In this document: in pieces, positions 1-64,000 of the stretch
Layout of the letters: each line of letters starts with the position of its first letter
How positions within the stretch are numbered: the first letter of the stretch is position 1
Origin: Phoronis australis
Lineage: Eukaryota; Animalia; Phoronida
Assembly (NCBI GenBank): GCA_002633005.1
Contig: NMRA01000616.1
Location: forward strand, 175,378 to 239,377
Direction: 5' to 3'
Length of the DNA stretch: 64,000 bases
Position numbers and translations under genes: made by a program
The notes under the pieces: generated by a model
Databases searched by the model: none
What the model was told of the DNA's origin: nothing
The model's input: only the letters and a program-made list of their open reading frames with translations

Positions 1-679
1 TTTATTAATGAGCAATGTTAACTTAGTGAAGATGAAATAAAAAGCTTCACATATGTCATAATGGTTTTTCTGGACCTTCAAAACATAGGTACAGACACCT
101 TATTTGTCATGTTTGCCTGTAAATTGATAAAGATACGACGAAATTTGGATTTTTCGATAATGGCGGAAGCTAATTAGCATAATTGGGGAATTTCATGAAT
201 TTTATTAGCATGTTCTCCAAACTAAATGATATAATCACACTTAAGCTAAGGTTTTTGTAGCAACAATTTCCTAATTATTCGTGATATATTGTACTCTTGG
301 TCCCAAGCATGTTTGTTATCTTGTTAGTTTGGCGGCCATTTTGTTTATGCAAATTAGATGGTCAAAAACTCAAAATCCAGCTTGGGAACAGGCATAATCG
401 AAATCAGCATACCATAATTATGCTAAAAAGATAGGTTCTCCACTTTTACTAAAAAATGCCTCTAACATGCACATTTTCCAGAAATGCGTCTAGACTATTG
501 GATCATCACGGACGTCCCACAAATCGCAAACCGTATAAATGTATATAAGCAAAAAGTTCCCGCTCCAACTGCCTTACGAGTGTCTTACGTCTGCTGAAAG
601 CTAGCCGTAAGCTCAATGATTTCTCGTGTAATGTTTTTTAAAGATTTATTGCAACAAACTAATAAATGCCATACAAATA

Positions 680-1560
680 TACATCCATTCTATACATTTG
701 CTAGCGTTATAACTGTAGGCCTACTAAATTCCATTTTTATTTCTATATAGTTATTCACAACTAGTGACATCAGCTGTTCAAGGAGTTTTGTTTTGCATTC
801 TACGGACATTTTTGTTACTAAAAGTACACGATTTATACTGTTGTTACGTTCGGTATTGGCAAACAAAATATCACGACAGTTTGAATCATCAATGTTAAGG
901 AAATCATCAGATTTCCCTCCACAACTCTCGTACATATTTGCATTCCACAAATAATTGTAAAATAATATCTCCATGCCGAAACAAAACATTCATAAGCATT
1001 CTCTTGAACTATAATGAACGTTAAAAACAATTTTGTTGTTATAATACGCCGTTCAATTAAGTACTAACGTTGAAACATACAGTAATTTGGACAAATCAAA
1101 ATCATCAACAGAAGCAAGGTTTATATCTCTTACCCACTTCTAAAGGGCACTGTCCACATGCTCATTTGGTGCTACCAAATTTCTAACAAATGTCTTCCTA
1201 AAGTATGAGCACCTCGTTTGAGCACCGACGATATGCAACTACAGTAGAGTCGAAATTGATGAGAATTTTTGTTTTACGTATTTCGACTGGTAAAGAGTAT
1301 CTAACCAAACTCACCGGACTTACTTCACAAACCTGTAATGATCCAAAAACGTACCCTTTGCACCAAAATTTCTTTTAAATGATTGTAAACTCAGAATTGC
1401 TCCAGCATCATTTAGTAAATAGCTCACCGTTCTTTAACTTTATACCACCGTTAAATAAAGTCAAATTTTATGTTCGTATTGAACCACAGGGGCCCATTTG
1501 CTCGAGTAAAGATAATAGGATCATGTGTTTCGCTTGATATACAGTCTGCACATGATGTCC
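680..1560 (-). mobile_element. Decayed L1/Tx1-like non-LTR retrotransposon 3' fragment
   Basis: Broken minus-strand frames give GPLWFNTNIKF (~1470-1500) and IILQLFVECKYVRELWREI (~910-970), resembling the L1/Tx1 ORF2 C-terminal region. Stops and frameshifts present; boundaries approximate. Confidence 0.55.
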
Positions 1561-4449
1561 TACGTTTTTGCGTGTTTCTTGGGTCTACGTTCTGTTACGC
1601 GACAACCTCGCCATGAATTACCAGGGCCGTAGTAAGCGTTCTCCCGTCAGGGTTAAACCGTGGCAACCGGCATATCCGTGGGGCCGGGGGTAGACGAGAA
1701 AGAAAGACGGCGAAACATGGAGAAAAGAAAAAAATTGAATAGAACATTTGTCAACTACCTGGCCATTGTTGTTTGGGGAGGACCTCATTATTTTTTGAAC
1801 CATAGATCGTCTAAGTGCATTTGAAAATGTACTCATAATCATTCATACATGTATTTCGAAAAAGTTTAGAAATTTGTAAAGCACAGCTTTTACAAGCATA
1901 ATAATCCAACGGATTTTTAAATTTCAGAAGACAGTTTTAGGGAATACAAAACTATGCTTCTCCAGGGATCCCACTCTGTCAAGGAATAATGGAGTCATCT
2001 ATCTTTCTCTTTTTCGTCTTCTCTCGAATCGCTAGATAAATATTGAGAACGTGACACAGACCAGCATGAATTGCTGCTCATTTTCCATATTTGAAATTAT
2101 ATATCCTTTCACATTAAGAGGTCCAGCCCTTAATTAGGGGCCTGTTGATGGCATTCATGTGGCCACATTTTCCGTTTTTTATTGATAAGTTAGGGTCCGC
2201 TCGCGGAAAGAGGGCTCAATGATGGAATCGATTGTTTCTATTTTCCTGTGTTTGCGATATCGTACAACCATTTATGTTAAGGAAAGACACTTTTTGCATA
2301 GTCACACCGACGGAATTATTTTCCTTTTTCATGTTAAGAGGACCTCTTTCAGACGGGGTCCTCTCTTGGAAGGGCAGTTAGGGGCAATGGCCGATTACAG
2401 TATGTAAGACTTGATGTAATATAATTATTGAGCACACAGTTCCATGAGGAATCTTCACGTGAAAACAAGTGGGCGGCAGTCGAGACTAGATAACCGATAA
2501 AATTCTGGTAATGACTTGGAAAGTTATAATTCACGAGAAGAAATCATCAAGCAAGTTCATATACATGTACGTGTGGAGTATTTTTCAGTTCTAATCAGCT
2601 ATTTCATGGATCAGCTAGGCGGGTAAACAACTTAATTTGTTTCAAAAGTTCGTAGTAGTGGTTTTCACAAATTGTCTCAGACTTTTATGGCTGACCCTGT
2701 TGAAGCCATGCTAGTGTGGCCAGGTAATCATTCAACTGGTGTCACTATTGTTCCGGCATGAAAGGAAAAAGTAGGTTATACAAAAAGTGTTTCCTGGAGG
2801 GGTCGTTAAGGCGGGGGTCTCGCTCTTATTATTCAGTCAATAATTCCTGGGACCCATTTGCCAAAACTCAAATAATAGAGAGTGGAAAAAGGAGTGGGTT
2901 TATGAGAGTGGCTCGAAAATATTGACAAAAGTCAGTCTCTGGCTTTCAAATTCAGAATTGAGTTAAACATTACTCGCCTAAGACACCACCGATAAATACA
3001 AGTGTACCATTTCCATCCCCAGTTGTTCTTAACGGACGGTGCACCCACTGTAAGTCATCAGGTGTTACACACTGTAAGGGTGTGCATTAAATGGGCCAAC
3101 ATTAACGAATATCGACGTAAGTACCAATTAAACCTACGGAGACGCAGCTAAATGATTATTTTTGGATTTCTCCAAGGTTTTTCATGCTATGTGTTACTCT
3201 CGTTGTATTTGTATTAATGTTTTATCAGTTTGTTTGAAAAGTAACACTTAACTCGTCATCGCATAACTCGCCAGCCAGTCTGAATAAGTCGTCACTTTTT
3301 CTTGATCCACTTTATATCCAAAAGTTCATGACGTACGAGTGAAAGGAGGTCGCTTGTATCATACAAATAATGAAAATCGGTATAGCAAGTAAATGTATGT
3401 GTTTGTCTAGTACCAATTACTACAGACTGAATGTAGCAGCGACATCTACAATTTTTGTCCCTTTTGGCCTACCGTCCCCGTGCGACGAGGAAATAAAATA
3501 GGTTTAGTAAAAGATGTATTTTTCAGCTACACGGGTTATTGAGTAGGAAACAAGGCTACAACTGCCTGTCAAAGTATGAACGCCTTTCTTTCGTATAGAT
3601 GTGAAATATACGGTCTAAATAAATTAAGTTACCTGTGAATACACGTACGTACCTGTAATCCGTATAACACCGTCTTCGAAATAGACGAATTACATTGATT
3701 TCGTCTCGTTGGCTTGGGATTATTCATTCGCTGGCAGTACAGAATTCTCAACATAAAAACCCCTTTGACGATAAAAAATTTCTACAGACTGGTAAAAAAT
3801 CATTCAAACTGCGTAGAATTGGACAATTCTGGAATCCTTCTACTCGCCATTGTCTACAAAGCACTTTTCGTTACATACACTGTACAGCGGCGTTGCTAAA
3901 GTTATTGTCTTCCAGGATATACGATAACGGTTCCCCTTCCTCTGACCGCCACCAATTTAAATGTTGCACCTCACTCCCCGGTCGAAGTTGCTTCTCTTCT
4001 TGAACGGTCCGCCGCCATATATCAGTAGGGATTCCATGAAGTTTACTGGTGCATATTCTGAAATTTTGGTGGTGAATCGTGACAATTTAAAGTCATTCCA
4101 TGGAAACTACACAGAATAACCAAAAACACATTGTTAAAACCAATCAAACCCACTCCACTTAAAATGTTATGAATTATGTCGTTATAACATTGAATTTCCT
4201 TTCGACATCTACTGATGGGGTGTCGCCGTTGATAAATTCGCCTCAATAGGTAGAACGGCTAATCAACTATGTTTGGACTGAAGCCGAGTTGGAGGAACAA
4301 ATGAACTCCAGCGTATAACACTAAACTGCGCTTCATGCCAACACAAGGGTATGTGTGTATATCGTTTATTTCATAAGGTGGTGTTGCCCTCTGGCCCATA
4401 ACACACGTATAACACAAACAGTTAACAACGCGGTGACAAATCACACGTA

Positions 4450-7300
4450 GAATATAAGTTGTTTACAATAAAGTTGTCAAGCAACTTTGATGCTCGTGTG
4501 AAACGTCTGCAATAAAAACAAGCCAATATCTTGAATGAGAGATTCATTTTGTGAAGACATAAGATTAATGAAAATCCATTCACACGAATTGTGATAAAAA
4601 TGCTCTGGTATAAACCTTAACCTTTTCCTAATGTCATTGTTTAAATGTACAAATAAATAACATGTGAAATTGATTTTCAATTTTATGTTTACCTCAGTTA
4701 AAACAGAAAATACACAAACACTCCTCTCTCGGGATATTAACAAGTCTTCCTTGTTCTATCTGAAGACAATGACACGAACATCCACAGCGGGCAAAAATTG
4801 TCTTAAGATGTTTGTCCTTGATGAGAACAAATACTTTTCCGGATCCAACAAGGTTCAAAATTCCATGTAGAGCTCAAGCTAGTTATTGCATGTTATGTTC
4901 TCATGCCGGTGTGTATAGCACAGTCACTTATGTTTTCTGGATAAACTGGGATAACAAAATCTCCATATTTCCAACATCTTGACAAATCCAAACAAAACCA
5001 AATCCTTGCGTGAATAGAATTTTTTTACCTTCGTACATCACGTGTTGCGACCAAATTCAACAAGTTGACGCACACCATTACACGCTGATTTTCAGCAGCT
5101 TTATCCAAAATTTGATTAGTTTTGTCAGACGCATACAGAGACAAGAAGTTTCCCCAAACTCACCGAGGACTACAGCATTGCTCACGGAAGACTGGACTTT
5201 AAGCAAACACTTGAAATATTTTATCAGGACAGGTTCTATACAATTTTTGATATCAAAACCCAAACTTCTAAACCATATTTTATGATAGGTAAATTCATTT
5301 TTTCAAATAATTTCAAGGCAATGCTGGTTGATAGACTGTTGCATTTCCCTGAAGCTGATTTTATTAAGACCACTAATTTCAGTCGGTGCTTGTGATGATA
5401 TAGTTTGCCTGAGCAAGAGTCCAAACTCATCTTTGCTTAAACATAAGTGCTAAATATGTAAAACATTAGCACCAAAATACCACTTTCGTAGCTTCTTAGT
5501 TTCCTTCCATTGCGTAAAACCTTTACCCGTGTCTTTCTGAGATTTAATTTTGACACTCACCTCTTACAATAATCTGACAATAGATGTAGCTGCTGTTGTA
5601 CTCTATGCGCTGTGCTTGCACAGTTTGCCAAATCGGCAGTGTAAAATTAAGTCATAACATTACGAAATTCTCAGAAAAAGTTTACAACCTGGCAATTGCT
5701 TTTACAATTCACTTTAACACATTTTTAATTGTTCTTGTATTTAAAAATACATTATAAATAACAATGGACTACGCAAGCTTTTGTTTTTTCATACACAAAA
5801 AGTAACACATTGGTACATATTGCAGCAACAAACTCCATTTAAGCAACCGCTGGTTCTTATCATCCATCTTGTGCAAGAAGGTCAGAGGATTGTAGTCAGT
5901 ATATACACTAATTGGCCACATCACTGATGATAAAAATTCATATCAAAATGTTACGACATCAATAAAGCCATACACTCCTTTTCAATAGTTGAGTACTTCA
6001 TTTGATGACTTATCGAACTTCTTTGAAAAGTAAGCAAGTCTTCCTGGAAATACGTTGCATATACTGGATACTTCTTTGGTGGTAGGTATGTGACAACAAA
6101 CATTACGTCGATGTTCCAAAGGAAGTAATAAATTATCAAGCAAAGTCACACCGGAAATGTAAAGCTGCATTTAATTGTCCGAATGCCTATTCTTAAAGAC
6201 ATGTTAACAGCTACTATGATGCCTCATGGTGCACGTCCATATTTGCTGGTTCTCCGATAAGGCAGATGCAAACAAGTGTAATCAGTAAATAGGTGCGAGG
6301 AATCATAATCTGCTTTGGTCTAAGTCTCACACAATACACAAATATAATAAGAATTTATAAGTTTCATGAATTCATAGTTATTCGCTTTGTTTTTCATTCC
6401 TTCAATGTTCTAAGAAAATGCTGATAACTCATGTGTCTCAAGTTCACGGCATTCAAAATTTTCTTGGCCTTGGCCACATCCCTATAACGGACGGGATAGG
6501 AAATACGCCGCATTTGTATTAATACTTTTCAGATTACGATATGGTGACACATTGATCCAATCGTTGTACAGGCTGAACAGCTTGAGAAAATCATGTTCGT
6601 CAGTCACAAATTCGTCTTTCTCTATAATCAACTTGTCATAACTGATGTACTTGTACAAGCGTTTAGTATGTTTCTGCCGAGCGTCATGTATGGCCGGTAA
6701 ATGTTGCTTCCTGGTGTTTCTTACGCGGGTAGTAAAGAATTCAGAAATGCCAGATCCTCGCACATTCTATACACTCCTCATGACAAGCTATCGGTTAATT
6801 AGGACACCGAGAATTCAATAGATGCACGCGGTCGAGCTAAACGTCATTCCTACAGTATCTACATTTGTATATTCAGTTTATAGCTCAGCACTTTCCTTAC
6901 CTTACGTTCGCAATCATTCCAGGTTTCACTTGCTCCTTCGGATTGACTAACGCCTTGTATAATGATATTGTCGCGTCGGCTTTGTGCTCCGAGATTATTT
7001 CTGTAATTTCAAGGTACCCCTCTCAGTTTTTGAGCACTTCATTTATTTCTGACTGTTTCATGTGCGTCCAACAGGTGCGAAATTCTTGAAATTTTCCATT
7101 TCGTTTCATTGCCAGCTGCGATTTGAACTCAACAAGTGTAGCCAGAATAGTGTCCAAAGTGGTGTTTTTCCTGTCTGTGTAGTCCCACCTGTGGCGCCCA
7201 TCGTTACTGGGTTTAACGTGTTCGTTTGTCAAACTCGGAAGATCTCTCGAACTCAAAATGCTCGGATAAGAACCATTTTTCTCATTGTGTACCCATGCAT
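4450..7300 (-). mobile_element. Decayed, internally deleted APE-type LINE (RTEX/L2-group-like)
   Basis: Minus strand shows an APE start S*NIEGMKNK...ICVLCET (~6320-6420), a post-RT region PIIKYGLEVW/GFD...LLKVQSSVSNAVVLGEFG (~5150-5300), and a C-terminal CHCLQIEQGRLVNIPREE..C motif (~4650-4790). Clade and boundaries uncertain. Confidence 0.65.
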
Positions 7301-7698
7301 TTTAGTGAATTACTGAAGTATACGCTCGGGTTGTATTACGGGCTCCTTGTTAGTCCTTTCTATAGGGTCCACATGCATCATGATAGCTGATAGATAAGTC
7401 AACAACAACACAGTGTTGGCCTTCGATAGCCTACATCCTGGTAAGGCCGGCTTCAGTTTTTGATGTTTCGCAGTAGAATTTTAAAGTTCAGAATATGAAA
7501 GTCTGTGGGACGACTGTAATTCCAAACTTATGAGAGGATTTTGAGGAATCTAGACTGTTCCATTCAACAGCACTTGCATATCAAAGAAAATTGCTGCAAA
7601 TATACACAAGTACGTTGTAGTTATACAGTAATTGTTCAATCACCTGTTTGCCTCTGTATTCACCACTTGAGACTTTGATTATGCACTTCCTGTTGCAG

Positions 7699-7888
7699 AT
7701 GTCTACAACGAATTACAACCAGTTTGAGAATAGTGAAGTAAGCTATACATGTAGCAATTCCAAGGCCTGCAGCAACCGCACAACTCTTGAAAAGGTGTTG
7801 ATATTTTGCGTGGTCATAGGACTCGCTACCATAACTGTTTTGGCGGTTTTTGTTAGGCATGGTGGCGCTAAACAGTCCCATCAGGGTG
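7699..7888 (+). CDS. M13 gene A exon 1 (cytoplasmic tail + TM anchor)
   Basis: ttgcag|ATG; MSTTNYNQF...[22 protein letters not shown]; gtgagt donor, phase 1. The acceptor before the ATG implies an unidentified upstream exon. Confidence 0.75.
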
Positions 7889-10800
7889 GTGAGTATTAAA
7901 TATGTTGATAATTTCGCGTCGTGTTACTATACGAAGTGGGTCGCTGCATCTTACCTAAAAGAAACATTTCAAAAAGGATGAAGCTATATTCGAAGTTTGT
8001 GGAGTAGTTCCTGGTCACAGAATAATTGATAACTTCAGGTGGTTTCTAAAATCGTCGGGTAAAATTACTAGCTTCAACTCACCTAATTATAAAAACTGTA
8101 TAATTTTGAAATAACAAAGCGTACTTTTGGATGTTAGTTCGCCGGAGTAACTCTTCGTGTGCCTCTCAACTACTTTAAGCATGAGCGTAATCCAGTTTCA
8201 GTGTTGACATCCCTATATTAGCCATCCGTGCTCACAACCGAGACTGCGGGCGCCGGTGACAGCATAGACTATAGTACATGTTGTCTATAATCTATGGTGA
8301 CAGTCAGTTCATGTCTACTTCGATGCAAGCGTGGACTTTTTCGTCAAGCACGTTACTCTGTGCGTCTAAGTTGTGACAAATGTTGTTTGTTAGCACGCTA
8401 GCCCCTTGTCTTTAAGTTTCTTGAGAAACTATTTCTCTAATCGGGCTCAGTATGTTCAAATTAACAACACAAATCTAACACAGTTCCAATTCTACGAGGT
8501 GTCCCACAGGGGTCTATATTGGGTCCGTTATTATTCATCATTTATATGAATGATTTTGTGAAGTGCACAAGTTTCTTTGACTGCATACTCTATGCTGATG
8601 ATACTACTATTATTAATGGTATTCATAGCACGTTGTCTGTTAATGAGTCACGCATATTTTGTGCGGAGCTGGAGAAAATTCAGTCTTGGTTAAACGTAAA
8701 TGGACTGGTTTTAAACGCAACTAAAACAAAATTCATGGTTTTTCATAAACCCCCAAAACGTATTGATGATTTTTATTTAAAGTTTAATAATTTGGAAATT
8801 GAAAGAGTTCGCTCTTTCAATTTACTTGGTGTTACCATCAACGAAAACTTGTTATGGAGTCCACACATGAACAATTTGTTGAGAAAGATAAGCAGATTCT
8901 GTGGTGTTCTTAATAACCTAAAACATTTCTTGCCCTTTGAAACTTTGAAAACTATATATAATGGCCTTGTCCTTCCTCATTTTAATTATGGCATTCTGCT
9001 ATGGGGGTGTGAACATCATAGAATATTTAAATTACAGAAAAAGGTTATTCGCAATATTACCTCTAGTCATTTTAATGCCCATACAGATCCTTTATTTAAG
9101 ACTACACAGTTACTCAAAATAAAGGACTTGTATGTTGTTGCTATCATTAAATTTTTCTACAAATATGTTCATACTTACTTACCTTCATTTTTAACACGTT
9201 CAATTTAATAACTCGTGGGTCTGTTCATGAACATTACACTAGGCAACGACATCTTTTACATACTCCCCGTTGTACTAAATCATTTGTTGAAGATTCAGTT
9301 CGAAATGCCCTACCTCATACATATGTATCATTAATAACCTTCCTGAAAGTGTCTCCCAAAAACTTTTTACCCATTCGTTATCCTCTGTTATAAATTATTT
9401 TAAGAATGTTTGTTTTGAAAATTATGAACTTGAGTGCACTATTCCCAACTGCTTTGTATGTAACTATTTTCGATAATCTCTCCCAGTCTTTACACAAGTA
9501 GTTTTAAAGTACATCATCACCTAATTTTTGTAGTTCTGCTTATCTGTAACGCTGTATTTGTTCTTTCTTATTCTCTGGTGGCTCTGTGGTCAGCGGACCT
9601 CTCGGATCCTTCACGGAGTCTCCATAAGCGTAAATCTGTATCAACTGTATTTTTTTTTGGTTTTTGACTTAAAGTGAATAAAGTGTATTACTACTACTAC
9701 GCATTTCCCGTTTGATTCACATGAAATTTACAAAGGTTTCCATCATTTTAGTATCTCAAAGGATATTGTTTTTCCCTCATGATCAAATCAGCTGACGTAG
9801 CTGCCATTTTGTTTTAAAAATTACACTTGAAAGCTTCTAGCACCCGCGATTTATATTGCTTTCAAAACATGCAATAATATGTAACCGTGTGTGAGTTTTC
9901 GTTATGCAAAATCCCAATGGCATCCGCTAAAATATGGCAGGTACAGCGGCCTCTTTGTTGAGACACCCTGATTTTTGCTGAAAATTTTTCTTCAGCAAAG
10001 GTCGCAATATGGAGGAAGGATTCTGTATTTCTTAAAAGATACATGAAATCTTAACCTAAGAGCGCCCACTGACGTTCCCAAGAGATCGAAGTTTACTCGC
10101 GTAAGTTGCAATGCCTCGCATTACTGTTGCAAAAATTTCTCATTTACGGACAAGTGTTACGTTTTTTCCCGTGTGTGGGTGGGTGCAGGTGGTTACCGAC
10201 CGGTGCCAATAGCTTTCGGTGAGAAGATAGACTGAAGACTGGTTCGAATTAATCACTTTATTAATCTCAACCCGTACGTTCACAGGCCTACACGAACAAA
10301 ACGTCCGACGTAATACCTGTTTTCTGCTCCATCCAGTGCTGCAACGCCTTGACTTGTGATGAACTTTTGAAACACTTTCACCACATCTTACACTCGTTCA
10401 TTCCATAACCTGTTGTCTCTACAGCTGGCTCCCTATTGACTATCGCTGTAACTACTGAATCTCTTCACCGCAACTCTCTCCAATTCAAGCACATTCTATA
10501 ACTTTGCGGAATCTACCCAATCATTCTACAATTGAAACATATAATATACTCTAGAATGTTCCAGATTACATTAATCGCTTACATGCTATAATTTTCTAGA
10601 ATGTTCCACACTATTCTTTGGTTAACAAATTGCATCATCGCTGTCTTGACCTCAGGTGTCATGCCAATCAACAACTATCTGCTAGAACACAAAAAGAACA
10701 ATAGAAAAGAGCAAGAACAGTACCAATTCACTCCTGACAACACAACCCTACCGTAGAGAAAATTACTCTTTTAGTTTTCTAACTCATAATCATCTGGCGC

Positions 10801-13800
10801 AGATGTATAATCTTCTGCTTCTGTGTCCTTCTATCAGATTCTCCCTGACTTGGCTCTGCTAGTCGACTTTAGTAGTCTGCACCCACATTAGATTTTCTCG
10901 GGATATCTTCCAAATGAAATTTATAGTTCTGCAGCACTATTGCCCATCGCATAACTCTGGCTTTCAATCTTACGACGTTGAATGTATACCGATGGCTTTG
11001 GTCTGTCTGCGCCGCGTCGCGTAGAGATAAAACTGGAAGCGTTTAACGGCGAACGCCATCACCAAATACTGTTCTGTGAAGTAATGCAGCTGGCTCTCTT
11101 CAAGCTGCCGGCTGGTGTACACAATAGGGAATGTCTCATTATCAAACTCCTTCCGTAAGAGTGCCCCTAAAACATCGTTTGATGCATCCGTCCTAACAAT
11201 GAATATCTGGGTGAAATCTGCTTATCAGAAGAAGCACCTTCCCTCTGTGAGGTCATTTTTTTGTAGTCGACTGTCTAACTAACATGTCTCTCAACTCGGT
11301 AAGGTCTTTATCACAGACGGACATGTCGATCCACCTGTCTAGGTAGCGCTGTACGGGGTCATAAACTGGTAAGCTCTCTCCCCTCTTATCCCTCGATTCC
11401 CGAAACTGCCTGCAAACCCCCCTCCTCCGTCAGTTCAAACCGCTTCAGCAAGGCTCTTTTGAGTGTGGCATAGTCCAGTGCATCAGCCATCGGGATGCTG
11501 GTGTAAAACTTCAGACCCTTGCTTGTCAACCGGGCATTGAGACTAATTGCATATTTACTCTGTGTCGAACCCTGGCTCTCTAGGTATCTTTCAAACCTTT
11601 CCGAAAAGTTGTCCATATCTTCTTGTTTTCGTCAAACGTGGGCATCTTCGGCGTTATGTCACAAGTTATCCTAACAGGGTTACCCTCAGCTGCAACCTGT
11701 TCAGCTTTCGGTGCTGCACGTGCTCTCTCGTGTTCCATTTTTTCTCTCTCATCTGCTGTTCGGCTTTGCGGGCTTGCATCCTCTCCTCGGCCTCAGCCTC
11801 TCGAGCTTGCGTTCTCTCTTCAGCCTCACGAGATCGCATTCTCTCCTCAGCCTAAGTCTCTCGCGCTTGCCTTCTCTCCTCGGTCTAGCTTCTTGCGCTT
11901 AGTCTAAACAGGAGCCTCAGCTTGTTGTTTCTCTACAAAATGTCTAAGGTTGTCTCCCTGCAGACCCATTTTTGTCCGAGGGCCATCAACTCCCTTAGTT
12001 GAGATCTTGTCTCCATAGTGAGTCGCTAACTGCAACAGTCCTCTTTATCACACCTTGTTACCATCAGTAAACTCCTGGCGTGCTCGCCAATTGTCACGTT
12101 TTCACCATGCGTGGGTGGGTGCAAGTGGTTACCGCCCGGTGCTAATAGCTTTCGGTGCGACGATAGACTGAAGGCAGCATGATTCAAGTAATCGCTTTAT
12201 TAATCTCGACTACTTTCACAACCCTACTCAAACAAAGTAACCGATTAATGTTTGTTCTATGCTTCAGTCAGTGCTACGAAGACGTGACTTGTGATGAGCT
12301 TTTGAAACACTCTCAACACCTTTTTACACTTGTTGATTCAGTAACCTGCTGTCTCAAAAGCTGGCTATCTATTGACTATCGCTGTAACTATTGATTCATT
12401 CTCTTCACCGCAACTTTCTTGTAACTAAGTTTCAATAGTCATAAACCTGTGCTTGGGTATTTATATTCTCATGCAATGACCTTGAACTTTTTACCTGTTC
12501 AAGCACATTCTAGAACTTTCCGGAATCTACCTAATCATTATACAAACATATACTCGGCTCTAGAATGTTCCAGACTGAATTAATCACTCACTAGAATGTT
12601 CCACAGTATTCTTTGGTAATCAAATTACATCATCGCTGTCCTGACCTCAGGGGTCATGCCAATCAATAAACTATCTGCTAGAACACACACATAGAACAGC
12701 AGAAAAAAATACTTAAACTAAGAACAGTGCCAGTTTACTCCTGACAACAAGTTAAAACATTTTCTGGAGAATATTCGCAAAGCCGTTGCAACTGCCTTAA
12801 ACTGATTCGAATAATCCGTCACAGTTTATTTATGGGAGATGTTGGCGAAATGTGAAACTAAATGATAACGCAACTAAATTGAAAATAAAAGATTCGCTAT
12901 TTTGCTACTCAAGATAACCCGCAAATGTCGTTTGACGGCCGTGCGACGTTTACCTTACATAGATCAGTCCCGCGATTCTGCGTAAGATGACTCATTGATT
13001 CTCAAATAATTTCGCCACTATGTTGCTCAAGCTTTTTGGTAAAACTTGGTTCAAAATGTGATGGACATATGTATGTCACTCACACCGACTGACAAAATGG
13101 AGGAACTAGCGTGAAAAATTTCCCGATCACAATATTGAAAGGAATTCAAAACGTGCGACGACTGAAGTAGTGACGAGCCACGATTTTGGTTGATTTTCAC
13201 GATCATTAAAAGTTGGAAGTCTAATAATAGAAACGTTGTGTCAATTGAGTTGAATGTACCAACACGCACATATAACCATTTACGATGTTATCGAAAATCT
13301 GATAAGAAGGTTTTTCCCAAGGGGGCCCCTGTGTACTGCTTGGCGTGACTCTGCATGTGCTGATTTTTAATCAGCAAAATCAAAGCTGATGCGAACATAT
13401 GAAGTGCATGTATGGCTAATCTGATAAAATTGCCACGAAGCATCTCAGTCAAAATGTATGTCGCAAACGGCGAACTCGAGGTTGTCGACTATTCGTCAAG
13501 ATGGGCACCGACTGTGACTCATGTCATGACGAGAAACTTCACACACCGGTCAATACGCAAATTTACCATTTACATGTACAATGGGAACACACGGCTGACA
13601 AACTTTCAAACTGTAAAATAAATTCAAAATATTTTTTTAAAAACTTAGAGTCGATTTCGAGCAGTTGACAGATTGTTTTCTTGAAATTTAAAACTAACAG
13701 AAAAATGCGCTGACATCAACAGAAACTCCAAATATTTACAAACAAACTGTAAAAATAAATATACCTACAGAGGTGGTTGAATTCTGTTTCAGTGGCAGAG

Positions 13801-16800
13801 AACCGTCCTGAAAAGTGCAATTTAGTCTGTATTTTGCGTTCCAGGCCCATTTAAGTCGCTAAAATTATCAATAATTTTTATGAATTTAAATTTGATTATT
13901 GACTTCCTACTACTCTGCCTTTGATTGGATCACGTGACCACGTATTTAGGTGTGTACTACTACGTGCCTTTTGTTGCATATGTGTAAATAGTTTCAGGCA
14001 CTAGTTCCTGTACCCTCATATTTAATGTTTCCTAAACCTCTCTACTATCGTTACTATCTTTACAGGGTCAGGGAATACACATGTACCTACCTTGCATGAG
14101 AAACATTGCACAACTTCTTCCTGAAGGCCCGTAGTCAGGGGGGTTTGGGGGGGTTCGGTGCAACCCACCCCGCGGAAAAGTCCAGCCCCAGCATATCCGT
14201 CAAAGATATTTTTATATAAGGATATAGATGGGAAAAGACAACAAAATTGTTACAGCTACTAGTACTAGTAACTACAATGATAACTAAGTTAGTAATAATT
14301 ACGAAATTGCTTATGATTCAAAACGCTTCACGTGGCATTGGGCCGTACCCGGCCAACTTTGCCCGAGTGGTGTTCGTATAGACGACAGGATATCGTCAGA
14401 CGATAAGAAGAGGCTTGATCAGCATAGAACGAGCGTGGTAGCAACGCCAAAGAGTAAAACCGGAATCTGAAAGTGATTGTCTATACCTACTATAGGCATA
14501 GATGTCTAGCCCAATGACCTAAATATACTATATAGCAACGAGAGGGCTTCCAAAAAGTAGTGCAACGTGAATGCCTTGAAGAGGCATAGAACATGAAACT
14601 CGTGAAAAAATGTCTTATATACAATTCCTGACGAAAGTACCATCTTGCAACCTTTAGTACAGAATAATTCACTTTCCCCTGTGATGAAATTTCCAGCGAA
14701 AATCACAAAATTCACGACTTTTGAAATACGCAGGAAGGAAAACTCTGTGGTTACCACAGAGTATCTAATCTCACTCCCACTTATGATAAATGTGTGCATG
14801 CGCTCACAGTCAGTTGCTTTTAGTGGCTTGAGGCAGAAGGTCACATTTGTCTGTATATGTCTTGCCATACCAAATAAGGAGACTTGATTTGTTTTGTGGG
14901 AGAAAAATCGAGGAAGTGGCGAGCAGTTGGCAGGTCGTTTTTTGAATTTTCAAACTGAAAGAAAATGTTTTGATATTAACAGAACTTAAAAATCTTTACG
15001 AACAAACTCTAAAAATACCTGGTGAGCTGGTTGGATTCTGTTCCAGTGGCAGAGAACCGTTTTCAATATGGCAATTTAGTCTGTTCATCACGTTCCAGCC
15101 CTCTTTAAAATCGTCCAAGGAACAAAACAGCGGAAAATTGAGATTGGTTATTCTGCTACTTTGGTTCAATTTCTAGCAAAGTATGGTGAAGTGCAGGCAT
15201 TTTCAAATTATGAATTGAAAGTGATTGTCATATATGCAGTTTATGTTGTTCATCCAGTGTCCACTCTGATTGTGGATTGGTGGATTGACATGCATGCGTG
15301 TACACGTGTGAGCGTTTCCGTTCTTTTAAATTCACCACGGTGTACACGTTGACTGTAAGTTCACTATAGGCAGTTCTCTGTCGTGCTAAAAAACAGGCAT
15401 TCAGTTACCGTGTTTTCTTGCGCTGAGAAAACCCCGTCAAGCATTTTCACTTTATTAGGGAAAAGAAGGCCTAGAACTCAGCCCCGCAGACTTCATACGA
15501 GCAACAAACTTGAAGGAAAAGATTTCCAAGGTTACATGTCACTACATGTATACCGAAACTTCACATCTCTGAAGGCTCACTGTGTCTCTGAAGATTCGCT
15601 ACTTTCGAAAATTTACTACTTCGAATTTCAAAATCCAGTACTCCGACAGTTCATTACCCTGATTGTTTGCTCACAACTCATTCTCAAGCTTGGCGGGACA
15701 ACATCTGGGGCCTGGGTCCATGGGCGGTTGGGGGTGGGGGTATATACCTCCCTACTTATTTCGGCGCTGCGATGCCCATGGGCATGGGTGGCGCTCACCA
15801 TTATAAGGGGTTGGGGGCTATAGCCCCCACTTATTTCATTGCTGCGCCTCCCATGGGGTCAGAGCTGCGGCGACCAACGACAGTTTCAAATTTAAGAAGA
15901 CTGAATGGGACTCCTTGAATGGCAGGGACAGAGCGGCCTACTAACTACAATTAAATTCGACCGGCTGAGCGCGAGGCTCCTTGGGTGAGTTTAAGATGCA
16001 GCGGCCCTAAACTTTTAAGTCCCGCAGCAATGCGATCTTGACATGGATTTGATGAACGTATCGTGGTTGATAATCCATTAATTCAATATTATTATTTCAT
16101 ATTCTTTTAGAAATGCAAATGCATGCTCATTTTTTCGTGTCAAGACATGTGTGCAATTTCGCATGCACACTGAAAATAAATCTAGACAGGGACCACCAAC
16201 TCTAGTTGGACTGGCCTGCTAGACGGTGGTCACTGTCTATATGAAATCCAAACAAAATGTTTTAGTACCCGGGCGTGGTTTCAAATTTAGGTGCATCTAA
16301 CAACCGGAGTATCGTTTACTTTTGCATGTAAAAGTATAAAACATACACCTGCGTCTGAAAGTTTAGAAATTTTCGGAGCAATGAACCATTGGAATAGTGA
16401 ACCTTCGAAATAGCGGCCTGTTCCCATTTCCAGCGATGTAAGAAACTTTAGTAATGCGCAAAAACAAGTCATTCTCCGACTAAAGCTCATAGTTCCATCC
16501 TAGAATGACATGTGGAGAAATCAATCATGTAAGCATTCCTGATTTGAAATTTTGGCAGGAGATTCTCTTGTTGGACCACGTTACATTCAAATCTGTGTCC
16601 CTTTCCTTGCGAGCAACCGCTACAGCATCCTCACAAGTTGTAATACATCTCAGAAGCATGGAGAGTCAATGTCGTGTATACAGATTTCTCTTCCCTTAGT
16701 TAAGCTGCATCAAAGGCCTCACTAAAAACTCTATAGTGTCGACGTTTGCAAAACATTAAAGGTCCACCGTTCTAGAAATTCGAACCACGCCCGTTCAGTG

Positions 16801-19800
16801 TTGGCTACTGGCCTGGCCTGTACGTCAGTAGCTGGCTCATTTCTGTCAACATTATCGTCACTATATTTACATGTTCAAGCACCTAGCACGGGAGATGCAG
16901 GGGCAGGGAATACTCATGTACATATACCTGACTCGGCTGAGAAATACTGCACATCTCCTGCATGTACCTCAGTTGCTGGCTCCGTTTTGGACGCCATGGA
17001 TCCCACAGTAAACCCGTGCGACGACTTCTATCAGTACGCATGCGGAGGCTGGATCAAATCACATCCTATACCACCAGGACGGTCCCGTTGGGATTCGTTT
17101 GACGCCCTTCTGGAAAGAAATCATCTGGTTATAAAGAAGGCTCTAGGTGAGAGGTTGCATTTGTCTTAGTAAGCAAGGACTCGCCGTAATTTTTTGATGG
17201 ATACATTTCCACTGTAGTTTGTCGCCGTGTCAACTTAATTATACCAGTTCCACTGTCATTAATTTTTGGTTTTTATGTTGTCATGTAATCTAGTAAGCCA
17301 GAATATACTAGAGATGAATGGTTAAACTCATATAACGTTTAATAATAAGTTCACACATGAGCTAATCTAACAACAAAACTATCGGTTCTTTTAAGTGTGC
17401 TGTACAAATCACATGTCTTAAGGAAATACCACCGAGGTATTGTGTGCAAGTGATCACTGGAAGAATTTTGGTATTAGGCGCCAGAAATGAATTTTAATGT
17501 TTGTTTTGCTTTAAAGTTCGCACGCCACCGAAAAGCAGTTCTCTCGCCAAATGTTTTCGTTTTCTGGGCGGTGGGAAATCTCGCATGATACAACACAAAT
17601 TAAGTTCTCATTCTTTGGCTTTCCACAACCACTTTGAGGTGGTGATACAGTGACGTCATTTATAAATTTGTTGATCTACTAAAAGAAATCTGTAAACCTA
17701 TATACGGTGAACCCGTGTCTTGGCTGGTCATCTTTTCCGTATCGCAGTGGCCACACAGAAGGAGTCCAACAGCCGGATATCCTTTAAGGAATATTTTTGA
17801 ATACAGAAATTACGGATTTTTGAATGAATTAAGCTGTTTACTCGTCTTACTGAGTTTTGAACTTACAGAAAATGAGAAATGAATATTACACAAATGTATC
17901 CACGTGCCTTTACTGAACAAACTGTTGTCGGTGATCTCTAGACTGTCAGTCATTTTTGCTTTCACGCGAGAAGTCGTAATATTTCAATTGACTCATGGGT
18001 CGCATCGCTTGAAAATGACGAGGCTGGGCAGTCAATTTCCCGGTTTTTGCGACCATTTGTAAAAGCTTAATTCAAGACATGGCACAAGCGAGTGTAAGTA
18101 GATTGTAAAGCTTATTTGTGCACTCCATGAGTGGAACTCTGTCGGATTGTTTGTTTTGAACCCTATTTGTTGCTTGTCAGTTGTAGACCAGTTCATAGTC
18201 TGAGAAACGGCAAAAGAAGGTATAATTCTGTCTACACAGAAGGGCGAGCATTGTGACTCCAGTGGTCACAGTGCGAAACCGACAGACGAAAGAACCATAT
18301 TTCAAGTCGGAGTTTGGCAATGAAAATTTTGAAAATTCCGAAAAGGGTTCTCATCATTGAACACCAAGAGTGTACCAGAAAACCGGGCTACATCGCTTAA
18401 GAACACCATCACACCGGCATAATACGAGAGATGACGGACTGATATTTCGAGACAGTGTAACTTAAATATAAAGATTAGTTCAGGCTATTAGAAAGAAGGT
18501 TTCATTCCCAGAATAAGAAACTAATATTGCTGCATTTTCCAGGAAAGCCGTACGACACCTTTAAGAGTGAAGCAGAAAAGAAAGCTAAGAAACTGTACAC
18601 TTCGTGTATGGATGAAAGTGGAAAAGCGCAAAAACGCGGAACCCAGTCCATGCTGGATTTAATCCGGTGAGTGACACACACTGTGGCTTCAGCCAATGAC
18701 TTGATTGTCACAACTCGAGTTCGTGTTTTCCCAAATTCACTGTAGGACTTGTCTCTGGTTTTAATCATCTGCTAACACGTGAGATGACCTGGTGACATGA
18801 ACAATGCGACTGGAAATATCATTCTGTGCGTCAGAATTGAAAGCGCGCCTCCACTAAACAATTTGGTGCGGTTAAAACACCACAACTAGCTTACAAAAAC
18901 AAAAGGCCGAATATGTCAAAACGCAGATTTATAAGTACACTGAGCAAAGATTTTAGAGGCATGCGCCACCAGATCAGAGTTGAGGTGCCACACATTCCTT
19001 GGTGCTGGTCATATCTAGGGCTGTTGAATCATAGACAGGAAATTGGACTGAAAATTCCCCTCTGATCGTATTAGAAGCAAACCTATACTCTTACCTTGAC
19101 AACACCGAAAATACACCATCGGCCCAACCAAGGACTGACTGGATTTATAACCGTTGGGAAACTCACCTGACGGGAATCGAGGTCTGGACGGAGGCCGTTG
19201 TCGATTTATGCGAATAAGCGTCCAAAAACATAATTCTTCACAAAGTCAAAAATGAGAAAAGGTACAAAAAATAACAACTACTACTCGAAAATAAAATAAA
19301 ACAATGCGGCCTAATGATAAAATATGACCCCTTGTCTTGATATCCATGAATGGTGCATTTTTATGTTCTTTGTAGGAAACTAATGCATTATTTCGTATAA
19401 ACCCATTACGACATGCTTTTACGTTTGGTCGAAATTTTGTCCTACATTAGCAAAGTCTGTTCGCAAAGTGAAAAACGTTTTTAAATAAAATAGGACCGTG
19501 GTAATGTATTCATAGCATGTCAGTCATCATATTGTTTTAGAACTGAGTGATCTCCTACTCCGTTCGCTTTTTGTTCAACCCACGCAGACAGTGATTTGGG
19601 CAAAGAAAACAAGGGTGCCCACCGTGCTACGCTGAAATTGTCAATGTTCTTTTTTCACCAAAAAGCGACTGACCAAAAGCCCACTAAGCGTCAATATTTA
19701 GTCACAAATTCAGTTTCGTGGAGCATTTATCGTCTGTAAGAACAAAAGTGCTGGAGAACTATGCATTTATTAACATAAAATTTAAAAACTAGTTTTAAGT

Positions 19801-22800
19801 AAAAAATGTGAAAGTCACGAGGAAACCCATGACTTTCCATTTGCACGCCCCCTTTACCGAATAAACGCCCAGGCGTTTATTTGGAGTTGTTTAATCGACT
19901 GAAATTTTCCGAACACACGCCCATGGGCTTATCTACAGAAATTGTCGGTACTAGTCTTCTATACTCAAAACAACTTCAAAGAACTACTAAATATCATTTT
20001 TGACAATCACTCTCAATTTAGTCTACGTCATTGCTATCGAACCTAGCCCACCCAATTTTTATTTTGTGAAGGTACAAAGGAATAAACCCTGGCTTTTGTC
20101 CAAAAATTAGGCTTCGTATGCGTTAATAGTCTGCTTCGCGAAATTCTGTCTACAACTCCAAATCAGACGACAGATATCCGTCGTCTGCTGAAATGGACCA
20201 AAGACAAAACTTTTCGGGAAACGCAAAAGACAAAAAAATCAACTGTTGGCTATTCATAGTCAAATTCATGGCGTCCGGCTGGAGTCAAAAGACAAAAGCC
20301 ATGTGGCTTTTCGAAAAACAGACTCCTGGTGTCACCAGATGTTTCCAAGCCCCACAATGCATTTGAAAAACGAGTGCAGCGCCATAGGTGAAATCCCCAG
20401 AATTAAGTTATCTTCTTTTGCGGGGCTGGAAACGTGACACATGTTTACGGTATTTTGGGATATGGGTAAAAGCGCTTGGGTCGGTGAAGTTCGCTATTAC
20501 CTTTTGTAAATCCGTTTCACGATTGCTGTTTTTATGCAAGGTTGACATGTTGTTAAGCCGGAAAATGTTCTGTTTACTTCATTTAGTCCATCTAATGGTT
20601 GTGGAGTTTTCGAGGTAAAATTTGATCGGATCTCGGCCCTTCGATCCACGTGTCTGAGTTTGGTATTTCTATCTATCATTTGCTTTTAAATAATGTATCA
20701 TATTGAGCACTATAGTCAATTTGTTGAACTTCCAAGCCTTCATTGGAGGTCTTCCTGTGAATCTTTGAGTAATTTTGCTTTTAGATCTCTTGGCGGATGG
20801 AACATAAACTCGTATTCTGGCAAATGGAATACTTCGACGTTTGACCTCAACTTACTTTTGCACCAAGTGACGCGATACTCAATATTTCCATTTTTCGGTT
20901 TGACGATTTTCCAAGAATCGACAACAAACGAAATTGGGGTAAGGTTTTGTTCTTACGTCTACGCCCCTTTTGGTACATGATTTTCCTGATGATCAGTCAT
21001 GACAGTCGGTTTTACAATACTTTAGCAGTCTTAGAAATTCGTACATACAGTAACCAAATCAAAACCCGATTTTTTGCGAATCTGGCAAGTTTGACCCCAG
21101 GTCTTGCCGTAAAGATAGTAATTTATATGTCGTGCAATTTTCAGGTAAGGCCGGCAACTTTCAAGTTGAGAAAGAGCTGGTACACCACAAGTGAAACTAT
21201 CGAAGAAAATGAGGTAAATCAATTTGTATCATGTTCTCAAGTCCACTTCTCTGGTAACAATTGACAACCTTTGTTTAAATTTAATACAAAAAAATAAATG
21301 TGTCACTCTTGGTCATTCGCAAGACTGGTTACCTTCAGGAAAGTGCATCTTTCTAAACCAGTCGCTCAAATCGCTCATCGGTCGTTTGATTCAATTCCAG
21401 CACCTTCGTTCACTCCTGAATTATATGACCAGAATCGGTGAACTTCTTGGAGCACCGCCATCAAGAAACAATGAGCAATTCTTGAAACTTATAGAATTTG
21501 AAATGAAGCTGGCTAAAGTAAGTACCTGTTTGATAATGATTCCATTTAAAAACCCTGCCACAACAAATTTGTTATCAGAAAGTCCGACACCGTCTTGATA
21601 TCTTGGTGAAAGCGAGTGAGGACGGGTAGCATGGGAAATTTTAGCCAAAACAAGACACGAACCGGACGATGCTTTTACTCAGATAGTGCAGCGCGTAGGT
21701 GGTCCTGAGTCATTTACTCCTGTTTTCCAAATTCTATTGAAATCTACATCGGTATGACGTGGCCCTATGTTGGCTCCCACTCGTGTTCGTACTTAGAAGT
21801 ACCTTGGCCTTGTCGTCCAAAACACCTCTGGTGGTTTTGTTGCCTCAAATTCGTTTGCAACTATTTGGGTATGTTCATAGCCTCAAATATCACTTTGGGG
21901 GTGTTTCACATCTCCCAATGTTCAAAGACTGTTGCCACAAGGATTGCACAATGCAGTCTGTGGCATTCTTCATAACTTGATGTTAAAATTTAAGTTCACT
22001 GATATAAAACACCTCTGATGGCATTCGTGACATTTCGAGTACTTTTGTACTCTCAAATTATAAGTCGGAAGTGCTTCATGTCTGCGAAATAATGAGCCAA
22101 CAGCAAATATTGTGTCTACCAAAACAAAGAATGCCGTCGAAAGCGGATTTCCCCGTGAAGCCATGCTTAAACAAGCCAGAGTGAACAGTGCTTCAGGAGG
22201 CAGACTTGAAAGTGACCGTCACCCACAACGTGTGAGACCTGCAAGGGTGAAGCCAAGATTTTTACCGTGTCTCTTTGCACATTCGCAGACATAAAACATC
22301 ACTCAAAGGTATCTTGAGGGTACGAAAATTCCCGAGATGCCCCAAATACCCTCGCACGTGCTTCGTATTTGTACAAATGCAAGCTTCAGTTAGAACAGAA
22401 ACTCATGCGATTGGCAAAATGGAACATGGCGTTGAATGTCTGTTGCAATATTTATGTAATAACAAACCACGTTATGAGTATGACGTCTCGCACGTCTTTT
22501 GTGACGAGGTAATATCCATGATTTTTAATGTCTGTTGACGAAATTCCTTTACTGTTACAATTCCGTGATATAATTTGCAGGCTTCGAATAAAAATGAGGT
22601 GTTACGGAAGCCTTGATGTGACTGGCACCACACGGCGGAAAACGAAACTCTAGTGGGGTTCTTCATCTATGAACAACCCCTCGGTACTAAAATTTCTGCG
22701 TGACTTGTACCTTGCCGTTACCAGATCCACATCTAATAAAATACCACCCAGCGTTCTATCTCCAACTTCAAACTTAAATTTTTCAAAAGCAGAAATGGCC

Positions 22801-25800
22801 GACCAATTCCAAGTTGATCCTCTGAACAACTTGTATCGTGATATACCAAATCACAGATTAGTGAGAAATTAGTACGTTCATTTCAGAAAATGTCATTTTG
22901 GTGACGTCTGGTCTGTTTAATTGTTTAGCAAAAAAGTCTCAGAATGGCGTTGTCAAAAACTCCTGAGAACCGCTAGAGACGTCAAGGCTTGAATTTGAGG
23001 TGGGACAGTGGGATTTATTGAAACTGTCTTTGAATTTTAAATGTTCTCGCCGTCTGACATCTTGTGACTTGTCATGTCGCTGAAAAGCTTGAGAGCATTT
23101 GGAGACCACAATGAATGGTGGCGAACTTGATGTTTGACATATGAGACGTAGAAATTAGTGTGTCTCTGGCTCTGTTTCCAGAGGTCAAAATGAACCTGGT
23201 GGTTGGCAAGAATGTATCATAGTGATTTATTATGACTGAGAGCAAAGTAAAATAGACAATATCTGATGGAAGGATTTGGGAGTAAAAAGCTCCAAAAAAC
23301 AAGACAATTATTGCATGGGGTTGGATGGATTTTTGAAATTGCAAGAGAGACTCGGCATAAGACAGTGAAGAATGATGTGCATTTGTGCTAGTACAATACA
23401 AGAAAGTACCTTTGATTTAGGTGAGTCTAAGCGACGAATATGCGTGCTATCCGTGGGGTTTTACGCAATCAAGTGGCTACGAAAAAATGACCATTAAAGA
23501 ATTGTCTGCTAAGGCCCCAGCGGTAAGTATATAAATGTTCGTATGTCTGACAATTCATCATCGTTCACTCCTAGATAAAAACTACTAAATCTCATTAAAG
23601 GCAGTTCTAACCACCAATTAAATGCTCCTTATTTATTCTACCAGATTTGCCTGAGAATACTATACAGTGTATCATGCCATCAAAAGGTGTTCAGAATGAA
23701 TAGAAAGCCCTTGGTTCCCATCTCTCCCAGACTCACGTGCTCATTACTTGTTTGCCTTACCCGGCGAAACAGTGTGAAAAGACTGCCAATTTTAGACCTA
23801 GCTACTTGTTTGTACAAAAGTTTTGTAATTTCTCGTGTCTATCTAGCACCGGTGTTTGTCTAAAATTGGATTCTTATACTTCTCCCCAACTTTAAAGATT
23901 GACTGGCTGGACTATTTCAAATTGGCGCTGCCTGGCTACAGTATCAGTGCATATACCGTTATCGTTGTTATTGCTCCGCCTTACTTCTGTGGAATGAATC
24001 GCCTTCTAACAAATACCATGAAAACTGAAGAAGGAATCAAGTAAGTCACAAGAAAATTTTTTTTGATACTTCCTGGAATACATTTTTAACTGTTTCTTTG
24101 TTTTAAAGCGAAAAAGTGTGAATATTTCATTTGTTATGATTAGTTCTCCGGTCAGAGTTGACGTGTGTACAAACTAAGCAATATTATTTAAATTTAGAAA
24201 AACTACGTTACTTAATCTTACATTATATGTTATTTTTTGTGAAGACTGCAATATTCGCCGACTTTGCACCCACCTTGTGTTTACGCCGCTGCTTTTTGGA
24301 ATACACTTTTTAAACAGGGTCTGAGTTTTAAAGCAAAAAATTGTAGACAATTCACTGGTAATGGTTCTTCGGTCAGATTTGATAAGCAAGAAAATATAGT
24401 AACACAACCTTACTTACGCTTACTTCGTATGTTATTTTTTGTGAACACTGCAAATTCGCCGACTTTGCACCCATTTTGTGTTTACACAGCACAGCTGAAC
24501 CTTGAAGAAGACAATGGATTAGTACTAAGGACACTAACTTAGCTTAGACAAATCTTAAATTTCAGGCAGTTTTAAGAAAAAAGGTTAAATGTGTCTTAAG
24601 TCTGTTTCAAGAATGATACCTTAAGTTTTAATTAAATTTTGCCTTAACTATGACTAACTTACCGGGTGTGGAAGTTTCAAAGTTCGGAAATTGAGACAAA
24701 TCTTAGACTGAAGTCGAAACTGAACTTAAACCAGTTTCTTGGAACGGGGCCAAGACCTTGAATAACAGGCAGCGTCGGCAAAGTGATACGTAAAACTAAC
24801 CTCAAAGAATAAAATATTAAGCAAAGCGCAAACACGGCACCCAAAATCTACTCCTTAATTCTTCTCGGTGTGCTTACAGACTTTGCCAAGGGAGAATATA
24901 ATTCCATGTCTGGGCCCCTAAATTACCGTACATCTAGAATACTATACATGTAAAAGCCAGTCTCAAACCAGTAGACACCAAACCCGCTGTACAATATATC
25001 TCAAGTTCGCGCCCCTGAATTCCACGCACGATTAGACAATGGCCCAGACACGGAGAACATAAGTCGTATCTGGGCGAGTAAATTGATCACTGAGATTGCT
25101 ATTGTGTCATCGGATATGGAGTATTTTCCGTGTGTGTGTGTGAAGCGGGCGCAGAGTTAGGAACACTTTTCGCCCGATTCATGTTTAGTTTGTTCCAGCA
25201 CAAGCGTGACACTGTGCACTACTTAGGGATCCAACTCAGACTGTTCTGATTAAGTGGAACTCATTTTCACGCCATGCTGACGACTTCTGACTATAGAGTG
25301 CAAACACGAACACCAAGTATAAAATGATTATTTCAAGTTCAATTAAGTATAAAGAGTTCGAGTAATTGGCTCCATCCTGACTGGAAAAGGGCACCAACCC
25401 CACAACTAATGCTTCACAGGTACAATTGGGTACCAATAAACAAAAAAGCATGCCAAAATAACATGATTCACTTTGTTCACGTAATTCACTCGGTCTTTTG
25501 TATTCATTAAAGTATCCATCCCACATGAAGCCGCAAAATAACGTGTACAAAACATCTGAAGGTTCTTTTTTGTCATTTCAGCACGCTTCGTAACTACATG
25601 ATATGGAAGCTAGTGGAAAGTTTGGTGCCGGCATTGCCGTTGCAGTTCAGAGACGCTGAGAAGGAACTCACGAATCACATTTATGGCAAGTATGAAATCA
25701 AGAGGGTTCTGTAACATACAGCCTCCACCTTATTCTGAATGATCTCTCAGTCAGTCCAACGTGGTACCAGCAAACAACCAAACATTGATTCCTCGGAGAT

Positions 25801-28800
25801 TTTTTATAGTGAACGCAGTAAATCGACCACCTTCTGTGACTGGGTCTTGGCACTTTTAACAGTCTGTTACACGAGGTGTATAAAACCTTACAATAGGAAC
25901 AGTATACTGGGCGAAAGAAGCAAGAATGCACCTAATCAGCAATTTTTCACCTAAAATTGCCACCTACAAGTGCTTACTACGAATTTAGATGCAATGCATT
26001 CAGATTGCCTAAACTCACCAGACTACCAATTCAGGTGAAAAGTGTGGTTCGACTAGCCAGCCTTTTTACAGATGCAAAGTGTCTAAACGATTCTTGAATT
26101 TCCTGTTCAACTTCAACTTCCCGTCTGCAAGCAGTGCAAGTTATGAAAAGACACGACTCACAAAAAGTGGGTCAAGGAGCAAGCAAATAATAATCTTTCA
26201 TTTAGAACAGACTCAAAATCAATCAACTGCCATGATTTGTTGTCTTTGGATGCAGCACAAAACTTAAAATGGCCGTTCAATCCAGCAGGCGCCAATTTTT
26301 AACGACACTGGGGCAAAAATTCAATCGTACCACCTTAATGTAATGTTTATATGGCAATAACGGTGTATTTTAATGGTTTTTATGGAGGTAAAGATCAAAA
26401 GGTATAAAAGTTACGCCGATAAAACCTTGCCTACTTTTACCAAATACCAAAATCTGAGTGGTACCGATTTGAAATCAAGAGAGTTCTGAGTGACCTCTCA
26501 GTCAGTCCAACGTGGTACTAGCAAATCAACCAAATATTTGTTCCTCGGAAAATTTCAATAGCAAGCTCATCAAGTCGGTCATCTATATCATGCCCATGCA
26601 GTTCTTTAACGGAAATGATTAAAATCTATAGTGTACGTTTCAGTATCGTCTGTTGTAGGCAGTGTCAGAATAGACTTATGCTGATGGTGCGGTACATGTG
26701 ACGTACAGTCATTGGAAAGTAGAAGATGGTTGTAAAACTCTTGCCACTATAGAATTAATGTCTTTTCAAATCATGGACAGTGTACTTTATGGCCGAAGAA
26801 CATACCTTTAAATTTTCAACCTAACAGGTATTCAGGGAGAAGGGTCGCGATGGACATGGTGTATCTCTATAACTGATGCCGCCATGGGGTTCCCACTGGC
26901 AACTATGTTTGTTAAAGAAGCGTTCTCTAAAGACGATAAGGATAAGGTTGGTTGATGAAGACTTTGGTCGAACGATGCATCAGGACTAGGTTGCATACAA
27001 CTTATAACTTATCTACTCAAAACAAGTTTCCGTTGCATGACGTTATGTACACTGTGCAACGTTACATTTCAGAATGCGATGTCCGTGTTACTATCCAGTG
27101 TACATGTATAACTGATGCGTTTACAGGTTTACTAAAATTAATTAAATTGATAGTGAATGCGGAGAGTCGAAGCTCATACTGTGCCTTTTAAAACCAAAAA
27201 CACCAAAAATGTCCTCCACCTTGTCATAGCAAGTGTAAAAAATGTAAGACTCATTCACTCGCGATCATGCATGTTATTTTAAGATTTTACAAGAACCACT
27301 GTTGGTTTTACTATACTGTTATAGAATAAATGATTTGTGTTAACCGTTTTGTGTTGGAGAGCTCAGTGACCATTCCCTTCCTAAATGCTTGGAGAAATCA
27401 TTTTCATTAATTTGTTCTTTTCCTCCGCAGGCGGAGAAAATGATGAACGAAGTGAAAGCGGCATTTAAGGAAAATGTTTCAAGACTCTCGTGGTTAAACT
27501 GGTTGACACAGGAGGCAATCAAAGATAAGGTGTGTGTCAATGAAGTGAAATATCACAAGTGTATCGAGGATGCAACATCTCTTTGTAATTGCTTTAAAGA
27601 GATTGAGCATTGCCTCCATAAGCAACACGACTCATTACGCTGACACGTAGTTAATAATTTTACTCATGAAATTGAAATGTCTATGGCGACAGTTCTTCGC
27701 GGTGACAGAATGTCTTTTTAAAACCGATTTTAGGTGACGATGTACGTATTTAAAACAAGCCTAAAATGTTTTGGTCTGTTTATACCAATTTCTGTTTACA
27801 CTGGCATGACGTTTTAGTCGGTTATTCCTTCGACCATCTTCGGGTGTTACAGCGTGCACACGTATCTGGTACATTTTTTACAGAGGTCCCCCATGGAAAG
27901 CAGTGTAAACTGACGGGGCTACCCTCATTGTAAATATTACACTTATAAATAAATAAATAAATAAATAAATAAAATTCATGGTGAGAGCTTTACATTCCAT
28001 TTCCGAGAAACAGTTGCGACGAAGTTGTGACGGTTTCCTTGAAGCTACTAGTTTTTATTGTTTAGAGTCAGGTCAATCCAAGAGGCGATATCAAATTTAA
28101 GCTGTGTGAAAAGTTGCCTTCACTGATTAAGACTTTTTGCCTGATTGATACAAGGAGTCACTCTTAATTACTTTGCTAGCCATGATAACACCATTGAAAA
28201 CCGAGTCTGTATTTGAGACCTCCCAATTTGTATCGTACCTAGTGCTTAACACTCCATACTCTATCTCGATGTGAAAAATATGTGTTTTCATGGTCATCAA
28301 AGCGTGGGCAATTTCTGCCACCTACCGATATCAATGGCAGTTAAACGGAGTCCAGACTGGTAACAGCGATGAAATTGGCGTAAAAACACAAAAGAACACC
28401 TTGGCATTACAGTGTTTTTAATCTACATCAAATGACAGATCCTTTCCTTACCAAAGACATGTTTATGTATATTTTTCAGGTAAATAGAGTCATGGATAGA
28501 ATCGGGTTCCCTGCCTGGATCAACAGTGCTGAAGCTCTTGACGAAAAATACAAGGGGGTAAGATAGTGTAATTATCACCCTACAGTGAGTCGTGCAACAT
28601 TTGAAGAGTTCACAAAAATGTATTTTCTTAGGTTTCAGCTAGATAATATGAAACGCATTCCATAAATCTAACTAAAGAAGCACTTTTTATGTCAACTAGT
28701 CGCGATTTTTAAAATTTCGTGGAAAAATTAGTCATTTCCATTTTCCCGCCAAATTATGTAATGGGTGGAGGACATTTGGTCACTTGATAATCAATTGCAA

Positions 28801-31800
28801 TGGCGGAAAACAGCACATCAAAAGACGAGGACGATTTCGAGCGAGAACTGGACAATTATTATACAGACAGGGAGGAGAGAGCAAACGGGCATCGCAGCCA
28901 ATGAATTTGATTTCTGTATTTAGTGAACTTTCGTCGGCATTGAGGCCGTATAAATTCGACCCACTTGCACGCGAAATGCTTCAGTCATATATGAACAGCA
29001 ACCAACTAAACCGACGGGCGGCCAGTATTTCTCAAGTAGACACTTACAAATCACTGACAAAAGCCACAGTAAACCTGGGTCTCTCGTGTATTCACTATTG
29101 GCATGATGGAATGAGCCCACGGTGTGAACTCAATAAATAAGCCTACGTGTCGTAACACTCGATCTGGGCAGGGGTTGAGGGCCTGGCATCAATTGCCCTA
29201 AAATGAAGCAGTTTGTTCGGTATCCATAAGATTTGCATATCAAGTCCTTCATCATCCCTGCCGAAAAAAGTGTGGCTCCCGACTAAATCGCATGTTTCAC
29301 AAACCGATGCCATTTCTGCGCAACGTTCACGCATTTAGCAAATTTGAACACAGAGGCGTTCTCAGTTAAGCTGCTGTTACTACAGCCTCCAGAAACGCAC
29401 ATTTCCATGTCTGAAAAAGGTGACTCTTTGTGGATTTTTCTATCACAACTCCTCAGTATCGCACTGGTAAAATCATCAACCGCAGAGAGGGTCTTCTATC
29501 CATTACGTACAGCCAAAAATTTTTTTTTTTTTTCTTAAATTGCGGCTTGTTTCCAACCAATAGGTATACAAAAGGTTACTAAATTTCGTATGATGTATTA
29601 GTAAAATTCTTTTTGAGACACAGGGTCGTGGTGAGAACTCTTTAAGAGGAAAGATGTAAAGACTCGAGACAGATAAGGTGGAGCAATGAAAAGCCGCAGT
29701 TGCTTAAACACACGCGATAATTCCTTGTGATATTGTGTATAGTTCTATAGGTTGTTGCATCAACGCAAGACTGAGTTCCGAAAGCACTTTTTTCTGTCAT
29801 TGTGGAGCTCTAAAACAATTGGTTTGAGACACATTCCAACCCCTTCCGTTAACACGGGTACTGACTCAGACGTACAAGGAATTATAATTATGATTTATGT
29901 GAATTATTACAATGTTTGCTTTCGTATATGGCTTTGCTTTGTTGTACTGAGCATTGTGCTTTTTGTTGTTTCAGCTGGTGATTTCTGAAGACAACTTTTT
30001 TCAGAACTACGTAAATATCCTGAAGTTTATTTCCCAAACACGAGTGAAACGCTTGACAGAATCAGTAAAGGACCAGTAAGCTCAAATTTCAGGCTAATTT
30101 TCAAAGATTCATGTTACAATAAAAGTTTGTGGGTGCGGAAATGTAATGTAAGCAAAAACTTAAAATTCATTTGCAAGAACGGGTACGCGACATGTTTGTG
30201 GCATTTTTGCGAAAGTAGACCATACATTACTCTTACATTTAACATTTTGTCTCAGAATTTTTTTTTTGGTTCATCGATTTAAGAAATCGAATAAAATGAA
30301 GACTGAGGCAGTGTACATACCTTGCTTGGGTGTCAAAAAGCAACTACCTTTCAATGCAACATCTCACGTTTTTATTGTTTGTTTGAACTGAATTTCCAAA
30401 TCATCAATTTCCTGGACTTTATACGAGAGCTATATTACTTCAGCAGCAACTACGTTTATTGTTTTAAATTAGATAAATTTCACGATGAGGAGTAACTTAA
30501 TGCCGAGTTTAGTCTGAAGTAATAACTAAATTTCAGTTCTTCCCAAGTCTGTATTAAGCCGTGAGTAAGCTAAATCAAAAACTGTTTTTGACAAAAGGTG
30601 CGAGTTAATTGGACTTTGAATTCGACCGGTCTATCGATCTGTAGTGCTGCTCTAGGTCATCGATGTACGAGTGCTTTGTCGATCTTTTTAGGACATACCT
30701 CTCATAAATCATGCACGTTCATGTAATAAAGGGAATTCAAGTGTCTTCCAACCATTCCGAATGTAACCTGCTGGAAATTCTTGCGGTGATCTCAATCTCG
30801 AGACAGCGTGATGCGCTTATCAATCGCTACCTACCTTATGATTGGCTGCTGTCTAACGTTAGATTGAGTCCATCCATTGACTGAGATATTCGATCACTCA
30901 ACGAAAGTCAAGTAACAGCCAATCACAGGATAGGTATCGCTAGATAAGTGTGTCACGGTAATTATGAGATTAAGAACATCGCGCCACTATAGGCAGACTT
31001 TCCCCCAGGAATGGATGAAGGACACTTGATTTCCTTATGAGGGTGTGTGCTAAAAAGACCGAGATACGCGCCTGTGATCTAAAGCATCCATTAAGCGAAT
31101 GATAACTGAAAGATAGTTACGAAATAGTATGTGACATGCAAAGTATATCAGAAGCTTTCCAGTGCTGAAGTCATTGAGGTCATGTTATTGCTCTTTCTTT
31201 CAGGTGGGATAAGATGCCACAAGTTGTAGATGCACACTACAAACCGCTCACCAACGAAATATTTATCATGGCTGGAATACTTCAACCACCCTTTTATGAT
31301 CGTCAATTTCCTAAGTAATGTAACAACGCCAGCAACAAACTGACACCAACCGTACTTCCGTAGCCAAAAATCCTTAAAGCCTAACTTTAACGGAATTTTG
31401 TTATTTTAGGTGTAGGGGCTAACAAAATGGTCCTAGCAAAGCCTTAGTAAAATAAGAAAATGCGAGTTCAATCGCGCAAATGTAAGCCCGTCAAATGATA
31501 AGTGAAGCTGCTATCTGTGCGATGTTGCGTCACAGCTGTGTTGAACAGGGGTCTAAATAGAACACCATTGAGTACTCAGAGCGATTTTTTTGACAAACTG
31601 TAGGAACTAAATTGACAGGTGTTATCGTTCAAGATAGCTTTTAACTTAAAACATAGAACTCTAGGGCTGGATTGCCAACTCCTGCACATAACCTATACAT
31701 TCTACTACTAGATCTAGCAACCCGGTGACTAGTGGCCAGAGTAACAGAATTTCCGGCTGCCTGCTGGACTGAGCGTTGATCGAGGGTTGTAGTTATCAAA

Positions 31801-32384
31801 TCAAGCCTTATTTCGTTGTTTTATTTCATTTTGTTGTTATTCTTCATCAAGCAAGACTCGTAAGGTACGGCTCCATTCAATTAGTGATGTCTCGGTAAGT
31901 TTAGTCCCCAAACCCAACAATTACACCGGTCATTCCTTATAAGCATTGACCTGTGTACCTGGGAGGATGCCAAGAGTAGTTTGGCCTCTGATATATTTTT
32001 AGCTCCAGTTGTAGAACCACTTTCGACGACCTATCATACCGCATGCTAGGAGCTTTTAACAAGTCAACTTTGGCTGATAAAAGTATTCTATTACAAAAAA
32101 TATATTTTGCCTAAATGAAAAGCTCAGGCCTTAAAAACGTGTGTTTAACACGTAACTTTCTAAAAATTGCTCATAATTGCTCTCTCTCTCTCTCTCTCTN
32201 NNNNNNNNNNNNNNNNNNNNNNNNNNNNNNNNNNNNNNNNNNNNNNNNNNNNNNNNNNNNNNNNNNNNNNNNNNNNNNNNNNNNNNNNNNNNNNNNNNNN
32301 NNNNNNNNNNNNNNNNNNNNNNNNNNNNNNNNNNNNNNNNNNNNNNNNNNNNNNNNNNNNNNNNNNNNNNNNNNNNNNNNNNNN

Positions 32385-32415
<31 letters not shown>

Positions 32416-35400
32416 GTCTATACCCGTAAAATAAAATTAAAAATGAAAAGTTTTCCTTGTAAAAGAACCCAATCCAATACTTCGTGTTTTTGACAGCATA
32501 GAGTATTTGCCAATGACCCCCCTCTTAGCGGACTGTCCCACGTTTTGGATTTTTTTAGCATCTCGCCACACCATCTGAAGGTTTTCGACACACGTCCAAA
32601 CTAACCTATCATCAGTTACCATGATAATTTCTAATAGCCACATTTCCCGCTCGACTAAAAACAAAAATAGTACGTTTCATTGGTTTTTGCAGCACCTGCA
32701 ATTTCCGTTGTTGGGCATTTTTGGGTATTACATCTCCCGTTCGGCAAAAAACGTTGTCGCTCCGTCTCTGTGTGTTGCAGCGAACATTTTATCCTTAAGT
32801 TTTTGCTTAGACTAAGGTCTCACGCTTTTTATCTTTTGGTCCCGCGTTTCAATCCAGTTGTTCCTTTTCTTTCCTTATTGAATGTCGACTGTCACAACTA
32901 TATAATAGGTGCTCAAAATAACAGTGTCTCATTTTACAAATATTGTTATCTTCCAAAGTCCACTTTCTGTAGTAACTTAACAATCGTAAAACTGTGTTCC
33001 AATATCTGTTGTTTATTATAACATGCATCTGTACACTATCAGGATCACTAACTTTTTCTTTCCGTCAGAAAATAGTTTATTTCTTAATTTTTACTGAAAG
33101 TCCTACACTGCTATCCACAGTACATTTCACACTCACGTGATCGATATTTGCCCATTTATATTCATTAGAAAACCTATATCTTCCGCGAATTTCCGATAGA
33201 GTAGTTTATCGCATTTTTTTAAATGTCAATGCATTCTGTTTTTCACTGAAGAATGTAATTGTATCAAACGGCACCAAAGGTCCAATTAATTATATCGTGT
33301 AAATATGTATCATTTTGGATGAATACCTGACTAAATTACTAACAGCAAGTGTGAGGGATCCATATTCTAAACTATTTGTCTTTACTGGGTAGACATTTTT
33401 TGAATCATTGAAATTATTTCTTTATGGGCTTAACTAGTCATTTATATAACTTCTCTCGCCTTGTTCATTTAATTTTATGTTGCATTACACGCTGTTATTT
33501 TTCGCACTTGAATATGCAAAATGACAATTATCTGTGAATTAAAATATTTATCATTTGCTTCTAATATAATCACCAAGAACTGCCGAAGCGCTTTCTAATA
33601 GTATGGTTCTTTCTTATTGCGTCCTGTTGAAAAACAGGTAATGGTGAAAAGTTTTAATGGCAGTAAATTTCATATCAAGTACACACACCGGAACAGTCGA
33701 GTACAGCCAAATTTCACGCTGTTACTCAGCGGCTGCAAGATCAGAGATGGCATTCCAGGGGTAAATTTCTACAATTGAAACTAAGATAAGTTAAAAACAT
33801 TGTCTGTAAGTTGCACTCCTGATATGGGGCGACTCTTAATTGTCTTCTGACAAGCCTAAAACCAAAACAAAAGAAACTTTGCCATTCCTTGTATTCGCGT
33901 CCCAACGTGGCAGGCACGCTACTTTGTGCCGGGATATGCACCCTTGTTCTTACTTTTCGAAGGCACGATAGGGCCTACTTAGGACCTCGATTAGATAAAT
34001 TTCAAATAATTTACTGACAGTTAGTTAGTAGGGGCATAAATACATTGTTGACCTTTATTCAATATGGGGAAGATCATGTGAGTTAAGGCACAAATTCGAT
34101 CAGTCAAAAATATTTCATGACAAACCACATTCGATGTCTCAATAAAAATTAGATCTTGATTTTTAAAAGGATACTGGGTAGTGTTTTGGTGATTTTAACT
34201 AATTTTGGTTCTGTCATCTGCTAATGCATCATTGGCGTCCCAAGGGAATGTTAAAAACATGTTTCATTCCCGTTTACATGTACGTCACAGATTGGATATT
34301 GTGGCTCTAGATGAGTGATTTTCCCTAAAGTTGCCATGGTAACTCGCCTAAAGTATAGATCACACTTGCCTGCTTATTAGACTTTGTATAGAAGTTTTCA
34401 AAATTTGTCCCAAAACGTCAAGGTTAGTTGAAGGTTGCAGAGCACCATTTTTTTGCTTAGAATTTGATGTATATCTTTTAATAGGCCTGAACCGGGGTTG
34501 AGATCCTTTTAACTTCGATATTGCTTGTGTAGTCACGTATACAATAGTGTCTTTTCTCCTTATTTATGCGGTCGTCATGAATTTCAGATCCCTGAATTTT
34601 GGAGCTCTCGGTACAGTACTTGGGCACGAATTGACGCACGGGTTTGACAGTCGAGGTAACTCATTGGTGAAGGGGTGCTGCAGACAAGACGCTTTCGTCA
34701 TTTTCTCAAATTCTCACAACAGAAGAGAGGAGTGGCAAGTGTGGCAAACCGAAATTTAACAATTTCTACACAATGTAGAGAGTGTGGAACAGTCTAACGA
34801 TCTTTATAAATCGACCCTACTAGTCCAGGTTAGGTAGACCCAAGCTCACTTGCAACGAATCATCGTCGCTTATGGAGCAGAAACAATGAATTCCGTATCA
34901 TAATACTGTATTCCAATGTAATTGATCAATCACTTATGTGCTCGCCATCGATGTTTTGAAGTATACGCTAGAAAGCTTCCGAGCATATTGCCAAACACTA
35001 GCACTTCACTCGCGTGATTTTGAGAGATTTCAGTTTTCTTGAACGTCTACTGAGTTCACCACCGTCTTAAACTGGAGACTCATCCTGTGCATTTTCTAGC
35101 CTTTGATAGCCACCAATATCTTGTCACGGTATACCATAAACATAAAACTGCAATATCTTATCATTGGTTTGTGACTATTCCTCAAATTGTCAAAGGAGGT
35201 TATGACTTATTGAATTTGAAAACATCGATAAGCTAAGAATCTGTCGCAGCACTTTTCTGTTCAGTATCGATTTTTAATTACGAAATAGCTACTCAACACT
35301 ACCACTCGAACTGTTCCTAAGAGTTTTGTTTCCAGCCCTTTCTTTATTCGACCATCTGATTATTTTGCTTTCCATTTTCAGCTGAGTTTGGTGAAACATT

Positions 35401-38400
35401 TAGGGAGAAGACGCAGTGTTTTATAGATCAGTACTCAAAATATCCAGTCTATAATCATTATGTAAGTTGAGAATCATGATATTTACAATTAAAAACAATC
35501 GTTGCGTTGCATCACTGAGCATTAGCTTTGAAGGATGAGAATCATCCAGTCCAGAAACAAAAGAGTTGTCGTGCAGTTGATTGTGTGCTCTGTAGTACAC
35601 ATATAGGGCTGCTAGCAACTCGAGGCAGCCAAATGCAGTGCAACGTATTTCGTATTAAATTGCACTTACGTCATTACCCGGACGTCCAAAGAGGACAGTC
35701 GGCTTCGTGTTTTCGCTAGAATTTTCCAGGATAGACGGATAGTGTGGTTTTTGAATGGACGGCGTATCTTTGCCGAGGAAAAATTGAACAGTCAAGGAGT
35801 TTCATCTGTTCGGCTAGCCCTGTTGATTTCTGGTAAAATCAACAGAAGATTGTCTTTCATGTTTCTAAAATTACCGACTGGCTGAGGCAAATTTCGGCCA
35901 GGATCCTGACCGGTTCTCAACGACAGACAGCCATTATCGTATTCGTGAAAGGACGCGGTATCTCATGCAGTTTTTGTCTAACGTGCTTTAATAGCTGAAG
36001 ATATGATTAGCCAAGTTAGGTTTACCTGCTTCTGAGTAGACCGATTAGGATAGTAATTGAGCCTTACCTTTCGAGACATCCTTGTTGTCTCCAGCACGGC
36101 ATGACTTGCAACAAACCGGTATTGAAAATGAACTGTTCCGTTGCACCGTGGTGTTCGATACTGTTCAGTGCAACTTGAGCGCAATATCGAAACGGGTAAT
36201 TCGACTATTAATAATTTATCAAGTTCGGATACTTTCACTCAAATTATAACAGAAAACACGTTTGAAATTTAGTTTGAAATTGGATACTGTAAGCGATATG
36301 CTAATAATTAAATGAGTAAACTTTTATGTAGTTGGTGTGAAGTAAGACAACATTTCTTAAGTAACTTTTAATTGTGACTGGCTTAAAGTCGAGATACCTG
36401 TCTTCTAATTCCTAAATGTTTAGCAATACTGTCCACAGGTGAACGGCAAAGCAACTCTTCATGAGAACATTGCTGACAACGGCGGGATCCATGCTGCATT
36501 TAAGGTAAGAGATGATATTTTAATTGTTATATCAAGTAGTTGAGGGCTTTTTGTATTTACAATGACAGTCAAACTGCAACACTGGGTCTGTGTGTTGCAG
36601 TGTATCGAGAAGTCGCTTTGTCGGCGAATTACTAAGTTGTGGCTTGACTGTGACAGGCGCAGCTGCTTCCACCAGTATCCATGGTAACCACCACCACAAT
36701 CACAATTACCGCAGTTTGCATCACTGAAAATTAAAACGATCACAATCCTAGCTGCTACTTATCTCATCATCACCGTGGAAATCGTTCCAAACCCTTCAAA
36801 ATGATCAACACTCACTTTCACCGTCTCCAATTTACAAACACCTTTTCAAATGACATCGACATCAACAACACCATTTTGTAAAAAACACGGCCAACACGAA
36901 AACGATCCTCAGAGTCATCGCCATCAGTATAACTCCTTCCATGGCCATTAATGTCATTATTATAAAAACTGACACAAGATCACCACAACAAATTATCACC
37001 ATTACCGCCCAGCCGACCACCAGTCTCTTATACGTCATAGTTGCCATTATAATTACAAGAACTATTGTCGTATTCCGTGACATTTTCTGTCGTGAATAGG
37101 TAGACGCAGGTAGTAACTCACTTGTGCTTTTAATTTTCGGGGCGGCGATGCACTCAGTGAAGATTGATTCGAGTTAACCACTTTATTAATCTCGCCGCAC
37201 GTTCGCAAGTCTACTCAAACAAATTAACACAAGTAACCCATCTATCAGTAAACGGCCGCGCGATACAACTGATGAGTCATGCATATTTTCCCTTTTCCAT
37301 CAGGCCTACGAAAGTTGGGCGGCAAGTAATAGCAAAGAAATGGCTCTTCCAGGACTGAAACTGACACATAAACAGCTGTTCTTTCTAGGATTTTCACAGG
37401 TGAGTGTAGGCGTTCCAAGTTGTCATCCAGAATCCCATTTTCTGGCTACAGTTACGCAGCAAGCGACAAATCGTGAATAATGAGATAGTTTCTCGTTTCA
37501 TTAAGCCATGCAAAATATTGCCATCTTATGAATTTAATGAGCTTAGTAACTTTATTTCCAAATTGATAGATTTTTTAGAAGTTGGTCGTTGTTTCAAATT
37601 ATTATAGAAACAAAAAGAGGTAATTTTATTGTTATTTTCTGCTTACCTTTCGATTTGAACTTACAACATTTGTTATCAAGCTCTGATCGTTCGAAGCATG
37701 ACGTAAAATGACATTTATACCCGAGCAGCACCAAAGGTAATGACGCTCACGGCATAAATAATGCGTTTTGGTTTCGGTTTCTACAGGTATTCTGCTCCTC
37801 GACAACTAAGGAGCAGGCTGCGTTCAGCCTAGAGAACGACCCACACACCCCAGCGAGATATAGGTGAGTGGTACGCATGAGGGGTCCATTATGAGTTCAA
37901 CCGTTGGAGACTAGACGTCAAAACATTAACTTGTCGGCACATCTCAGTCTACTGAACATGGAATGCCTGTTCAATGCCTTGAGCCATGTCCAAACGGAAA
38001 AACGGAGTGACCTTCCGTAGTTTCCTGCTTACGTTGTCAGTGAAAAACTGAGCCGTGCAACGATGAATTTGCTGTCTCGTCCAACGAAAGTTATCCAAAA
38101 ATTGGACCATACAATGCTCGTTCTTGGAGGGCAGTTGAGCACATAGCTGTTTCAGAAAATTGCAGAAAATGACAGAAATAAAATATGCCTTGAGATGTTC
38201 AAATGCGCAATCGCTTATTACTTTAAGAAATCGGACCAGATGGCCTCGTTTGCTAATCTTCACCAGATTCAAATAGTAATTCTCGAATCTCAGTTAGAGA
38301 CGACCTGAAAAAGTTCAGGTGGAGACTTACAGTAGAATACAGTTGGGATAAACCGATATTTGTATCTTGCCAGGACCTTGCTTTGCCATGATCATGAAGG

Positions 38401-39138
38401 TCAGTTAAATTAGATCAAGAAGTCTGGGTCTCCAGACCAGACGTTTGTTCCGTTGAGGCGAGCATCTATCCAACACGGAATTACTGTCACTGCCACGCAA
38501 AGCATAAATCGAACAACTTTCAACTCTTCACATGTTTTTGGTGGTGAAATTCCCGTGTAGTGCAACAAAGCGCGCATAAAGTCTCATTGTTTTTTCTCAC
38601 AGAGACCGAAGCATATCAATATGTTATTTAAGTTGTCCAAGGATTCCTTGAAGAAGTATCTCGGTGTATGATTGCGGGTGAATCTTGATAGTTCGCAGTA
38701 ATAAGACAAACTACCATTCGCCAGTCTCGAGGCGAATTCTGTTAAAAACAGCAATGAGGGCGAAGAGGTCTAAGTACAGAATGGCTTAGCCACCCCACTA
38801 ACTTTCCTTTTAATTAACCTTCATTCTCGGGCTTAGGAGAATACTAACTCTCATAATGAATTGGGCTGCACACTAAGAAACAGTACGGGTAATCCCAGGT
38901 AATTTATACTGAATACTTTTGTCATTTTGTACTGCAAACTCATATTGAAAGTTTGTAAACGTGACCAAAATCGTTCGATTTAATGCTAAATCTAAACCTT
39001 TGTAAATGTACAGTAATAACTCGTGATATTGCATGCAGGATCATTGGGACTTTGTCCAATTCTAAAGACTTCGCGAAGCAATTCAAGTGCAAGGCAGGAA
39101 CACGTATGAATCCGGTAAAGAAGTGCAAGGTGTGGTGA
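7699..39138 (+). CDS. Gene A: M13-family zinc metallopeptidase (neprilysin/ECE-like), 20 coding exons, ~754 aa
   Basis: Twenty exons join with consistent phases to 2265 nt including the stop. N-terminal TM anchor, [32 protein letters not shown] and terminal CKVW* are all present. Orthology to a named M13 gene cannot be assigned. Confidence 0.93.
8263..8296. mobile_element. 34-bp miniature inverted-repeat insertion
   Basis: catagactata...tataatctatg flanked by direct repeat gtgacag (8256-8262, 8297-8303). Confidence 0.5.
8400..9700 (+). mobile_element. 5'-truncated L2/CR1-group LINE (RT C-terminal half + 3' UTR) in intron 1
   Basis: [19 protein letters not shown]...LYADD (ORF 8519-9208); ends with aataaa and a (tac)n tail at ~9678-9700. 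Confidence 0.9.
10155..12746 (-). mobile_element. Internally deleted Ty3/Gypsy LTR retrotransposon (Gmr1-like domain order) in intron 1
   Basis: LTRs 10155-10739 and 12092-12746 (TG...CA); 5-bp TSD acaag (10150-10154, 12747-12751); PBS at 12072-12089; gag remnant (ERFERYL...[19 protein letters not shown]); RNase H remnants [13 protein letters not shown] and [26 protein letters not shown]. Confidence 0.92.
12072..12089 (-). promoter_or_regulatory. Primer-binding site, tRNA-Arg(ACG)-like
   Basis: TGGCGAGCACGCCAGGAG lies 2 nt inside the 5' LTR boundary. The tRNA identity is from recollection of Arg-ACG 3' ends and was not verified. Confidence 0.65.
13765..15120 (+). repeat. Dispersed ~100-bp direct repeat (copies ~13765-13865 and ~15015-15120)
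   Basis: Both copies share ggttg.attctgtt.cagtggcagagaaccgt...gcaatttagtctgt...cgttccag. Confidence 0.6.
15719..15854. mobile_element. Two adjacent tiny hAT-like MITE remnants
   Basis: catgggcg...gcccatg (15719-15780) and catgggtggcgc...gcgcctcccatg (15783-15854). Confidence 0.4.
16880..17146 (+). CDS. M13 gene A exon 2
   Basis: [35 protein letters not shown]; gtgaga donor. An alternative in-frame acceptor would start the exon at 16799. Confidence 0.92.
18543..18666 (+). CDS. M13 gene A exon 3
   Basis: ccag|...[17 protein letters not shown]...LDLIR|gtgagt. Confidence 0.92.
20785..20938 (+). CDS. M13 gene A exon 4
   Basis: ttag|SLGGWNI...FDLNLLL...PFFGL...EIG|gtaagg. Confidence 0.88.
21145..21213 (+). 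CDS. M13 gene A exon 5
   Basis: ttcag|[23 protein letters not shown]|gtaaat; phase 0-0, divergent sequence. Confidence 0.7.
21401..21517 (+). CDS. M13 gene A exon 6
   Basis: ccag|[17 protein letters not shown]...IEFEMKLAK|gtaagt. Confidence 0.88.
23421..23522 (+). CDS. M13 gene A exon 7
   Basis: ttag|VSLSDEY...[15 protein letters not shown]|gtaagt. Confidence 0.85.
23898..24040 (+). CDS. M13 gene A exon 8
   Basis: aag|IDWLDYFK...[14 protein letters not shown]|gtaagt. Confidence 0.88.
24140..24490 (+). repeat. Imperfect ~200-bp tandem duplication in intron 8
   Basis: tgttattttttgtgaa.actgcaa..ttcgccgactttgcaccca..ttgtgtttac occurs at ~24228 and ~24430. Confidence 0.6.
25582..25685 (+). CDS. 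M13 gene A exon 9 (GC donor)
   Basis: ttcag|[19 protein letters not shown]...IYG|gcaagt. Confidence 0.88.
25733..26580 (+). repeat. ~90-bp direct repeat in intron 9 (copies ~25733-25825 and ~26484-26580)
   Basis: Both copies share tctcagtcagtccaacgtggtac.agcaaa...ttcctcgga. Confidence 0.6.
26828..26946 (+). CDS. M13 gene A exon 10
   Basis: acag|...[26 protein letters not shown]...DK|gttggt. Confidence 0.9.
27431..27529 (+). CDS. M13 gene A exon 11
   Basis: gcag|[22 protein letters not shown]...AIKDK|gtgtgt. Confidence 0.9.
27880..27974 (+). mobile_element. Short 3' end of a LINE/SINE with (TAAA)n tail
   Basis: Stem-loop-like gaggtcccc...cagt..actg..ggggctaccctc followed by about seven taaa units. 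Confidence 0.5.
28480..28557 (+). CDS. M13 gene A exon 12
   Basis: ttcag|[14 protein letters not shown]....LDEKYKG|gtaaga. Confidence 0.9.
29975..30075 (+). CDS. M13 gene A exon 13
   Basis: ttcag|[18 protein letters not shown]...LTESVKD|gtaagc. Confidence 0.9.
30732..31035. mobile_element. Palindromic MITE in intron 13 (paralogous copy at ~55535-55830)
   Basis: TIRs ggaattcaagtgtcttccaaccattcc / ggaatggatgaaggacacttgatttcc, plus internal inverted arms around gattggctg/cagccaatc. Confidence 0.6.
31204..31314 (+). CDS. M13 gene A exon 14
   Basis: ttcag|[36 protein letters not shown]|gtaatg. Confidence 0.93.
32180..32413. repeat. (CT)n microsatellite spanning an assembly gap (N ~32200-32384)
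   Basis: ct repeats flank both sides of the N run. Confidence 0.95.
34588..34655 (+). CDS. M13 gene A exon 15 (HExxH)
   Basis: ttcag|[22 protein letters not shown]|gtaact. Confidence 0.95.
35382..35461 (+). CDS. M13 gene A exon 16
   Basis: ttcag|[26 protein letters not shown]|gtaagt. Confidence 0.9.
36439..36504 (+). CDS. M13 gene A exon 17 (third Zn ligand)
   Basis: acag|[22 protein letters not shown]|gtaaga. Confidence 0.95.
37304..37399 (+). CDS. M13 gene A exon 18
   Basis: tcag|AYESW...[18 protein letters not shown]|gtgagt. Confidence 0.95.
37787..37863 (+). CDS. M13 gene A exon 19
   Basis: acag|[26 protein letters not shown]|gtgagt. Confidence 0.95.
39039..39138 (+). CDS. M13 gene A exon 20 (terminal)
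   Basis: gcag|[32 protein letters not shown]. Confidence 0.95.
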
Positions 39139-39294
39139 ACCAGAAGCCCAAGGACATTTCTAGGAGCGAAAGAGGACGAAATATTGCCTTGGATATTATT
39201 ATTCAAATTAACTGCATGTATTGAATGAATATTCACTGCGCTGTTACCTAGCATAGTTTATTTGTAAACCGACCTTAAAAACTTATCTATGGAA

Positions 39295-39300
39295 AATAAA
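39295..39300 (+). terminator. Candidate polyadenylation signal of gene A
   Basis: First aataaa ~160 nt after the stop codon; a second occurs at 39511-39516. Confidence 0.45.
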
Positions 39301-40427
39301 TATTGAGACGGTAGAAGTCATGAGCATAAGCCAGCGTTATACAGAGACAGTGGCTACGGATTACCGGTGTTAATCTGCGGTAACTTTATTGCATATCAGT
39401 ACCGAACTTGTGTGCCTCTAAGAGCACGTGCAAACTTGCTTTGAAAATTCAATGTACCTTTTAGCTTTACCATATGTAGATACATGTATGTTGTAATTGG
39501 TTTGATCAAGAATAAATTTGGGAAACACATTCCATTTTCTAATAGCATTTTCTCGTTTCTGCTAGTCATAAGGGAACTCGTACTCTAACAGTTGGCCTTT
39601 TGTCATCCTGACGCTCAATCAGGAAAGTTAAGAGGTGGTAGATTTTCAAAAATCAATCTATACCTCAAAATTCAAAACTATTTCATTTTTTGTACTTAGA
39701 TAGGTATCCTATCAAAAATTTAAATGCCACATTTTATGCACCCAATGACCCTTAATTTCACCGTTGGACCTTCAGACCACAATTGGTTATAATATCGGTC
39801 TCGATAACTGTATGCTTTCAGCAGCGAAAATAAGAAATCTTACAAAATAGATTGAAAGTTATGCTTTGGTGGCTGGAAGAACCAATTTATACTGTGCATA
39901 ATTATTTGGCATTGATTCAAAATTGACAGCTTTGTGCTAGACAGGGGAGATAATCCATAGACTACCTTTCCTAGGAAATTTTATTGGCTGCTTCGTGTCC
40001 CTCTTAGTCTACAGCCACATTGCACCTTGTAGCCTTATGTAACTTTTTGAAAAAACATACTTCCTTACATTCTTTTGAAAATTGTCTTACAAAACTGTCT
40101 ATTTTGGAAATGATGAGCAGAGATTATAGAGCATTGGAACGCAAATTTGAGTTCTCCGACGATATAGAGTATCTTAGAATGCTCTTCGATAAGAAGTGGT
40201 GACGACAATTTTGGAAAACGAACTCAAAAGGAACTGTAGAACAGATCCTCACAGCTGACTCGAACGCACTAGAAACAAAAAAATGGCGGGAAATTCTTAA
40301 CCCCCTCAACGTCACTTCCACTGTAGTGCACGACTAATTAATGATATTATGGAGAGCCGTAATTAATTGAAACACATGTCTGGTATTATCAACGAACCGT
40401 AATTTACTAAAAGTGACATGAAAGATA

Positions 40428-40632
40428 CATAAGCGGACTTAGGGAGGGCAGGGGACCCACCCTCCCTCCCCTTGGGTGCCGGAAGCAAAACGATTCTCTG
40501 AAACAAAGGTCCACATCCTCGGCCCCCGCCACCCACAATTTTCGGGCCGCCTGTGCACGTACAACCGCGCTTTGCCCAATTCTCCGAGGCAACATGTTCG
40601 GCCCCCCTTATGGTATCCTAGGTCCGCCACTG
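40428..40632. mobile_element. hAT-like MITE
   Basis: TIRs cataagcggacttagg / cctaggtccgccactg; imperfect 8-bp TSD gaaagata/gaaaaatg. The paralogous inverted site at ~48070-48100 is empty. Confidence 0.8.
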
Positions 40633-40899
40633 GAAAAATGCTCTCCTCTTTAATAGATTTGTGTTAAGTACATGCATACGATAGTAGCATTGACCTTAGT
40701 TATCGAAAGCCAGTGGCGGTTTAATATGCACATAGGTGTGAGGGATCGCTGCTAAACTGAGCCGTCGGCACCGTCAGAAGTCGTACAATGCAGAGATCAT
40801 ATAATATACTAGTATTTCAATCTGCATACAGAGCGCACCATAATCTGCGAGACACTTTGCTTCTGGGTTGACTGAATCTAATAATTCGAATGTAGTACT

Positions 40900-43155
40900 C
40901 TGGGATCCAACGCAACGATTTTTGTTATCCGTAAAGTGTTAACTGCAAACATCATGGTTCTCAACTTGCAGAAAGGTCATCTACTGAATATTTTGAGTAC
41001 TGTTATATAAAACAATGCGTCTTCACTCTGAATTTTCACCGTACTTAGCGGAAAAAGAAAGCAAAATAATCAAGAGGGTCGACGACTGATTAAAGAACAG
41101 GCAGCAAAAAAAGGTCTTCGGGAACAATCTTCATTTCCTATCATGGTCTACCGTAACAAGGTTTTGGTGGCTAAGAGAAGCTAGAAAATGTACAAGCTGA
41201 GTCTCCAGTACAAGACGGTGGTGAACTCTTGTTCTAAAAACTCAAGGTGACACAAACAGAAACCCCTCAAATCAGGTGAGAGAAGAGCTCGTGTTTGGCA
41301 ATATGCTTGGAAGCTTACGAGCACACACTAGCAACATGGCGACCACATAATTATTAAGTGATACGGAATTCAATGCTTCCGTTCTATATGCAAAGATTTC
41401 TCGTTTCAAGTGAAGAGTAAGTGTCTTGGTTCTACCTAACACAGACGAGTAGGTTCTCTTTGTCAAGTAGACAACCTGTTCCACATTATGTAGAGGCTGT
41501 TAAATTCCGGTTTGTCCCGATTGCCTCTCCTCTCTTCTTGTTAGGCAACTCGAGGAAAACTTGTCTCTTGCATCATCACTTCACCAATGACTTACCTCGA
41601 CTGTCAAAAGCGTGTGTCAATTCCTGCCCATGCACTGTACCGAGAGCTCCAGAATTCAGGGATCTTAAAATCATGATGACCTCATAAATAAATAGAAAAT
41701 ACACCATCGTGTAGAGAATTATACAAGCAATATCGAAATTAAACGGATGCTAAACCTATTTAGGCCTATGAAAACATATAATTATACAAGTGGTTCCATC
41801 AAATTCTCTGAAATAAGATAATGCTCAGTAACTATCCACAAACCTCGAAAGTTTTGATATTTTTTCTAAATCTGTTAAACGGGCAGGAGTGAACTATGCT
41901 TTAGACGAGTAAAAATGACAATATCATTAAAAGCCACCCGGCAAAATGAGACACAATATCCAATCTGTGACGCAAATCAGTATAAAATTTAGTTGAAACC
42001 TGCTTTTAACATTCAATTGGTACACCGATGATGCATTGTAGGTGACAGAATGATGGCTGATTGAAATCAACAAAACAGTGTCTAGCATCCTTTTAAAAAT
42101 TAAGATGTGGGTCTTTTATTGAGAAATCTTTTGTGTCTTGTCAAATATCCTCTCCTTTTTAACAAAATACTTTTTATTATAATCCTGTGAGTAATCGAAT
42201 TTGTGTTTTTACTCACCTGATCTGCCTGATATCGGATAAATGTCACCAAAGTGTTAATACCCTTACCAGTTAGCCCCAGTAAAATGTTCGAAGTTTATTA
42301 ATCGACATCTTAAGTACGCCATATTGTGCTTTCAAAGGTAAGCTAAAGGGTTCATATTCCTTCACAAATTAGCGTGCCTGGCACGTTGGGGTGTGAATAT
42401 ATGCAATGGCAAAGGTTTTTTGTTTTGTTTTCGGTTTTTAAGAAGAAAATAAGTTGTGATTTCATTTCCGGAGTACAACTCACAAAGGGTATTTGGAACT
42501 TGTCTTTGTTTGAAATTAAGGATTTTGGTTGTGGTAAACAAGGTCGCTCTCAGTTTAGGGATGCGTTGTTACATTACTTGAGACATTGCCGACCATAAAA
42601 GGGTGGTTGAAGTATTCCAACCATGAAAAAATTCATTGGTGAGCGGTTTGTAGTGCCCATTGTCAACCTTCAACATCATACCCCACCTGAAAAAAGAACA
42701 ATAACGTGACTTCAGCACGGGAAAGTTCCTGAAACTGATATAATTTGCATGGAACGTCCTTTTTTGAAACTGTCTTTCAGTTTTCGTGTTTACAACCATT
42801 CGCTTTATAAAAAGCATTAGATTTTTTACAGTAGCCCGACGGAATTCATGCCTGGTTTGTGAGTGTGTAAGACAGCACCGCACGGTTGGATATAAACTTG
42901 GTTTCATCTTCTCAAGATTACGGGATTATGGTGGTTATTAGTTCACTAATGCGACTCATGCTTTAAAAATATTGCCGCTAGGAGAGACATATACACATTA
43001 TCCTATAATGTTTTTAAATACTTTAATTATACGATTTCCAAGAGCAGCTGGATGCTTTCGATCACTGTCGCTTATCTCGATCTCTTTAAGCTATTCACCA
43101 GTAAATGGAATTCAACTGTCCTTTATCCATTCGGTCACTCGCAGAACTTACTTTA
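40900..43155 (-). pseudogene. Decayed inverted M13 fragment psi1 (exons 14-16 + introns)
   Basis: Exon 14 copy 42578-42686 has a 2-nt deletion; exon 15 copy 41596-41663 has HELTH>QELTH; exon 16 copy ~40970-41048 has a lost acceptor and a frameshift/stop. Confidence 0.9.
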
Positions 43156-43176
43156 AACATTTGATGGAACTGTGCT

Positions 43177-43287
43177 CAACCGTCATCTTCAGTTGGTCTC
43201 CCACTGTCCTTAATGGTTTCGTCCCTAAACCAAGACCATCTCTAGTAGGCGGGACAACAGAGTTGATCAGGCTCTGCCTGACGGTTG
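43177..43287 (-). ncRNA. Structured 3' UTR RNA element with hammerhead-ribozyme core motifs (candidate pseudoknotted hammerhead)
   Basis: Six complementary helices use nearly every nucleotide. GUC, GAAA and CUGAAGA sit at the helix junctions expected for a hammerhead core. Activity untested. Confidence 0.55.
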
Positions 43288-43293
43288 TTGATG

Positions 43294-46200
43294 TTATTGC
43301 TGTTGGTGCTTCATCCATATCCAACAAGATGCCTGTTCAGCTTCGGTGGCCACGTCGCGGAGAAGAACCTTCTTTCCTGTCGCAGAGACGCCCAGAGACC
43401 TTGCCATAGCAGTAACCGAGCTGGCCGGAAAACCACGGCAACCAACCTCCACGGAAAAACTCCAACACCTCCAGCCGTTAACGTGGCAGTCACTCCTCAG
43501 ATCAGTATATTTCAGGTTCTTCCGCTCGTGTGCCTCTTCTACCCTACTCTCCCACGGAATGGTGAGCTCGATCAGGATGATCTGGTGGGAACTATCCGAA
43601 TAAAGAATCAAGTCAGGGCGCTGGGTAGTCTGGACAATGTGCTGTGGGAAGGATGACTGGTGACCGGCAAGATCAACCCACAATTTCCAGTCGTTGGCTG
43701 TGTGAAGGATGCCTTTCTGCGCTGGTGACTTCTTCTTACTTGCCTCATCGCCACTTCTTCTGAAACTGATAAATTCGATCCGGTGGCTTCTTGACTTTGG
43801 TTTACTTTTGACTTCGTCAACCAACACCCTTGCGAAAACTTTCAGTACCTGGTTGTGCCGGTAGGTGTACTTTCCTGATGCCAAAGACGCGCTGCAAGAT
43901 GACAGAATGTGTTCTAAAGAACATCTGCGTCCACACTGAATACAGCTCGGGTTGTCAGTAAGACCCCAAATAGCAAGGTTGCTGGGAGTAGGCAGTACAT
44001 CATAAACAGATCTGATGAGAAACTTTGCTTTCAAAGGCGACATCTTCCACAAGTCCGCCCACTTTATTTCCCTTTGCAAGACTTTGTCCCACTTCGTCCA
44101 CGCCCCCTGCTGACCCATCTGAACTGCTCGGGCATACCTTCCTTCGTTCTCTGACAATCTAACTTCTCTGATTATTCTGTCTCTGTCTGGGTTTTTAAGT
44201 CTCTTCCTTGCTGGATTCCCGGTCTTGTAGCCCAGTCCTTGCCTACCCTGGCAAGCACTCCCTATCAGTTGCTTGTGCCTCAGCCGGCTTTCTGCTTCGC
44301 TGATTGCCGACGTGGTGGACCACTTACTGCCGGTACGTGACTGGGTGATGCAACCACTGATAGCCTGGTCAGATGTATTCCGCAGAGTGATACTGGCTCG
44401 CACTTTGGTAACTTTATATTCCTCCACCACAGATGAGACCGGAAGAACGAGTTTCGATGACTTGCAGTACAGCCCGACGTTGCTGAATGATGCAGGTAGA
44501 CCAAGCCACCTTCGAATGAACCGGCTCGCTGCTCTTTCCATTTCCTCAGCTGAAGACGACGTGACGTCGTAGATTAACAGTGGCCACATAAGTTTCGGGA
44601 GCAAGATGAACTGGTAGCACCAAAGCTTGAATCTTCCGGGTATGCCGTCTTTGTCGATCTTCTCAAGCCAAACCTTGAGCTGGGCTTTCACATCCTTGAC
44701 ACGGGATGTGTCTCGTAGGCTGCTATCATAGTACTTGCCAAGGCACTTGACTGGTTGTTCACTTATTGTTGGAATTCTGCATCCTGCTATCGAAAACGTC
44801 TGTCTCTTGAGCAACACGCCTCTGTTGATAATTAGTGATCTGGACTTCTCTGCCTTGAATGACATACGGGCCCATTTAGTGAGCTCTTCTAGGCAACGGA
44901 GAATTGTTCTGGCTCCCACTGGTGACTCTGTCACAATTGTAATGTCGTCAACAAAAGCTCTACATGACGGCTGTCTGACTTCATCTAGCTTGGGACCTCT
45001 TCGCTCAGATTGGGCTCTCTTCAGCAGGACATTCATTGCCATGATAAACAGGATGACTGAAATGGTACAGCCCGTCATAATTCCTTTTTCAAGGTGTTGC
45101 CACTTCGTAGTGAAGTTGCCGACTGTGAAACGCATCACACAGGAGCTATAGTATGACTTCACTATACTCTTGACTTTCTCAGGAATGTGGTAGATGTCCA
45201 TGGCACGATAAACTAATACATGTGGTACCGAACCGTACGCATTTGCCATGTCGAGCCACACCATAGACAGATTCTTCTTGCCCTTCTTCGCTCGGTGTAT
45301 GAGTTCACTTATGATAGAATTATGTTCCAGGCATCCAGAAAAGCCTGGTACCCCGCCTTTCTGTGAAGATGTGTCAATATACTTGTTCTTGATCATGAAG
45401 TCTGTCATTCTGCCGGATAGGATTGCTAAGTAGATCTTTCCTTCCACGCTAAGCAGTGAAATTGGTCGAAACTTGCTAATCTGCTTCGAGCCTTCTTCTT
45501 TCGGAACATAAACTCCTTCAGCTCGCCCCCACTGGGCTGGAACTATGCCCTTCCTCCAGAGGATCTTAAACAGCTTCCAGAGCCTTTCTCTCAACTTGGG
45601 ACACATCTTATAGACCTTGTAGGAAATTCTACTTGGACCAGGGGCTGACCCCGATCGGGCTTTCTTCACAATGCTATCCACTTCTGACTTCTTAATGTCC
45701 CCCAGATCAAAACCTTCGTCCGGTAGATCTTCAGCCTCTACATCTGGGAAGTCGCCAAGGGGAGTATCTTTCAACTCATCACTGTGAATTTTGGCAAGGT
45801 GATCCTCCAAGTCTGCCCGGGTGCAGGTAAGTGTTCCGCTTTTGCTCTTGCCTAAAAGCCTTGAAGCATACTGGTAGGGGTTCCTAATGAATTTCTCTCT
45901 CTGCCTTGACCGTTTCTTCCTATTTTGTGCACCTCGTTCTGCTTTGCGGAGGGACAATAGTCGCTTGCGGGCCTCAGATGTCAGGTGAGTTATTCCTGCT
46001 TTTTCGTGCTCAGCTGCACTCTTCCACAAGCGACGGAGTTCTCTAAGCTCTCTGCGGATAGTCACTATTTCCCGTTGTCGTCTGTTTGGTCCTCGTGGGT
46101 TTGATGTTTCCTTTCTTTTCTCTACTGTTCCAAAGCGGTCCACACTGACTTGGTAAACAATCCTAGTCATAGCCTCAATCTTTGTCTCTGCTGGACCTCG

Positions 46201-46542
46201 AAGAGTGACACGTAAGATGCTATCCAGATCATCGTCTAAGGCTGACCACACCTTCTTATCAGCTGCTGATGGCCACTTGATTCGATCCTTCTTTGCAGTA
46301 TCTGGTGGACCTGCTGAACTGGCTGGAACTGGATTCTGAAATACTTCAGCTTCTACTACTAATGCTTCCATCTGATGCGTAGCTGGGAGGTCTTCTGCAC
46401 TGTGGTTTGAGACCTGGCTCAATCCCTCCCCCGTCTCACTGGACGTGGCGCCCAAGCGTTGCCTTGCGACCTGACGTAAGCACTTCATCTTTCCTTGGTG
46501 GATCTTCAACCCTCTTAAATTCTTCAGAATCTTTCCACACAC
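43294..46542 (-). CDS. Retrotransposon polyprotein: Zn finger - RT - CCHC knuckle - restriction-like endonuclease
   Basis: CVCGK..NLRGLKIHQGKMKC; RT motifs FRPISLL, WLDMANAYGSVPH, GIMTGCTIS, AFVDD; CIQCG...LEHILSSC, RHNQVL, RPDLIL...IELTIPWE...K..KY. The frame stays open up to the junction at ~46578 with no ATG. Confidence 0.95.
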   Translation of the reverse strand: MCGKILKNLRGLKIHQGKMKCLRQVARQRLGATSSETGEGLSQVSNHSAEDLPATHQMEALVVEAEVFQNPVPASSAGPPDTAKKDRIKWPSAADKKVWSALDDDLDSILRVTLRGPAETKIEAMTRIVYQVSVDRFGTVEKRKETSNPRGPNRRQREIVTIRRELRELRRLWKSAAEHEKAGITHLTSEARKRLLSLRKAERGAQNRKKRSRQREKFIRNPYQYASRLLGKSKSGTLTCTRADLEDHLAKIHSDELKDTPLGDFPDVEAEDLPDEGFDLGDIKKSEVDSIVKKARSGSAPGPSRISYKVYKMCPKLRERLWKLFKILWRKGIVPAQWGRAEGVYVPKEEGSKQISKFRPISLLSVEGKIYLAILSGRMTDFMIKNKYIDTSSQKGGVPGFSGCLEHNSIISELIHRAKKGKKNLSMVWLDMANAYGSVPHVLVYRAMDIYHIPEKVKSIVKSYYSSCVMRFTVGNFTTKWQHLEKGIMTGCTISVILFIMAMNVLLKRAQSERRGPKLDEVRQPSCRAFVDDITIVTESPVGARTILRCLEELTKWARMSFKAEKSRSLIINRGVLLKRQTFSIAGCRIPTISEQPVKCLGKYYDSSLRDTSRVKDVKAQLKVWLEKIDKDGIPGRFKLWCYQFILLPKLMWPLLIYDVTSSSAEEMERAASRFIRRWLGLPASFSNVGLYCKSSKLVLPVSSVVEEYKVTKVRASITLRNTSDQAISGCITQSRTGSKWSTTSAISEAESRLRHKQLIGSACQGRQGLGYKTGNPARKRLKNPDRDRIIREVRLSENEGRYARAVQMGQQGAWTKWDKVLQREIKWADLWKMSPLKAKFLIRSVYDVLPTPSNLAIWGLTDNPSCIQCGRRCSLEHILSSCSASLASGKYTYRHNQVLKVFARVLVDEVKSKPKSRSHRIEFISFRRSGDEASKKKSPAQKGILHTANDWKLWVDLAGHQSSFPQHIVQTTQRPDLILYSDSSHQIILIELTIPWESRVEEAHERKNLKYTDLRSDCHVNGWRCWSFSVEVGCRGFPASSVTAMARSLGVSATGKKVLLRDVATEAEQASCWIWMKHQQQ

Positions 46543-46578
46543 ACAGGTTCTTGATGCTAAATCGGTGTTCGTAATCGT

Positions 46579-47830
46579 AGGATTATAATATGAAGTATTT
46601 TGTTAAAACGGAGAGGATATATGACAAGACGCATTCCATTTCCTAATAAAAGATCCATTATAATTTTTAAAAGGATGCTTGACACTGTTTTGGTAATTTA
46701 AACCAATCCTAGTTCTGTTACCTGCTAATGCATCATTGGTGTACCAATTAATGTTAAAACCAAGTTTCAACTAAAAACCCCATACTCATTTGCGTCACAT
46801 ATTGGATATTGTGGCTCTTCGTGGGTAGTTTTTCATTAAAGTTGTCATGTTTAACTCGCCTTAAGCATAGGTCATTCTTGCCCGTTTAAAAGACTTCGAA
46901 AAAATCAAACTTTGCTCTAAACTTTCGAAGTTTTTCGACAGTTACAGAGCATTATCTTATTTCAGAAAATTTGATGGAAACACTCGTATATATCTTTTAA
47001 TAAGCCTGGACCGGGTTTGACAACCGTTTAACTTCGATACTGCTTGTATAATCCTCTACACGGTAGTGTATTTTCTTTTTATTTAATGTGGTCGTCATGA
47101 TTTTAAGATCCCTGGATTTCGGAGCTCTCGGTACAGTACTTGGACACGAATTGACCCATGGGTTTGACAGTCGAGGTAACTCATTGGTGAAGTGATGATG
47201 CAAGCGACACAATTTCACCATTTCCTCAAGTTCTCTAACAGAAGAGAGGAGTGGCAATAGAGACAAACCGGAATTTAACAGCCTCTGTATAATGTGGAGC
47301 AAGCTGCCTACTTGACAAAACGACACTTACGCTTCACTTGAAACCAGAAATCTTCGCTTATGGAACGGAAGCATTGAATTCTGTATCACTTAATAATTAT
47401 GTGGTCGCCATATTGCTAGTGTGTGCTTGTAAGCTTCCAAGCATATTGCCAAACACGAGCTCTTCTGTCACCTGATTTGAGTGGTTTCTGTTTGTGTCAC
47501 CTTAAGTGTTTATAAGAATCTCCTGCTGAGTTCACCACCGTCTTGTACTGGAGACTCCGCTTCTCTTTTAAGAGACCATGGTAGGAAATGAAGATTGTTC
47601 CCGAGGAGTTTTTTTTGGTGTCAGACAGTTCTTTAATCTGTCGTCGTGATTATTTTGCTTTCCTTTATTCAACTGTGTTTGGTTAAAAATATAGAGAGAA
47701 GACACAGTGTTTTATAGAACAGTACCCAAAATATCCAGTCCATGACCACTCTGTAAGTTGAGAACCATGATGTTTGCAAACAACCCTTTACGGATAACAA
47801 AAGTCGTTGCGTTGCATCCCAGAGTGCTAC
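46579..47830 (+). pseudogene. Decayed M13 fragment psi2 (intron 14, exons 15-16), mirror image of psi1
   Basis: Exon 15 copy 47108-47175 still reads [22 protein letters not shown]; exon 16 copy 47673-47752 has an AG>AA acceptor and an in-frame TAA. Confidence 0.9.
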
Positions 47831-49037
47831 ATTCATATTATTAGATTCATTCAATACAGGAGCAAAGTGTCTCGCAGAATATGATGCGCTCTGTATGCGG
47901 ATTGAAATATTGGTATATTGTATGATCTCTGCAGGTCGACTTCTGACGGTGCCGACGGCTCAGTTTACACGCTATCACACACTCCTATGCGCATATTATG
48001 CCGCCAATGGCTCTCGATTACTAAGGATCGTGTTAATAGCGTGTGCATGTACTTAACGCCAACCTACTGGGAGAGCAACTTTTTTCATGTCATTTTAGTA
48101 AAGATACGGCTCGTTGATTATACCAGACAAATGTTTCAGTTAATTACGGCTCTCCGTACTTTTATTAATCAGTCGTGCACTACACTGGAAGTGACGTTTA
48201 GGGGTTTAATAATTTCCCGCTATTTTGTTTCTAGTGCGTTCGAGTTTACTGTGAGGATCTGTTCTACTCTTGTTTTTGAGCTGGTTTTCTAAAATTGTCG
48301 TCACGGCAAATATAACCAATTGTGGTTTAATGATCCATTGGCAAGATTAGGGATCATTGAGTGTACAAAATGTGGCATTTAGATTTTTGATAGGATACCT
48401 ATCCATATAGAAAAAATGAAATTGTTTTGAATTTTGAGGTGCACATTGATTTTTTAAAACGCACTTTATTTTATATGCACGTACATGTAAGACATACTCT
48501 TAACTTTCCTTATTGGACCGGTTAGGCAATTTGATTTAAGCGCTTTTAAAGCGCCTGGGTGACAAAAGTCCGAATGTTAGCGTACGAATTCCCTTTGACT
48601 AGAAGAAACGAGGAAGTGCTATTAGAAAATAAAACGTGTTTCGCAAATTTATTCTTGTTCAAAACAATTACAACATAAATGTATCTAAGAACTCCCAAAA
48701 GTACAATAAATTTTCACAGCTAGTCTGCACGTGCTTTTAGACGCACACAAATTCGGTACTGATATGCAAGTAAATTACCGCAGATGAACACCGGTAATTT
48801 GTAGCCACTGGATCTGTCTAACGCTGGCTTTTGCTCATGATTTCTATCGTTTCACGGATTTGGAATTTCAATATTTATTGTCCCTAAATAATAATATTTC
48901 AAAAGTGGGTTTACAAAAAATATGCTAGGTAACGGCGCCGTGAAAATTCATTCACTACATGCAGGTAGTTTGAATAACAATATCGAAGGCAATATTTCAT
49001 CCTCTTTCGCTCCTAGAGATGTCCTTGAGCTTCTGAT

Positions 49038-52000
49038 TCACCACACCTTGCACTTCTTTACCGGATTCATACGCGTTCCTGCCATGCACTTGAATTGCGT
49101 CGCGAAGTCCTCGGAGTTGGACAGAGTCCCAATGATCCTGCATGCAATATCATGGGATATTACTAAGCATGTACAATACAATGTAGTTTGAGATGAGCAT
49201 TAGATCAAGCGATTTTGGTCACGTTTACAAGGTTTCAGTATCAATGTGTACAAAAGTATTTCGTCAAAATTACCCGGAATAGCCCGTATTTTTTCTTAGT
49301 GTACAGCCCAAATCATTATGAGAGTTAGAATTCTCCTAAGCCCAAAAATAAAGGCTAATTAAAAGGAAAGTTAGTGAGGCAGCTAAGCCATTCTGTACTT
49401 AGACCTCTTCGTCCTCATTTTTGTTTTTAACACAATTGCCCTCGAGACGGGAAAATGGTAGTATGTCTGATTACTGAAAGCTTTCAAGCTTCACCAGCAA
49501 CCATACGCCCAGAGACTTCTTTAGGGAATGCTTGTACATCTATTAATAAAAAATAATATGCTTCGGTTTCTGTGGGAATTAACAATGAGACTTTGAGGAA
49601 AATCTCACCACGGAAGAAAACGTGTGTAAAGTTGAATGTCGTTCTATTTATGCTTTGTGGGTGTTGCACAAACTGACCTATACCTAGTTCTCAAGTTACG
49701 ACGACTTAGTCGGATTGGGCAGTTCAGGCTCATAAAATAGGCCTCATTGTATTCCTTTCCGTGACAGTAACTTCGTGTTTGATAGATGCTCGCTTCTACG
49801 AAACATACGCCCGGTCGGGAGAGCCAGTCTTCTTGATATAAATTTGTTGACCTTCATGCCCAGGACAAAGAAAGACACTGGCAAGATGGAAATATCGGTA
49901 AATCCTAATTGGATTCTACTGTAAGTCTCCACCAGAACTTTTCCATGTCGTCTCTAACCCAGATTCGATAATTACCATTGAAATCCGGTGAAGATTAGAA
50001 AACGAGACCAGCTGGTCCGCGTTCTCAACCCATTCTAAGTAGCGATCGATTGCGCATTCAGTGTTGCACGGCTCACTTTGTCACTGACAAAACAAGCAGG
50101 AAACAACGGATGGTCACACCATTTTGTTGTGGATATGGCTCAAGGCATGCCAGCTAGAGCACTAAGAACAGACGTTTCATGTTCAGTAAATTATTGAAGA
50201 CGCGCCAACAAGTTGATATTTTGATGTCTAATCCTCAACGGTTGGCCTCTGTCTGTAGTCGAGGCTAATTTTAGCAACCCATAATCGCCCCTCATGCGCT
50301 CCACTCACCTATATCTTTCTGGAGTGTGTGGGTCATTCTCCAGGCTGAACGCAGCCTGCTCCTTAGTTGTCGAGGAACAGAATACCTGCAGAAACCGAAA
50401 CAAAACGCATTATTTATGCAATGATCAGCATTGTCTTAGGTGCTGCTTGACATGATCGCCCGATACCAATTATGTTTTGGTGTGAAAATGTCATTTTACG
50501 TAATGTGGAAATGGTCAACCAATGCTTTGAAGGATCAGACCTTGAGAACCATTGTTGCTAATTCAAATCGAAGGGCTAGCACTAAAATCATAATAAAATA
50601 TTACGTACTTTTGTTTCTATGATAATTGGAAACAGCAACCTATTTCTAAAAAATCTGTCAATTTGCAACTGAAGTTACTAAGCGTATTGAATTCTCAAGA
50701 TGGCAGTATTTTGCCTGGCCTTATGAAACGCCAAACTAGCTCATTATTTACACTTTATCGCATGTTGCATGACAAAATCCAGAAAATGGGATGTCGAATG
50801 ACAAATTGGAACGCCTACTCTCACCTGTGAAAATCCTAGAAAGAACAGCTGTTTATGAGTCAGTTTCAGTCCTGGGAGAGCCATTTCTTTGCTATTACTT
50901 GCCGCCCAACTTTCGTAGGCCTGACGGATAAAGGGAAAAGATGTATGACTCATCAGTTGTATCGCGCGGCCGTTTACTGATAGATGGAATACTTGTGTTA
51001 TTTTGTTTAAGAAGACTTGAAAATATGCGGTCGAGTTTAATAAGGTGGTTAACTCGAATCAGTCTTCACTGAGTGTATAGCCTCCCCGAAAGTTATAAGC
51101 AAAGGTGAGTGACAACCTGCGCCTACCTATCCACGGGAAAAATGTCACGGACTACAACAATGGTTGTGGTAATAATGACAACTATGACGTACGCGTGACT
51201 GGTGGACGGCCGGGCGGTAATGGTGATAATTACTTTGTTGTGGTGATCTTGTGTCAGTTTTTATAATAATGACATTAATGACGATGGCAGTAGTTGTACT
51301 GATGGCGACGACTCTGAGGAACGCTTTCGTGTTGGCCGTGTTTTTACAAAATGGTGTCGATGTCAATTGAAAAGGTGATTGTAAATTGGAGACGGTGAAA
51401 GGGACTGTTGGTCATTTTGAAGGGTTTGGAACGATTGCCTCGATGATGGTGAGATAAGCAGCAGCTAGGAGGGCGATCATTTTAGCTTTCAGGGAAGCAA
51501 AATGTAGTAATGGTGATTGTGGTGGTGGCTGTAGTAGTAGTGGTGTTGTTACTGATGGTTATCACGGATACGACGACGACGTTTGTTACTGGTGACTACG
51601 GTTGCACTTGTCGGTTAAGCCACAACTTAGTAATTCGCCAATTATACACTGAAATACACAGTCCCAGCGTCGACATTCGCAATTTGACTGCCATTGTAAG
51701 TAGGAAAAGCCATCAACTAATTAATAAACAATCAAAACGTCAGCGTTTACCTTGAATGCAGCATGAATCCCGCCGTTGTCAGCAATGTTCTCATGAAGAG
51801 TTGCTTTTCCGTTCACCTGTGGACAGTAATGCTAAATATTTAGGAATTAGACGACAGGTATCTCAAACTAAGCTGTCCACTGTTAAAGACTACTTGATAA
51901 ATTTTGTCTTACGCTCATACTTCACCATAACTAGATAAATGTTTAAAATTTTAATTATAAGCATACCGCCTCCAGTAGCCGATTTCAAATGTCAAAACAT

Positions 52001-55000
52001 GTTTTCTGTTATATTTTGAGCTAAAAAAATTAAACTTGATTAATTATTGGTAGCCGGATCACCCGTTTCGATACTGCACTCAAGTGGCAATGGACAGTAT
52101 CGAACATCGTGGTGAAACGAAGAAGTTCATTTTACAATAGTGCTTTGTACCAAGTTATACCGTACTGAAGACAAAAAGGATGTTTCAAAAGGTAAGGCCC
52201 AATGACTATCATAATCGGTCCAGTCAGAATGAGGTAAAACTAACCTGTTTGATATCATCTCCGGCTATTATACCACGTAGGACAAAAATTGAATGAGATA
52301 CTATGTCCTTTAGTGAATAGGGTAATGTGTAACTGTTTGTCGTTGAGAACCGGTCAGGATCCAGCCGAGGCCATGGAGTTACATGGAAGTCAGTCTTCAC
52401 CTGATTTTACCAGAAGTCTACAAGGCTCCTCGAACAGAAGCTTTCCTATTCTAAAAGTTTGCTGAAGCTCCGTGATATGCCATTCATTCCAAAAACAAAA
52501 CACTCCTCTACCGGGGAAAGTTCTAGCGAAAACACAAAGCCGACTGCCCTCTTTGGACGTCCGGGTAATGACGTAAGTGTAACTTAATGTGGAATACAGT
52601 GCATTTCAATTGGCTAACAACCCCATATCTGTACTACAGAGCACATAATCACCTGCACGGCAACTGTTTGGTTCTCGACTGGATGAATCTAATCATTCAA
52701 ATCTCTGTGATGCAACGCAACGATTGTTTTTAATTGTAAACATCATGATTCTCAACTTACATAATGATCATAGACTGGATATTTTGAGTACTGATCTATA
52801 AAACATTGCGTCTTCTCTCTGAATGTTTCACCAAACTCAGCTGAAAAAAGAAAGCAAAATAATCAAATGGCAGAATAAAAAATAGGATGCAAACAAAACT
52901 CTAAGCGAACAATGCGAGTGGTAGTGTAGTAGCTATTTCTTAATTAAAAACCGATACTGAAGTGGAAAGTGCTGCGATAGATTATTAACTTTTCCATTTT
53001 TTCAGATTGCCGTGCACCTTCCATCCAACAACTCATAACCGTTGACCCATCTGAGAAAGAGTCACAAGTCAATGATAAGATGTTGCGGTTTTATCTTCAT
53101 GGTCTACCGTAACAAGATTTTGGTGCTTAACACAAGCTAGAAAATGCACAAACCGAGTCACGGGTAAAAGACGGTGGTGAACTCAGTAGGCGATCAAGAA
53201 AACTGAAATCACTCAAAATCACGACAATAGGCTCGGAAGCTTTCTAGCGTACACCGCAAAACATCGATGGCGACCACATACATGTAATTGATTGATCAGT
53301 TACATTGGAAGACAGTATCATGATACGGAATTCATCGTTTCCGCTCCGTAAGTGACGATGTATCGTAGCAAGTGAGCTTGGGTCTACCTAACACAGACTA
53401 GTATGGTCAATTTGTAAAGATAGGTTGACTGCTCCACATTCTCTAAATTCCGGTTTGTGACTATTCCCACTCCTCCTGTTAGACAATTTGAGGAAATGAC
53501 GAAAACATGTCGTTTGCAGCACCACTTCACCAATGAGTTACCTCGACTGTCAAACCCGTGCGTCAATTCATGCCCAAGTACTGTACCGAGAGCTCCAAAA
53601 TTCAAGGATCTGAAAATCATGACGACAGCATAAATGAAGAGAAAAGACATTATTGTGTAGGGGTCTATACAAGCGCTATCGAAGTAAAAAGGATGCCAAA
53701 CCCAGTTTAAGCCTATTACAAGATGTTATACAGGACCAATTCCATCATCAAAGTCTCTGCAAAAATATAATGCTTTGCAACCTTCGAGGTTCGTCGAGGG
53801 TTACAGATGCATCATTCTTCAGTGAAAATCAGGAGGCACTGACATTTAATGGAAATGCGAACAAACTACTCTACCCGATATTTTCGGCATATAAAGACTT
53901 TCTGATAAACAAAAATGGGCAAATACCTATCACGTGGGTATGAAATGTACAGCACTGTGGGTAGCTCATCACATTGGTTGCAGTGTAGCACTTTCCATAA
54001 AAATTTTGAAATAAACTATTTCTTTCAGAACGCAAAAGTTAGTGATCCTGATAGTGTATATGTTACAGTAAACAATATACATGGGAACACAGTTTTACGG
54101 TTGTTCAGTTACTACAGAAAATGGACTCTGGAAAGTAACAGTATTCATAAAAAGAGACGATATTATTCTGAGCACCTGCTGCATAGCTGCCACAGTCAAC
54201 ATTCAATAAGGAAAAAACTAAACAACTGAATTGAAAAGCGGGCTTAAAGATAAAAAGCNNNNNNNNNNNNNNNNNNNNNNNNNNNNNNNNNNNNNNNNNN
54301 NNNNNNNNNNNNNNNNNNNNNNNNNNNNNNNNNNNNNNNNNNNNNNNNNNNNNNNNNNNNNNNNNNNNNNNNNNNNNNNNNNNNNNNNNNNNNNNNNNNN
54401 NNNNNNNNNNNNNNNNNNNNNNNNNNNNNNNNNNNNNNNNNNNNNNNNNNNNNNNNNNNNNNNNNNNNNNNNNNNNNNNNNNNNNNNNNNNNNNNNNNNN
54501 NNNNNNNNNNNNNNNNNNNNNNNNNNNNNNNNNNNNNNNNNNNNNNNNNNNNNNNNNNNNNNNNNNNNNNNNNNNNNNNNNNNNNNNNNNNNNNNNNNNN
54601 NNNNNNNNNNNNNNNNNNNNNNNNNNNNNNNNNNNNNNNNNNNNNNNNNNNNNNNNNNNNNNNNNNNNNNNNNNNNNNNNNNNNNNNNNNNNNNNNNNNN
54701 NNNNNNNNNNNNNNNNNNNNNNNNNNNNNNNNNNNNNNNNNNNNNNNNNNNNNNNNNNNNNNNNNNNNNNNNNNNNNNNNNNNNNNNNNNNNNNNNNNNN
54801 NNNNNNNNNNNNNNNNNNNNNNNNNNNNNNNNNNNNNNNNNNNNNNNNNNNNNNNNNNNNNNNNNNNNNNNNNNNNNNNNNNNNNNNNNNNNNNNNNNNN
54901 NNNNNNNNNNNNNNNNNNNNNNNNNNNNNNNNNNNNNNNNNNNNNNNNNNNNNNNNNNNNNNNNNNNNNNNNNNNNNNNNNNNNNNNNNNNNNNNNNNNN

Positions 55001-55333
55001 NNNNNNNNNNNNNNNNNNNNNNNNNNNNNNNNNNNNNNNNNNNNNNNNNNNNNNNNNNGCCGGAAATTCTCAGTTCAAACTCTTGCCGCTAGTGACTGGG
55101 TTGCAAAGCTTTAATAACAGAATGTTTAGGTCACGTGGGGGAGTTGGAAATCCACCGCTAGACTTTTGTGTGATGTTGAGGAATTTTAGCTGCTAAGTTT
55201 CTTGCTGGCGTTGTTACATTACTTAGGAAATTGACGATCATAAAAGGGTGGTTGAAGTATTCCAGCCATGATAAATATTTCGTTGGTGAGCGGTTTGTAG
55301 TGTGCATCGACAACTTGTGGCATCTTATCCCAC
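49038..55333 (-). CDS. Gene B: convergent paralog of the M13 peptidase, exons 14-20 (5' exons not in window)
   Basis: Exons 55333-55223, 53609-53542, 52840-52761, 51816-51751, 50920-50825, 50385-50309 and 49137-49038 have the same lengths as in gene A, intact AG/GT sites, no stops, and [13 protein letters not shown] and CKVW* retained. Confidence 0.88.
54259..55058. other. Assembly gap
   Basis: Run of N. Confidence 1.
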
Positions 55334-56122
55334 CTGAAAGAAAGAGCAATAATATGACCTCAATGACTTCAGCATTGGAAAGCTTCTGATATACTTTGCA
55401 TGCCACATACTTTTTCGTAACTGTCGTTCAGTTGCCGTGTTTACAACCGTTCGCTTAATGGATGCTTTCGATCACAGGTGCGTATCTCGGTCTTTTTAGC
55501 ACACACCCTCATAACCTCTATGTGTAGTAAATTAAAATTAAGTCTCCTTCATCCATTCTGAAGAAGGTCTGCCTATAGTGCCGCGATGTTCTTAATCTCA
55601 CCATTACCGTGACACATTTATCGAACGATACCTATCCTGTGATTGGCTGTTACTTGACTTTAGTTGAGTGATCGAATATCTCAGTCAACGGATGGACTCA
55701 ATCGAAGGTTAGGCAGCAACCAATCATAAGGTAGGTAGCGATTGATAAGCGTGTCACGCTGTCTCGAGATTGTGAACAGCGCAAGACCTCCTGCAGCTTA
55801 CTTTCGCAATGGTTGGAGGACACTTGAATTCATTTTATTACATTATGCGCGTGATTTATGAGAGGTACGTCCTGAAAAGATTGACAAAGCACTCGTACTT
55901 CGATGACCTAGAACAACGCTATACATAAGGCGATATTTTTTCAAATGAGACAATATTATTTAGTCTCAAAGTGCGCGGAACGGTTCCGCACTTTTTTAAT
56001 ATCCACTTAGGGCCATAAAAAATGGTATGTAACAAATCTATACCTTACCCTAAACATGTTTACAATGTTACATTTTTAATTCCTCAATTAGCATTTTCTT
56101 AATTAGAAGTTCAATTTTTGCC

Positions 56123-56264
56123 TTGCGGAATATTCCGCAAGTGTGCGGAATATTCCGCAAATGTGCGGAATATTCCGCACTCAGTGCGGAATATTACGCA
56201 GACTTTGCGGAATATTACGCAAACTTTGCGGAATATTACGCAGATTTTGCGGAATATTCCGCAC
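56123..56264. repeat. Minisatellite, 20-21-bp period, palindromic core TGCGGAATATTCCGCA
   Basis: About seven units visible directly. Confidence 0.9.
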
Positions 56265-56479
56265 TCAGTGCAAGATTTGTGGAATACTGTGACTTGAGAA
56301 GTATGTATATTTTGTGGAATAATAATCAAAATAATAATTTATTTTTAAAAATCAATGTGAAAGTTCCAAAAAGCCAAACAGAAAAGTTTAGCACAGGACT
56401 AAAATTTTTAATTTTCTCCCGGCCCAATAAACATGAATTACATTCCATTCTCAATAGAACTTGAGAGTATAATGTGCCC

Positions 56480-59400
56480 ACTCTCAATAATATATTAATC
56501 AATGTGACGGTTGCAGAATGGTTCCACATGCGGAACGGTTCCGCAAACAGAATAGTTTTTTGGAGAACACAATTTTTTTAAATTCTCATGACCAATAAAG
56601 TCAAATTGCATTCCATAATCAATACAACTTGAAAGTATCAATGTGACAATCCTAACAATAATTACTTGATCAATGTGACAGTTGCGGAACCATTCCGCAT
56701 ACGGAGCCGTTCCGCAAACAATACGTTTGTGATACTCACAAGTTTTAAAAAAAATTTCTTGCACATTTCAGTTGAAATATATTCTATTCTCATTAGCATG
56801 TGGAAATATCAATGTGTCAACTTGAACAATGATTGATCAGTGGGGAACTTGCTGAATGGTTTGTGATGCAGAAACCTACCTCAAGCGGACTCGGGGAAAA
56901 TTGACATATTGTCTATGACATTTTACCGCTTTTGGTAGAACCTTAACACAAGCCACGAAATATTCGAATCTTAACGTTCAACAAGCATTAAACATCAAAG
57001 TATCAGAATTTCTACCCCAACCATAATTAATTATTAAAAGTGACAGTTGCGGAACCGTTCCGCATACGGAACCGTTCCGCAAACAATACTTTTGTGATCC
57101 TCACAAGTTTTAAAAAATTTTTCTTGCACATTTCAGTTGAAATATATTCTATTCTCATTAGCATGTGGAAATTTCAATGTGTCAACATGAACAACAATGA
57201 TTGATCAGTGGGGAACTTGCTGAATGGTTTGTGATGAAGAAGCCTACCTCAAGCAGACTCCGGCGAAAAATTGACATCTTGTTAATGCTATTTTACCGCT
57301 TTTGGTAGAACCTTAACAAAAGCATGAAATATTCGAATCTTAACGTACAAAAAGCATTAAACATAAAAGTATCAGAATTTCTACTCTAACAATAATTAAT
57401 TGTTAAAAGTGACACTTGCGGAACCGTTCCGCTTGCGGAACCGTTCCGCAAACAATACTTTTGATCCTCAGAAGTTTTAAAAAAATTTTCTTGCACATTT
57501 CAGTTGATATATACTCTATTCTCAATAGCATATGGAAATATCAATGTGTCAACATGAACAATGATTGATCAGTGGGGAACTTGCAGAATGGTTTGTGATG
57601 AAGAAGCCTACCTCAAGCAGACACGGGGGAAAAATTGACACCTTGTTTACGCCATTTTACCGCTTTTGGTAGAGCCTTAACACAAGCCATTAAATATTCG
57701 AATCTTAATGCGGAACAAGCATTAAACATCAAAGTATCAGAATTTCTACCGTAGCAATAATTAATTATTAAAGGTGACAGTTGCGGAACCGTTCCGCAAA
57801 GAATACTTTTGTGATCCTCACAAGTTTTAAAAAAGTGTTCATGCACATTTCAATTGAAATATAATCTATTCTCAATAGCATATGGAAATATCAATGTGTC
57901 AACATGAACAATGATTGATCAGTGGGGAACTTGCTGAATGGTTTGTCATGATGAAGAAGCCTACCTCAAGCAGACTCGGGGGAAAAATCGCCATGTTGTC
58001 TATGACATTTTACCGCTTTTGGTAGAACCTTAACACAAGCCACGAAATATTCGAATCTTAATGCGGAACAAGCATTAAACATCAAAGTATCAGAATTTCT
58101 ACCGTAGCAATAATTAATTATTAAAGGTGACAGTTGCGGAACCGTTCCGCATGCGGAGCGGTTCTGCATGGGGAGCGATTTCCCAAACAAAATGGTTTTA
58201 TGGGGTATTTCTTTTCACCAATCATCTTAAAATGCATTCCATTATAATGCCACTTAAAACTTTCGATGTGACAATCCTAACAGTAATTAGTTGATCAATG
58301 TCATAGTTGCGGAACCATTCCACATGCGGAACGATTCCGTAAAGAATACTTTTGTGACCCTCACAATTTTAAAAAAATTTTCTTGCACATTTCAGTTGAA
58401 ATATATTCTATTCTCAATAACATATCAAAATATCAATGTGTCAACATGAACAATGATTAATCAGTTTGGGACTTGCTCAATGTTTGTGATGAAGAAACCT
58501 ACCTCAAGCAGACTCGGGGAAAATTGACATCTTGTCTATGCCATTTTACCGCTTTTGGTAGAACCTTAACAAAAGCCATGAAATATTCGAATCTTAACAA
58601 ACAAAGAGCATTAAACATAAAAGTATCAGAATTTCTACACTAACAATAATTAATTAATAAAAGTGACAGTTGCGGAACTATTCCGCATGCGGAACCGTTC
58701 CACAAACTATACTTTTGCGATCCTCACAAGTTTTAAAAAAGTTTTCTTGCACATTTCAGTTGAAATATACTCTATTCTCCATAGCATATTGAAATATCAA
58801 TGTGTCAACATGAACAATGATTGATAAGTGGGGAACTTGCTGAATGGTTTGTGATGCAGAAATCTACCTCAAGCAGACTCGCGAAAAATTGACAACTTGT
58901 CTATGCCATTTTACCGCTTTTGGCAGAACCTCAACACAAGCCATGAAATATTGAAATCTTAACGTACAACAAGCATTAAACATAAAAGTATCAGAATTTC
59001 TGCACTAACAATAATTATAATTAATCACTAAAAGTGACAGTTGCGGAACCATTCCGCATGGGGAACCGTTCCGCAAACAATACTTTTGTGATCCTCACAA
59101 GTTTTAAAAAAATTTTCTTGCACATTTCAGTTGAAATATACTCTATTCTCAATAGCATATGGAAATATCAATGAGTCAACATGAACAATGATTTATGAGT
59201 GGGGAACTTGCTGAATGGTTTGTGATGCAGAAACCTACCTCAAGAAGACTTCAGAAAATTGACATCTTGTATATGCCATTTTACCTCTTTTGACAGAACC
59301 TTAACACAAGTCATGAAATATTCAAATCTTAACGTACAAGAAGCATTAAACATAAAAGTATCAGAATTTGTACCCTAACAATAATTAATTAATAAATGTG

Positions 59401-60505
59401 ACAGTTGCGGAACCGTTCCGCATGCGGAACCGTTCCGCAAATAATACTTTTGTGATCCTCACAGGTTTTAAAAAATTTTTCTTGCATATTTCAGTTGAAA
59501 TATACTCTATTCTTAATAGCATATGGAAATATCAATGTGTCAACATGAGAAATAATTAATATGTGGGGAACTTGCTGAATGGTTTGTGATGCAGAAACCT
59601 ACCTCAAGCAGACTCGGGGAAAAATCAACATATTGTCTATGACATTTTACCGCTTTTGATAGAACCTTAACACAAGCCACGAAATATTCGATTTTAATGT
59701 GGAACAAGCATTAAACATAAAAGTATCAGAATTTCTACCCCAACAATAGTTAATTAATAGAAGTGACAGTTGTGGAACCGTTCCACATGCGGAATGGTTC
59801 CTCAAACAATACTTTTGTGATCCTCACAAGTTTTAAAAAAAATTTCTTGTGGATTCCAGTTGAAATATACTCTACTCTCAATAGCATATGGAAATATCAA
59901 TGTGTCAACATGAACAATGATTTATCAGTGGCGAACTTTCTGAATGGTTTGTGATGCAGAAAGCTACCTCAAGCAGACTCGCGAAAAATTGACATCTTGT
60001 CTATGTCATTTTACCGCTTTTGGCAGAACCTTAACACAAGCCATGAAATATTCAAATCTTAACGTACAACAAGCATTAAACACAAAAGTATCAGAATTTC
60101 TACCCTAACAATAATTAATTAATATAAGTGACAGTTGCGGAATATTTCTGCATGCGGAACCGTTCCGCAAACTATAGTTTTGTGGAGCTCACAATTTTTT
60201 AAACTTCTTACACATTATGGTTGAAATATATTCTATTCTCAATAACACGTGAAAATATCAATATGTCGTCATGAGCAATAATTAATCAGTGAGGAACTTG
60301 CTGAATGGTTTTTGATGCAAAAACCTACCCCTAGCAGACTCAGGGAAAAATTGATATCTTGTCTATGCCATTTTACTGCGTTTGGTAGAATGTTAATACA
60401 TGATACGGAATATTCAAATGTTAATGTGTAACAAGTATGAAACATAAATGTATAAGAATTTGTACCGTAACAATAATTAACTAATAAATGGAGCCGTTCC
60501 GCAGG
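56480..60505 (+). repeat. Tandem array, ~365-bp period (dimer of ~180-bp monomers)
   Basis: ttgcggaaccgttccgca cores at ~56682, 57047, 57416, 57781, 58134, 58670, 59041, 59405, 59770 and 60135. Confidence 0.93.
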
Positions 60506-62619
60506 ATGTCAATTTTATATAATAATATTTCCCAGTTAAATGGTTTTCATACATCAGTGTTAGAGCACATTTTATTTTTCCATGATTTTTGGGTACCTCA
60601 GAATTGAGCATTTTGGCTTCTATGAAAAAATTCAATCGGAAAAATTAATTTAAAAATTTTTTTTCATTGATGTCCTGTGTATGTGCAATGACATGAGCAA
60701 AAAAATAGGGTTCCCCAATTAGTTTTCATGCTACAGGTATCTTAGCTCAATTAGAAAATTCACTTTCTCAAAAATATGCTCAATTTCACAACTACAGCTT
60801 TGATTCACCACATGATGATTTTGCCCTATCGATGGGAATGTGAAAAACGTTTAAGTTAAAGGGAATAAACTAACGAAACAAATTTCATCATAAATGAATT
60901 AAAATTTGCTGGTGTACTACGAATTAGGACGCAGTCATGTATAGTGTCTACACTTGTGTTTGTTAAAGAATTCATTTACGAATGAGTAGAAAGTAAAAAT
61001 AGCAAAGTACCATTTGAATGACCACGTGATTCAACAGCCTAAAGATGGCAAAATATTGTTCTTGTTTAAATAAGTTTGGGTGTGCAAAAATGCGGCTGCC
61101 ATAGTTTTTGGTTCTCCTTGTTATATCAGCAGATTTCACAATTTAGAACAAAAACAATTGCCAAAGTTGCCATTTTTCCAGTTTAACACGTAGCGAAGTA
61201 AATGTTTTCATCCTTTTTACTTTTGTTGAAAATTTGACAAAATAAAATTTTACTGTTCCACCATATTGCGTTATAAATTGAGGAATCTTTACTTCAATGT
61301 AATGGGGCCCCTATCAATCTAGCCAAGGTGTGGGAAATCTTTCTTAGCCACTGAAGTTAAATTGCCAATCTCCTGTTGTCCTCTGCATAGTAATGTGATG
61401 CAAACAGAGCAATAAATGGTCAATACAGCTTGGAGGTCAACCTGCCAGTGTGTCAACTGGTTTATAACAGTTGGACTTTGATTCAGAGATTTTGAGATTG
61501 TACACCCATAAATTAGGAACCTGGTGAAAAGCAATGGTGTAAAGTAGAGGTTTAGAGATGGTGAAAAGTAAAAGTGCATACAAAGAAAAGAAAAAAATAC
61601 AAATTTATCAAAGACAGAACAACAAATTTCAGGCCAAAAGAATCCTCAAATATAACACAAGAATTGAATGTAGAGAATACAGTGCTTTTGTGACAAACTT
61701 GTTCACTGTTTTGGGTACTACAGTTGCTTATACTGGTATGAAAAATATCTATGAAAATTCCAGCATAGAATGAACTTAGAGTTTAATAAGTTATTATGCA
61801 CCTAAAATACTTAAATTCTAAGGTGATTGCATTAGAATTAAATGGTCAAGTTCTAAGAAAAAATGAACAATGACCTAGCAGTGTGCATAAACATTTTTAG
61901 GAATATATGATTAGTTGCTTAAATTTACTATCCCTCTTGGTGAGTGACTGTCTATTCTCAAGCAGTTCTTTATGGCAAAGCCAACAATGCAGGACATTAA
62001 CTGATGTTATCAGGCTTGGCCTGAGCTAACTAATTCGATTACATAACTGGATACCACTGTGGGGATAGTACTGGTTTTGAAATGAAATGGGGATGGTCAA
62101 CCACCATTACACATGACTGTTGAACTGCATATCTGATCCATATGAAAGTCTAGATTCATCAGCATCAATCAGTTTCACAACAAGCTAGTAGTTCATTTGT
62201 CACTTGCAATGTTAGTTTTTTCACTCTCATTAATGTTATCACCAGAATTGGTGAAGGTGGTGTGGGGTGCCCTTGCCAGTTCTTGTAGTCAGTCTTAAAT
62301 AAACAAAATTTGAGAAATTTCACTCACTCACTCTTACAGACATTCATGCAGATAATTTGAAAATGGTGATAACAAAGATAATAAAAATACCAATACCAAT
62401 AACACCAATAATAATAACACCTGGTAATTCTGATATTACTAATAGTAATTAGAACAATAAAAACATGTAGTAACTACTGCTATTATTACTATTTAAACGG
62501 CAGAGAAAACTGAGACTGTTGGGCTCTGGAAATGAAAAAATATTATACCCCTATGGATATGGAATTGTGTGGTATTCAAAAGGCGTGGGTAATGAGCTTC
62601 AATTTTTAAAAGAATTTCG

Positions 62620-64000
62620 NCCATGAGCGGTTAAATGGCATAACCAAATGTCAATTTTTCCCCGAGTCAGCTTGAGGTAGGTTTCTACAACACAAACCAT
62701 TCAGCAAGTTCATCACTGATTAATTACGGTTCACGTTGACACATTGATATGTCCATGTGTTATTGACAATAGAATGTATTTCAATTTTAATTCGCAAGCA
62801 TCAATTTAAAAAAATGTGAGCTCCACAAAACCATTGTTTGCGGAACGGTTCAGTAACTGTCATATTGACCACCTAATTATTGTCAGGATTGTCAGATTGA
62901 TACTTTCAAGTGGCATTGATTATAGAATGCATTTTAAGTTCATTGGGCAAAACAAATACCAAGCAAAACCATTCTGTTTGGGAAAACGCTCCCCATGCGG
63001 AATGATTCCGCTTGCGGAACGGTTCCGCAACTGTCACATTGATCAACTAATTACAGTTAGGATTGTCACATCGATACTTTCAGGTGGCATTGATAATGGA
63101 ATGCATTTTAAGATTATTGGTGAAAACAAATACCCCATAAAACCATTTTGTTTGGGAAATCGCTCCCTATGCAGAATGATTCCGCATGCGGAACCGTTCC
63201 GCAACTGTCACTTTTATTAATTAACTATTGTTGGGGTAAAAATTCTGATACTTTTATGTTTAATGCTTTTTGTACATTAAGATTCGAATATTTCATGGCT
63301 TGTGTTAAGGTTCTACCAAAAGCGGTAAAATGGCATACAATGTAGACAATATGTCGATTTTTCCTCGAGTCTGCTTGAGGTAGGTTTCTGCATCACAAAC
63401 CATTCAGCAAGTTCCCCACTGATCAATCATTGTTCCAGTTGACACATTGATATTTCCACATGCTAATGAGAATAGAATATATTTCAACTGAAATGTGCAA
63501 GAAAATTTTTTTAAAACTTGTGAGGATCACAAAAGTATTGTTTACGGAGCGGTTCCGCATGCGGAACGGTTCCGCAACTGTCACTTTTAATGATTAAATA
63601 TGGTTGCGGTAGAAATTCTGATACTTTGATGTTTAATGCTTGTTGAACGTTAAGATTCGAAAATTTCGTGGCTTGTGTTAAGGTTCTACCAAAAGCGGTA
63701 AAATGTCATAGACAATATGTCGATTTTTCCTCGAGTCTGCTCGAGGTATGTTTCTGCATTACAAACCATTAAGCAAGTTCCCATTGATCAATCATTGTTC
63801 AAGTTGACACATTGATATTTCCACATGCTAATGAGAATACAATATATTTCAACTGAAATGTGCAAGAAAAAATTTTTAAGCTTCTGAGGATCACAAAAGT
63901 ATTGTCTGCGGAACGGTTCCGCATGCGGAACGGTTCCGCAACTGTCACTTTTCATAATTAATTATGATTGGGGTAGAAATTCTGATACTTTGATGTTTAA
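62620..64000 (-). repeat. Inverted copy of the same tandem array
   Basis: Reverse-complement units (gcggaacggttccgcaactgtcac; cttgaggtaggtttctgcatcacaaaccattcagcaag). Confidence 0.93.

Follow-up and report, generated by a model that had tools for sequence, protein, structure and literature searches.

An RNA fold in the 3' UTR of an RLE-type non-LTR retrotransposon of Phoronis australis appears, from comparison with its relatives, to be a hammerhead of the non-circularly permuted kind, in a variant that the literature searched does not contain and that is carried by an animal LINE; we predict it to be a ribozyme. It lies at 43177-43287 on the minus strand of the window (the whole 64-kb stretch of DNA that was analysed) and had been proposed in a first-pass annotation whose quotation of the sequence proved accurate: the fold starts 6 nt after the ORF stop and all six pairings are present at the coordinates claimed. 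The further claim that it fills the 3' UTR held in that the fold directly follows the stop, but the element continues ~31-34 nt beyond it, to ~43143-46. In many relatives the fold overlaps the ORF stop codon. At its widest, our proposal is that an autonomous LINE lineage is copied from an RNA that a ribozyme cuts and that is closed again into a circle, the hammerhead having a seventh wiring beyond the six proposed permutations, with a split stem II and a k-turn-bent stem III; taken whole, we give this somewhat less than an even chance.

The element has the single ORF with N-terminal zinc finger, reverse transcriptase, CCHC knuckle and PD..E endonuclease that characterises RLE-type non-LTR elements:

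43294..46602, minus strand: single ORF of 1102 aa, stop to stop (open-frame translation)
46480..46545, minus strand: N-terminal CxC..H..C motif, residues 20-41, which we take to be zinc-finger-like (read from the translation)
44761..45504, minus strand: reverse transcriptase domain, residues 367-614 (Pfam RVT_1, E=4.8e-23)
43894..43944, minus strand: CCHC zinc knuckle, residues 887-903 (translation and homolog alignment)
43429..43620, minus strand: motifs RPD ... E ... VEVGCRGF, presumably of a restriction-like endonuclease (conserved in the homolog alignment)
43143..43176, minus strand: element tail (RNA reads and DNA contigs have their loose ends at 43142-46)

Reverse transcriptase chains of R2 and L1 match the RT domain with near-equal scores, and the zf-RVT match to the CCHC knuckle (E=0.00029) lies below that family's curated cut-off. 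Homology of the ORF to its best relative (62% identity) begins at about residue 8 (~46581), and a motif search found no 5'-UTR motif upstream of the ORF; judged by its sequence, this copy is 5'-truncated, without its family's 5' UTR. We take the element to be HERO-like. The 85 ORF homologs are mainly unnamed proteins from fish, lancelets, molluscs and metagenomes, with no protein named HERO among them or among 10 clusters, and the label also leans on what the host range (fish, lancelets, molluscs) suggests. HERO elements are mostly without target specificity, according to the accessible part of PMC4640811; here, the 3' flanks of copies differ in reads and contigs that bear the host's species label, and no target-site duplication was found around the 43294..46602 copy.

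Reads and contigs of the same species label place the element in a multi-copy family, and its 3' boundary falls at ~43143-46, ~90 nt beyond the predicted cut, with no poly(A). In run X2, summed contig depth peaks at ~18,000 on the tail (positions 43166-43181) against ~3,500 at the ORF end, which may reflect many short 3' copies, depth being no measure of copy number. Viral contigs yielded no relative of the ORF, and three matches in prokaryote assemblies (L080, L081, L082) are RLE-LINE fragments on short contigs, probably eukaryotic contamination; L081 holds a complete fold at 928-1049. Elsewhere the window contains another reverse transcriptase fragment (8465-9208, plus strand; RVT_1 E=3.6e-15) near a short tandem repeat at 11772-11883, satellite- or Helitron-like arrays of 174-365-bp units with a 17-bp near-palindrome TGCGGAACCGTTCCGCA (56123-63940) and, inside a 24% GC segment, ~1 kb open in all six frames (54105-55196) on which the tandem-repeat finder was silent, a candidate for low-complexity or ambiguous sequence.

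The fold consists of six helices, the pairing of each checked on the sequence:

43287-79/43185-77, minus strand: helix P1
43278-72/43262-56, minus strand: helix P2 (hairpin)
43255-51/43225-21, minus strand: stem II
43249-44/43205-00, minus strand: helix P4
43240-35/43217-12, minus strand: stem III
43233-27/43199-93, minus strand: stem I

Read 5' to 3' along the RNA, its parts are as follows, where fractions of 61 count those covariance-model matches that span the core (61 of 72, the 11 not covering it being left out):

43279..43287, minus strand: P1 5' strand, an extra helix closing the fold (3 pairs above the tree-aware threshold; double changes in 9/9 pairs)
43256..43278, minus strand: P2 hairpin with loop palindrome UGAUCA at 43269-64 (double changes in 7/7 pairs)
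43251..43255, minus strand: stem II 5' strand with the G10.1 equivalent, not covalently joined to A9 (two top-ranked covarying pairs)
43244..43249, minus strand: P4 5' strand (1 pair above threshold; 90.4% of cells paired)
43241..43243, minus strand: predicted k-turn, non-bulged strand with G43242 and A43241 (signature in 25/39 matches)
43235..43240, minus strand: stem III 5' strand, ending G16.2-U16.1 (2 pairs above threshold; U16.1 in 55/61)
43233..43234, minus strand: predicted cleavage site after C17, between 43234 and 43233 (by analogy only)
43227..43233, minus strand: stem I 5' strand, joined through one A (43226) to the stem II 3' strand (2 pairs above threshold)
43217..43225, minus strand: stem II 3' strand GGGAC and G12-A13-A14-A15.1 (core letters 60-61/61)
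43200..43216, minus strand: stem III 3' strand, k-turn bulge AAG and GA (43211-07), P4 3' strand (G43208 53/61, A43207 52/61)
43186..43199, minus strand: stem I 3' strand and C3-U4-G5-A6-N7-G8-A9 (core letters 57-61/61, N7 free)
43177..43185, minus strand: P1 3' strand directly after A9, in place of the canonical stem II 5' strand (canonical 10.1-11.1 pair in 5/40 rows)

We evaluated the fold in 82 related loci (79 metagenome and 3 genome-collection) retrieved with an alignment of the ORF C-terminal domain. A strict descriptor matched once in both strands of the window and in 39 of the 82 related UTR stretches around the stop codon, and had no match in 82 reverse complements, 1480 dinucleotide shuffles or, as motif-matched controls, 120 viral stretches carrying CCGAAAC and CTGATGA at the same spacing. 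A covariance model trained on 33 descriptor-picked rows matched 62 of the 82 loci at E<=1e-4, all in the element sense, 32 of those loci being in the training set; among the 20 without a match, 8 end <=130 nt from the stop and L033 starts with the fold's tail. A clade of eight loci lacking the fold, seen in a quick tree, was rejected as mostly an artefact of a short search range: L020, L042 and L073 carry the fold further from the stop, as L033 again shows by starting with its tail. In such long-3'-UTR families the fold lies at L020:1925-2044, L042:2198-2319, L073:529-650 and L051:2373-2500, which is ~370 nt past the stop in L051, ~540 in L042 and ~640 in L020; in L073 the only visible fold is the upstream one, which follows the end of that element's own 3' UTR.

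For covariation, and to avoid circularity, a set of rows was chosen solely for GAAA..CUGANGA and aligned by sequence alone. These came from 48 of 83 sources, 46 of them complete and 40 non-redundant (L006 and L029, incomplete, and six near-duplicates were left out), with a mean identity of 47%. Among 7061 column pairs in the 40 rows, the top 13 are all predicted pairs and represent all six helices. Against a null in which substitutions were re-dealt on the tree (300 runs, family-wise 95% threshold), ten column pairs score above threshold and all ten are predicted: three in P1, two each in stems II, I and III, and one in P4. The first-pass annotation had named covariation of its six helices and invariance of the core as its check, and both came out in its favour, except that the best P2 pair scores 33.5 against a threshold of 33.9, narrowly under. 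In the alignment of the 33 descriptor-picked rows, which is biased by that choice, 83.4% of cells pair against 58.1% when shuffled and <=45.5% when slid, with 349 double changes against 121 shuffled; only 63% of stem I cells pair there, where length variation misaligns this stem. Frequent variants in the host species preserve pairs as well (43202, 43183, 43277), the one at 43202 changing G-U to A-U in other copies of the same species; one expressed host-species copy carries numerous changes that leave bases unpaired, along with G at position 17.

Simple minimum-free-energy folding gives z = -1.25 and retains only P1, P2 and stem II; that it misses the full fold is to be expected where five helix pairs cross. 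That the fold is a chance match or a reading artefact, as this modest z-score and the silence of Rfam might suggest, has next to no probability left after the blank shuffles, reverse complements and motif-matched controls and ten significant pairs out of ten predicted, the covariation already excluding chance. By sequence comparison, the fold is confirmed as real and conserved across dozens of related elements.

The core motifs reported earlier are likewise confirmed, with CUGAAGA at 43192-86, GAAA at 43220-17 and GUC at 43236-34 directly before 43233. By analogy with other hammerheads the cut would likely fall after C43234, between 43234 and 43233, and the 60-nt 5' product predicted from a start at 43293 is arithmetically correct. 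U4, G5, A6, A9 and A13 occur in all 61 core-covering rows, G12, A14 and A15.1 in 60, G8 in 59 and C3 in 57; N7 is free, and the G10.1 equivalent is G in 57. L027 has U3 together with A8, presumably a compensatory version of C3-G8. The core is flanked directly by stems I, II and III, each of which has two significant covarying pairs. The letter at the cleavage site of a hammerhead may be A, C or U, not G. Position 17 is C in 24, U in 22, A in 14 and G in 1 of the 61 rows (G in 1 of the 28 non-training rows), and such tolerance of A, C and U but not G, as read from the alignment, would be hard to explain by protein binding. By analogy, it is highly probable that the RNA is an active ribozyme.

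A second CUGA, in the P2 loop, was considered as a core motif and rejected as it reads CUGAUCA. Palindromic hexamers are common in the P2 region (UGAUCA in 15 of 39 matches, another listed palindrome in 11 more) and suggest a possible loop-loop dimerisation; in several families the TGA of this hexamer is the ORF stop, so that the fold overlaps the coding end.

The wiring is what distinguishes this hammerhead. Types I, II and III share a circularly permuted three-way junction without core pseudoknots; here, five helix pairs cross. Rfam gave no relevant match at E<=10 around the fold, no gathering-score match in the window and no relevant match in 19 related loci. The first-pass annotation was therefore right to place the strand order outside the three types and, given strong covariation and core conservation, to describe a permuted hammerhead that standard models miss. 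From 5' to 3', the site block, GAAA block and CUGANGA block follow in the order S-G-C. The annotation was unaware that this block order itself has been published, as that of type SGC non-circularly permuted hammerheads (Eckert et al. 2023, PMC10085705, in its accessible text). That text treats CUGAnGA and its stem II strand as inseparable, an assumption made for all six published permutations.

In this fold, a canonical stem II was considered and rejected: its first pair (10.1-11.1) can form in 5 of 40 rows and the three after it in 29, 21 and 20, none of them covarying significantly, and the strand after A9 covaries with P1 instead. Replacement of stem II by a multi-helix junction, as the annotation had it, is borne out, the strand after A9 lying in P1 and the stem II 5' strand coming from upstream. 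Block C is split, as the aligned rows show, by a four-way junction of the core, P1, P2 and stem II, which has no unpaired base in 39 of 39 descriptor matches (the descriptor penalised slack). P4, with one significant pair, bridges from the 5' strand of stem II to the 3' strand of stem I, and we judge it, from the text of PMC10085705 only, to be the probable equivalent of the extra helix 'I' of type SGC. Between stem III and P4, a k-turn signature of a 3-nt bulge and then tandem G-A pairs occurs in 25 of the 39 matches; with bulges of 0, 1, 2, 4 or 6 nt the same GA/GA signature occurs in 0-3, and with a bulge of 5 in 9. The k-turn consensus is a 3-nt bulge followed by tandem G-A/A-G. This signature extends stem III, and a k-turn is predicted from it.

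A distant relative on a long branch (L082, 30% identity) carries at 1190-1243 of its plus strand an S-G-C order with an intact 3-bp stem II (CUGAUGA-GGG with CCC-GAAA), which 0 of 5000 UTR shuffles pass in what is a post-hoc test on a single sequence with short stems. This plain type-SGC-like motif is possibly the ancestral wiring.

The surroundings of the fold bear on its role. In 16 of the 82 loci the tail continues into a conserved multi-hairpin region and the N-terminus of an ORF of the same kind, as counted (reverse-strand matches in L050 excluded) on metagenome contigs that may collapse repeats and at loci chosen by the ORF C-terminus. Since the tail runs into the start of the next copy, the fold is located at unit junctions of head-to-tail copies, an arrangement that the first-pass annotation had overlooked, as it had the k-turn, and that answers its caveat that cutting severs the 3' end. 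A motif for the 5'-UTR region has a fold upstream in 15 of its 17 real matches, 13 at 36-74 nt and 2 at 286-351 nt, numbers biased by how the loci were selected; one spurious match inside the L057 ORF was excluded. Among 15 loci with near-complete ORFs, eight show the sequence preceding the 5' UTR, and in seven of these (L001, L010, L016, L027, L033, L055, L073) the fold or its tail precedes the element start, the exception being L023 with unrelated sequence ahead of its 5' UTR. The tail-to-5'-UTR junctions are seamless in many families, and the match of terminal copies stops 5-7 nt ahead of the conserved region (L001, L016, L055). From site to 3' end the distance is ~90 nt here, 91 in L001, 90 in L016 and 133 in L055. 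Overlapping tandem copies are 90-100% identical in seven loci; L010:1-5400 is a head-to-tail tandem of two subfamilies, 67-75% identical, with a complete fold in each.

Tandem junctions without a detectable fold occur at L052:1158-1570 and in L054/L057 (L057:2690-2820), and the L052 and L057 tandems have no model or Rfam match between copies; deletion or another ribozyme class is possible there. By eye, the UTRs of L054/L057 and L042 were also read as HDV-like or twister ribozymes, and these readings were rejected for poor fit and no Rfam support. The multi-hairpin region past the tail has 3-4 short hairpins with GAAAGA-like loops common to families (L014:1430-1520, L009:2505-2590, L002:1991-2080) and is a candidate protein-binding or cap-independent translation element.

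We lean, on slightly better than even terms, towards a route in which cuts at successive junctions are followed by re-joining into a circle, with reverse transcription starting ~90 nt past the joint. Bent back by the k-turn, P4 would clamp stems I and II at their distal ends, in place of the loop-loop contact that is usual there. When a tandem is transcribed by read-through, the RNA would be cut at two successive copies of the fold. This would release a unit-length RNA with both ends still paired; its 3' end, held against the 5' end of the same molecule, would be sealed to it by the ribozyme or by a ligase of the host. Reverse transcription would then start just upstream of the conserved multi-hairpin '5' UTR', pass the joint and perhaps exceed one unit, leaving insertions that keep the fold intact close to their 3' end, as well as partial repeats in head-to-tail order. 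Four of the six helices (P1, II, P4 and III; 26 bp) span the predicted cut, so that the products should stay together, the unit's 3' end could pair with its own 5' end and re-ligation would be favoured; it is this holding of the products and pairing of own ends that favours the circle. Animal retrozyme hammerheads do give RNA circles, in which RtcB closes 30-80% and self-ligation 1-3% (PMC7229834, from the portion available).

Several observations weigh against a circle. In three runs of the same species label (~18-19% of each, depth ~12-50), RNA reads run through the site and their ends do not accumulate there, a negative of little weight at this depth and in such poorly suited libraries; short reads cannot show a circle, because a joint at the cut would have the same sequence as tandem DNA. 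The mixed-subfamily tandem of L010 cannot come from one RNA circle, the L052 and L057 tandems are without the fold, the 5' UTR of L023 follows unrelated sequence and the expressed host-species copy with many unpaired changes has G at position 17. Type-SGC ribozymes are also slow, at 0.007-0.19 per min (Table 1 of PMC10085705, as excerpted), and the 1-3% self-ligation of retrozymes is low.

The main rival keeps an active ribozyme on a linear, R2-like route: the upstream fold would cut the read-through transcript and make the 5' end of the next copy, the downstream fold would often stay uncut and serve as template, and tandems would arise by template jumping or adjacent insertion. Template jumping by the R2 reverse transcriptase is known. 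This route fits L001 and L010 better than the circle does, L010 as a mixed-subfamily tandem and L001 as the one case whose upstream repeat, starting with the contig itself, sets in 1 nt past the predicted first base of the 3' product. R2 ribozymes process their element out of a co-transcript (PMC7650587 and PMC13580325, in the parts available), and slow cleavage is usual for type SGC (PMC10085705, likewise). However, the upstream repeat of L016 begins 23 nt ahead of the site, whole folds lie upstream in L010, L027 and L073, neither a step in depth nor clustered loose ends are seen at 43233 in DNA contigs or RNA reads, and with 26 bp across the cut the products would part with difficulty. We consider this linear route unlikely, though the likeliest of the alternatives to the circle.

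LINE proteins bind their RNA in the region where the fold sits. The fold could then be a hammerhead derivative that does not cleave and is recognised by the element's protein to start reverse transcription; its position at that protein-binding location, the RNA reads that cross the site and an A9 unjoined to the stem II strand, against what the accessible text of PMC10085705 assumes for all six permutations, are all in keeping with this. The core letters are nonetheless near-invariant, and the variation of position 17 among A, C and U with avoidance of G is the pattern expected from selection for cleavage, which argues against a mere binding site; we hold this role to be improbable. Marginally less probable still is an active ribozyme that acts as a brake or switch, where the cut removes the 3' end and limits mobility, or parts message from template, with no role in making ends. 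The predicted cut does fall within the 3' UTR of the unit, ahead of its 3' end, and most loci with long downstream sequence are not tandem, but a brake leaves unexplained both the seamless tail-to-5'-UTR junctions in many families and the fold or tail ahead of seven of eight visible element starts.

An open-access literature search did not find this wiring, Eckert et al. being the sole type-SGC source (subscription papers and Repbase Reports, outside its scope, could hold a prior description), nor anything joining hammerhead, HERO and non-LTR; 'xHHR' returned engineered ribozymes only. No such motif is described in the accessible parts of PMC13580325, PMC13725137, PMC10162972, PMC4640811 and PMC7650587, of which PMC13725137 mentions hammerhead variants with additional helices. 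If the wiring is as we propose, CUGAnGA and its stem II strand would be separable after all, contrary to the published assumption, and non-circularly permuted hammerheads, hitherto obscure RNAs of metatranscriptomes, would gain a place in a widespread animal retrotransposon. It would also give a handle on how a non-site-specific RLE LINE forms RNA ends and head-to-tail copies, a question shared with Penelope-like elements, and would be relevant to gene-insertion engineering, as a single uninterrupted RNA module may underlie what are annotated as separate 5' and 3' UTRs.

The hairpin ribozyme, which is ligation-prone, uses a perfect four-way junction to scaffold a small nucleolytic core; the scaffold is alike here and the core unrelated, making this an analogy only. 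The closest likeness is to the type-SGC hammerheads (HRIMA-1 and variants; PMC10085705, within its accessible text), which share the S-G-C order, the same core letters, the pseudoknots, a short stem I-to-stem II linker and an extra helix tying the other sides; in these, however, CUGAnGA and the stem II strand are uninterrupted, whereas here they are split by a four-way junction with P2, and the k-turn signature extending stem III is a feature of this fold. Penelope-like pLTRs and animal retrozymes also have a hammerhead at partial or full tandem junctions, with a short 'tail' (PMC8557442, PMC7229834, both in part). Retrozymes yield unit-length linear and circular RNA (PMC7229834), and in Penelope-like elements hammerheads, whose role is unclear, accompany partial tandems of the same sort (PMC8557442), from the same excerpts. 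Theirs are canonical type I motifs in GIY-YIG elements or non-autonomous repeats, whereas the motif here is rewired and belongs to an autonomous LINE of the RLE type, a group that the available text of PMC8557442 describes as without terminal repeats. With R2 and its 5' HDV-like ribozyme, the element shares an RLE-type single-ORF organisation, a self-cleaving RNA (here predicted) upstream of the ORF of the processed unit and a possible link to cap-independent translation (PMC13580325, PMC7650587 and PMC13725137, as far as their accessible parts go); the ribozyme class is different, and here the whole fold sits in the 3' UTR of each copy and comes to lie upstream of an ORF only in tandems.
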